A stretch of 64,000 bases of DNA from Hemiscyllium ocellatum. Taxonomy: Eukaryota. The first letter of the stretch is position 1. Each line of letters starts with the position of its first letter. The stretch spans positions 10,599,883-10,663,882 of the forward strand of contig NC_083450.1 of the NCBI RefSeq assembly GCF_020745735.1, read 5' to 3'. The notes beneath the pieces were generated by a model. That model had not been told where the DNA came from, did not search any database, and saw only the letters and a list, made by a program, of their open reading frames with translations. This document shows, piece after piece, positions 1-64,000 of the stretch. Position numbers and translations under genes: made by a program.

Positions 1-394
1 ATGAATTAATTTTCTTTCATAGCTCGTAATTCTTTAATCTGAAACGACGATTTTAATGTCGCTTTTGGTTTTCAATCACCTTTATCAAAGGTCGAAAATA
101 TTTGATTTGTAGTCAGCTATGGAATAAATTTAGACTGTTCTGATGCCAAAAATCCTTATTGATTGCTAAGTTTAAAGACACATTGGGAATCTTCAAAGTT
201 AGATTGAATTAAAGAAAATTGACAAACATTTCCAATGCAATGTTTCTTTTACATTAAGCCATTCAATTGTTGGATTTATTACAGATGCCAAAATGCTTGA
301 AAAAATAACAAATCGAACGACAGAGCAACAATCATCAGCAGCGACGAATCGTTTCCATTTGACACTTTATTTGGAAAGATGATTCATTATTGAA

Positions 395-2080
395 CAGTGG
401 GTATAACGTTGTTCACTGATAATGAACTCGCCATCTGGTGAAATTGTTTCCCACTGATGTAGAGATCACAGTAGAGTATGTGAGTCCTCTGGAAACTGTC
501 CATTTAATGAAAATGGAAGTTTTTGGTATCCTAAATTGCATTAAGGTAGACTAATCTCTATGGCCAGTGCCAATCGATCCCAGGATTCCACGAGAGACAG
601 ATGAAGAAATAGTCGGGGCACATCAACAGATATCTTCACATCCTCTTTGATCACGGGCAAGATTCCAGAAAACTGCAGAATACTCAATGTTGCTCCGTTT
701 TTTAAGAAAAGAAGCAAGGCTAATTTGTAAGATTACGCCTGTGAGTTCGACAACTGTGTTGGGGAAGATCTTGTTGATGATACTTCGGGACAAAATAAAT
801 TCACATTTGTAAGAAAATGGATTAGTTTGTGATTGGCAGTCTGGATTTTTACAGGTAAGGTCATGTCTCAACAATCTGATTAAACTTTTTGAAGAGGTGA
901 CAAAGTTAATTGTTGAGGGAAGGGCAGTTGAATTAATTTATATTGACTTTAACAAGATATTTGATGAAGTCCCACATGGCAGATTAATAAAAGAAAAACT
1001 AAAATCACATGGCATTCAGTTTGGGGCTGGCTAGGTTGGTGCAAACCTGGCTTGGTCACAGAAGACAGAAGGTAGTGGTGTAAGGCTATTTTTCAGAATG
1101 GGCATTGGGGATTAATGGTGTGCACAGGGATCGATCCTAATTCTCTGTTGTTTGTAGCATATATATAAATGATCTGCGGGAAAATATGAGTGATCTGACA
1201 GCTAAAATTGCAGGCAAAACAAAGTTTGATGGAATTGCTGATAGTATGGATGACTATGAAAGGATGAAACAGGACGTAGATAGACTGGCAACTAGGGCAC
1301 AACAATGGCACATGAAGGTTAATCCATACAAATGCAAGGTGATGGATTTTAGCGGATCAAACTTAGGCATGAACTTTACTGTAAATGGCAGAATCCTTAG
1401 GAACATTAACATAGAGACGAACCTAGGCATGCAGGCTCGCAGTTCCCTAAAAGTGGTAACACAGGAAGCATGCTTGCCCTCATCGGTCGGGGAATGGGGT
1501 AAACCATGATGCAACTATGCAAACCCCTTGTTAGGCCACATTTGGAGTACTGGGTGTAATTTTGGTTGCCGTACTACCAGAAGGTTATGTGAACTTTGGA
1601 GATAGTGCAGAGCATGTTCACTAAGCAGAACATTGGCTGTGAGGAAAGGTTAAAAAGACTAGGATTGTTTTCATTGGAAAGATGGCGGCTGAGAGGAGAC
1701 TTGATAGAGACCCATATCGACAAAGACATAGATAGGGTGGATAGTCAGAGGCTTTTTCCCTTGTTTGAAATTTCAATGACAAGGGTGCACAGGTTCAAGC
1801 TGAAAGGGGGAGAGGTTAAAGGAAACGGGCAAGAGAAGTTTTTCATGCAGATAATGGTAGCAGCTTGGAACGCATTGCCAGAAGAGCTGGTGGAAGCAGG
1901 CACACTGGTGACAGTGAAGAAATATTTGCATAGATACATGAATAGGCATGAAATAAAGGGATTTGAGCTGAGTAAGGACAGAAGGTTTGTTTCTTGATTT
2001 AGTTATGACACGATGACCAACACAGTCTTGCTGGGTCAGCGGGCTTATTTCTATGCTGTCCCTCTCTTTGTTCTTGTTCT
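395..2080 (+). mobile_element. Decayed CR1 LINE, ORF2 (RT) 3' portion with 3' tail
   Basis: Frameshifted CR1 ORF2 peptides (GILNCIKVD, GRSCLNNLIKLF, FSLERWRLRGDLIE) followed by the typical CR1 3' end. Confidence 0.9.
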
Positions 2081-3680
2081 TCAGCTTCCATTATGTAAGT
2101 TGCTGTTCTGAATGGAGCTTCGACTTCTCTTACAATCAGTCTTATCACACACTGGCTGGACAAAAAAACGAATAAAAAAAATCGATGAAATGTTTCTTCA
2201 ATTATTGCTGAAAAAAAGTTCGTTCATGGCATGGGAATGAGTATAAACATGAGAAAAACTTTTTTGGTTTTGAATGACAGACCCATCATCAGCAAAGTTC
2301 AAATGAGCATAAATTGTGATGGAAGAAACCAGAATACCTTGTAATCTTGAAATATATGAGATGAATTTGAGAATAAGGCACGGGAGACTTCTGAGTTAAA
2401 CAGTAGTTTTATCAGTATATTCCCATAATCATTATCCTCAGCATAGTAAAAGAAATGAAGGCTTTTTCAGATCTTTAATACCCTGTGCGTGACATATCTA
2501 AACTTCATGACCCCATGTTAAGATTTTCTCACCTGGTAGATACAACAGAGTAAACACTGTTTTCTTTGCACTTAACAATTTATTTTGAACAAATTAATCA
2601 TCTCAATTATAGTATGCTGCTGTCTTCTATTCACCATTATCTAATCGTAAAAATCTGTTTTTGGACTGAAAACATTACAATTTTCTCGTCAATCTATAGA
2701 AATCAATTTTGTCATTATATATATCTAACGCTAAATATTCAGATAAGCATTTCAGCTGCTAACATTTCTATTAAAATGACAAACAGCGGCGTTTGATATC
2801 ATTGACAAACAAACATTAGTTGATTGCGATACCATGATTATTTTCTGCATTCTCTCTGTAAGTATTGAAGACTTTTACTCATCAAAAAACAACCTCGCTC
2901 TGCCTTAAATGCAATCTATGACTTGGACTACAAAAAAATCTGAACCAACGAGCTCCACAGATTTACATCTGCCTGGCTGAAGAAATATTCAGTTATAAAG
3001 CATCTGCCTCAGGATGTGAACTCTGGTCTCTCCTGCTTGTGGAGTCATCACATTCACTCTATCCTGGCCTGTCACAATGCTGCGAGTTTCAATCAGATCC
3101 AGACTAATGCTCCTAACTTCCATTGAGTACGAAACTAGAAATGCTGGTCACATGGTAAGACCTTCATCCCCAGGATCATTATCATGTCCTACCTCTGGAC
3201 ACCTTCCAATGATCGAGAAACTATTGTTCGATGCAGTGCCCAAAACAACTCAGCATTTCCAAATCCTGCTTGACTAAAGCCTTATACATACATCTCTGAC
3301 CTTGTATTCTAGCCCTCTTGAAATGAATGCCCAAAGTGCATATGCTATCCGAATCTCAAATGTTAGCCACATGCGAATCTTGACTTCGGACTCCCAAGTA
3401 CCTTTCATTTCAGATTTCCCCTTTTAGGAAGTAGTGTATGCCTCTGTTATTTCTATTAAAATGCAGAATCTCACACGTTGACACATTGTAGTCCATCTGA
3501 CAAATATTTGCCCACTTGTCTAGTATGTCCAAGTTCTCTCCTATTCCTTAATATCCCTTCATATTTGAGTCAACTGGAAAAGTAGCACAAATGCCCACAA
3601 TTCCTTCATTCAGATCGTTGATGTATCGTATGAATAGTGTGGTCGCAACATGTATCCTGCTGCTGAAAAATACTAGTAAC

Positions 3681-3893
3681 CAGAAACAAAAACTTAAGTT
3701 GCTGGAAAAACCTAGCAGGTCTGGCAGCCTTTGTAAACGGAAATGAGAATTGATGTTTCCAACCTAATGAATATTCCTCAAAACAGTTCTGAGGGAGAGT
3801 CACCAGACCCAAAGGTTAACTGTCATTTCTCTTTCCAGAGGCTATTAGACTTCCTGATGTTTACCAGTGACATTAGGTTTTTTTTTGTTTCTG
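3681..3893. repeat. Foldback (palindromic) Penelope-associated terminal repeat
   Basis: Imperfect inverted arms (cagaaacaaaaac...gttttttttgtttctg) centred near 3783. Related half-elements occur at about 9255-9360. Confidence 0.7.
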
Positions 3894-4299
3894 TTTTACA
3901 GTATCTGCATTTCTTCTTTTTTAAAAGATATTATTAACGCCCCGCATCATCTTTGCCTTCTGCCAGTCAACCAAAACTTTATTTATGTCAATACCTCTCT
4001 CCCAACACCACAGACCAATCTTAATTAGCAGCGACCACGTTGGAACTTGTAAAAAGATCTTCTTGAAATCCAAACGAATCACACTCTTTCTTTCCTAACT
4101 TTCTCATTACCTCCACAAGGAATTCAAACAATTTGACAGTTATAAACTCTACTTCATGGAGCCATACTGGGTCTGTCCTGTTTTGCAATGCCCTTCCATG
4201 TACTATGCAAGCTCAACTTTGGTAATCGATTCTTAATTCTTAACAACGGCCGAGGTAAGTCTGGAGGCCCTCCTATTTCCTCTCTTGAAGGGAGCAGCC

Positions 4300-6655
4300 A
4301 ATGTAGGACTTACAGTTTTGTCCTTAAATGCAAGCAGTATACCAAATAAGATAAATGATCCTGCAGTGTAGTTTGAAACTGGCAGGGACAATGATGGGGC
4401 AGCAGTATTGCCTTTTTAGTAAGAAATAAAAACAAATTAAAATCAAGTCTTGCTCTAGAGTTGGTGATGTAGAATCTATGTGGGTATATTTGAACACTGC
4501 AAAGGAGAGAAAGATCCGTTTGGGAGTTATGTATAGGGCGCCTAGCAGCAGTCATGGAGTGGGAAAGAAAATAATTCTGAACTTAGGAAAGGCTTGCAAG
4601 AAAGGCACTAGGAAAATAACCAAGGGAGATTTCAATTTAGTGGTGGATGGCAAAACTCAGGTTGATCATTGATGTTAAGAAAGTGGATTTGTGAAATGTC
4701 GAGGACTGTTTTTGAAGTGACTTGAGCCCACTAGAGAACAGGCAATTTTGGATTTGGTGATATGCAACGAGGCAGATTGCATTAGGTAGTTGTAATTAAT
4801 GAATCGCTAGGGGCACTGACTGCAAGACCATAGAATGCAACCTGCAGTTTGGGCAGGAGAAGGTTAAATCGGATGTAACAGTATTATAGTTAACTAAATG
4901 TAAGTAAAAAGATATAAAGGAGGACATGGTCAGCTGTGATTGGAAAGGAAACCTACAAACAGAAAGGAAACAAGCCACCAGGATACATGAACACCCACTA
5001 GCCACAAAGTCGCACGACCCTTTCTCACTGGTGTCCTTAGAGATGGAAGAGGAAGGACACCGCTTCGACTGGACAACACATCCATCCTAGGACAAACCAA
5101 ACAAAGACACGCATGAAAATTCCTAGAAGCATGGCATTCCAACTGGAACTCTATCAACAAACGTATCGAGTTAGACCACATCTACCAACCACTGAGAAAA
5201 AGGACCAGGAAGTGACATCACTACAGAAACAAACATAACCACAGAAAATGACATCACCAACCCAAAGAAACCCAAACATATAAATAGAAAACAGGAATTT
5301 TCAGAAATGCTTCGCCTGAGGCCCACGGGAGATGTTATCGTGTAAAGTGGCAGAAAAGTTCATAAGAGATAGAATTTATATTCCAGAGAGGAATAATTTT
5401 ATTAGAAATAGTCAAGACGATTTTGCGAAGGGTAGGTCGTGCTTCACAAAACTTTTTGAGTTCTTTGAGATGGTGAACATACAGGTGGATAAGGGTAAAG
5501 TGACTGATGTGTGTATATTGATTTCTGTAAGGCGTTTGATAAGGTTTACCATGGTAAGCTATCACAAAAATATGAGAAATCGGATTGAGGGCAATTTAAT
5601 GGTTTGGATAGGAAATTAGCTTGCTGAAAGATGGTTGATGGGAAATATTCATCCTGGAGTTCAGTTATGAGTGGTGTGTCGTAAAGATCTGTTTTGGGTC
5701 CACTGCCATTTCACATTTTTATAAGTGAGCTGGATGGGGGTGTAGAAAGATTGGTTACTAAATTTGCGGATGACACTGACGTCGGTGGAGTTGTGGATAG
5801 CGCTGATGGATGTTGCAGGTTACAGAGGAACATAAGGTAGCTGCAGAGCTGGGCTGAGAGGTGGCAATTGGAGTTTAATGTGTAAAACTGTGAGGTTATT
5901 CACATTGAAAGAAGTAGCAGGAATAAAAATTGCTGGGTTAATCGTAAGATTCTTGGTAGTGTAGGTGAACAGACAGATCTCAATGTCCATGTACATAGAT
6001 CCCTGAAGGTTGCCATTCGGTTGGTATGTTTGTTAAGTAGGCATACAGTGGATAACTTTTAATGGTAGAGTGATTGAGGTTCAGAGCCACGAGGTCATGC
6101 TGCAGCAGTCCTTAACTCTAGTGTGGCTGCATTTTTGGGAAAGCATACAGATCTAGCATTACAGAAAGTGTGTGGAAGCTATGGAAATGATTCAGAGGAG
6201 GTTTGCTAGGATACTGCCTCGCATGGAGGGACGGTCTTATGAGGAAACGCGGCGAACATGAGGCTATTTTCATTCAAGAGAAGAAGGATGAGAGGTGACT
6301 TCATTGACAGAAAATATAATCGGAGGGTTGGATGGGATGGACATTGAGAACATTTTTTTCTCGAATGGTGATTACCAGCATGATTGGACATAGCTTCAAA
6401 TTGAGGAGAGATTGATATGGGACAGTCGTTTGAGTTAGTATCTTTACTCAGGGAGTAGTTGGGCGTGGAATGCTCCGCCTGCAAAAGTAGAAGACTTGCC
6501 AAGTTTAAGGGCATTTAAATGGTCATTGGATAAACATATGGATGAAAATGGAATAGTGTCGGACTGATAGGCTTCAGATTGGTTCCACTGGTTGGCGCAA
6601 CATCGAGGGCCAAATCGCCTGTATTGCATTAGAAGTTTCTATATTCTATGTTCTA
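4300..6655 (+). mobile_element. Decayed CR1 LINE (endonuclease to 3' tail), interrupted by a Penelope fragment
   Basis: APE-region peptide RLGVMYRAP..KGDFN, RT peptide KGRSCFTKLFEFFE, and 3' tail ttctatattctatgttcta. Confidence 0.9.
4960..5340 (+). mobile_element. Penelope-like element 3' end (GIY-YIG endonuclease C-terminus) nested in CR1
   Basis: Translates to RIHEHPLATKSHDPFSLVS..EGHRFDW..ILGQ..FLEAWHS-like peptides. CR1 sequence resumes on both sides. Confidence 0.75.
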
Positions 6656-6761
6656 CGAATATGTATTGATGTGTAACGTGAAATTTAGTTTGCGACAGGG
6701 ATTTCGTCTTGTGACAGACAGAAATTGGGAGAAGAGAAAGTCCTTCATGACAAAAGAAATA

Positions 6762-7002
6762 CTGCCTGTATGGAGTTTCCACATTCTCCCCGTGTCTGCG
6801 TGGGTTTCCTCTGCGTGCTCCGGTTTGCTCCCACAATCCAAAGATGTGCAAGTCAGATGAATTAGCCATGCTAAATTGCCCATAGTGTTCGGTGAATTAG
6901 TCAGAGGGAAACGGGTCTGGGTGGGTTACTCTTTGGAAGGTCAATGTGGACTGATGGATCCGGAAGGGCCTGTTTCTGCACTGTAGGGAATCTAATCTAA
7001 TC
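6762..7002 (+). mobile_element. 5'-truncated HE1/V-SINE-type SINE
   Basis: Core ggagtttccacattctccccgtgtctgcgtgggtttcc and (ctaat)n tail. Homologous to the full copies at 45826 and 54019. Confidence 0.9.
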
Positions 7003-7019
7003 ACACTGATAATTGTTTA

Positions 7020-9149
7020 CCACAGGTGAAAAAAGAAGGCCAAGCGGTTGCAAATGAAGTGAAAAGGCCTCAGGTGATTCCACTGTGGCAAGATGGGACT
7101 TGTAAAGTCACAGTACTCGTCGTTGAAGAAAGGCACTGTTGGAAAAGATGGATAAGGGAGCCTAAGCCAGTGGGATTAGTTGATATAATCAAGGAAACCC
7201 TCAGAAAAGTTGAGGAGGTTCAGGACAGTGCACAGCCTGAGCAGGGTCTGGGTATTGAGTTAGTATCTGATCTGTATAATCCCTTCATGTCTGATGGAAA
7301 AGTTTAGTCAGGAAGAACGGTGGAGAAGGGAAAGAATTTTCTGCAATTGTAACAGTAAATAAGTTGTATTAATTCACCGTGATGCACTTTTGAACTGGAG
7401 TGAACCAGCCACATTCCAAAGACTCATGAATCAAATTGTGGCCAGATTAATAAATTGTGCAGTTTATCTGGATGAAGCAGTGATTTTTAGTGAATCATTA
7501 AAATACCAAATGGTATAGTTGTCAGAGCTCAATGAGTAATAACGAGGAGTAAAACTGGTAATAAATTTGAAGAAAACAGAATTCGCAAAGGCAGAGGTGA
7601 CGTTCTTGGGACATAACATCGGATATGGAAGGATGATCTCAAAGAATGCGAAGATGTTCCTTCGAGGATTTTCCACGAGCATCCTCCAAGAAACAGGTGC
7701 TTGGAGTTTTGGGACTAAGCAGATTCTATTAGGAAGTTTTTGCAAACTTCAGCGTTAACAGATTTATTAAAGAACACTGTTTTCCGGTTAACAGAACAAT
7801 GCCAGGAGCATTTGATAATCTAAAAGTCTTACTAACCATTTTTAGCTACTCTCAAGTCACTTTTATATCTTAACACCAGACTGAAGTTTAGCAGAGTCGT
7901 TGCTTCACTGGCTGACTTAGTGAGGAAGTGCAGGACATATCAGTTGAGTGCAGGCCGTGAAAAAGCATTTCACAACCTGGATGCTGTGTTAATCACTCAA
8001 CTAATGTTCGGCACTCCTAATTGCGCTGTTCCATTCAAGGCGGATATCTAAGCATGTGATGTGGGTGTCGATACTGTGCTATTGCATGAAGATGACGAGA
8101 AGAAAGTAATACCTATTGGGTATTTTCCAAGAAAATTAAATAGTCATCAACAGAATATCCAATGATTGAGAACGAAACCTTGAGCTTGATATTGGCATTG
8201 CAATATTTCAACATTTATGATGCCAGCAATGTGCCTGTGACAATTATATGAACTGATTATAATCCAATAAAGGTATGGAGAACTTTACGGATAAAAGTTC
8301 CAGACGGTTGAGATGCAGCTTATTCTTGTAGCCATTGAATTTAAAAATATATATATGCAGCAGTATATGAAGACTTATTTGCCGATGTATTGTCATGACT
8401 CTGACAAACCAAACTGGAGGCAATCAGCGGTGGCAGTAAATGGAATGAAATAGATTTTCGTAGTGATTACTTGTTAAGAGTCATAGTAATGCAAAGTGCA
8501 CGAATAGAGTAAGAAAAAAGGTTTTTAAAATGAAGCCATCTTTGTATATTAACGATTCATTCTTTTTTAGATGCAGAGACATGCTGATACTATGAACATA
8601 AGAAATTATTTTGTGCTTTTTTGTATACTTATTGGAAGGCAGAGATGCAGAGAAAACCGCCAGAACCACAAGGGTAGACAACTTAGGAGTCCATTTAATA
8701 ACAGCCTGAATGAGTGTGGTCAACTCTCACAAATCCAGATTTCTGTATTTTTGTTTTTCAATAGCTTAAGCAGATATTTGGATCTCAAAAGAGTAGGAAG
8801 TTTCAGTGAGCGTTTCAGAGATGCCACCATCTCTGAATTTCTCTCTTTGGATTGGAGAACTGCATGTGAATATCTGTGTCTGAATTCCCTTTTACCACAT
8901 TGAAACAGTTAATTAGCATGATCTTTTCTTTGGTTATGTATTCCATAGTTAATTTATTCTAATTCTCATTCTTTTATTGGTATTTTAACTAATGTGTTTG
9001 AATAAAATGTGTTTTGCTTGACGTCAAATTTGTTGACCATTCATAGAACATTTGGAAAATTGTGCTTTACGCCTAGCCTGAAATAGGGAAAGTTAGTGTC
9101 TAGGCTACCTTCTTGAAATATTCTTGAAATGTTCTGGTCCATAAAACAT
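7020..9149 (+). mobile_element. Decayed Gypsy-type LTR retrotransposon remnant (gag/pro fragment, RT-RNase H, 3' LTR-like region)
   Basis: KPVGLV..YNPFMSDGKV (gag/pro), TFQRLMNQIV..AVYLDE and EFAKAEVTFLGH (RT), IGYFPRKLN..TDYNP..ADVLS (RNase H). Terminal motif gctaccttcttgaaat..tctggtccataa is shared with the 32043 end. Confidence 0.8.
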
Positions 9150-10869
9150 GTCAACAATTTTTCATTAGCTTTGTGGGATTCTTTCTGAATTAATTACCTT
9201 TATGAATGCGGCGATTGGTCAGATGCCTTCCACGTGAACAACATCGATTGAAATTCAGAAACAAAAGTGGAGGTTACCTGAAAAGCTCAGCAGATCTGAC
9301 AGCATGTGTGAAGCGAAATCAAAGTTAATGTTCTGGGTTAGGTGACACTTCCTTAGATGTGATGGTTTCCAGGCAAATGTCAGTTCATATGCAGAAAGTG
9401 GGGGTTAGGAGTAAACAGGATAGACCCCAATCAGAGAGAAAAGTTCGACAGCCAAATGACTCGATAACAATCAGGCTGAGAGAATAAATAGTTGTTAATC
9501 AGCACTGTTAACGGTTAACAATATGCAGTTGAGAACTGTTTGATGATATGGACTGTTGTGTCTGTGTGATAGGGACCTGGACATGGGGGCGTTTCAGTTC
9601 TAAAATTATTCAAGTCCGGAGGTCTTCAACCTGCCCTGTCTACTTACCTTCGTCACCTCTTAAATAAAACTCAAAAGAATGTCTCAGGAGTTACCTGATA
9701 TGCGTCAATGCTGGCTTTCCCTGATTGTTTGCAACATTTTGATATGTTCACCTACGTCATCCTTGATAATAGACTCCAACATTTTCCTCAACACAGTTGT
9801 AATACTGAGTCGTATGTAATTCTCCAATGTTCCTCTTTTACACATAGTAGGAAGAGGAATTGGCATGTGCAATTTCCAATCCGGTGGTAGGAGCCCATAA
9901 TAAATCTAACTCCGGACCAAGAACTTGGAGTCAATCTGGTGGAGGAAGGGTTGCAAAACTGCACAAAGTTTTATATTATTAGGGAGTGCATGTGTGTCAA
10001 GGTTTAATGACATTGATGGCGAGCATAATGTGGATGCAATGAAATGAGAGTGATTCTGTTGTTGAGTGAACATGTGAGAGAGGTAGATATGAGGGTGTGA
10101 AGCAGGACAATTATGTGATGAAAATTGCTTGAGTATGTGTATGTGTATGTACATCTGTGTGTTTGGACGACATGCATGGCCTAGAATGCACGATTGTACT
10201 TGGATGTTAGACACTGTTCTCTCGCCTGCAGTGTTGTGAACCTTAGGTTAAACCAGAAAAAGTCTTCTATCTTTGCCATATATGTTTGTGGATAACAATG
10301 TCATTGTATGTGGCTAGGACGGTGCATGTTTTTGTGTGTGTTTGTGTGTTTGTGTGAGAGAGAGATCGTCTGTGAATACTGCAAGTGACAGGGCAAACAC
10401 AAACCCAGTTCCGCCCAAAGAAAATTACCTGAAAAATAAGCGGGTGGAAGAGGAAGTCTTAATAAACTTGCTTCTCATATCATCGTTGAATGAATCCTGC
10501 AACAGCCAACTCAAAATTATCAAACACCAGATGTGAAAACAAAATCAGTTTTGGGAAAGAAAACAAGCGTTGCCCAGTGTAGGCCATATGCAATTCCACG
10601 GTGACCAGAAATGGTCCTGTCGTGTTCATTGTTATGCTGTCAGTCGTTATTAATGCTTGCTTTTTTTCTTTTGTTATGTACGGCCTAAAGAAAGCAGGGC
10701 CCCTTTTGTATTGTTCGCTGGGCAAAACATTTCAACCTTTTGTTCATTCATTCATTCATTTATCAGTGTAAAGGGATCAAAGGTGAACGGATTTCAGATT
10801 GTGTTAAACAATGAATTGTGATTTGGTAAAAGTGTAATGTTCCTATAGCCCTATTAGGCAAAGATAGAA

Positions 10870-11030
10870 GGTTTCTTTGTGGTTTGAACTGAGGCGAGAG
10901 AAAGGTTGAGAAGAGGAAACCATCATGGTAACTTCAGCCAGTGTGTGAATGGAACGCACTCTGTTGGAATTATTGTCCGGTGTAAAGCAGCCATCAAGCC
11001 ACTAACTAAATGAGACTAATGAAATTAGAA
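10870..11030 (-). mobile_element. Degenerate tRNA-headed SINE fragment
   Basis: Reverse complement resembles a tRNA-like head followed by gaagttaccatga..cttctcaacc. A related 3' piece lies at about 10220-10260. Confidence 0.5.
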
Positions 11031-11503
11031 AGCGGCTCTGTTAGGCAAGTCTGGAGCATGATGTGCAACTTTATATTGCTTGCCAAAGGGACAAAGTACC
11101 TGCCTTACCGTGTTTGTCAAATTGATTGTTGGATAGGACTACAGCATGCAAAACTGTGCTATGAAACTGCAGTCACTTGAATGGACCCATCTTACTTTTG
11201 AGTGAGAAGAATGAGATGAGATCTCACTTAAACATGCACAATTCATAAGAAACAAATCATGACCATGCTAGGCGAATGTTTCCTCAGATGGGGAAACAAA
11301 GACAAAGAGTCATTATCCCAGAAAAGTAAAACATCAAAACCTGAGACGGGGCATATTTGTTTAGCTTGGACTTTGAGGATTAATGGGATTCTGCACATCA
11401 GAGGGTAGGAATCCTTAACGATTTAAGTATATGTCAAGGATCTTTCAGTTGGCTGTACAAAGTGAATTATCAGAATATTGATCGTGCTTTTCTTTAAAGT
11501 AGG

Positions 11504-12890
11504 TAAAAACAATGACAGCAGATACTGGAAACCCGATTCTTGATGAGTGGTGCTGGAGAAGCACAGCAGTTCAGGCAGCATCCGAGGAGCAAAATCCCTT
11601 CATCAGGAATACCTGATTTGAAGTATCTGATTGTATAACAGGCAACGCTAAAGTAATCGCGTTCCTACCCTTTAGAAATAGGGTATGCTAAAGTATACCC
11701 ATTCCTACCCTTTAGAATTTTTTTTGTGTTTTTCCTACTGGAGAGGGCTTTGGTCAAAGAAGGTGTTTGAAAATCAGCTTGTGAATGTTTAAAAAAACAG
11801 TCATTGTTAAGTAATCTGTTTCAACAGAGTAAGAACAGCTTCTTCTTGGCTCTTATCACACCTGTGAATGCCCCTCGCATACATTAAATTTGATTATTTT
11901 CTGCAGCTTCTCTGTAGCTGTAGCATTAAAGTCTGCATTCTGTTCTATCAGCGCGGAGTAATTATGTAGGGAGTGATTTGTAAATGTCTCCAGTGCAGAT
12001 AATAATGTTTTTAATGGTGGCTTGGCATATGTGATATTAATAAATCAATGGGTAGAGTACATGAGCATTTCATGAGGAGCCCTTATCATAAATAAAACTA
12101 GTTTCACAACCTGGTGAAGCAACGAAACAAGACTACTTGCATCTCATTAACTTAAGTGCAAGCAATACGCTCAATTTAATTAACAGATCAGATCCAAGTT
12201 TTACAGTCTTACCACAATCAGTTGTGAAAGTTGGTCACTAATTAGACTAACAAATCTTCAATGACTTTGAGCTCAGCGTATCATTGCAAAGTAGAAGCAT
12301 TGAGTATTCAGAACAATATTCTGTTGGAAATGCTGCGTGGATAATCCACCTCTGTAGCCTCCAACCGTTGTCAGCATTACAGATGCCAGTCTTCACTCAA
12401 TTTCATTTATATCAAGCGGTATCCTTAATGGTTCAAGGAATTGGATACTGAAAAATACTTTGGGCTCCTAACGCAAGTAGTAATGAAGGCCTGTGGTTCA
12501 GGTATTGCTTCATACCTTGCCAAGCTGTTCAAGTAGAGATACAACACTGGCATCCTCCTGACAATGGCGAAAGTTGGTCAGGTATATTATTTTCTCAAAA
12601 ACCAGGGCAAATCCAACATGGCCATTTGTTGCACATCAATCTATTTTCGATCATAGTTAAGTAATGGAAGATGTTGAATAGTGCAGGAAAGCAGCAACTC
12701 TTCAGTCATAAAGTGTTCACTGACAACAAACTTGCATTCTAGCAGGGCCAGAAATCTGATTCCTGATGAAGGGCTCTGGCCCGAAAAGTCGAATTTCCTG
12801 TTCCTTGGATGCTGCCTAACCTGCTGTGCTTTAACCAGCAACACATTTTCAGCTCTGATCTCCAGCATCTGCAGACCTCACTTTTTACTT
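11504..12890. repeat. Two oppositely oriented Penelope-associated terminal-repeat fragments (about 11504-11610 and 12755-12890)
   Basis: gctggagaagcacagcagttcaggcagcatccgaggagc..ttcatcaggaat versus attcctgatgaaggg..ggatgctgcc..cctgctgtgct. Similar pieces occur at about 24385, 37101, 37475 and 61944. Confidence 0.65.
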
Positions 12891-13009
12891 CTAGCAGGGC
12901 CACTCAACACCTGACCTCATATCAGGATTCAGTGAAGCTTCGCCAAAAAATAGCCATTATCAAGAAGGAGGCAAAGCTGATTGTTGTCGACGTAAAGACC
13001 GAATTTGAC

Positions 13010-13995
13010 GAAGAACGATGAACAATACAGGACGAGAGCAGCCCATTCGGTCCTCCAAGCCTGTGTCAAAACAACTTTGCCTTCAGTACGAAAGCTGTCT
13101 TTACTTACAGGATACATTTCCATTTGTACACTTCCTCTTCATGATTTTGCCAAGGCTCTTCTTAAATGTTGTTGTTGGATCCTCTTCTACCACCTCCTCT
13201 GTCGGTGCGTTCGACACATTCACCGCCCTTACCGTGAAAAAAGTCTATCTTCAATTCCTACCCGCCCCCGCTCCTTGAAGGTGTGTTCTCTGGTAGCCCT
13301 GCACACTGCGAAAAAGTCTTGTGATTTGCATTGTATCCATGTAATTCGCAAACTGAGAAAATTCTACCAGATTATCCTTCATACTTCTGTCTTCCAATGA
13401 AAAGAAAATCAATCTACCCAACCGTACTTCATCGCTAAAATCCCACCCCACACGTCATGGTAATTTTTCTCTGTACCCTCTCCAATCCATCCAGGCACTT
13501 TTTGTTGTGTAGTAACAAAAAATGGATGCAATATTCCAAGTGTGGCTTAACTGAAGTCCTATAAAATTGCAGCATAACTTGTTTATCCTTATACTCAATT
13601 CCCTTTCCAATTAAACAGGCATGCCAGAGACCTCTTCCATAACCTCATCGACTACTGACACCCTTTGTGGCCTGTGGAAGTACACAATCAGAACCGTTTG
13701 CATATCAAAACTCGTCAGGGTACCGTCATTCAAGGCATAATTTCCAACTGTACTGATCTGCCAAAGTGTATCACCTCACCTTTGTACGGATTAAACGGCA
13801 ACTGCCACGTTCCTGCCCTTGCTTCCAACTGATCCATACCCTGTTGCATCCCCTGACAGTCCTTCCGATTATCCACACACTCATCAATTTTTCTAACGTC
13901 CACAAACTTACTCATTTGACCTGGCAAGTTTTCCTTCAAATCATGTACCAAGACCACGAACAGCAGAGGGATAAATGCAGAATCCATTATTGTCG
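13010..13995 (-). mobile_element. Decayed CR1 LINE 3' end
   Basis: Minus-strand peptides FVDVRKIDECVD..WQLPFNPYKGEVIHFG and LIFFSLEDRSMKDNL. Confidence 0.85.
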
Positions 13996-14487
13996 TGGCA
14001 ATACTGGAGTCATGGGAAAACAAGGAAGAAGATAAGCATAGTGCAACACGCCACATGTCCCAAAACATGCAGTCGTTGTATCGCAAAGTGTCAGTAACAA
14101 CAATTGTAACATCTCAGAAGCCTTGCAGAAATTACTATGATAACTTAAGCAGCACTCTACACACTAACAAGCTCTTCCATTTCGTAGGAGATCACTACCA
14201 GAAAGAACCATCATTTTCCACACCCAACTACTCCCACAGCAAGTAATGAACCATCGTCATTGGGAAAATACCCTTTTTGATTCAGTACCATTGAATCAAA
14301 ATCCTGGTATTCTCTCCCTAACAGCACCTTCGGTATAGCTGTTTCAATATTCTGCAGTGATTGGAAATGGCAGCTTAACTTCATATTCTCATTAGTGAAT
14401 AGGGATGAATGCATGATGAAAGTTGGTAATATATAGATACCTACACCCCATGCATGATTTATGAAAACTGCCAACGTGTTTGGAAGC

Positions 14488-14619
14488 NNNNNNNNNNNNN
14501 NNNNNNNNNNNNNNNNNNNNNNNNNNNNNNNNNNNNNNNNNNNNNNNNNNNNNNNNNNNNNNNNNNNNNNNNNNNNNNNNNNNNNNNNNNNNNNNNNNNN
14601 NNNNNNNNNNNNNNNNNNN
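14488..14619. other. Assembly gap (132 N)
   Basis: Run of n bases. Confidence 1.
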
Positions 14620-14789
14620 AAGACCTAAAGACAGAAGATTGTAAGCTTTTGAGGAGCACTCCAGATACAGTCGGGAATGAGGAAAACATAGTTGGATTAC
14701 ACAATCCTGAGGTAAAATGGAAATATTTGGAACGGGGTAAATACATGTAATAAATCAAATTAGGGGTTTCTGAAAGATTACTCTTTCGC

Positions 14790-15154
14790 AGTGGAGATAC
14801 AGAGACTCTTGGCTGGTGTATTGATGACTCGGTCCAGGATTTCATGATTACGTTTGCGAGACTCCTGAGGGGGTGAAGTTGTGGTTCACATTGGGACTAA
14901 CGACATAGTTGGGAAAAGTGATCGGTGTTTAGGGCAGAAATTCAGGTAGTAGGGTGGAAAAGTAGTGCCAGAACCAGTGTTGCTATCTCTGGTTTGTTCC
15001 TTTTGAAGCGTGCTCGTGACCCGAGAAACAGGAAGAGAGAGAAGTTGAACATGTGGCTACAGGGATGAGGCAACAGAGAGGGTTTAGGATACCTGGGTAA
15101 TTGGGGCTCATTATATAGTAGGTGGGATCTTTCCAAGCGGGATGGCCTACATCT
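14790..15154 (+). mobile_element. CR1 LINE ORF1 (SGNH/esterase-like) segment, left of the ERV
   Basis: VVVHIGTNDI motif. Ends in DGLH-like cgggatggcctacatct, which continues at 23651. Confidence 0.8.
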
Positions 15155-15766
15155 TGACGGACTTTAGGCTCACTCTACAAACTTATTATCTTTTATGTGT
15201 GAGCCAAGTCCTGCATGCTCTTTAAATAAAGCAATAGGAAAAAATATCTAATCTTACACTTTTAGTTTTATTCTAGCAATAAGTGGATAAAGTATACAGA
15301 GCTCTGGGTCTAAACCTTTCTGTCTTTGACAAACTACTCAGTCAGTCAGTTCAGAAAGAACAAAAGACGTATATCTGTCCCTGACACAGTCTTTTATACC
15401 ATAGAAAACATTATACCATCACTCAAGTGAAATTGTCTTCTAATTGGCTGTTGCTCCGACTCCATTCCCCGCCTCCTCGCATTTCCGGCTGTCCGACCTC
15501 ACGTGACCTTCCCTTTTCGGAGACAAAGGACCACCATGCGGCATACTTTCGAGCGCGAAAGGGCAGTCTTGCCCATTTCCGGGGCGCAAAACGACCTCCC
15601 GGAGGGCGAAACAGTGAGATCACGTCACCGCGCCCGTGTCTCGGAGCATCACGTGATCACCCTCTGCGCGCGCACCAGAGGACCACGTGACCTCCGAGCG
15701 TCGAGGACAAGCCTCTCAGACTCGACAATTTAGTTTCCAGGTAAGTTTTATATATATATATTTACA
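15155..15766 (-). repeat. ERV 3' LTR (612 bp)
   Basis: About 95% identical to 23024-23646 by manual comparison. Minus-strand CCAAT (about 15445), TATAAAA (about 15395) and AATAAA (about 15270). PPT aaaatgggaat abuts at 15767-15777. Confidence 0.97.
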
Positions 15767-15866
15767 ATTCCCATTTTGGTCTCATGAAAATGAGACCAAC
15801 AAACCAGTTTTACGCATCTCATTCACTCTCCGACGCATAGTCCTCCCCTCTTGCCATTGCCATGGT

Positions 15867-17824
15867 TTACGCCGCTATTTGTGACATCTGATAGGGCGGT
15901 GGAGCCTTCCTTTCAATTGCTGTAATAATTACCCTGTTCAACAAAGTTCTGATACAGGGGATACAACAACATCCACACAACACGAACACAATGGTCATAC
16001 CAGCGAGGGACATCAACACAGACACAATTAAGCCTTTCCATTTCCCTACCCACGAATCAAAAATGCCTCCTAGAGGGTTGTCAATACCTAAATGGTCATG
16101 CATTTCTTCAGACAAGTTTCTTAATCCTTCCAGGGCTCTGGTTACCGAGCCATCAGGTGCTGTATTGTTGGGGATGAACGTACAACATTGATCTCCAAAC
16201 ATAGAGCACACTCACCCCTTTTTTGCCAACAAAATATCTAAGGCCATTCTATTTTGTACTTTCATCAATGAGGTTCCTGCCAATTGTTCAGAGAGCCCGC
16301 CACGGCGTCTCTAGTTCTATTGGCTAGCCTGAGTACATTGTAATGTACATAATTAATTTGGTCAACGTTGTTATTCGGCGTAATTGGGAATAGATCACTA
16401 ACAATTGGGAGATTCTCAAATCCTGTTGCTACCTGATCTACCAACTTATATTCATTAGGTACGCCGCGGGGTACCCCTATTGCATCTATATATGTGGTTG
16501 AGCCAGAGGTAATGTCAAACAGATACCTGCATACTCGTTCATGCTGATTTATTTCCTGTTGTCGTTCTCCTATGAGTGTTAAGGGTACCCCTAGCCTGAC
16601 CATTGCACAGGTTCCAGACCAATCCGGAGGTAAACTAATCTTTAGTGTTCTATCTCCACAGTACCAAAAAAGATCAGCTCTGGCCCAAACCATTGTGCTA
16701 GCATTCCGCCAGCCGGTTACATCAATTGTGTTCTGGCATCAGTCAGCGAGGATGTGTCCCATGACTGTATTAGATCTTCGAACAAAACAAGTATAATTGT
16801 TGGCCCTTGGGGTAAACACTGAAGGTAACGTAGAGTTCTTGACAAGTGGAAAAATAGCACTTAAGGCGGTACAATTTGGAGGGTCCGCCTGCATGGTGAG
16901 AGCCATCATGCAGTGAAATCATACTGGGTCTACATTCGGGAACAATGGGGCTGGGGTAGTAAATAACGTTGGCCTAGCCAAAGAACACGCGACGCAATCA
17001 CTCATATTAATTGAGATTGCAGTCGCTGTTATCCAGTCCAGACATACATTCCTATCCCATATCCGGTAGCTAATTTAATAATGTCCCTTCTCGTGAGGTT
17101 GTAATAATCTACTGTCACCACTCCTGAACTTGATTCGGCCACCACGCTTGTTTTATTTTCAATCTGTGGCTGGTTCGTAGGAGGATCCACCAAGGTTACC
17201 TGCACTAGTCTCATGTTCTCTACTCCTGATTGATCTACCCCTATTATAAAATAAAAACTGCTATCATCAATTTCACAGTAAAACTGTACCTCTTTGGGAC
17301 TAGGGTTGGCGTCGAACCTTGTCAGGGTTAACAAGAGTGGATTTTTTAACTCTGAGGAATGATCGAGTTGTCCCTTTGTCAAGCTCACACGGTCTCTAAC
17401 CTCCCATCTATTATCTGAGGGTGACGACTTCTTAGGTGTCCAATATTCCCCAGTCCATGTTAATACATCATCCCACGAAGGGCATGGATGAGAATTAATG
17501 GCGTAGATGCAAAGATATACATCATACCCCCTCCAGCTCCCTGTATCTTGGCCATAGTTAATTTACTTGGCATAAGTCAAACTGGTATATTGCATCACGC
17601 TTTTTATCATGTCTGATGTGTATCGGGCTCCCTGCTTCCCTTCAACATTTGTCCCTCTCTTGTCCTATTGATCTCTTATTCCTGGGACTCCCTACCCTGT
17701 GTGTGTGTTCATCCCTTGCGGTTAATCCCCTTATTAATAGTATCATAACACTTATACATAACATAGTGAAAACTCCCAAGCTTAGCAGCTTAGAATAACG
17801 CGGGCTGATTACTAAAATAAACAT
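15867..17824 (-). pseudogene. env: ERV env, disrupted by stops and frameshifts
   Basis: SU with FDLCQV and the CVAC (CXXC) motif. TM subunit with YIDAIGVPRGVP, CSMFGDQCC (CX6CC) and a hydrophobic anchor LIVSVLMSLAGMTIVFVLCGCCC. Confidence 0.93.
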
Positions 17825-17832
17825 AATATTTG

Positions 17833-20670
17833 TTATATAACAATTAAAAGTTTAAGATCCTTCCACTCTTTTTCTGTTCTTATTCGTTCTAGGGTTCTCG
17901 TTGGCGGTTCTGTGGCCGCACACTGGCTCCAATGATACCAAGTGTCTCCCTTCCCTTGTAGTCGAACCGCATGAGATGTCCTTTCCACCACCTTGTAAGG
18001 TCCTGTCCACGTGGCTCCGACCATTTCCGTTTGATCACCTTCAGCAGGACCCACTCTATGGTGGATGGCGCCTGGTTCTGTAGGTCCCCCTTTTCCGATC
18101 CAACCTGTTTAGAGAAAGCTGAGAACAAAGCTGTTAGTTGATCATAAGAAGGTTTTTACCTTATTGAGACTCCTCCCTCTAACATCTGTATTCCAGTCCC
18201 TGGTCCCGGAAACTGCTGCCCTGTTGTTAGCTCGTACGGGGTAAACCCTGTAATAGAGTTTACTGACCTTATAATAGACATTAAGGCTAAACGTAGGGCA
18301 TCCACCCAGCTTAACTTCGTTTGTGCACACACTTTTCCTATTTCCCTTTATGGACTGGTTCATTCTCTCCACTTTTCCCTGTAACTGAGGATGGTACACT
18401 GTTCCAAACGCATGTTTCAGTCCTAAAGCTGCTTCTACGTCTTGCCGGTCTTTATTCTTAAAATGTGTGCCATTATCTGACCTGACTTTCTTTGGAAACG
18501 CATGCGTTGGAATATATTGGTTTATCAAAAATTTGATCACTGTTTTCGCATCTTCCTTTTTCGCAGGTATCACTTCTGGCCAACCAGTGTATTCATCCAC
18601 TGGTACCAAAAGGTACCTACATCCGTTTACTCTCTCTACCCTGTCAGTGTAGTCAATCACTATTTCCTGACCTGGCATTCTTGGGGGGAGGAAATTTTCC
18701 CTCTTGTGGTTTCACTGTTGCTTTTACATTATATTCTGAACACGTTTTACTTTCTCTGATATAATTTTCACTCATTGCCTGTAGTTCAGCCAATTGGGCT
18801 GATTCTTTGCTGCCATCTATTGGGTCAAGGGTAACACTTACATACATCAGCACCTGCCTGCCTCCCCCCTTTTTCTGAAAAAGAACACTATTTATTGTGT
18901 GTTCTTTTTCAGAAATATCGAGGAAAAATGGCTCTTTGTAATCCGGGACCGCTAAATCAGCAGCCCACGTTAGGGCCTGTTTAAGATATATAAAACTGTC
19001 GTCTGCCTCCGTGGTCCATTGCAAATGGGCAAACAAATTTCTCATGCCTTGCTCACTTACCATGGCCCTTAGAGGGAAAGTAAGCTCCCTATATGAGGGA
19101 ACAAATTGTCTTCTGTATCCTGCCAATCCTAGACAATGAGAGCATGTCTTTTACAGTGACTGGTTTGGCATGATGTAGAATGGAGGATCTATGTGATGGA
19201 GACACACCTGTTCCCTTACTGGAAATAACTCTGCCAAAAAAAGACACCGTTCGTCTGCAGCATTGTAATTTAGCCCATGAAACTTTGAAACCGACGTTAT
19301 ACAAGAGTAACAGCAATGAGTTTGTAGCTGCCAAATTAAACACCCCAGGTGACAAAATGAACCCTTGATGGACCCTTGTATAACGAAGTTGTTGGCCTTT
19401 ATAGGTAAACGAAAAATGTCCCTGAAATGATCAGCTAGGGGCAAACAGAAGGACGCGTTAGCCAGATCAATGCACGAGAATCACTTGTGGTCAGGGGTCA
19501 GCACAGACATCGCAGTGTAGGGGTTTGGGACCGAAATTGTTGGAGTAGAAACGACACTGTTGATCCGTCTAAGATCATGCGCCATCCTATATTTGCCTGT
19601 ATTCTGCTTCTCTACAGGTAAGATAGGAGTGTTCCAGGCTGACTGAGAGGGTTCTAGCACCCCTGCTGCTACCAATCCTTCAATTGTGTCGGCGATGCCG
19701 GCTTCAGCCTCTGGTTTGTGTCGGTATTGTCTCTGCCAAATCGGAGTGTAGTCTATTACCTCGAATGTGATTGTTGCGACGTGTTTGCAGTAACCAACGT
19801 CCGTCGAACCTGCTGACCACAAGGCACCCGGTAATGTATGAAGCACCGCTGCAGCCTGTGGATGGTCCGTCTTTTCCCTGCCATGACACCTTTCAATCTG
19901 CCTATGTTCCAGCAACACCTTGTCAGTTGTTCTGTGCACAAGACAATAAGCTTCAACTGAGGGTGAATATTGCAAACCGGGTAGTTGAGTCCAAACCCAA
20001 TCAGTTAGCTCTATCAAGCGTTTGGACATGAGTCCCAGATCTTTGGCCTGATATTCAGCATGCACTGCCAATGTGAAATGCGGTATAGCTTCTTCAGATA
20101 TCTCATACCATTCCAACTGTTCCAGAATTAGTTCCACAACACCCACCACACCTTCCAGGTGTTGATAGAATGCATGCGGATAGATTTTATTGTCATCTGT
20201 TGTAATATAGGGTCACATGAAGGGGATCTGCAGGAGGAGCATAGGGATGCAGCATCTGACCCCAGGGTCGCCCTTGGTTATATATAGATTGTATGCCGTT
20301 ATTCTGCCCTTTCTCAGGTTCAAGGAGTCCCCAGGATATATCTGCCCACTGCCCTTCTGCCATTGATTTTTAGATTAGATTAGATTTACAGTGATGTGTC
20401 TGGTGATAATATCACTTGGGGTCCAGAGTGAATCATTGACATAGAACAATTAACAAAATAGACAATTGGAAAGGTCACTACGAGTCCGTCAGGTCCGCAC
20501 AGAACCGGGACCCCGCATCTCACCAGCAAGTCACGCCCCATCAAATTCACAGGGCATGCAGGTGATGAAATATATTGGTGATAAAAAGTCTGCCCGGCCA
20601 CTGATGTGATCAGTGGCGATGTCAAAGGCAGATTAGCACACTGATTTAAGGGGACATAGTGTCCTCGAAT
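17833..20670 (-). pseudogene. pol: ERV pro-pol with internal deletions
   Basis: Protease C-half NLMGRDLL, RT WNTPILPV..YRMAHDLR, integrase IDYTD..SDNGTHF..GKVERMN and WTGPYKV. No DTG or YxDD motif is visible and most of RNase H is missing. Confidence 0.93.
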
Positions 20671-22200
20671 CAATCCGTGGCGTCCTTGGGAGCCTCATAG
20701 CAGGGGACAATTTTCTTCTCCAATGCCCAGGTTGGCCACATTCAAAACAAGTGTCCGGTGGCTAACCTCTGACTCCTCCACGGCCCCTTCCTCTACCACT
20801 CATTCCTCCTGGAACACCTCTTGGCCTGCCCTCCTAAAAGGGGGTAGTATGGCATCGAATCAGGTGCCGGGTCTCGACTCTGCCGGTTATTTTGTGGCAA
20901 CGGCTGCTGCACCATCTGATTAGTCGTCTTTTGGGAGGTCTTCTTTGTCTCATTAACCTTCCGTCTAGCCTCATCAAGCTGTAACTTCAGCAACTGCACT
21001 TGTGCTGACCCATTGCTCTGTTTACCTTCATTCTCTTTTGTTCTATATCGCTTCATATGATGCATCAAATGTTTTTCCCACTGTTCTGTAGAATACCCTG
21101 TGATATCAGGATTACTCTCCCGTACCTCTTTTACTTCCTTAGGCATCCCTGCCATAACGGCATTTCTAAACTACGTGGTCTGTAGCTGACCTGACCCTGG
21201 CTGGCTCCCCGCAGTATCTGTCCACGTTCCTTTACATCTAGCCAAAAAGGCAAGCATCTTCTCGCCCTCCTTCATTGTGAAGGTGAGCGGGTGCATCGCT
21301 CCCGGTGGAATCGGGAATCTATCCCTCATAGCCCTTCCCACACAGTAGACATGCTGCGCAAACGGGTCCGAGTCAGGTACTAAGGTGGTCCCCGCAGACA
21401 CTTCAATCTGCTGTACCTCCCACATACTCAATTGTTTGCCCACGAATGCTCTCCAATCACCCATGGCCAACTTGAAGCCTAGTGTGTGTTGGCAAAATTT
21501 AGTCATCCAGGGTCCACCTCCCTCCATGGGTGGGGACATTTTATCCAAAATACAATTCATATCCGTATAGGTAAAGGGCTGATACACATCCCTCATAAAA
21601 GAGCCTTTATAATCTAGAGGCAGTTGGTGCTGATATTTTATGGGCAGCCACAATATCTCCCTCCGTCACAAATCATAACTGTTTTCAACCGGAGGCTGTA
21701 CCCCTGATGAGCCCTGTTCAGTATGCATGGTAAGTGAGCCTTTTAAAATGACAGGGTACGTGTTTGGACCGCCCCCTGGGCTGGACTCCTCGTCTTCACT
21801 ATCTGTGCTACTCCTTGACTCCTCCTCTCTTCTTTCTCTTCGGCTTCTTTTGTCCATTTTCTTCCAACCAGTATTGACCCTTTGTTTCCCTTCACATGCT
21901 CTTCTACTTCTCATCTAACCTACTCTTCTGCTTTTCCGAAAGACGGTGACAATTTCTTCCTCTCCTCTTCTTCAGGGACTTTGTCCTGCTTTTATAAATC
22001 TTCCCATCTTTCTGCAGCACTGTTTTTTGTTTGTTCTTTGCAAGCCCACTAATTAACTGACTTCTAACTTTACCCCACTGCTGTTTTACAGACAACACTA
22101 AATCAGAAGAACATCCTCCGTTTTCTTCACACTCTTTATCAAATTCCCTATCATTTTATGTATTTCTGCTTTTTTAAAAAAATCCTCCTGTCCAATAACC
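20670..22200 (-). pseudogene. gag: ERV gag, frameshifted
   Basis: CA-like YQPFTYTDMNCILDKMSPPMEGGGPW and zinc knuckle CFECGQPGHWRR at about 20710-20755. The 5' boundary is approximate. Confidence 0.85.
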
Positions 22201-22470
22201 AATCGGTTTATATTTAATTTAGCCAAGCACCCAACCCAATTAAAACAAATCTGGTTGCGAATCAATCTCTATAAAATACACCCAAACAACTTACTCTTAC
22301 AGTTAAAGTTATCAGCAGTTTCGTTATTACCTTAAAGTTTCTACTGCTACTCTTTCTTACTGAGACACCACCGTCTTTGTCTCAGAGACATCACTGGCTT
22401 TTCTACTACCCTCCATACATTCCCAATGTAATTTTAAAACTTACAACACATCAATTATCAACCAAAAATC

Positions 22471-22800
22471 GTGAGCGGTGCTTTTATGAGATCCTGCTCA
22501 AAGGACCTTAAACCTTCTCACACATACGTACCTTGGTGCTTTTATGAGGACTCTAACCCCATGGGACTTTAAACCCGTACGTATCTAACCAACACTTGTG
22601 AGCGGTGCTGTTATGAGATCCTGCTCAAATGACTTTAAACTTTCTCACACATACGTACATTGGTGCTTGTATGAGGCCTCTAACCCCAGGGGACTTTAAA
22701 CCTGTACGTATTTAACCAATCCTTCTTACATTTACGTACCTTGTTGCTTTTATGAGGACTCTAACCCCATGGGACTTTGAACCCGTACGTATTAAATCAA
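22471..22800. repeat. Tandem repeat of about 127-bp units (2.5 copies) in the ERV leader
   Basis: gtgagcggtg recurs at 22471 and 22598, and a third partial copy runs from about 22727 to 22800. Confidence 0.9.
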
Positions 22801-23003
22801 TACTTTATCCACTTACAATTATTAGGACACTTGCAGTCCAGTGACAACAATCAATTTAGTATCTCCAATCGCAGAACTTCGATATAAACAGGTGTCTGCT
22901 CACCTTTTGTTTTTGCGGCGCTGCTTGTTGTCGTCACCAGACGTCAGTGTCCGTTGTTTCTATTTTTCTCGCGTTAACATCGCTCAGTCTGGATCACGTC
23001 GGC

Positions 23004-23021
23004 ATCACGTCAGGCTCACCA
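23004..23021 (-). promoter_or_regulatory. ERV primer-binding site, tRNA-Trp-like
   Basis: Minus strand TGGTGAGCCTGACGTGAT lies 2 nt after the 5' LTR and matches the vertebrate tRNA-Trp PBS TGGTGACCCCGACGTGAT at 16/18. Confidence 0.85.
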
Positions 23022-23023
23022 TC

Positions 23024-23646
23024 TGACGGACTTTAGGCTCACTCTACAAACTTATTATCTTTTATGTGTGAGCCAAGTCCTGTGTGCTCTTTAAACAAAG
23101 CAAGAGGAAAAAATATGTAATCTGATACTTTTAGTTTTATTCTAGCAGTAAGTGGATAAACTATACAGAGCTCTGGGTCTAAACCTTTCTGTCTTTGACA
23201 AACTACTCAGTCAGTCAGTTCAGAAAGAACAAAAGACGTATATCTGTCCCTGACACAGTCTTTTATACCATAGAAAACATCATACCATCACTCAAGTGAA
23301 ATTGTCTTCTAATTGGCTGTTGCTCCGACTCCATTCCCCGCCTCCTCGCATTTCCGGCTGTCCGCCCTCACGTGACCTTCCCTTTTCGGAGACAAAGGAC
23401 CACCATGCGGCCTCCTTTCGAGCGCGAAACGGCAGTCTTGCCCACTTCCGGGGCGCGAAACGGCCGATCACGTGACCCCCAGAGCTCGAAACAGGGTGAC
23501 CACGTCACCGCGCCCGTGTCTCGGAGCATCACGTAATCATCCTCTGCGCGCGCATCAGAGGACCACGTGACCTCCGAGCGCCAAGGACACGCCCCTCAGA
23601 CTCGACAATTTAGTTTCCAGGTAAGTTTTTTATATATATATTTACA
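23024..23646 (-). repeat. ERV 5' LTR (623 bp)
   Basis: Direct repeat of 15155-15766 with a CpG-rich U3 carrying CACGTG boxes. Confidence 0.97.
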
Positions 23647-26460
23647 ATCTGTACCAGAGGTGTAACAATATCCAGTGTGGAAATTTGTTAATGCTTTTTG
23701 GGGGTGTTTAAGCTAATTCAACGGTGGAACAGACATCTAAGTTGTCGTTTCAGTGTCCAGAAGGTTGCAATTAGTGAGGTCAAAAATGCGATTTCAAGAT
23801 CACTAGACATCACCAGCAAGCAGGATGCTGATTTGAAGTGCATCACTTTAACGAGAGGAGCATCAGGAATAACATGTTAAAACTTGCTGGATAGTTTGGC
23901 ATCTCGGATTTCGATGCTGTGGCCATTTAGTAGACATGAATAGATCAGGGACAGGAATGGTTATTGCAGATTCCGGTGATTTGATGTTTCACTAAGAACA
24001 GAGAAGGTAGTAAAAGAGTGGGAAGTGTGGCATTGTTAGTCAAATGCAATATTAGGGTGGTCAAAATGACATCTGAGGATTTGTCTACTGGGCTGCGAAA
24101 TATGAAAGGAGAGGTCATCCTATTGGGTGTTTTCTATGGGCCTCCATATAGCATTAGAGCTGTAGAGAGCGGTATGATGGCTCAGTGGTTCACATTGCTG
24201 TCTCATAGCACCCGCGTCCCAGGCTCGATTCTATCCTCGCGAGTGAGGATAGCTGTTATGAGGACTTCAATTTTTCAACTATTGAGTGCAAATACTGTAT
24301 TTTGATTACTTTATATGGTTCAAAGTGCAAAGGCGGCTTTGCTGATACAGTTTGTAGATATACCAACAAGGAGTGAGGCTTCCTGAACAGCTGTGCTCTT
24401 TCATCACCATGCTAATCCAGAATCTGGTTTCCAGCATCTGCAGTCATTGTTTTTACCACATTGGATTTGGTACTGAGTAACGTACCCGAACATTTGTTAG
24501 ATATGGAGTTAGGTGAGCACTTCGGTAACAGTGACCACAGTTTATAATATTTACTTTAGCGATAAAAAGGGATAGGCATGAAACCATCAGGGAAGAATTA
24601 TAACTGCGGGGAAGGCAATTATGGTGAAATTAGGAGAAATTTAATTCGCATAGGATGGCGAAGGAAACTGGTGCAATTGAAATAGGGAGCTCATTCAAAG
24701 AACAGCTACGGCCTGTCCTTGATTAGTATGCATCTATCAGTGAGGGAAGACGTGGTCCTTTTGGGAAACCGTGGATTATTAAGGAAGTTGAATACCTTGT
24801 CAAGAAAAAGAAGGTTGATGTCAGGATGAGATATAAAGTTTCAGATAGGTCGCTTGGGAATTATGAGCTAGCCAGGAAACACCGAAAGTGAGAACAAAGA
24901 AGAAACAGTAACCGACAAGAGAATTCATTGGCAGATAGGATCAAACAAAACATGAAAGCTTTCCATAGTTATATCAGGAATAAAAGACTGACTAGATTAA
25001 GATAATGGCCACCCAAGAAAAATAGTGGGAGGTTGCGTATGGATTCTGAGGAGAAAGGAGAAGCGATGAGTAAATATCTTTCTTCGTTATTCACACTGGA
25101 AAAACACAACGTTGTCGAGGAGAATACAGAGATACAGGCAAGTAGACTATAGCAGATTAGGTTATTCTGGAAAGTGTGAAAACAGATAAATCCCCTTGAC
25201 TGGATGGGACTTCTTTGATTCTCTGGGATGGCAAGGAGGAGATTGCAGAGATTTTGGATTTGATATTTATGTCATCATTGCTTGCAAGAATTGTGCCAGA
25301 AGACTGGAGGATCACAAATGTTGAAATCTTGTACAAGAAGGGGAGTAGGGACAATTCGAGTAATTATGGACCATTAAGCATAACTTTGGTTGTGGGTGAA
25401 ATCTTCAAAAAACATTATAACGGATAGGAGTTATAATCATCTGGAAAGGACTAAGTTATTTAGGGATAGTCAACACGGTTTTATAAAAGGTAGGTCGTGC
25501 CTCACAAACTGTATTGAGTTCTTTGAGGCGGTGCACAATCAGTTGGATGATGGTAAAGTGGTTGGTGTGGTGTGTATGATTTTCAGGAAGGCGTTTGATA
25601 AGGTTTCCCACAGGAGAAAATTGAAAAATAATTGGAGGCATGGGGTTGAGAGTAATTTGTGTTAGACTGATTCATGCAGGAAAATAATGTCAAATATTAA
25701 AGGGATTATCTAGATGTGCCAAATGTGATGCACCTTGTTAGGGAGAATACATGTGTCGATTACTTTCTCAGTGGGGAAAGGCTTCAGAAATCTGAAATAC
25801 TAAGAAACATTGAAGTAATAGTTCAGTATTCTTTTCAAGTTAATACTCAGAATCAGTTGGCAGTTATCATGCAAAGTTATAATTAATTTTATAAAGGCAA
25901 GATAACAAAAGAAGAGTTATACTGCTGAGGATGAAAAAGTCTCTGGGCAGGTCATATTTGGAAAATTATAAGCAGTTTCAGCCCATTTAATAGTGTTGGA
26001 GCTGATCCGGGCTTGATCTTCAGGAATTATCCCAGGAGTGAAGGGTTTGTCATACGAGCAGTGATTGTTGTCTCTGGGTTTGTATAGGATGGAGTTTAGA
26101 AGAATGGTGGGGAAATGTGTTGTAATCTGATTGAAATTTACAGAATACTGAGAGGTCTCGATAGAATGGATAGATAGAACATATTTCCACAGGCAAGAGA
26201 GATTCAACCCGACAGCGCAGCCTCTGAGTAAACTGATGACCCCTTAAAACTGAGATGAGGGGGAGTCTTGTCAGATGCATGGTGATTAATTGCTGCATAT
26301 ACTACTGAGGTGAAGTCGTTGAGTGTATGTAATACATAAAAAGTGGATTCTTGATAGATACAGCTATCAGTGGTGTCACACAGCAGGCAGAAGACTGAGG
26401 TGAAGCAATATTTCAGCCATGAATGAAAGCCAGAGCAGGCTCGATTGACAGAATGGCCTA
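23647..26460 (+). mobile_element. CR1 LINE remainder, right of the ERV (ORF1 end, ORF2, 3' end); decayed, possibly composite
   Basis: Continues the ORF1 split by the ERV. Peptides ILLGVFYGPP, PEDWRITNV..KKGSRDN and QHGFIKGRSCLTN. Confidence 0.85.
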
Positions 26461-28089
26461 ATTGAGTTCTTTGTCTTTGCTCTTATGTTCTTATCTTTAC
26501 GTGTGCACCAAGAGGACACGTTGCTCAGTTTTATGCTTATTTCTAATATATGATGTTCTGCCAATTCGTGATTTGCAACTTGAAGTGCACATATTAAATG
26601 TGAAGTCACTATCGACAAGTACGGTCCTGGCATTGGCTGAATGTTATTTTCACTTGCCGCCGAGACATGTTATTCCCAACATCCATAAATGTGGGGATTA
26701 CTGTTTGAAACTGTCTTCTTTGTTTGGATATATTAAGGTGCAATGGGCCCCTCTGAATCTCAAACATCAAATTTCAAAATATCTTAAGAAATATATTGTA
26801 GAATATGAATTATATCTGCTCATCAAAACAGCTGGTGCACACGATGTCGAGGATGATAGCGTGTGAAGTGCAATATTTTATTTGCAAGATGGATGCAAGG
26901 GAGTTGTGTGAACTGACAATACGAAGCTTTCCAGCAGATGAGTTTTGGTGTTGGGAATTCTGTCTGAGCACTTCATGCAGCAGATAAATGCGAAGCAAGG
27001 GATGCAGAATAAATCTAACTGTTTACTTGACTCCAGCATACTGCAGTCCCCATAGCGTTTTATTTTGTTTCATTGAGTCATGGCATGTGAATAATCCTGG
27101 TTATGCCAGTATTTATTCATCATTCTTAATTGCACTTGAAAGTGTGGAACTAAGATACTGTTTTGAAAAAAATGCCACAGATGTTACTCCTGAATATTCT
27201 CCATTTACTCAATCTCTTCATGTGCAGTCACTGTCTTCCTATGGCTGCATTATCACATCATTTTTTTTTCTATTGTCCAGTGTGGACACAAACCCCGGAT
27301 TGTAATAACGCTTTGTGAAAATTCTCCAATCATTCTGCAAGCATGAAACAGATAATCAGCTTGCTTCACATTTTATTTTCCACCTCTCATCATGGTCACG
27401 TGTCGAACATCATACGACGGAAGTATTGCTTTGAAGCTCATTTGGAATTTTGAAAAACAGCAGTTTTTCAAACTAGGTAACCTAATGCCTTCTGGATTCA
27501 ACACTGAGTTTAAAAAAATCGACATTCACACACGCTGCTCATCCTTTGGTCTTTTTTTGTATTTTTTAAATTGATTTTCAAAATTTTGTGAAGAGCTATT
27601 TATGTTCATGATATCGCGTTGGATAAATGCATCCCCTTTTACTAGAGCCATACTCCACCTGTTGCCCATATGTCTATCTCCTATTTAAAATGTTGCATAT
27701 ACTCTACCCAATCTTGAAGTTATGTTTCTTTTTTTCTGGGCAAATAACAAATGTTACAAAATTCATGAAGTTTCTGCCCTCTTTAATTTCTAATGAAGAG
27801 AAATCTTAACTATTTACTGTTTACACAATGTTTGCAAACAAACTGACTATTCATCACACTTTCTGAAATTCTGACTAATATTTCACTTCATGTCCTCTAT
27901 ACATTATCCAGAGTTTATCAGAAGCAGGATTCTCCCCTGTCCTTTTACTCTATACTTCGTTGTGTCTTGTTATTTCTTTAGATGTTATGCCATCTCTACC
28001 TATTTAGTTTATGAGCGATAAATGCCAATTATATTATAGAACAGTTGCCAATCTAGATAAGTCAGTTTTGTGAGCCATTGCATGATAGC

Positions 28090-28650
28090 AGAATCATAGA
28101 TTTATAGAGACACACAACAGAGAAAAGGCCCTCGGTACATCGAGCATGTGCTGACCTATCTGAACGAATCCCACTTCCCAACATTTGGTCCAAACCTTGG
28201 CTTATAACATTGCAAGTGCTCATTCACATACTGTTGTTAAGTTCTGAGGTTTCCCGCTTTACTACATTCCCGAAAGTTTATTTCAGAATCTCACCACCTT
28301 CTGGCGAAAGAAAATTCTGAAACCTCTCTAAGACTTATTTCCTTCAACGTAAACTTAGATCCCCAACCCCTCATTATAGACTTTTCAATTCAAGGGAACA
28401 GGTAAATCGCTTCTATCCTGTCCGTGACCCTCATTATTTTATAAACATTGGGATGCCACACTTTCATCCTTCTCTGCTCCAAAGGTATCATTCCAAGGCT
28501 ATGCAATCTCTCTTCATAACAAATTGCTTCAACCCAAGCAACATGGAGCATGGAAAAGATCAACACTGGAAAAAAGTCCTTCGACTACAGTGTCATGGCT
28601 GACCATGATGCCATTTGAAATAAAGTCCAACTGCCTGATCATGATCCGTT
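28090..28650 (-). mobile_element. Highly decayed CR1 3' end
   Basis: Reverse-oriented CR1 tail (catagatttatagagacacacaacagagaaaaggccc) with RT-end homology. Confidence 0.6.
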
Positions 28651-29169
28651 TTTGTTATTGTTCACATGTCTATCTTAATGCCTGTGAATCGTTTCTATAA
28701 CGCTAGATGTAACACCGCCATGGCACTGCTTTCCAGGCACTGAGAACCTTCTGTGTCTCTCACAGTTATTTACACTTTGCCTCTTCACAACTTAAAACTA
28801 TAGCATTTTGCCTTGGTCATTTCGCCGCATCGATAAAGAATCTGACTATCACACAGGTTGCATGAGTAATTTTGACTTTGAAATGAATAATGCATTGGAT
28901 GAAATACGGCATTATTTAAGTGGCATACACTACATCAGTCCCGGGAATGAAGCAACAATGCAATACATTACTCATCCAATAAACGTGATTTGATGCGATT
29001 GCAGTTCTTGTTAATTTGTATTTGCCATTACCTTTGCTGCTCGTTCGTCAGTAAGTTGTCTACTTTAACTGCAGTGAATATTGAATTCGTGGATAGACCA
29101 CGGTGGGTTACAATTGTTCAGATAAAACTGGAAGAAGCATTGCCAAAATGAATGTGAATGTGAGCATTT

Positions 29170-29700
29170 TTGAATTTATTATTCATTTACAGGATGTAGG
29201 CTTCGCTGACCAGACCAGCATTTATTACTCACTCCTAATTACCCAGAGGGCATTTAAGAGTCAACGACATTGGTGTGGGTCTAAAGTCATATGTAGAGCA
29301 GACCACGTAATGATAACAGCTTACTTCGCTAAAGAACAATCGTGAATCAGATTGAACTTTCCTGGTAACCGGCAGATTCATCATATATCCAGATTTCTCA
29401 TTGAATTTGCATTCCGCCCGTTGCCACGGCAGAATTCGAACTTGAGTCTCCAGAAATTTCCTGGATCCCTCAATTAGCATTCCAGCTGTAATACAAGTCA
29501 TCTGTCACCTCTCCTTTAGATCGCATTGCAGACTGACACTGAGCACTGCCTTATTGTATTTCCTACAGGCTTAAATCACCTTTTTACTTCATATTTGGGG
29601 GATGTGGGCGTTGGTCGATGACCAGCATTTATTGCCGCCCAGAGTTGCACATGAGAACGTGATGGTTGTCTGCATTTTTGAACCGTTTCAGTCCACCTAA
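29170..29700 (-). mobile_element. DeuSINE/SacSINE1-like SINE fragments
   Basis: ccagcatttatt..cctaatt motifs, with a tRNA-like head at the right end on the minus strand. A related copy lies at about 36600-36910. Confidence 0.6.
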
Positions 29701-30582
29701 AGACGCTTAGTAGTTGTCTCGTTATCCTTAAGGATTCTGCTTAAAGTAAGTCTTCCTATGAGGCGTAGTAGATACTTGAACAATGGTATAACCTGTCCAC
29801 ATCCAACTGCAACAATCCTCTCTTTTGTAGATCAACTTTAATGCACCGACATTTGGTCCAAACCAAATTCCTTCTGCTACCATCTCAACATATATACAGG
29901 CACATTTTCATGCATGTATGTTTATGAATGTACGGTTGCCATCTTCTGGAAAATCCCTCCCTTTCCTCGCCTTAAAACTTTTTCATGCGCTCACATCCTT
30001 CAGGAAACGTAACTGGGAACACAACAATTTCTGCCATTGGACCTTTCAAATTTCTGACATTGCCTTCTCCAGTCTTAGTTCTATTTGGGTAGACATATCC
30101 CATGCACTACTTTTCCATAGAAAAGAGCATTCTTTTTTGCTCTCCTTGAGCATATAATTATGCAGTCTTGAGTTCAGCTTCTGCCATACTACACTTTAGG
30201 TTCATCCATTCAGCATCAGTCTGTCGATGTCCATCTTGTATCTTTCTGTTCTCACATTCACGTCGTTTTTGAAAACATGAAACTTGCTTGAACCGACCAC
30301 ATTAAACTATGATCTTCTAAAATCCAGCATCATAAAAAGCTATAACTCATTTCCGTCATTCCAAGCCTCTCTATGCTGTTTGGATGAAATTGAAGGCGTA
30401 TACTGTACATTTGAGACAGCGTGAAAGCTGTTTTGCACTGAGATATTACAAGCACCTGTCAAATGACTAGCTGGCAGTCCCAGCCTGTACTGGAAAATTG
30501 AAAATATGTAACAATTAGTTGTGAAATCGAACGGAAGTTGGTTGCTGTTTTGATAACAATTCGAATTCATCCAAACAGTTTA

Positions 30583-32043
30583 AATTATGACCCAGAATAC
30601 AGAAAGCCAATCTAGTTTGAATTTTTTTTTTTGCCAACGTTTAACCAATGAGACTATCCGGTGCTGGGGATATAAACAAAAAGACAAGTATTTGGGAAGT
30701 CAGAGAGAGTACCTGCTATTGACAGATACCTGCTATAGAGAGACTAACTGCCATCGAGAAAAATCCAAGAGCTTGAAACATTCTGTATCAAAAGTGCCTT
30801 TTTTGTCTGAAACATATTCTCAGTAAGAGAAAGAACGAGACCCAGGGCGATCCTCAACTGAATGATGAAAGCCACCAGAGACGACAGATCGCTTTGAAAT
30901 TAAGTTGATGTAATTTTAGTAAGTGCTTATTGGAACAGCGTATTGTTCGAGAGTTGGAGGCAGTTTATGAACAGTTAAGAGAAATAGGATCTGAGAATTT
31001 TGAATAGTTGTTCTTTAATGTACAAGTGGAAATTTGGAGTTCTCTGTCTCTTATGTTTTAACAGATTATGAGACGGTTTGAGCTTTTCTGGGTGTTTGGC
31101 AAAATTAACAGAGGGGTTCACCTTCGTGTCATTACACTGTATCAGGCCAAATTTAAACGCAAATTTGGAAATCTACATCTTCCTGTTCCCTGCCCTCGCA
31201 GAGTATTGAAGGGAGTACCTTAAAGCGAATCTTAAATCTGAGTAAATCATTACAAGTTGATCGTTGCCAATACGATGCCGGAGAGTCTTCAGAGTCAAAC
31301 AGCAAGACTCTCTGCTGGTAACAGCTCAAAACATTTTTGTGTCACAATGGTGGCATAAACATCGGTAGCAATAAATGACATGACAATCATTTACTTCAAA
31401 AACAAGATCCCGCTTATCAGGATAATGATGTAACTTTTAAAAGGTTAAACTGTCTTGGATTTCTTTTGAAGAGCAGTTGTAAAGGAAGACGTGAAGAACT
31501 ATCTAATGAAGATGGCTTAAATAAACAACTTATGTGACTTTTTTTGGAAGAATGGAAGCAGTTGGATTGGGAATAACCAGCTCTCACAAATCAGGCTTTC
31601 TCTTTTATTTTTAGCTGTAGCAGTCAGCTGTTTGGGGTCTCAGAAGAGGTGGAACTTTCGGAAAGATTCTTAATTTCTGTGGAAGTTCTCTTTATTTTTT
31701 CCTCCCCCTGGATTAGAAAACTGAACGTAAGAAGCTATAACTGACTTTGCCTTTCTGCCATTGCGGTGTTTGCGGGATGTTACCATATTGGAATAATTAA
31801 TTAATAATGGACATTTTATTTGTTATTCGCATAAATCATTCAATAGTTAAGGTTTTCTAAATTCATCTTTCTTTCGTTTTGCTTTAACTATGGCGATTAA
31901 GTAAGTTGTTTTGCTTAACCTCGAGCATTATCACCAGTCATATCATATCCGGAATGCACACGACGCATCTAACTTTAAAATAACAAAACGTTAGTGTCTG
32001 GGCTACCTTACTAAAATATCTTGAGGAAATCTGGTCCATAATA
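30583..32043 (+). mobile_element. Probable solo LTR of a Gypsy-type element
   Basis: Starts with a degenerate tgttatgacc-like sequence and ends gttagtgtctgggctacctt..tctggtccataa, the same motif as at 9090-9149. No TSD was found. Confidence 0.5.
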
Positions 32044-33739
32044 ATCTTTGACCCGTTGTCCACCTTAAATATTTATTCTTCCACGTTAGGTAATGTTTTT
32101 TAGACTCAACGATGGCAAATGGTAGCTGTTAATGCCTTTTGTTTTGCGTGTTGACTTTGGATGTTTTAAACAGGGTGCGTATTTTTGACTAGTGGTTTGT
32201 TCAGCAACTAAGAGATTTCTGGAGGTGGAAGAAGTGACTTCGTGGATATTACAAAAAAAAATAGGCACAAGGCAAAGCTGTTTGGATTGGTAGGCAAGCT
32301 GTAGTTAGGGTTGCCTGAGTCTGAGAGAAAAGGAGAGATAATTTGAGCAATATCTCGGCATTTAAAATTACTGGCAATGCCATTAGAATCTTGGGAAATG
32401 ACTGGAATTCAATTGCAAGTGGAGCAGCTTGAACATGAAAAGGCAATGACACAGTAGAAGTGAACATTAGATTGTGTTCATCAATGCTCGAGTACATTCT
32501 GATACAATAATGCTATCAACTTCAACCATTTTCTCATTGACTTTCCCACCATTTCAGGATCAGACATGGGGAAGTTAAGTTATGATTGCAAATGTCCACA
32601 ACAATGACCATTCCTCAGAGTTTAAAACTGGGTGTGCCAATTTTCAGTGACCTTGAGAAAGATCTCCGGTTTTGAACAGATAAGGACAAAAACCACTCAG
32701 ACTACAGAAGTGAAAATGAACGAAAATCTTCAACAAAACTGACTGAATCTATCTCTATTTGACAAGCAAGAAGATTAACTGCTGCTGTAAGAAAGATAAT
32801 CTGTCACTAATAATGCTGCAGGACAACTTAACCTGAGTCTCAGCTAATATTTTGTGGTAACAGTTAAACATTAGCTGGTGGGATAGAGATAAAAATTGAA
32901 ATTTCGAATCGGAAGCTATTTTCCTTAAAATTGAGGGCGAAATTATCATCACTGTAAGTATAAAATCGAAACTGATTCACTCATATCTAATGGGAAGGCG
33001 ATATTCCATTAGTACAATTGCTGGCAGGTATCACAATCCAAACACAAAAATGTCTTTGACGTTTCCTTGCCCTCAAGAATGGTTTTGTCAATGATGCCGT
33101 TATCCATTACAAGAATAAACAAAGATTAATGAATCTAAAATGGTTATCATTTTGGGGGTAATTAGGAACTGATGTGAACAAACTTAAAAATACTGCAGAA
33201 GACCATGAGAAAGTGCATGGCAATGAATTCTGAAGTGAGTAACATATTTTTAACTTCCAAAATCTAGTACCACATAAAAAGCATAGGCCAAGATTTGCGT
33301 GAATGAAAGTAGTTCCATAATGCGCACGATTTTCCGTATTATCTAAGAAAAAACAGCTTGATTGTATGCTGTCCGCTACCTTAAAATTTGCAATCCCTTT
33401 TCACAATAAGAGTAGTGCTGCATAAGATGCGCTATGAAAATTCTCCAAAGCTCCCTGGGCAGCTTCTGCTAAATCTTTGGATTCACAAACAAAAAATAAA
33501 TCAGTAGTTGAATAGGAAGGCTGTCATCAGCACGTCCCTTCCAAGTCGCAAACCAATATGACTTGAAATAAATATCGCTATTTCTCGACTCTTATTAAAT
33601 GTCTTAAAAAGTGCATGATCTTTATTTCATCGTCACTGTTTCTGTAGAAAGGGGAGGAAATAAGCCTCAAACTGCCTTCACAGTAGGAGGTGGATAATTG
33701 TTGAAGCACGGAAATGTATACATATTTTTAAAAAGTGCT

Positions 33740-34320
33740 GCTGGTCCTAGACCTCTGTATGTGACCAACATTTAAGAGTCGTGAGATCTTGTTTCAGCTC
33801 TATAAAACTTTGGTTAGACTGCGCTTGGAATACTGCATCCAATTCTTGTCGCCCTATTATAGGAAAGATATTGATGCTTTGGAGAGGGTACACAGGAGGT
33901 TTACCAGGATGCTGCCTGGACTGGAGGGCTTATCTTATGAAGTGAGAATGACTTAGGTAGGACCTTTTTCATTGGAGAAAAGGAGAGGGAACCTAACTGA
34001 GGTATACAAGAGGCATAGATAGAGTCGATAGGCAGAGACTATTCCCAGGGCAGAAAGGGCTAACACGTGGGGTCATAGTTTTAAGCTGGTTGAAGGAAAG
34101 GATAGAGGGGATGTCAGAGGCGGCTTCTTTACACAGAAAGTTGTGAGATCATGGAATGCGTTGCCAGCAGCAGTTGTGGAAGCAAGGTCATTGGGAATAT
34201 TTAAGAGACTGCATATGCTCACAGAAATTTGAGGGTGCATACATGAGGATCAATGGTCGTCACAACATCGTGGGCTGAAGGGCCTTTTCTGTGCTGTACT
34301 GTTCTATATCCTATGTTCTA
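33740..34320 (+). mobile_element. CR1 LINE 3' end
   Basis: YKTLVRLRLEYCIQF..RRFTRMLPGL peptides and a ttctatatcctatgttcta tail. Confidence 0.9.
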
Positions 34321-35800
34321 TTTATCTAGCAAAGTGCAACCCCAGAAAGTGAGAATGGAAATATTTGGACCTGAGATAAGTAAATGAAAAAAAAAATCCT
34401 TTCTGTAGTGGATCTCAAGGATCCTCATTGACTCCCAGGATGTGTTCAAAAGGAAATGGCACTGTTTGCAAACGTTAGGAAAGAATGAACTGATCCCCAA
34501 AATGCTGGAGCACGTGCAGGTTTGCATGGTACTAATAATGCAATAAGATAAACAGAAAACTACTGTTTGAAACTCCTGATGAGAAATACAAAGCAAAACT
34601 TTCAAATAGCGGCACTGTTGCTTTTCATTCTTATGCTCAAATCAGATATGGATACACGTGACAAGACTGCCTGTGCCATGCCACTCGTCCTTAGCTCCTT
34701 AGGCACTCGCAAAGTCAGTGAAGAAATGAAGTATATTTGTCACCCAGAATCTGAGAATAGACAGTTAATAAATGAATAATGAATGAAATAACCAGATTGT
34801 GCCATTAGTGCAGAGGGTGCAATTAACATTTCTGCAAATCAACGGGTGGAAAAGACACAAGAAAATGTTAACTATGCAATCATTAGAAGAGTGGGCATAA
34901 GCAGTGCATGGTCTGACAAGTGTCCAGATGGGCTTTATATTTTCATCTTTGAAGAGTTATCAATTGAGATAATTGATACCATTGGAACTCTCGCTGATTT
35001 TTCATGGTTCATTTTCATTTTACTAATATTGGTTAGTCGTTGTGGACTAGATCTGTGAACTGAAGATGAGACTTGAATTGTGAACAGTAACTTATGTTTG
35101 TATAAATACCTAACACGCTGTTGTATGTTTGTGAGGCAAAGTCTAGAAATTAATTTTATAAATGTTTCTGGATCAAAAAGTTGCATTAATTATTCTGAAA
35201 AACAGGAGAGAAGTATCCTTGCTCAGATAGGGGATATTGACCATGAGCGAGATAGGTGCTTGTAAATTGGTTCCAGTTTATCTGGGAGAACGTTATGCTC
35301 TGCAGATGATAGGTGTTGAATGGAAACTGAGAGCTCACGAGTAGACCGTCATTTCCTCAGTGAGAGACCAAAGTTTGAAATTTGTATTGCGTTATGTTTT
35401 CTAAGAGCATTTAGATTGTTGACTCTGCATGATGTATATTTGAAAGCTCCTTGCCCGACTGTCAGCTATTTAAAGTTTTGACAAAGAAAACTAAGGTGTA
35501 ATTATTACTGACTTTCTCAGGATGAACTGAAAAAGCTGGGCCCGACTGACATGTTCAGAAAATCATGAATGAAACAATCACCTGTACCTGTAGGCAACAT
35601 GTTTTGAAAACACAGAACCCATCTGTTTAGTTTTGTTATTTTATTTCATTTATCCCATTGATGTCGTTGTTTGTCTGTCTTTTCTATTAATGAAGCTGGA
35701 AAGAAACCTTACTGGTTCTATATCATAGACATCAGTTAGATTGTTTTGTTGTTAATTTTCTTCTGCAAAAATAACTATTTTTTAGAAATTTGCCTAGACC

Positions 35801-37470
35801 TTTTTGGTTTAATTTGCAGACTCAGTCCATAGATGGCTCTTTGCACACTCTGAAATTCGTTATTTAAATAGTCTGGTCCAACTATTGGTGTTATGTTTTG
35901 AGAGTCTTTAACGATTTAAATTTACTGTGTTTCGGTTCCATAGGCAGAAGTCAGATTTCGGCCAACTTTCTTTCTTCGTGCTGTAACAATACATTAGCGT
36001 TAATTTTCCACAACTCCTATGATTAATGAAATTAGATCAAGCTGGTAAGCAGCAAACATAATAACTCTGTTCAAGAAGGAGAAAAGGATATAATACGAAG
36101 TCATGCAAGTTAGCTAGTAGCACAAAAACGTCAGCGGAATTCAGCTAATAAAGAGGTTACAGCTGCACACCACAGGTATTTTACAAAACTGTACATGGGG
36201 TAGTGAATATCATTAACATCACTCATAGAGACAAGGATGCGTCACAGCCTTCAATTTATTTTTTTGACTTCATTTCTGTCAGTAATCTGTTTGAATTGTC
36301 GGTCAGTGTCATTACTTGTAAACTGCAAATATATTACTTTCAGTATTATGGAATGTTATGTTGCTTGAGAATGGATAAAGTGTATCCAGACTAACATTAG
36401 AAATAGTTCAAAAACACAGAAAAAGTATTTCATTCTCATCTTGCTTTATTGAATCTATAAATTGCGTTAAAAAGCATAGGTAAGATAATCACAATCAATG
36501 TTTTCCCTGTATTAGGCACGAGCAGTCAACAAAATTTAGAATACCAATAAATGAACTTAAAACCATACATGTATAGTAAGGATTTTTAAAAAAATGAATG
36601 CAAGGTGAGTTCATAACACGAGCAAGGCCAGCATTCGTTGCTCATTCCTGGTTGGCCAGAGGAGGATGTCTGAGCGTCAACTGAATGAAGGTGTGGAGTT
36701 ACATTTGGCAGACCTGATAACGAATGCACGTTTACTTCCATTAGTTAAGCAGATGGGAATTTCAAACTTTTGACAATAGTCTCTTGGTCATCAGTCGTTC
36801 CTTACTTCCAGATTTTTAAAAAAAACATTAGTTCAAATTCAAATTCAACCAGCTGCCATGGCAGTGTTCAAACCCAGTTGTGGTCCACAAGTAATAGCCT
36901 TGCAATAATGACAGGAGCTCCTTGCTTCCACTGATGTGCTTGTTTATGGCAAGGGGAGAAGATTTACCGATACATAACTGCCACTAATAGCATGCTGCAG
37001 TACTTTATCCTGAATTGCTATTCACGAAAACTTGTTAAGATGCTAGTTAGAGGATAAGTCAATAATTGATGTCAGGCGGAGGTGTGTACTACACATGTTG
37101 GAGATTAGAATCAAGATTAGAGTAGTGCTGGAAAAGCACTGCAGGTCAGGGAGCATCTCAGGAGCAGGAAAATCGATGTGTCGGGCAACTTTTTTTTTGG
37201 TTTGATTTGCAGGCCAAGTCCATAGAGGGTTCTTAGCACACTCTGGAATTCGTCAATTAAAAAGTCTGGTACAACTATTAAAGTTATTTTTGAGTGTCGT
37301 TAACGATTTTAAATTTACCGTGTTTCGACTCCAGAGGCGGAATTCAGATTTTTGCCAACTTTCTTTCTCAATTATAACTCCCTACGATGAAAGAAATTTT
37401 ATTGAAAATCAAAAATTATTTAATTCCAATTCTTGCTTTATTTAACTTGTGAATTTCGTTAAGAATTAAC
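35801..37470. repeat. Local dispersed duplication (copy 1 about 35801-36030 plus 36420-36476; copy 2 about 37193-37466)
   Basis: Collinear, roughly 80% similar non-TE-looking sequence, e.g. gtccatagatggctctttgcacactctgaaattcg versus gtccatagagggttcttagcacactctggaattcg. Confidence 0.85.
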
Positions 37471-37589
37471 ACATTCCGAGGAGCAGGAAAATCGATGTTT
37501 CGGGAAAACGCCCTTAAACTGGATGCTGATGTCACTTCAACGCTCTGCCGATCATCATGCCCTAACTAAACTACTTTAACAAACCTTCT

Positions 37590-38350
37590 GCCTGTTTTCG
37601 GTACATATCCTCATGTTCCCTCCCTATTCTTGTAAACATCCAGATGCCTCTTTATTATAACCAATGTGCCTGCTTCTACCACCTCTTCTGGCAGCACCTT
37701 CCAGGCTTCTATCACTCTCTGTGTGAAAAACGTACCTCTAAAATCTTCCTTAAACTTTTGCACTTTTAGCTTGGAACAATGCTGCCTTGTAATGGAATCT
37801 TCAATCCTGGGATAAAGCCTCTGGCTATCCATCCCATCTGTGCCTCTCATAATTTTGTAACCTCCATCAGGTTTCCTCGCAGCCGCCATCTTTCCAGTGA
37901 AAGCAATCCTAGTCTTACTAAACTTTCCTCACTGCAAATGCATTCGAAACCAAACAACGTCCTGATGAACCCTCTCTGAACTCTCCCAAATACCTCACGT
38001 CCTTTTGATAGTGTAGCAACCAAACCTGCACACAATACTCCAAATGCAGCGAAGCAAGGTTAATATACCTGACACGTGATTTGCCAACGTTTGTTTCTAT
38101 GCCTTGGCCTATGGAGACAAGTATGTCATACGCCTTCTTAATCACTTTGACCACCTGTGTTGTCACTTTTAAGGAACTGGGAACATGCATGCCCAGATCT
38201 GTCTGCACATTAATATGCATCAGGGTTCTGCCATGTACACCATAATGCACACTTATATTTGATCCTCCAAAATGCATGACCTCACATTTGTCTGGAGTAA
38301 ACTCCAATTGCCATTTCCATGTCAACTTCGCCATACGATCTAAGTCCTGT
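37590..38350 (-). mobile_element. CR1 LINE 3' part
   Basis: WQLEFTPDKCEVMHFG and LLSLERWRLRGNL peptides. Confidence 0.9.
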
Positions 38351-38399
38351 TATATCCTTTCATAATCGTTGGTACCATCCTGCTACTCAAATAATAAAC

Positions 38400-39550
38400 T
38401 GTCTCTGCCAATATCTGCTCTCAGGATGAGCGATTCAAACACAGAAAATGTCAGATGCCCTCGTAATTTAAAGACTGTAATTTCCCCCCATGTGACCAGC
38501 AGTACCCTCAATCACATCAGCAACATTTCCCACACAACTCCCATCAAACCCCTCTCCCCATTCCAACAAGGATAGAATGCCATTGGTTCTCAAATTCCAC
38601 ACCACCAATCTCCATTTTCAACGTATACAACTGCAATTTTCACCACCTACTCTGAGGGCCCACTACCACAAATATATTTACCTCTCAACTGCATCTACAT
38701 TCCTTCGGGACCATTCCCTCCATGACTTTCTCATTAAGTCCACACTCTCCACCTACTCTCTCTCCACACCTGGCATCTTCCTCTGCCGCTGTAAGGGGTG
38801 CAAAACCTGCGCACGCACCTTGCCCATCAACTCAGTTCGTGACCCTTGAAGATGATTCCAAATCTGGCTGAGATTTACCAGTATATCATCAAACCTTGTG
38901 TATTGCATCCGCTGATGTCGATGTGATCTCCTCTATTTCGGAGGGATAGAGCACAAATTTACAAAACTATTCAGAGAAAATCTGTGGTCCATGCACACCA
39001 ATCAACCTCACCTTCCTGTGGTCACTTTAACTCGCCCTCCCACAACCCCGATGACATGTCCATCCTGGACCTCCTCCATCGCATGCAGAAGGCCAACTGC
39101 AGACTGAAGAAGGAATACATTATATTCAGTCTCAGGAATCTATAATCACTTGGCACCAACACTGAATTTACCAGTCTCTCCTCCACTCACCCCATCCCAG
39201 ATACAGCCCTCTGACTCAGTCTGCCATCTTAACCTGACCTAGATTTCCAACTTCCTTTGCACCTCTCCGTTTTGCACTTCCTTACGATCTATCAATATAA
39301 CCTACTACCTCTGCTAAACTGTCACCTTACTATTTGCTTTGCCCCGCTTTGGGCACTCAAGGACCAGCCTGACCTCCCAGTTAGCTCCCATTTAAAATGT
39401 CCTGCCCATTCACTCTCCGTCATGAGAATTCTCTCACTCTTCAACTGCCACAGTGAATCATATAACAACTGGAGTAACAGCATGTTCTATTGCAGCTAAG
39501 CAGTTTAGAGTCCAGACGATTCAACATTGAGCTCTCCAATTTGAAATGAC
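38400..39550 (+). mobile_element. Decayed Penelope-like element (RT C-terminus and GIY-YIG)
   Basis: PLVLKFH..FLRDHSL..CKTC..SSNLVYCIR peptides. Confidence 0.8.
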
Positions 39551-39714
39551 ATCCCTTCCTATCCCCGTTCCTTCATGCTACGATGTCCCTTGTCATCCAG
39601 TGTTCATGAATCCTGCCATTCTTCATTCTTCCGGGGTCACGCATGTCCTGCACTTTAATCAACTGATTTTTAAAAGCCTTCCACATGCCAGACATAGATT
39701 TGTTCTCAAATAAG

Positions 39715-41045
39715 TTTTGTTCCAAAAGGGGAGGAGAGACAAAACTGGTAATTGTAGACCAGAGAGCCTTAGATTGTTGGTAAAGTGTTGGAAAATTTTT
39801 AGAGATAGGATTTGTAATCATCAAAAACGGAATAAGTTGATTAGGGATAGTCAAAACAGTTTTGTGAGGGCAGGTCGTGCCTCACAAACTTTATTGTCCT
39901 CTTTAAGAACGTGACCAAACAGGTGGAAGAGTGTAGCGGATGATGTGTTGCATATGTATTTCATGAAGGTTTTTGATAAGCTTGCCCAAGGTAGGCTATT
40001 GCACAAAATATGGAGGCGTGGGATTGTGAGTGATTTATTGGTTTTGATCAGAAATTGGCCAGCGGAAAGAAAACAGATGGTGGTGGTTGGTGGGAAATGT
40101 TCATCCTGGAGTCCACTGCTGTTTGTCATTTTTATAAATGACCTAGATGAAGGCACACAAGGATGGGTTAGTAAATTTGCGAATAGCGCTAAGGTCCGGA
40201 GAGATATGAATAGTGTTGTAGGTTACAGATGGATATTGATAAGCTGCAGGGCTATGCTGAGAGATGGCACATGTAATATAACGCAGAAACATCTGAGTTG
40301 ATTCCTTTTTGGACGGAGGAACAGGAATGCAAAGCACTGGGCTAATGGTAAGATTCTTGGTAGTGTCGAGGAGCAGAGAGATCTCGGTGTCCATGTACTT
40401 AGATCCCTGAACGTTGCCACCCAGGTTGATCGGGTTATTAAGAAGGCATGCAGTGTTTTAGTTTTTATTGTTAGAGGGATGAGTCTTGGAACCATAAGAT
40501 CATGTTGCAAGTGTATAAATCACTGGTGTGGCCGCACTTGGAGTATTGCTTCCAGTTCTGCTCATGGCATTATGGGAAGGATGTGGAAGTTTTGAAAAGG
40601 TTTCAAAGGATATTTGCTCAGATGTTGCTGGTATGGAAGGAAGGTCATATGAGGAATGGCTGAGGGAGTGAGGTTGCTTTTGTTAGAGAGAATAAGGTGA
40701 CTTAATTGATGTATAAAAGATAAACAGAAAGTTAGATAGGATAGACTGTGAGAGTTTTTATCCTCGAATGCTGATGGCTAGCACGAGAGGACATAGCTTT
40801 AATTTGAGGAGTGATAGATACAGGACAGATGTCAGAGTTAGTGTGTTTAATCAGAGAGTACTGGAGCGTGGAAGGTACTGCCTGCAACAGTGGCCAAATC
40901 GCCAACTTTAACAGTATTTAAATTGTCTTTGGATAGACTTATGGACTAGTGGAATTGAGATCGGCTTCGGATTGATTTCACACATCAGCGCAAAATCGAG
41001 GCTGAAGAGCCAGTATTGCACTGTAATGTTCTATGTTCGAATGTT
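39715..41045 (+). mobile_element. CR1 LINE RT to 3' tail
   Basis: YFMKVFDKL..PLLFVIFINDLD..SKFA peptides and a ttctatgttc tail. Confidence 0.9.
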
Positions 41046-44000
41046 ATATGTTCTATAACTTCTTCCAATCCACTTACCCAGTTTCTTCCTAATTGTGGTG
41101 AAATTGACACTTTCCTGTTTAAACAACCTAACCCGAGCGCTACTCTTGTCTTTTTCCATGAATACTCGAAATGTAATGGAGTTATGGTCACTAAGTCCTG
41201 GCTCATTCCCTATCATCAAGTATAGTGTGGTCTCCTCTCTGAATGGATTCTGAAGATATGTCTGAAAAACCCTCCTTTTTGCATCTAAAAAATTGCTCTT
41301 CACCTGAGTCTCCGACTCTAAGAACATCCAGATCAATAAGGAAAGTTGAAGTAACCAACCATAACTATACTTCATTTTTCACACTCTGGCTCAGCAGTTC
41401 TGGAAACATTTGTGAAGAGGAATCAGAGTTCCTTAGAACCTAGGAAGGGTCACCATACCCGAAGCATAAACTGTGATTTCTCCTAATTGATAATGATCCA
41501 TTCATTTACAATTCCGGTAAATCTTACTTCAGCGAAATTTGAAACTGCAGGTGTTAATCTCAATTGAGTACTTAGTACATGAGATACTTCTGTGAACTGA
41601 ATTGAATGTTTTGAAAGATGGCTGATTTAATAAAAGTCGTATGTGGGGAAATGATTTGATAGTTTCAATTGGACGATGCATCCCAATAAAAGCAAACGAT
41701 ATAATCCAAGATATTATGGCATTTTTTTATTCAACAATTATTTAGTTGGTGGAAGCAGTTGATATGTGCAAACACTTTTTTTTTATTGACCATCAGAGCT
41801 TGAAAATAGTTGTGAACTTTTGGGGCCATCATCACACCACTTGCTTTTTGTAATTGATGTTAATTATATAGATTCAATGTTGGACGGTGAAAAAGATGTT
41901 TTCAACAGTAATAATGGACAAGCAAAAATCTTGGAGTTCACAGTTAGGGTGAATATTACAGGTGAATATTATATCGTGCCTGCATATAGTATATTATGGA
42001 CCAGATCAGGTCTCTCCAAATATTTTAAGAAGGTAGCATAGAGCGTAACGTATTCTTCTTTTAAAGTCAAATGTAAAGTGCTTTGTTCCACTGGCATGAT
42101 GATTGGTCAAAATGCTCGACATTAAGCAAAACACAGTTTATTCAAACATCGCAATTAAAATATAAACAAAAGAAAGAAAAACTTTGGATAGCTTAATTTT
42201 ATTGGAAATCTTAGCCAAACAATAGATATAGTAGCAATTATTAATTAATTGTTCTAATATAGTGCCGTGTCATAAATACACCCTTTGGCAACAAACGAAA
42301 ATTCATAAAAATACGTCTGTCTCACAGGTAACCCAGCAGCAGAGAGAAACCTCAGTTGCTAGACGTAACGACAAGAGGTTAGATAGCTTTGTCTTCTTCA
42401 AGCCCACAACAACAACTAATGAAAGCTAAAGAAAAACTAGAAAAAGAGGATTGGAGATCATTTTCGTGAAAATAAGCCAACCCATTTCAACTCTTCAAAC
42501 TTAAAAAAAAGTTTAAGAAAGTTTAAGAGCCAGTCAAGCTCTTTACTTGACCGGCTTTGGTAGACTGCTCGAACCTTAGGATTTGTCTTCAAAATAACCA
42601 GGACTAAGTAACCTCTCAATGCCACAGCATCATGATAATTAACAGAGAGGATAAAATGCATGCGAATCTTTAAAGCAAAAAAAAAAACAATTTTAAAGGA
42701 AGTTACAAAGAAGCAATGAAAGCCTTTGCCATCCAACAAATAAATGAAAAGTCCAGTGGTCTGCATCTGTCTCAATAACGTTTTGTAATCGCAAGTTTGA
42801 ATTTGAACAAATAGTGAATAACTTCCCCATCAGATTCAAGTTCTGATTTGTAAATTGCACGTGAAATTGAGTCACAAGTGTTGAATGCTTGGAAGAAACT
42901 TTGAAGTGAGCAACAGCACAGAAAATGCTTTGTGTAAGGGAATGCAATAGTTGTTCTCAGACGTACGTTTAGGACCAGAACTAAGTGGTCTGCTTCGTTC
43001 TGAATGATGTAACTGCAAAAGTCAGATTGCGGCACTTGTTGATATAAACACCAAAGCTGAGTGTCATTAAGGGGAGGAGGAGGGAACATTGTAATAATCT
43101 TGAATTGGTTTGCACCAGCCCAGCTGTCACAGTGAAGCTTCTCAAAACAGTAAATATGGAATAGATTATAGCTGAGAAAATTCTCACTATTAGCTTTACT
43201 TTAATGATGATAGATCAAGGTTAAAAATGTTACCCAGACATTTAATGCGTGTCAATGAGACTTTGTTGGTGTCAGTGTGAAAATGCATTAAACCACAATT
43301 CATATTCTCATATATTCCTCAGTCTACCATTCTCCTCAAGCAAACATTTTACGGTTATTCCATGCAGAACTGTAATTTGCATAACATCATTACGTGTATG
43401 CCACATTTTAAAAACATTCATAAGTGAGTACATACTGCCTGATATCCCCCGATATAACCGATTCGAAAAATTAATTCTGCTTCATTCTCCAAAGATGTTA
43501 TTGGACCGGTTGTGTTTATGCGTAAGAAAATCGGTTGATTAACATGGGATTCAATATTTTAAATGCACTCCTCTATCACCATGTAAAGGCAGCAGGGTAT
43601 CGAAAGCATATACAGATATCTTTCACCAAGGTCATAAAAAAAACCACTCGCAATTTCTACCCATTAACAGAACAAAAGCTGAGAGGCACAAGAAATTTGG
43701 TGCCTCAGTCCAAGCTTCTGTTCGCAATAACCTGGAAATATACTGTTATTCTTCCCACTACCGTCAGTTTAACACTCAATGCATTCAACATACGCTTTAA
43801 TGTCACTTTGACAGCATCTTCATCACAAAATCTACAGCACATATAAGAAACATGGGCTCACTTTCTGATTAGGCATTTTGGATTATTAATAAATGGTTGT
43901 CTTACCAGCAAAAGTTAAAGAATCTAATAACACAAAACAAAACCTTTCACAGTAGTGGCTGAATCTTTTCTATTTTGATCATTCCAGCTTCAAAGTGGTA

Positions 44001-44247
44001 AGTCATTAATGGCAATTGTGTACTGTATTGGTCAGAGGCAATGAAATCTTCTGGAGGGAGTATGGATTCATGCTTCAGGTTTCACTGTGTCAGTCGTTCT
44101 TCTAAATTAAAGTTGCATTTCCGAGCAAATGGACACAGCAGAGATTCGAGAAATGGCTTCTTCACTTATGAGTGTAAAGCGTGTCTCACTGAAGTGCAAT
44201 GTCAGAAATCAAATTGCATGTGCTTCAATTCATGATTATTCGTCCTA

Positions 44248-44292
44248 TCAAAGTATTGGATCTTCAGTAAAAGCCAAGTGAGCATAAAGAGT
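44248..44292 (-). CDS. Candidate terminal exon TLYAHLAFTEDPIL*
   Basis: Acceptor ttttgatttattcctcag, phase 0 matching the preceding exon, and an ITIM/ITSM-like tyrosine motif. Confidence 0.6.
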   Translation of the reverse strand, partial: TLYAHLAFTEDPIL

Positions 44293-47200
44293 CTGAGGAA
44301 TAAATCAAAAACGGTTATTATCTGAGAAATAAATGAACAGTGCGCAGCAACAGCACAATCCCATCTTATAACCCTTCAGCTGGAATTATCTGGATCTCAG
44401 TGTAGCCGTTGTGATTTCCAATTAATCCCAACAGATAAAAAGAAACGGATGAGTATTTTCCAGATATCTAAGCCGCTCAATGTGTCATCTCTGTTCTCAT
44501 GCATGAGCTCATTTTAAGCCTTTTTACCTCTTGACACAAACCCAGAACAGAGCAAATGATTCTCACTTCTATCCAATGACATGTTTTAAACAAACTAATC
44601 ATTGCAGCTGGATCATGCCATTGTTCTTCCATACATGATCTCGATATCTGTATTGGCTGTTGTCAGAATACAATTTCTTTTTATCCTGCAGTCTTTGCAT
44701 AAAATATGCATATTGTAATTATATATAACTGCTGATATTAAATATTAAAATGCCCCTTTTCATTTGCTTTCATTGAGAACATAGAACACAGAACATTACA
44801 GCACAGTACAGTCCCCTTGAACTTTGATGCTGCACTCATCTGCAAAACGTTTCTGAAGTCCACCTAACCTACGCTATTCCATTTTCATCCACATGACTAT
44901 CCAATGAACATTGAAATGCCAATAAAGATGGCGAGTTTACTACTGTTGCAGGAAATATATTCCATGCCTCTGAATATATAAACTAACTCTGACATCTGCC
45001 GTATATCTGTGAACCAACAATTTAAATCTCTGCGCCGTCATGCTAGCCATTACCATGTGAGGAAAATAGCTCTCACTGTCCATCCTGTCTTACCCTCTCA
45101 TTATTTTATACGTCTCAATTAGTCACCTCTCAACCTTCTTCTCTCCACCGAAAACAGCTTCAAATCCCTCAGTCTTTTATCGTAAGAACCTTTCTTTGTA
45201 CTAGACAACAGCTGAGTAAATCTCCTCTGAAACCTTTCTGAAGCTTTCACATCCTTCCTATAATGAGGCGACCAGAATTGTCCACAATACTCCAAATGCT
45301 GCCGCATCAGAGTTTTACACAGCTGCAGTATGAACTCATGGTTCTATAACCCAATCCTCTACTAATAAAGGCTAACACACTGTATGCCTTCTTAACAATC
45401 CTATCAATCTGGGTTGCAACTTTCAGGGACATGGACTCCGAGGTCTCTCTTGTCTCCTACATTACCACGAATCTTACAATTAGTCCAGTACTCTGCACGC
45501 CTTTTGCTCCTTCCAATGTGAATCACCTCACACTTTTCTGCACTAACCTCCATTTGCCGCATCTCGGCCCTGCTCTTCAGATTATTTATGTCCCTTTGTA
45601 AAATGATAAGTAGTGCCATCTTGCATTGATTATAATTCTATCACCATAATCGTTTCTGTCAAAAGTTCCATAAAACTAGTGTAATGATTGTACACATTTT
45701 GATGAGAAAACGAAAATCAATTTTCATGCACTTACCTCTTGTTTTGCAACACGTGATCGAAATTCTGATCTCTCATTGGTGTTCCAGTTGCCTGATGTAA
45801 CGAAATCAGTTAGATCATTTAAAAATTACATTACACTTACAGTGTGGAAACAGGCCCTTCAGCCCAACAAGTCCACACCAACCCACCGAAGCGCAAACCA
45901 CCCATACCCCTACATAACACTACAGGCAATTTAGCATGGCCAATTCACCTAACTCACACATCTTTGGACTGTGGGAGGAAACCGGAGCACCCGGAGGAAA
46001 CCCACGCAGACACGGGGAGAACATGCAAACTCCGCACAGTCAGTCGCCTGAGTCGGGAATTGAACCCGGGTCTCAGGCGCTGTGAGGCAGCAGTGCTAAC
46101 CACTGTGCCACCGTGCCGCTCACTAATTAGGTTCCTTAAGGTAAGAATAGAAGAACACAAGAACACGAATAATTTGTTGCATTAAAAGACACATCCTACC
46201 TAAGTCACAATTTCTGTAGCGGTATCCCATGAAAACTGTAAGCATCACGACAAGGACAAGCATCGCCATTATAGCCCCAGGAAACATCAAAAGGCAAGTG
46301 ATGAGTGGTGGTTCTAAGGAAAACAGAGATACAGCTAAAATGCATATTAACAAACAGCTCAGGAGACGCATCAATGCAAAAATAGCTGGCGATTCTGGCT
46401 CGATTGTGCAACTCATAATTGTCCTGAATTAAATTAAATCGAAGACAGACTGAAACATGGAGAGAGAGAAAAGGAAGGAGAGGCATGCCTTTAAAGAAAC
46501 AATCACAGAATCATAGATTCATACAGATGTGCAGCACTAAAGAGGCTGTACTTTCCAACTTGTCCATGCTATCCATACACCCACATTAATCCAGTCTTAT
46601 TTTGCTAGCATCTGACCCATATCCTTCTAATCGTTGCTATTCATATAACCCTCATGATGGCTTTTAGGTATTGTAATTGTAACAGCGTCCACCACTTCCT
46701 CGGGTAACTCATTCCATATACCCACGATCCTCTGCATAAATAAGGTACCTCTCAGTCCCTTTAAAACTTATCCGCTCTCAACTTAAACCTTTGCCCCCTA
46801 CTTTGGAGAAACGACCTTGGGTCTTCACTCGCCACATGTCCTTCATTATTTTATAAACTTCTAAAAGATCACCTCTCTACCTCGGACTCTCCAGGCAACA
46901 TCAACCCCAACCTATTAATACTTTCCCTATACTCTTCAAACACGGAAACTTCCTTGCAAATCTTTTCTGAACTTTTTAAAGTTTTGCACAGCCTTCATTC
47001 ATCAGAGAGATCAGAATAGAAGGGAGTAGCCAAAGGTGGCCTAAGCAATGTTGTGTACAGCTGCAATATTATTTTCAATTACTAGACGCAGTGTACAAAC
47101 TAACAAGTAGATCAAACGCCTTCTTTACAATTCTCTCTATGCACGATTCTCCTTTTCAGTAGTTGTGAACCTGCACTTCAACGTTCTTTGTTCAGCAACA

Positions 47201-50200
47201 CTCCCAGGACCTTACCATTAACTGTATAAGTCCTTCCCTGTTTTGCCTACAAAAACGCAGCACGTCAACTTAATCTAAATTGAACTCCACCTGCCACTCC
47301 TTATCCCATTGGCCCATCTGACCAAGGTCCAATTGTGCATTGAGTTAACCTTCTTGGTTGTCCACCACACCAACAACTTTGGTGACATCTAAACATCTCC
47401 TAATCATGCCTCCTATGTTAGCATCCAAATAATTTACCTAAATGGAAAACAAAAAGCAGGGGACACAGCGCCAATCCTTGTGGCACACCGATGGTCACAG
47501 GCTTTCATTTCAAAAATCAACAGTCCACCACGAGACTCTCTTTTCTACATTCAGGCCAACTATGCTTCCAAATGTCTAACTCTCACTGCATTCCTTGTGA
47601 TCTAATCTTGCTAACCAGTCTACCGTGTGGAACCTTGGAAAGAATCTTACTGATGTCCAGATAGATCATGTCCCCCACATCGCCTTCATCAATCCTCTTC
47701 ATCACTTGTTGAGAAAAACACAATCAAATTAGTGAAAAAGTGATTTCTCCTGTATGAAGACAGGGGACAATCCTTTGTTGACAATATCTAATCATTCCTT
47801 GCCATTCGAAATACAGGTAAATCCTAATCTTCAGATCCCCTCCAATAACTTGACTGCTACTGATGTCAGGCTCGCGGACCTGTGGTTTCCAAACTTTTCC
47901 TTACTGGCTTTCATAAATATTGTCACCACATTAGGTAACCTCCAGTCATCTGGTATCTCACTGGTGTCCAGTTCATAGAACAATATAACTTCGCAAGTAT
48001 CATCCTGATTGGCAGAATCTACATTTGCAAATTTCTATAAATTACTCTATTAACGCAAAATCTAAACGTCTGTTTGTACCTCTCTACATCTGTTTATCTG
48101 TTCCAATAAACAGCTACTTTTCTCGTTTCTGTTGTACATCGTTTCATCCATATTACCAGTTTTATATTTTCAGTAGCATACAATAATTTGTGTCTATTGA
48201 GAAGGGTGAAGATGTTGAAGTGTGAAAATATTGATGTGTGAGTCACAAATTTATTGAATTACATAATGATCATATCACCTTTCATCATTTAACTATTAAA
48301 GTGTTCGCTTAGAAATACTAGCTGAAACATTTTTGACATCAGTTCCATAAATAATTACATCCCTCACAATCAGTCCTCGCTCCAATTTTTAACTTTTCAT
48401 CACTTGAATGGCGATTTGAAGTCAAAATCTTTATCCAAAACCCATTTGGCTTTCCACAACTATATTCAACTAAATAATCCTTCATTATCTCTGTTGGATG
48501 AAATATTCAGTGGACTATTTTTGTTTCTAGTTACAGGTGCTTGGCGCTACGTGGAAAAACATCCAAAATATGTAAATTCACACAGTCTGGTAAGGACGAA
48601 AGAGAATGATAAAAGTTTACATCAGCAAACACAGAGTTGCAAAGCAAAATAACAAGTGATAGCTTATGCCAAACGAATATTGATTTACTCAAACTTGAAG
48701 CATGATGGATTGATATGTTGCTTAAGTGCAAATGGGTATACATGCAGTGGTGAACATTCAAGAAAATGATTTACTGCAATGAGATGATAAGATAATGTTT
48801 GTACCAATTAAAATAATTGAGAAACCTATGTTTTTGTAATTGCTCTGAAAGGAACTCGGCTTGTGAAATAATTTGATAGGATAGTATTGGACAACATCTT
48901 TTGACGTGGACATAAAGCACTCAGATTTCTTAAATACTCGTGGGAGAAAGAGACATAAAGACAGCCAAATATTGTGATAGCTTCATCAAAATAAATATTT
49001 TGGAAGATCCTTGAATGAGCATTTAAATAAATGTTAATTTCGTTTTAATCACTGATTGTTTTAAGCTACATTATGTATTTCTGTGATATGAATGCTATGA
49101 AACACAGAGGATAAATCAGAAATATTATTAGAGAACATAGGGATCTCGAATTAGATAATTATTTTTCCATTTTAATCAGAAGACGGTCAGACCATACATC
49201 TATCCCTGCTATATAAAAATGATCTACTTCAACGGATTCGCATAATCATTCCGTAAGTTAAATTTCGACTGAGTTATCTGAAGCAGGTAATTGTTTGAAA
49301 ATTCATACATTGATGCAAAGGAAGGGAGCACCGTTAATGGATAAAAGCACGTATTATTAACAATAAGATCTAATATTCATATTAACCTGAAAGATCAACT
49401 GTGATGTTCAATATTTACCTCTCTGATCTAAGAGCTTTTCACTGACAAGACTTGCAGTTGAGTTGATTTGAACTGAGCATGTACAGACTGTACCATATTT
49501 CCACGCTTCTGCTGGAACTCTGATATGACTTATGATACTGTATCCCGTGGCAGAGTTCATTGTCACAAAATCTGACCAACCCTTAGCATCCCAAGTGGAT
49601 ATATTCCATTCGATGACAGCAGTATCAGATATCACGTTGCTCACTAAACACATCAATGGGACAAATTCCAAAGAAAACATTTCATCCAGCGGTGTAAACA
49701 AAACAATTATTTCGGGTCGGCCTGATGATTTTGGGAGATAACATAAAAATATGAGTTAACGTTGTTGATTATTGATCGTGAAATCTGTAAGTCTGTAGCT
49801 ATTCTTACCTGTTATGAGGACTTTTGATCCATTTCCGAATACTAATGGGTTAAGGTACGATTTCTTATTGGAGCAGTAATATAGACCAGAATCATTTCTC
49901 TGGATATTGCGAATCACAAGCGAATACTCAGTTGATTTGCTGTTCACTTCTCCAGAAAATCTTCCATCTGGAGGTAAGTGCTTGCCCACTGTGTAAACGA
50001 ATTGCAAACGTTCTCGCAGCTGTTGTTTATACCATAGAACGGCATCATATGTCAACTGACCCGTGTGACAATGCAATTTAATTGTATTTCCAATTGAGAC
50101 CATCTGACGCGCTGGCATCTGCAGGAACGTTTTCTGAGGGACAGTAACTATGAAAACAGAGTGTATTATAAACAATTCTGATGAGCTTCAAAAAATTGTG

Positions 50201-50754
50201 TGCTTAGCGCAGGTTTAATGTATGAAGTTTGGAAAGCATCATTTTTCCGGAATGACTATAAATCAAAATAACGAATTACTTTAATTGATAATTGAGAAAC
50301 TTGTATCAATAGGAGGAGAAAGAAATTTAAAAAAAACGAAGGAACGATAGAAGGAACCTATACAAGAAATGAAATTACTTATAACTACGGTCATAAATTC
50401 AAAGTGGAAAAAATAAGTGTGCACAGAGGGGAAGAGGATGATCTGACAAATAGCAATTCTATAATTAACGTAATTACTGTTTCCATCACTTTGATGGAAG
50501 ACTGAATACTGACCCAGCGCTGTAAATTGACTTTTCACCTGGTTTCTCTTTTACAACCCACGAAATATGCTAAAACTGTTTAATTTACAGACATTAGATT
50601 GTAGATTTCTTCGTCACAACAAATAATTCAGCACTTAAGATTTCTCTTGACCAAATTTCCCTTCATCCTTCACCAGAAGTACACTGAAATTATAAAGAAA
50701 GTCAGTCAAACCTGCCAAAATCTGAAGCAGCGTGCAGAGAGGTAAGATATTCAT
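44248..50754 (-). CDS. Non-rearranging VJ-C1-TM-CYT immunoglobulin-superfamily receptor, 299 aa; join(50754..50712,50147..49809,49721..49419,46313..46200,45791..45736,44292..44248)
   Basis: Six exons, all with GT-AG introns and phases 1,1,1,1,0, give 900 nt of open frame. Domains: leader MNILPLCTLLQILA, V (LHC, WYKQ, DSGLYYC, FGNGSKV), C1 (LMCLV, EW, YSIISHIRV..W..CTC), TM, and a tail with TLYAHL. Core exons are high confidence; the leader and last exon are less certain. Confidence 0.85.
44780..45600 (-). mobile_element. Intronic CR1 3' end
   Basis: LEYCGQFWSPHYRKDV..FSVERRRLRGD peptide and a CR1 tail (gaacatagaacacagaac). Confidence 0.9.
45736..45791 (-). CDS. Cytoplasmic exon GNWNTNERSEFRSRVAKQE
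   Basis: Acceptor tttcgttacatcag, consensus donor GAG|gtaagt, phase 1 to 0. Confidence 0.75.
45826..46120 (-). mobile_element. Full-length HE1/V-SINE-type SINE in the TM-cytoplasmic intron
   Basis: tRNA-like head with A box TGGCACAGTGG and B box GGTTCAATTCC, conserved core, (tgtaa)n tail. Confidence 0.95.
46200..46313 (-). CDS. Transmembrane exon EPPLITCLLMFPGAIMAMLVLVVMLTVFMGYRYRNCDL
   Basis: Acceptor tctctgttttccttag, donor TAG|gtagga, phase 1 to 1. Hydrophobic span is followed by the basic stop-transfer RYR. Confidence 0.85.
46500..47980 (-). mobile_element. Intronic decayed CR1 LINE
   Basis: Reverse-oriented CR1 RT and 3' sequence with the tail at about 46505 (cacagaatcatagattcatacag). 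Confidence 0.8.
49419..49721 (-). CDS. Ig C1-set domain exon
   Basis: GRPEIIVLFTP..VPLMCLVSNV..IEWNIS..GYSIISHIRVPAEAWKYGTVCTCSVQ, with catcag acceptor, GAG|gtaaat donor, phase 1 to 1. Confidence 0.95.
49809..50147 (-). CDS. Germline-joined V-J Ig domain exon
   Basis: Canonical B-strand Cys, C-strand Trp and DxGxYxC, then CDR3-like SNKKSYLNPLV and the J motif FGNGSKVLIT in one exon. Acceptor ttttcatag, donor CAG|gtaaga. Confidence 0.97.
50712..50754 (-). CDS. Leader (signal peptide) exon MNILPLCTLLQILA
   Basis: 43-nt ATG exon ending in phase 1 at CAG|gtttga, the typical Ig/TCR leader size, 564 nt upstream of the V exon. Confidence 0.7.
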
Positions 50755-53229
50755 TGCCTGTGGGTGAAGTTCTCACTGTGACATTTAAAATGGCTGATTT
50801 TCTTTGTGGACCACAGCCTTGAGGCAATACAAACTAAAATACACAGCTGTAGCAATTATCATCAGCATTCAACAGTAGCTGAATGGAAAGTACAGAATCA
50901 CTTGCATGATCATTGTGGGTTTCCTGTTTACATGTTAACCATCCCCGTTTGCAAAGGTCATTCGATCACCATGCAGTTTGCTAAAAGAAAAAAAAATGCA
51001 TTTTTTTCTGCCACTAACTTATCATCATAAATCAACTTTCTGTCTGTTTCATTCCCTGCTGGTTCCGCTCCTATTCATCATCAAATGTCTCTTACTGGGT
51101 GGGTGGCAGCAACTTTCCGAAGCAAGAGAACACTGTAAATTCACCCTTCCATTAATGGAAGCACAGAAGTCAAAGGCAGTAGCAGTGTCTGTGTGACGTA
51201 AATACTGTACTCTCCGAGATAGCCTTTCGAATGAGATCTTAAACGAAGACACTTCTGTTCTTCCAAGAGATCAGAAGCATTATTTGGCCAGACTTTATCA
51301 AAAGGTCCAGGTGAATTACCCTGTCAGTCTTAGACGAATCATCTCCAACTTACTTTTTGTTGCATTACTTTTCTGCAAGACTGACAGGGTCTTATACCAT
51401 ATCCAGATGCAGTCTATTGCAACCTTGACATCATTTTAAATCTTAAAACCTTGTCATGCAAGTAGTTTGAGACGTCCTTCCTGCATGAATATGTGTTAAC
51501 TTTCAACGGTGTTTCTCTCCTTTCTGCTGTTAAACATTTATATCAACAACCATCAGCTTGATTGATACTGTATAGTAAGACGCTCAAACTTGATTCGACT
51601 TGAACTATTCAGTAGAATTGTTCACTCCATGAACCAGCAAATGCAAATTTGTATCTCTTTTTGCATGTTCTGAAAGCATTTGGTGGACAAAAATAATTAT
51701 CTAAATCAATCTGTATCATGTTATCAATTATATTCTAACAATCATGTTTAATTAGATCTCAAACACAGATATATTACACATAGATAAGGAATGTATTTAC
51801 ATTTAGCGTTTATTTGAATATGAGCTAATTATGATATGATATGATATGCCAGCAAATATTTTTGCAATTAATTGTTATGTTTCGATTCATATAATCAATC
51901 GGGAGAATAATTTTGAATATGTTTACAAGGCGTTTTTTGAATCAATATGATAGTCGTACACAAGTGAACAATGTTGCAGCTGAGTGGCAAGAGGGCACAA
52001 ATAACTCATAACTAGGATAATAATTCACAATTGATTGTACATTAGAATATAACTATTACATGAAGGTAGAGTCATTTAATTTACATCTTATGTTGAAAAT
52101 GACAAAAAAAGGCTTCACTTGATCTTGGCAAATATAATACGAAGGAGCAGTTGTATAGATATTAAGAACTATTCAAAAGAAATCACGTAAGTACAGGCAC
52201 AAACCCATAAAGATACTGATCAGTGGTAAATTCAATATTAACAACAAACTATGCACATTTTCTTTGCTCATGACTGCGAGGGCATTGACTTCATAGATGT
52301 ACCAAGTTCAAAATTAACCAGATAATTAGCCACATTGTCTAAGAATTCTTCAGTGAACTCTCAAATGGATCATACAAAGCAATAAAAGGAAAATCCATAG
52401 TGGTATACATATCCCATAGTATATTCTGAGATAATGCTGAAACAAATGTCAACAGAATTTGTGTTACTGCTTATAAATGTTCACATGAGTTATTTCGAAT
52501 AAATTCGTGATGACACTATGTGTTATTAACCCTGCACTCCATGCACTAATGATCTGAAGGCTTATCTTTATTACACCACTATGAAAACTGGTAGAAATTA
52601 AAGCACAAAGAAGAATGTTACGATAAAATATATACTTAAAGGCAATTAAAAACTGTTAGGAGGCCTTACTGGATGTTAAAAAAAATCTTGACTGTGTTGA
52701 GAACACTTCATACGAAAGCGATTTCAGGTTTGGAGTTGAAACAAATCTGGAGGAGTTTGTTTACGTTCTGTGCCAATTACATTAATTTTTTATCTATCTG
52801 CAAGATAATGCGCTATTCCTTCAGCACATTTTATTTTTTTCTGGAGTACTACTGCCGGCCTATGACTGTATTGAAGCAGATTGGCATCTGGAAGCATGGG
52901 GTAATTTTTACAGACATGGCACAGATGTTCGACAAAGTTATCAGCCAACCTACATTTCTTTACTGCAGTGTAAAGGAGAATGTATTGTGAGCAGTGAATG
53001 AAAATCGATTTAGGTAAAGGTAAATCGCTGCTTCAATTGAAAAGTGAGCTTGGGGTCTTCGATCATGTGAAGGAAGCAGGTAAATTGACAAGTGTTAGAC
53101 CATCTGCAATTGCATGTGAAGTTGTTGTGGGTGTGTGACGATGGTTTACGATTGGAGCACCATGTTCCAGAGGAAATGGTGCTGTGAATGCTGTTAAGGC
53201 ACACAAGTTAAAAATAATTCTGATGGTGG

Positions 53230-53790
53230 CTTCTTGCCGAAGGTGGCAGCTAACAATCCTTTGAATATGGGGGCTGCTGGTGTGGAAACAGAGGAAACTC
53301 TTTGTGGTGGTGTGGATGGCGTAAGGGTGGAAGCACAGGAAATGGGTTGGCTATGGCTCAGGGCACTCTCAAACATGGAATCCTCAGTTGAGGGAAAGGA
53401 TAAAATTTTTTGAGACTCCCTTTCAAAAAGTAGCATTGACAGAACAGATATTTCGGAGATGGAAGATATGGGACATTGCAATATTTAACAATGTAGGAAG
53501 TAATGTATGCGGCTATGTAGCCAAGGCAACTCTGGGATTTGGTTGGTTTGTAATGAATATCAGTGGCCTCCTTACCTCCAGAAATGGAAACAAGTGTGGT
53601 CTCAGAGACATATTAGGTGCATATGCATAAAGGATAGAAATTGGAAGCAATATTTATATATCTTCTTCAAATTCTGTACGACAGAGGAAAGCAGTAGTAA
53701 TAATGTCATCGATGTGCTACAGAAAGAGCTTTTGGGAGTATTCTGAGTAAGACATAGGTCATCAAGTATTCGAGCTAACTCACAAAGCAA
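53230..53790 (-). mobile_element. Decayed Penelope-like fragment
   Basis: Reverse complement resembles the RT C-terminal region seen at 38570-38750. Confidence 0.55.
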
Positions 53791-54018
53791 CAAACAAACT
53801 GATGTCCATGCAGATATTTATATACACATGTTTGTGCTTAACAAATGAGAGGAAATAAAGGTGAAGTTATTCAAATGAACAGTTCTCTTTGTGAAGAATC
53901 AGAGAGCTCTCAGACCATCTTCCAACCACTCTCTGATTGAAAGGAAATCCGGAAACCCACCTCTCATGCCCAATATTTTAAAAATCATGCATCATCACGT
54001 AAGGGGAAAAGCTGCTTA

Positions 54019-54343
54019 GTGGGCGGCATGGTGGCACAGTGGTTAGCACTGCTGCCTCACAGCGCCTGTAGACCCGGGTTCAATTCCCGACTCAGGCGAC
54101 TGACTGTGTGGAGTTTGCACGTTCTCCCTGTGTCTGCGTGGGTTTCCTCCGGTTGCTCCGGTTTCCTCCCACAGTCCCAAAGATGTGCGGGTCAGGTGAA
54201 TTGGCCAAGCTAAATTGCCCGTAGTGTTAGGTAAGGGGTAAATGTAGGGGTATGGGTGGGTTGCGCTTCGGCGGGTCGGTGTGGACTTGTTGGGCCGAAG
54301 GGCCTGTTTCCACACTGTAAGTCTAATCTAATCTAATCTAATC
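54019..54343 (+). mobile_element. Full-length HE1/V-SINE-type SINE
   Basis: A box 54032-54042, B box 54077-54087, core, and (ctaat)n tail. Confidence 0.95.
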
Positions 54344-54868
54344 CTGTCCATATCCCTGGTATTCTTTGGCAAATCAGTCGGGTTTTCTTGCTGATTTCTC
54401 TGCTTCAAAGAAAGCAATAAAAGCCTATCCAGACTTTTTTCATAGCTAAGTTGCTCTAATGCAGACTACGTCCTGATGAATGAAGTCTCCATTCCCTCCA
54501 GGTCAAATATATCCTCATTACGCTTACATTTCGAGAAAGTTGATGTACAGCTGCACTATTGCGAGTGCTCCTGACGAGGTACAGTGAACAGTTTCAGAGG
54601 GTGGGTTATGTGAGAAGAATAATTTAAAATAGGAAATTATTCTAATTGTAAGGGAGGCAAATGAAATTTCATGTTGGGTCCTGTACTGATCAGAACCAAG
54701 TGGATCCTATTTATTACAACACACTTGATTCGATCTGTTAACCCCAACCAATTAGGAAGGCCAGCTGACCAATATAGAGAAGCAATTATAAAGGTTAAAA
54801 AAAAAGAAAAAAAAAGAGAATAAAAACAGGAATGCTAGAGTTTCTGCCCACTCGAAAAAAATACAAAG

Positions 54869-57800
54869 CAATTCAGGTTCAGGTAGCTGGCAGTGAAGGG
54901 GGTCATTATGACCGATTGCCTGCCCTGCTTCGGTGGGTGCGTTCGAGTCTGGGTGTCTCTGCAGAAGTGGCACACGTTGCCCACCAACACCCTAGAACTA
55001 TTCAGGGAGAGGTGGGCTCCCCAGGGAGTGGAGTGCATTATTTCCCCCTCCAAATCTATTTTGATTTAATCCCTGCCCTCCACTTCACTGTTTGATCACG
55101 CAGCATTGTCCTTTGATGTGAAGGGGACTGCTTTTCACAGGCCACTTGTGTGTTTCCTTTCTTTCTGGTGGTGGAAATTGAAAATGGATTCGTGCATCTT
55201 GTGTCTTCCACTGTGTCTCACACCTGCACTCACACAACATGGGTGCTCTGGAAAGGGGTAAAAAAGGAAAGAAAATGAATAGGATTGTGAAGTAAACAAA
55301 AAAAAATAAGCAATTCAGCTCCACGCAACGGGAAATGAAGAGGATCATTATGGCTAATTGCCTGCCCCACTTCGGTGGGTGCGTTCGAGTCCGGGTGTCT
55401 CTACAGAAGGGGCCCACGATGCCCACCAACACCCTTGAGCTGTTCAGGGAGAGATGGGTGCCCCAGGGAGTGGAGTGCATTATTTCCCCCTCCAAATCTA
55501 TTTTAATTTATTCCATGCCCTCCCCTTCACTGTTTAATCACGCAGCATTGCCCTTTAATGTGAAGGGCACTGCTTGTTACTGGCCAGTTGGGTGTTTCGA
55601 TTAAATATTTGTACACTTTGTGTCTTTATTGTGTCTCACACCTGCATACATACACAACATGGGTGCTGGGGAAAAATAAGCACTACCCCAATTATACAAT
55701 AATGTGGAGGTAATTAAATGAAAACAATAAACAGCGTCAGACTGCACACAGACATTAAAAATAGAAAAAGGAAGAGGTTGAACAAGGAAAAAAAAGGATG
55801 GTGAAATAAACAAAAAAAGACAAGCAACTCAGGTCCAGGCAACGGGCAGTGTAGAGGGTCATTATGCCCACTCGTCTGCCCCGCTTAAGTGGGTACGTTC
55901 GGGGCTGGGTGTCTCTGCAGAAGGGGCACACTGTGCCCACCAGCACCCTTGAGCTGTTCAGGAAGAGGTGGGAACCACAGGGAGTGGAGTGCATTACTTC
56001 CCCCTCCAAATCTATTTTGATGTAACGCCTGTCCTGCCTTTTACTGCTTGATGACGCAGCATTGCCTTTTGATGTGAAGGGCTCTGCTTGTCACTGGCCA
56101 CACGTGTGCTTCCTTTCTTCCTGGTGCTGGAAACCGAATAAAGATTCGTGCATCTTTGTCTTTCACTGTGTCTCACACCTGCACGCACACAACATGGGTG
56201 CTGCCGAAAAAAAATAATAAGCACGACCGCAATTGTTGGGGTAATAAGAAAAATAGACGAGCAATTCCGGTCCAGGCAGCGGGCAGTGAAGAAGGTCTTC
56301 AGAGCTGATTTCCTGCCCCGCTTCGGTGGGTGCGTTCGAGCCCGAGTGTCTCTGCAGGATAGGCACACGTTGCCCACCAACACCAGTGAGCTGTTCAGGG
56401 AGAGATGGGCACTGTAGGAAATGGAGTGCATTACTTCACCCTCCAACTCTGTTTTGATTTAATGCCGGCCCCCCCTTCACTGTTTGAATCCACAGCATTG
56501 CCCTTTGCTGTGAAGGGCACTGCTTGTCACTGGCCATTCGCGTTTTGGTTTCTTTCTGGTGGTTAGAATTGACTAAAGATTTCTACACCTTGTATCTTTC
56601 ACTGTGTCTCACACCTGAACACACACAACATGGGTGCTGGTGGAGAAAAAAAGAAAACAAAAAGCAAAAAATAAACAGGAGACTCAACATGGACGCTGGG
56701 GAAAATATAAGAAAACAAAAGTGTCAGACCTTCTGTTCACTCTAAGAAAAAAAAAGGTTGGCAATTCAGATCCAGGCAGCGGGCGGTAAGGAGGGTCATT
56801 ATGATTTCCTGTGCCACTTCAGTTGGCACGTTCGAGCCTGAGTGTCTCTGGAGAAGGGGCACGCAGTGTCAATCAACAATCTTGTGCTGTTCAGGTAGAG
56901 GAAGGCACCGCTGGGAGTGGAGTGTATTATTCCCCCGTCCAAGTCTATTTTGATTTATTCCCTGCCCTCCCCTTCACTGTTTGATCACGCAGCATTGCAG
57001 TCTAAGAAGGGCAGTACTCGTCACAGGCCACTCGAGTGTTTCCTTTCTTCCTGGTGTTAGAAACTGAGTAAAGATTCGTGTACCTTGTGTCTTTCACTGC
57101 GTCGCTGGGGCAAGTTAAATAAGCACTACCATAGTTAGGTGGTGGGGGGTGGGCGGGTGGAAGAAAAAAGAAATTTTAAGAAAGACAATCAATTCTGGTC
57201 CAAGAAGTGAAGAGGAACATTATGGATGATTTCCTGCAGCACTTCGGTGGTTATTTCAGAGCCCAGGTGTCCCTACAGAAGGAGTATGTGGTGTCTACCA
57301 ACTCCTTTTAGCCGTTCGTGGTGAGGTGGGCACAGCAGGGAGTGGAGTATTTTATTTCCCGCTCCAAATCTATTTTAATTTAATCCCTGCCCTCCCTTTC
57401 AATTTTTGGTCATGCACACTGCCTTTTGCTGTGTAGTGCATTTTTTTGTCATTAGCCAATAGGGTGTTTCCTTACTTCCTAGTGGTGGAAATTAAATATA
57501 GATCTGTACACCTGTTATCTTCCATTTTATCTCACACCTGCACACAACCATCATGGGCACGGGTGGGGGGCGGGGGTGTTGATAAGCACTACCGCTTTTA
57601 GGTGGTAGTGTGGGAGTAAAAATAAGAAAAAAAAAGAAAAATATAACCGGGAGATTTACAATCTCCTCAGTTTAGATAACTGACTCCACAGAAAGAAAAA
57701 TAAATATCAGGCGCTTTAGAATCGTGCAGTATTGCCCTTTGATGAGAAGGGAATTGCTTGCCTTGGCCATGCGGGTGTTTCTTATCTTCCTGGTGGTGGA

Positions 57801-58800
57801 ATATAAATAAACTTTTAAATACTTGTTGTTTTCAATATGTCCTTCATCTGCACATGCACGACATGTCTGCTGGGAAGAAATAAGCACTACTGCTGTTAGG
57901 CAGTGGTGTGGAGAAAAAATAGACAGGCAATTCATATCCCAGCAACGGGCCTTGAAATGGGTCGTTACGGCCGATTGCCTGCTACTCTTCCATGGTTCTG
58001 TCAGATCCCAAGTGTCACTGAAGAAGGAGCACGCAGTATCGATCACCTCCCTCGAGCTGTTCATAGAGAAGCGTGCACCACAGGGAGTGGAGTGCTTTAT
58101 TTCTCCTCCATCTCTATTTTGATTTAATCCCTACCCTCCCCTTCGCATTTCTGATCACGCAGCATTGCCCTTTGGTGAGAGGGCATTGTTTGTCACTTTC
58201 TTCCTCGTGGTGGAAATTGGATAAAGATTTGTATATCTGTTGCCTTTCACTGTTCTAACACCTGCACACACACAACTTGGGTGCTGGGGAAAATATAAGC
58301 ACTACTGCTGTTCGGTGGTAGGGTGTGGCAAATGGAAAAGAATATATAAATAAAGGACAGGCAATTCAAGTCGAAACAGTGGGCCACGAGGGGGTCGTTT
58401 TGGCCGATTGCCTGCCCTTCTTCAGTGGTTATGTCAGAACCCGGGTGTCCCTTGAGAAGGAGCACATGGTATCTACCAACTCCTTCGATCTGTTCAAGTA
58501 CAGGTGATCACCACAGTGTAGTATTTTATTTCTCACTTCAACTCTATTTTGAATTAATCCCTGCCCGCCCCTTCACTATTTTTTTGATCATGCAACATTG
58601 CCTTTTGATAAGAAGAGCTTTGCTTGTCACTGGCCACTCTGGTGTTTCCTTTCTTCCTGGTTGTGTAAACTGAATAACAGCTTGTGCATCTTTTGTCTTT
58701 CACTGTGTCTCACACCTGGACACACAACATGGGTGTTGGGAACATATAAGCACTACTGCAGTTGGGCGGTAGCATGGGAGGAAGAAAAAAAATATAACCA
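54869..58800 (+). repeat. Head-to-tail array of Tx1-LINE 3'-end units (about 430-510 bp), starting at 54869, 55311, 55825, 56262, 56762, 57190, 57928 and 58362, plus a partial unit at about 57720
   Basis: Each unit encodes the Tx1 ORF2 C-terminus (RSRQRA..CLP.F.G.VRARVSL..LELFRERW.PQGVECIISPS), then the 3' UTR, a stem-loop and an A-rich tail. Confidence 0.9.
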
Positions 58801-61800
58801 GGAGATTTAAAGTCTTTTAAAAAAAACCAGGATATCAATAATCACGTCAGTTTAGGGGACTGATTATGTGCTGGCTGGTCCACAGTCGGTGTTACCGTTG
58901 CTTTTGGTTTCTGCTTGTTTCTGAGGAGGAGTGTTTTATTTTTCTTTCCCCTTTTTGTAAGGAACACGTTTGCTCTTTTGTTTTCTTTTTTGTTTTGAGT
59001 TGTGTTTGTTTTTTTTCCATTTTGGAGCTGCACTCAGATTAACAAGCGATTACTGCCAACAGTGCTGCTGCTGCAGCCGGTGCCTGCTCCCACTGCTGCC
59101 ACCTGGGTCCTGCCTGCACTGCTGGTGCCTGGGATCCACCTATACCTGGGTGTGTTGCTGCTACTGCCAGAGGCACACCTACAACTGGGCCTGTTGCTGC
59201 CACTGACTGGTCCCACCTACAACTGGGCCTTTTGCTGGTCCTGCCTGGGCCTGTTGCTGCTACCTGGCCCCAACCATACCTGGAGCCTGCCTCCATTGCT
59301 GCTGCCTAGGGCCTGCCTACATCATTGATGTCTGGGACTTGTCTTATCCAACCACCCCAGGTCCTAAGACCACCGCTGCTGCCTGACGCCGTCTTTGCCA
59401 CTACAGCGTAGGGTGTACCTTTAACGCTACTGCCTGGGACTTGCATTGATTCCCTCCCACGGAGCTAAGAACACCACGGTTGCCTAGGTGCTGCCTCCAA
59501 CACTGCTGCCTAGGACTCGCCTGATCCCGAGCCAGACTAAAACATCACTGCTACCCCAGGCACCTGACTTAATGCCTGAGGTCAAGGCTACCAGAACCTG
59601 AACATGACCACCGAGGCTTACAGTAAGGTCATGCTAGTGTGGTCGGGCCACTAGTCATTGTCGCTGCAGCCTCAATGTACAGAAAGGCATTATTTTTCCT
59701 GAAGGCTGAGCAGGCAGTTCACCTAGCCATGGAGAAGGGGTTCACTGTGAGTGGGACATACCTATCTGTCGACCCTTTGGAGGTCATGGCCCAGAGGATC
59801 ATGATCTCCAACGTCCCACACTTTATTGCCAATGAGTTCCTTCTCCCCATCTTCAAACAATGGAGGAAATCCGGTCAGGTGTCCAACCGTTCTTGGTCGG
59901 TCTGAAGGACCCCGCCCAATGACACATATCCTCCTTCTGACGCTAGGTATTCACTTGACTGGCCTGGGAGGAGGTCACAATTGCTCATTTACCCTCGTCC
60001 TCCTACTGCGTCTTCTAGAATATGGACAGCTTGCAGTGCCACTTGTGCCACGAGATGGGATACATCAGAAAGAACTGCCCAACATAGGAAGCTGCCCAGC
60101 CAAGTGCGCAAGCGCCTCTGTGCAGCAACAGCATCACAACGGCGCGGGAAACGTGATCCCCTACACTTCCGATCCTGTGCTTGTACCATGCCACGTTATC
60201 CTCCCCTCACCGGAATATCTTATCCCTTAACTCAGTCTCTGAATCTCACCTCGTGGTATCAATTCCGGGGGAACTATGCCCCCAACTCCATGACTGACAC
60301 ATGTCCCATGGTGAGAACTCCTGTGGAACCTGTACATGTTATACAACCCCACAACACCTGGTCACTGAGCTCTGCTCCAATCAGCTGGAATCTGGGTTGG
60401 ACCTTGGGGACTCAGCTGCTGTTGTTGCTGACTCTCTGGATGCTGGGTAGGAAGTGGTCCTCTTCCCCGCCCCCACCACCTGATATTGCAAGTGTAGGAC
60501 AGGAATTGACACTACAGGCTCCTCCTGCTTTCTTCCAGCCAATAGTGTTCCCGGAGACCCTGGAGGCGGAGTGTCGGGTCCAATGACCACCAAGGTGACC
60601 AGGGACGGGAGGGCCCATAAAGTACCCCCCGTCTCCCTGGGGAAGAGGAGCCACTCCCTGGAGGGGATGCAGAGGGCAGAGCCTTGGCGGCGAGGCTGAC
60701 CAGGGTCGGGGACATGTTGGGTGGCGGGTGTCCAAATTGGATGCTGCCACAGGACATAACAAGCAGGACAGCAGTAGTTGTCCACTGCCATTCGTGTCCA
60801 CTGCCATTCGACGCTGTAGAATGGTGGTGCTCAAACCCGACATAATGCACCAGTTGGAGGATGTTCAGGTGTGCAGTGGAATCCCGTCCGCGTTTTACCT
60901 CGGCCTGGTTGCGTTATCACATTGGCCCCAAGGTCACAGATATCCCGCGGTAGCCTGTGCCCCACACAACCTGACCTGACTCTGGAATTTTACTTTTGTC
61001 TCCTTCAGGGACATATCACGGTGGGCCTTGTACAAATGCTGCTGCACAACAACCACCTCTTTTCTCTCATCCACTACACGGAGACGCCTTGGCATACCCA
61101 TTTGCCACCAGGCAGTGAGGATCCCCAGTGGACGTCTCTCTATGTTGGAGTCCTCCCCCCCTTTCTCTTCGTGATCTGGGTGGAGGATGGTGCACGCAGC
61201 AGTCCCCTGCAACCACAGATTGTAGTGGGTCATGGACTCTCAACCTAACGGCTTGTTCTATGGTGCTGTGGAGACCATGCACCACATATATATGGGGTAC
61301 AGGCATTCTGATTCCCTTTTCAGTTTTCTGGAGAACCTTCTCCTCTGTTGGTGACTGCACTTTTGACCCACGCTCCTGATCTTTGAGCACCTGGTGATGG
61401 GTCACACGATCTCCTAGTGGATCTGCTCCTGGGTCTGGCCAAACTGTCCATAAACAGGTGCAGGCAGTGAGCCGTGGAGGGGTCGTTATGGCCAATTGCT
61501 TTACTCTCATCTGCAGTTATGTAAGAGCCCGGGTGCCCTGGAGAAGGAGCATGTGGTGTATACCAACCGCCTCGAGCTGTTCAGGAGAGGTGGATACCAC
61601 AGGGAGTGCAGTTTTAATTTTCTCTTCCATCTCTATTTAGAATTAATCTCGGCCCTCCCCTTCACCTTTGTTTTCAATCACGCAGCATTGGTCTTTGATG
61701 AGAAGGGTATTGCTTGTCATTGACCATTCAGGTGTTTCCTTTCTTCATGGTGGTAGAAGATACCTGTTGTTCTTCACTACATCTACACACACACATAACA

Positions 61801-61900
61801 TATGTCATGGGAAAAATAAGCACTACCGCAGTTAGTCGGTAATGTGGGGTTAAGAATAACAAAGAAAACAAAAGAAGAAAAGAAACAAAAATCACCATGC
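58800..61900 (+). mobile_element. Long, internally deleted Tx1-clade LINE
   Basis: GC-rich repetitive 5' region, ORF1 (FFLKAEQAVHLAMEKG..ISNVPHF; CHLCHEMGYIRKNC knuckle at about 60040-60078), and ORF2 C-terminus (PQWTSLYVGVLP..LLLGLAKLSINR). No APE or RT core is visible. Confidence 0.85.
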
Positions 61901-62039
61901 GATTTTGAAAAAAAGAATAACAATACCACGAAAGGGACTAGAAAGTTAAAAATCACATAACACCAGGTTATAGTCCAACAGGTTTAATTGGAAGCACACT
62001 AGCTTTCGGAGCGACGCTCCTTCATCAGGTGATTGTGTT

Positions 62040-62340
62040 TCTTCTCCCCAAGGAGAGGTGGGTAGTGCAGGGAGTGGAGAAGGAGCATGCATTGTCTACC
62101 AAGAGCCTTGAGCTTTTCAGGGAGAGGTGCGAACCGTAGTGAGTGGAGTGTTATATTTTCCCGACCAACTTCATTTTGACTTAATCTACCACCACAAAGA
62201 AAGGAAACATCAGAGCGGACACTGATAAACAATGCCCTGTCCCTTCACTTTTTTCATCACGCCACATTGCCCTTTGATTGGAAGGACATTGTTTATTGCT
62301 GGCCAATCTGGTGTTTCCTTTCTTCGTGGTGGTGTTATTT
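62040..62340 (+). repeat. Further partial Tx1 3'-end unit, preceded by a Penelope-associated fragment (about 61944-62036)
   Basis: gagaaggagcatgcattgtctacc..gagtggagtgttatatttt..attgccctttgat homology to the array units. Confidence 0.75.
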
Positions 62341-62849
62341 TGTTTGCTCCATGCAATAAGCTTTAGAGGACTTGACTGACTGTGAGATTTCTTAACAAGC
62401 AGCCAAATTAAAGATAACGTCTGTTAAATTACACACAAGATATATTGCTAACTTATTCAAACTAATGAGTGGATCTATTAGCTCAAACTACTTTAGGCAT
62501 ATTGTGCATGTCTAACAATGAGTCTCCCTGCCTTTCTCACGTTGGGGGCACAGTTTTACAACGACTTGTCGAGAGAACTATGGTTTCTTGTCGCTGTTCA
62601 TAAAGTGAGTCCAAATTGGAGCCCAACCAGTGCTGCAGACTCCCTGGTAATAATTTTATTCTGAGATCACTCACTTTTACTTCTCCAGATATTCTGTTAT
62701 GCAGAAAATAATCGCCCAGGTGGCTATCTCACTTTGTTCCCAACTGCCAAAATAACAGCCTTGAATTAAACCAGTTTTCCCCAGTGGTCTTCAATTGCTC
62801 GTTGTATTGTTCCATTAACCCTTAAAAATTAATGTTTATGATCTGCTTT

Positions 62850-64000
62850 CAGGATATCATTGCGTTGTCAAACAAGATTGATGTAGTCAGATGTTGACCA
62901 CATGATATTCAACAAAGCATTCAACAGGTTCCACATATTAGTCTGGTTGGTAAGGTTAGATTACGCAGAATCCGGTTAAGCTAGCCAATTATCTACAACG
63001 TTTGCTTGAAGGCAGTCGACAGAGGTTGCTGATCGAGAGCTGCTTTTCAGGCTAAAGGTCTGATATGAGTGCTGTGCCAAAGGAATGATGTTGGCTTCCC
63101 TTTTTCTCGTCATTGAAATAAATGATTTTGATTTGAATGGAGGAGATATGGTTAGTGAGTTTGCATATTGCACCATAACAGTTGGTGCAGTGGATAATGA
63201 AGAAGATTCCATCATTAAGGATGAGGTTTCTAAATTTTTAGAAGAGCAGAGTCTGATTAGAACAAGTCAACATGGATTTAGTAAGGGGAGGTCATGCCTG
63301 ACAAACCTGTTGGAATACTTTGAAGAGGTGACAAGTAAGTTAAACCAGGGAAACCCAGTGGAAGTGGTCGATCTAGACTTCCAAAAGGCCTTTGATAAGG
63401 TGCCAAACGGGAGGCTGCTGAGCAAGGTGAGGGACCATGGTGTTTGAGGTGAGCTACTGGTATGGATTGAGGATTGGCTGTCTGACAGAAGGCAGAGAGT
63501 TGGGATAAAAGGTTCTTTTTTGGAATGGCAGCCGGTGACGAGTGGTGACCCGCAGTGTTCAGTGTTGGGGCCACAGCTGTTCGCATTATATATGAATGAT
63601 CTGGATGACCGGACTGGGGGCATTCTAGAGAAGTTTGCAGATGATACGAAGTCAGGTGGACAGGCAGGTAGTACTGAGGAAGTGGGGAGGCTACAGAAGC
63701 TTCTAGACAGTTTGGGAGAGTGATCCAGGAAATGGCTGATGGAATTCAATGTGAGCAAATGCGAGGTCTTGCACTTTGGCAAAAAGAATAAAAGCATCGA
63801 CTACCTTCTAAACGGTGAGAAAATTCGTAAAGCCAAAATACAAAGGGATCTGGGAGTGCTAGTCGAGGATTCTCTAAAGGTAAACATGCAGGTCGAATCC
63901 GTGATTAAGAAAGCGAATGCAATATTTTCACTTATTTCAAGAGGGTTGGGATACAAAAGCACCGTTGTGCTACTGAGACTTTATAAAGCTCTGGTTAGGC
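62850..64000 (+). mobile_element. CR1 ORF2 RT fragments; the portion from about 63200 is a younger copy running off the window
   Basis: QHGFSKGRSCLTNLLEYFEEVT..DFQKAFDKVP..GPQLFALYMNDLD..KFADDTK. Confidence 0.93.

What the first reader, a model, noticed from the sequence alone, without database searches (positions are those of the whole stretch)
44248..46313. Antigen-receptor-like ectodomain wired to its own ITIM/ITSM-like tail
Seen: the TM has no charged residue, and the roughly 40-aa tail ends ..KQE|TLYAHL, with the tyrosine motif opening the last exon. Established: TCR and BCR chains have short tails and signal through CD3 or CD79, TCR via charged TM residues; ITIM is (I/V/L/S)xYxx(L/V) and ITSM is TxYxx(V/I). 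Inference: a self-contained inhibitory or switch receptor using a TCR/IgL-like VJ-C1 ectodomain.
Basis: partly seen in the sequence, partly recalled or inferred. Interest (0 to 1): 0.7.

Follow-up and report, generated by a model that had tools for sequence, protein, structure and literature searches.

The report
Shark antibody-like receptor with brake tail
This is a real, already annotated epaulette-shark gene for a small surface receptor whose outside looks like an antibody light chain and whose tail carries one tyrosine "brake/switch" motif. That tyrosine is unchanged from sharks to reptiles, so this is an ordinary member of an old, poorly named receptor family, not a new kind of receptor.

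Summary
On the minus strand, six exons give a 299-aa protein: leader, germline-joined VJ, C1, stalk/TM, and two small cytoplasmic exons. It is identical to RefSeq XP_060676706.1 of Hemiscyllium ocellatum. The TM has no charged residue and the tail is 40 aa. The last exon opens with TLYAHL right after ...KQE.

Such a motif arises by chance in 7-14% of comparable tails. The evidence is conservation:
- The last exon is 44/45 nt identical to the whale-shark orthologue, against 74-77% in its flanks.
- The tail tyrosine is invariant in 44 family members from sharks to tetrapods, like the Ig-fold cysteines.

Support for splicing is indirect for this gene and direct for a skate homologue, which has a full-length cDNA contig.

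The family is multigene in sharks and rays, and is present in coelacanth, lungfish, frog, turtles, crocodilians, squamates and birds. It fits the PRARP family of Fu et al. 2019, but I could not test that against a labelled PRARP sequence.

The most likely function is a self-signalling, probably dimeric, inhibitory or switch receptor that recruits SH2 phosphatases. No experiment shows this.

The scan had already noted this stretch and many similar VJ-C1-ITIM genes elsewhere in this genome. Novelty: new member of a known kind.

The parts
50712..50754 (-). Leader exon (ATG at 50754; MNILPLCTLLQILA; phase-1 donor)
   Evidence: The first 14 residues are identical to P0144.
49809..50147 (-). Germline-joined VJ exon (V-set domain running straight into the J strand FGNGSKVLITG, then a splice donor)
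   Evidence: Pfam V-set, E 1.3e-14. Best PDB sequence matches are kappa-type VL. There is no RSS at the V-J junction; the only CACAGTG lies at 49993, inside FR2/CDR2 codons.
49419..49721 (-). C1-set constant-type Ig domain exon
   Evidence: Pfam C1-set, E 5e-6. PDB matches are IgH CH3-type domains at 43 bits. Family members score 50-88 bits in the exhaustive HMMER search.
46200..46313 (-). Stalk + transmembrane exon (114 nt, phase 1-1). It holds the conserved membrane-proximal Cys235, an uncharged TM and the start of the tail.
   Evidence: Predicted helix at 233-264. C235 is conserved in at least 90% of 44 sequences.
45736..45791 (-). Cytoplasmic exon 1 (GNWNTNERSEFRSRVAKQE; consensus donor GAG|gtaagt)
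   Evidence: The whale-shark exon is in the same position, 59 nt long.
44248..44292 (-). Last coding exon: TLYAHLAFTEDPIL + TGA. The motif TLYAHL is at 44275-44292 and the Tyr288 codon at 44284-44286.
   Evidence: It is 44/45 nt identical to whale shark, against 74-77% in the flanking intron and 3'UTR. Y288 is invariant and A289 is at least 90% conserved in 44 sequences.
43780..44247 (-). Probable 3'UTR (first ATTAAA at 43801). The extent is inferred.
   Evidence: Poly(A) signal scan. Run X1 holds 0.48 of a test stretch made half of exon+UTR and half of intron.

Best explanation
The stretch is the 3' half of an intact, transcribed, non-rearranging receptor gene (RefSeq XP_060676706.1, auto-named 'immunoglobulin kappa light chain-like').

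Shown:
- The protein is a type I membrane protein with leader, germline-joined VJ domain, one C1 domain, a short stalk with a conserved Cys, an uncharged TM and a 40-aa disordered tail.
- Only the end of the tail is conserved, and it sits on its own exon: E-T-L-Y-A-H-L-A-F.

Inferred:
- After ligand engagement, a Src-family kinase phosphorylates Tyr288.
- The pY-A-x-L site then docks SH2 domains of SHP-1/SHP-2 (possibly SHIP, or SAP-type adaptors because of the Thr at -2).
- The receptor therefore signals on its own and mainly inhibits, without CD3/CD79-type partners.
- It probably sits in the membrane as a disulfide-linked dimer paired through the C1 domains, as a homodimer or with a paralogue.
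- The V domain's CDR-like loops differ between germline paralogues, so each gene copy has its own V-domain loops. Ligands are unknown.

The gene belongs to a multigene family of cartilaginous fish with homologues in lobe-finned fish and non-mammalian tetrapods. This is most likely the PRARP family.
For: Gene model:
- Six exons with canonical splice sites translate exactly to P0144.
- The whale-shark orthologue has the same six exons and phases.
- dN/dS against whale shark is 0.45 overall.

Motif under selection:
- The last exon is 97.8% identical in nucleotides. Its flanks are 74-77% identical and the Ig exons 82-84%.
- Y288 is one of only eight invariant columns in 44 sequences from sharks to tetrapods. 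The other seven are Ig-fold core residues. A289 (Y+1) and C235 are conserved in at least 90%.
- Entropy is 1.1 bits over the motif and 2.2 bits over the rest of the tail.
- Tails of 30 or more shark and ray paralogues read [ST]xYAxL. Turtles, crocodilians and squamates read T(E/D/Q)YAx(V/L).

Expression:
- X1 is a 150-million-letter run, too small to be shotgun DNA of a shark genome. It holds 0.78 of V-intron-C1, and 0.48 of a stretch that is half last exon+UTR and half intron. I had expected about 0.47 for that second test before running it. DNA runs hold 1.00.
- A skate homologue has a 1540-nt contig that starts with a SMART template-switch oligo and encodes leader to tail without introns.

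Ectodomain and tail fold:
- Pfam V-set and C1-set. Foldseek top hits are Fab light chains and gamma-delta TCR chains at E 1e-14.
- The tail is predicted disordered and the TM helical.

Dimer:
- The homodimer test scored 0.36 against a best control of 0.16. That mark was reached by 21 of 30 solved one-chain pairs and 0 of 23 single chains. The runs agree in at least 35% of contacts and the partner pLDDT is at least 72.
- The interface lies on the C1 A/B/D/E strands.

From my own knowledge, not tested here: combinatorial pY-peptide studies gave (V/I/L)XpYAX(L/V) and LXpYAXL as SHP-1 SH2 consensus motifs. That fits the near-invariant Ala at +1.
Against: - No phosphorylation, SH2 binding or inhibitory effect has been measured for any family member I could read about.
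- The window's motif meets neither the strict ITIM (-2 is T) nor the strict ITSM (+3 is L) consensus.
- YAHL also fits the YxxPhi sorting signal.
Expression of the last exon rests on word shares without positions.
- The dimer prediction only just reached the mark, and it may reflect the model's memory of Ig constant-domain pairs.
- A few paralogue models lack the motif (P0140, P0156), and some rays have D at -2.
Confidence: 0.7

Rival explanations
1. The motif acts as an ITSM-type switch, not a plain brake. Thr at -2 lets SAP/EAT-2-type single-SH2 adaptors bind, so the outcome (activation or inhibition) depends on which adaptors the cell expresses, as for SLAM-family receptors and PD-1.
For: T at -2 is the commonest residue in sharks (TLYAHL, TLYADL, TLYARL, TVYADL). 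In sauropsids the motif is T-E-Y-A-A-V, a strict TxYxxV ITSM.
Against: - Many family members carry S, V, L, I or even D/P at -2, and L at +3. That fits ITIM-type phosphatase SH2 binding better than SAP binding.
- There is only one tyrosine motif.
- No SAP binding data exist.
Confidence: 0.15
2. The conserved Y-A-x-L is mainly a YxxPhi sorting or endocytosis signal read by AP-2. It controls surface level or recycling and does not recruit SH2 proteins.
For: YAHL, YADL and YARL all fit YxxPhi. The motif lies in a disordered tail 28 residues from the membrane.
Against: Conservation reaches positions that AP-2 mu2 does not read: -2 (T/S/V/L), a near-invariant Ala at +1, and L-A-F at +3 to +5. That pattern is typical of SH2 ligands. 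The two roles can also coexist.
Confidence: 0.1
3. The tail exon is an annotation artefact, or the gene is a decaying copy. The real product would be a secreted or tail-less protein.
For: - RefSeq models of several paralogues include TM-skipped isoforms (P0006 against P0269; P0155, P0272, P0276).
- Two paralogue models lack the motif.
- No junction reads were obtained for this gene.
Against: - The ORF is intact with consensus splice sites.
- The last exon is the most conserved part of the gene, and the exon structure is the same in whale shark.
- Even the TM-skipped isoforms keep the tail exons.
- X1's word shares fit a spliced mRNA that includes the last exon.
- A skate cDNA carries the homologous tail.
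Confidence: 0.04

Closest known systems
[quoted passage not shown] The paper is cited in PMC10751288 and PRARP is named in PMC11599192; its content is recalled from memory because the paper is not held.
   Same: - Non-rearranging, germline-joined VJ domain with a canonical J motif.
- V-C1 ectodomain in non-avian species, one TM, and a cytoplasmic ITIM-type tyrosine.
- Reported disulfide-linked homo/heterodimers, matching the conserved Cys235 and the predicted C1-C1 pairing here.
- Absent from mammals.
- The sauropsid, bird and frog homologues found here fit that description. They share with the shark genes the Cys just before the TM, a (L/F)-Y-x-G start to the TM and the C-terminal TxYAx(L/V).
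   Different: - As I recall it, PRARP was described in bony vertebrates, not cartilaginous fish.
- The shark genes form a large, order-specific multigene expansion, not a linked pair.
- I could not compare with a sequence labelled PRARP, so membership is probable, not shown.
SIRP-alpha (PTPNS1)
   Same: J-like V domain, C1-set domains, an uncharged TM, and xTYADL-type ITIMs that recruit SHP-1/2. It uses the same 'antibody-like outside, phosphatase-recruiting tail' logic. The Atlas feature search lists SIRP clusters at 0.95 (a lead only).
   Different: - SIRP-alpha has V plus two C1 domains and four tail tyrosines. This gene has one C1 and one tyrosine motif.
- SIRP chains do not appear among the best 60 PDB sequence matches of the V exon, the C1 exon or the family profile.
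Ig light chains / TCR chains
   Same: V(J)-C1 two-domain ectodomain and the same exon logic (leader split in phase 1, V, C). Best sequence and fold matches. The predicted C1-C1 pairing is on the same sheet used by CL-CH1 and C-alpha-C-beta.
   Different: - There is no RSS and V and J share one exon, so no rearrangement.
- There is no charged TM residue for CD3 assembly.
- The gene has its own conserved tyrosine tail.
UrIg / UrIg2 of elasmobranchs (PMC12227049; PDB 9dmx)
   Same: Non-rearranging VJ + C1 genes of sharks, discussed as relics of the pre-RAG antigen receptor.
   Different: - UrIg2 has nine C1-type domains, is expressed in liver and gill rather than lymphocytes, and has no ITIM mentioned in the paper.
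- The window's C1 matches 9dmx only weakly, at 28.7 bits.
Teleost NITRs, and PD-1/BTLA-type ITSM receptors (from my own knowledge)
   Same: NITRs have VJ-type V domains with ITIM tails, in germline multigene families. PD-1 and BTLA carry TEYA(T/S)I, nearly the sauropsid form (TEYAAV) of this family's motif.
   Different: NITRs lack a C1 domain and are teleost-specific. PD-1 and BTLA have a single V or I domain and no C1, and are CD28-family members.

Membership tests
ITIM (strict consensus) | (I/V/L/S)-x-Y-x-x-(I/V/L) in the cytoplasmic tail | tested here: not met
   The window copy reads T-L-Y-A-H-L, and T at -2 is outside the strict set. Paralogues and orthologues with S, V, L or I at -2 (SVYARL, ILYAQL, VIYASL, LTYSAI) do meet it.
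ITSM (strict consensus) | T-x-Y-x-x-(V/I) | tested here: not met
   The window copy has L at +3. Turtle and crocodilian homologues (TEYAAV) meet it, while TEYATL forms do not.
ITIM/ITSM receptors (functional class) | Type I receptor, uncharged TM, tyrosine motif conserved in the tail | tested here: met
   No K/R/D/E in the TM. Y288 is invariant and A289 at least 90% conserved in 44 sequences. The last exon is 44/45 nt identical to whale shark.
ITIM/ITSM receptors (functional class) | Tyrosine phosphorylation and binding of SHP-1/SHP-2/SHIP/SAP | not testable with these tools
   Needs phosphopeptide binding and cell assays.
Rearranging antigen receptor chain (Ig/TCR) | V and J in separate segments flanked by RSS | tested here: not met
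   One exon, 50147-49809, runs through YYC...FGNGSKVLITG to a splice donor. The only heptamer, CACAGTG, is at 49993 in FR2/CDR2 codons.
Rearranging antigen receptor chain (Ig/TCR) | Charged TM residues (TCR) or a short tail that needs CD3/CD79 | tested here: not met
   Uncharged TM and a 40-aa tail with its own conserved motif.
PRARP | Non-rearranging VJ exon with a canonical J motif | tested here: met
   FGNGSKVLITG is encoded in the V exon. FGNGS is conserved across the family.
PRARP | V-C1 ectodomain (non-avian), TM, cytoplasmic ITIM-type tyrosine | tested here: met
   Pfam V-set and C1-set, and the tail motif.
PRARP | Sequence homology to chicken PRARP1/2 | tested here: inconclusive
   - No sequence labelled PRARP could be obtained, and Fu et al. 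2019 is not held.
- A shark member (P0017) hits turtle V-C1-TM-TEYAAV genes at E 1e-19.
- Those turtle genes extend to crocodilians, squamates, birds and a frog, but not mammals. That is the reported PRARP range.
- The bird members lack a C1-set Pfam hit, as I recall being reported for avian PRARP.
PRARP | Disulfide-linked homo- or heterodimers | tested here: inconclusive
   Cys235, just before the TM, is conserved in at least 90%. The homodimer prediction scored 0.36 against a best control of 0.16, a marginal pass that may come from the model's memory of Ig C-domain pairs.
SIRP | V + two C1 domains and several tail ITIMs | tested here: not met
   One C1 exon and one motif. No further Ig exon lies between 49419 and 46313 by tblastn or ORF scan. 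SIRP is not among the top PDB matches.
UrIg/UrIg2 | VJ followed by three or more C1-type domains | tested here: not met
   A single C1, with only a weak match to 9dmx at 28.7 bits.

The most novel reading that the evidence does not exclude
This family may preserve the signalling logic of the pre-RAG antigen-receptor ancestor: a germline-diversified, C1-paired dimeric VJ-C1 receptor that signalled through its own tail tyrosine before Ig/TCR chains handed signalling to CD3/CD79. The tyrosine has been invariant since the shark-tetrapod split, and the family is absent only in mammals. That would make it an ancient checkpoint-type receptor system, with paralogue-specific V-domain loops and still unknown ligands.
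Probability: 0.12. Interest if true: 0.75.

Novelty: new member of a known kind. Interest (0 to 1): 0.35.

Why it matters
The gene itself is ordinary: it is annotated, conserved and one of many copies. Two points have some value.

- The family is probably PRARP, which as I recall was described in bony vertebrates. Here it clearly exists as an expanded multigene family in sharks and rays. That places a VJ-C1 receptor with an autonomous tyrosine tail at the base of jawed vertebrates.
- The tail tyrosine is as invariant as the Ig-fold cysteines over the roughly 450 million years since sharks and tetrapods split. That singles out one residue (Y288) and one short peptide for a direct test of what these antigen-receptor look-alikes do.

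Databases label the members inconsistently (kappa-like, gamma-1 heavy-chain-like, Mem5-like, lachesin-like, TCR-like). A common name would keep them from being mistaken for Ig or TCR genes in shark immunogenomics.

Tried and rejected
I have no junction reads.
  - My local scripts did read the whole window file as a passive target for protein queries and ORF listing. The ORF listing also printed the start of a translation that runs across those places.
- The look-up of encoding contigs found only the genome contig for P0144, with no transcript contig.
- Fu et al. 2019, Ohta et al. 2019 and Flajnik et al. 2023 are not held.
- Word searches for PRARP gave only two passing mentions.

Sequence checks that came back negative:
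- tblastn of 15 family proteins against the window found no second family gene or stray Ig exon.
- The ILYCDL reading frame at 413-488 exists but has no Ig exon to go with it in this window.

Readings I considered and rejected:
- ITAM: there is only one tail tyrosine motif.
- hemITAM: there is no DEDG-type acidic patch, and this is a type I protein.
- Class I PDZ ligand: the C-termini end -P-I-L, -P-T-L or -Q-T-F, with no S/T at -2.
- RSS at the V-J junction: none.
- Activating partner with a charged TM: none among 44 aligned members.
- SIRP membership: not supported.

Weak support:
- The homodimer prediction passed only marginally, at 0.36 against a best control of 0.16. I use it as weak support only.
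Full report
**What is there.** The window is vertebrate DNA at about 40% GC, full of retroelement debris. A six-exon gene lies on the minus strand between 50754 and 44248:
- leader, 50754-50712
- a V exon, 50147-49809, that runs without interruption through YYC...FGNGSKVLITG to a splice donor
- a C1 exon, 49721-49419
- a stalk/TM exon, 46313-46200
- a 56-nt cytoplasmic exon, 45791-45736, ending ...AKQE with a consensus GAG|gtaagt donor
- a 45-nt last coding exon, 44292-44248, reading TLYAHLAFTEDPIL-stop behind a good polypyrimidine/AG acceptor

All introns are GT-AG, and the first four introns all interrupt a codon in phase 1, as in Ig/TCR genes. The 900-nt CDS translates letter for letter to P0144, which is NCBI XP_060676706.1, 'immunoglobulin kappa light chain-like' of Hemiscyllium ocellatum. 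The annotated gene span of 6507 nt equals 44248-50754.

**Is it more than chance?** The motif alone is not. [ILVST]xYxx[ILV] appears in 7% of shuffles of this tail and in 14% of random 40-mers of family composition. Conservation is what carries the weight.
- Orthogroup. The orthologues in Chiloscyllium plagiosum, C. punctatum and Rhincodon typus form a 100/99-supported group with the window gene. All end in ETLYAHLAFTEDPIL.
- Whale shark locus. In L002 I recovered the same six exons, of 43/339/303/114/59/45 nt and with the same phases.
- Nucleotide identity. The last exon is 44/45 nt identical. That compares with 74-77% for the 200 nt of intron and 3'UTR on either side, and 82-84% for the Ig exons. 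Overall dN/dS is 0.45.
- Family alignment. In 44 family members from sharks, rays, coelacanth, lungfish, a frog, turtles, alligators and squamates, only eight columns are invariant. Seven are Ig-fold core residues: the V-domain disulfide cysteines, the D-x-G-x-Y-x-C run, and the first Cys and the Trp of C1. The eighth is the tail tyrosine, Y288. The Ala at +1 and the membrane-proximal Cys235 are conserved in at least 90%.
- Entropy. Among the shark and ray members, entropy is 1.1 bits over the motif and 2.2 bits over the rest of the tail. The CDR-like loops of the V domain (2.0-2.2 bits) vary more than the frameworks (0.95-1.5 bits).

**Is the exon used?** I could not get junction reads. I worked beside those places afterwards. 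Indirect evidence comes from three sources.
- Run X1. This run holds 150 million letters, far too few for shotgun DNA of a shark genome to cover a given locus, so it is almost certainly RNA.
  - It holds 0.78 of the sampled words of V-intron-C1. About 0.84 is expected if the 87-nt intron is spliced out.
  - I then asked for a 500-nt stretch made half of last exon plus 3'UTR and half of upstream intron, expecting about 0.47 for a spliced mRNA. X1 holds 0.48, while the genomic runs hold 1.00.
  - These shares carry no positions, so they fit the gene model but do not prove it.
- Skate cDNA. A little-skate homologue (P0165, an allele of XP_055487220.1) is encoded without introns, from leader to tail (ESVYAGL), on a 1540-nt Logan contig. 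The contig begins with the 3' part of the SMART template-switch oligo, so it is a full-length cDNA.
- Independent models. The RefSeq models of many species were built separately and use the homologous terminal exon.

**What the protein looks like.** Pfam finds V-set (1.3e-14) and C1-set (5e-6).
- By sequence, the V domain is closest to kappa-type VL and the C1 to IgH CH3-type domains. The family profile aligns over V plus C1 with Ig chains.
- An AlphaFold2 model built on the family alignment has mean pLDDT 72. The V domain is confident (85-94) and the C1 fair. There is a TM helix at 233-264 and a disordered tail.
- The best Foldseek matches cover both domains. They are Fab light chains, with gamma-delta TCR chains close behind, at E about 1e-14.
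- There is no RSS at the V-J junction and no charged TM residue in any aligned member. It is antigen-receptor-like in shape, but it does not rearrange and cannot use the CD3-type assembly rule.
- A homodimer test of residues 16-238 scored 0.36 against a best control of 0.16.
  - That mark was reached by 21 of 30 proteins solved as one-chain pairs and 0 of 23 solved as single chains.
  - The runs agree in at least 35% of contacts, and the partner pLDDT is at least 72.
  - The interface is on the A/B/D/E strands of C1, the face used by CL-CH1, CH3-CH3 and TCR C domains.
  - This is a marginal pass that may be recalled from Ig structures.
  - Together with the conserved Cys235 just outside the membrane, it makes a disulfide-linked dimer likely, either a homodimer or one with a paralogue.

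**The family.** An exhaustive HMMER search with the C1 exon, and word-indexed searches with a catshark member, the window protein and a turtle member, show three things.
- Sharks and rays carry a multigene family. It is found in Hemiscyllium, Chiloscyllium, Rhincodon, Stegostoma, Scyliorhinus, Mustelus, Cetorhinus, Carcharodon, Heterodontus, Pristiophorus, Leucoraja, Mobula, Hypanus and Pristis. Several paralogues sit on one contig per species, and the expansions are order-specific.
- Sharks and rays also have a second subfamily with a degenerate J strand. It groups with the lungfish and coelacanth genes.
- A tetrapod branch occurs in turtles, crocodilians, squamates, birds and a frog. No mammal appeared.

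The branches share features that Ig and TCR lack: the Cys immediately before the TM, a (L/F)-Y-x-G start to the TM, and a C-terminal [T/S/V/L]-x-Y-A-x-[L/V]. That motif reads TEYAAV or TEYATL in sauropsids and LTYSAI in lungfish. All database names are automatic and inconsistent: kappa-like, lambda-like, gamma-1 heavy chain-like, Mem5-like, lachesin-like and TCR-like.

**Comparison with what is known.** This description fits the PRARP genes of Fu et al. 2019 (J Immunol 202:1992). That paper is cited in PMC10751288, and PRARP is listed among VJ-type IgSF genes in PMC11599192.
- From memory of its abstract, PRARP genes are non-rearranging VJ genes with a V-C1 structure. The C1 is degenerate in birds.
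- They have a TM and a potential ITIM, and form monomers and disulfide-linked homo/heterodimers.
- They are expressed in chicken B and T cells, and have orthologues in bony fish, amphibians, reptiles and birds.
- The paper is not held, and I had no labelled PRARP sequence. Membership is therefore probable but untested on the homology criterion.
- SIRP-alpha is the closest well-studied functional analogue, but it has two C1 domains and four tyrosines, and it is not among the best sequence matches.
- UrIg and UrIg2 are much longer, and the UrIg2 paper mentions no ITIM.
- NITRs lack C1 (from my own knowledge).

**Mechanism.**
- Shown: the architecture, the invariance of Y288, a near-invariant Ala at +1, a hydrophobic residue at +3, a predicted disordered tail, and an uncharged TM.
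- Inferred: Src-family phosphorylation of Y288 creates a docking site for SH2 phosphatases. From my own knowledge, pY-peptide library work gave (V/I/L)XpYAX(L/V) and LXpYAXL as SHP-1 SH2 motifs, which fits the conserved Y-A-x-L.
- Thr at -2 leaves room for SAP-type adaptors, which is the switch reading.
- The window's own motif is a hybrid that meets neither strict consensus.
- A YxxPhi sorting role cannot be excluded and may coexist. However, the conservation at -2, +1 and +5 argues for an SH2 ligand.

**Verdict.** The gene is an annotated, conserved member of an old family whose logic has, as I recall it, been described (PRARP). The scan itself had already noted this stretch and many similar VJ-C1-ITIM genes in this genome. 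Interest is modest. The useful additions are the probable extension of the PRARP family to cartilaginous fish, as an expanded gene family, and the residue-level evidence that the tail tyrosine is under strong constraint.

Noticed in passing
window 46200-46313 (TM exon); paralogue proteins P0006 vs P0269, P0155 vs P0267, P0272, P0276, P0139: The TM exon is 114 nt and phase 1-1, so skipping it keeps the frame. RefSeq isoform models of several paralogues are exactly such TM-skipped forms: soluble V-C1 proteins that still end in the tyrosine-motif tail.
   Followed up: partly
window ~15870-21665, minus strand: A run of long open frames that look retroviral or retrotransposon-like. They include an integrase-like and RT-like pol region and an env-TM-like stretch with a CC...F motif. 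This is probably an endogenous retroelement. I only saw it in the ORF listing.
   Followed up: no
window ~45840-46170 (intron between the TM exon and cytoplasmic exon 1) and ~54019-54330: Two copies of a SINE-like repeat in opposite orientation, with similar conceptual translations.
   Followed up: no
window 413-488, minus strand: An open frame reads ...THILYCDLYISGK..., an ITIM-like I-L-Y-C-D-L that another reader noted. tblastn with 15 family proteins found no Ig exon elsewhere in the window that could belong to it.
   Followed up: partly
window 54800-62400: Tandem-looking repeats of a LINE/Tx1-like 3' region, with many similar ORFs such as ...LEGE(I/V)MHSTPWG.HLSLNSSRVLVG.... Another reader had already noted them.
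   Followed up: no
window 14488-14619: An assembly gap of 132 N. I left it as it is.
   Followed up: no
L002 (whale shark NC_063377.1, 4941381-4967014): The whale-shark orthologue occupies 5.6 kb with the same exon sizes. No second family gene lies within 10 kb on either side.
   Followed up: partly
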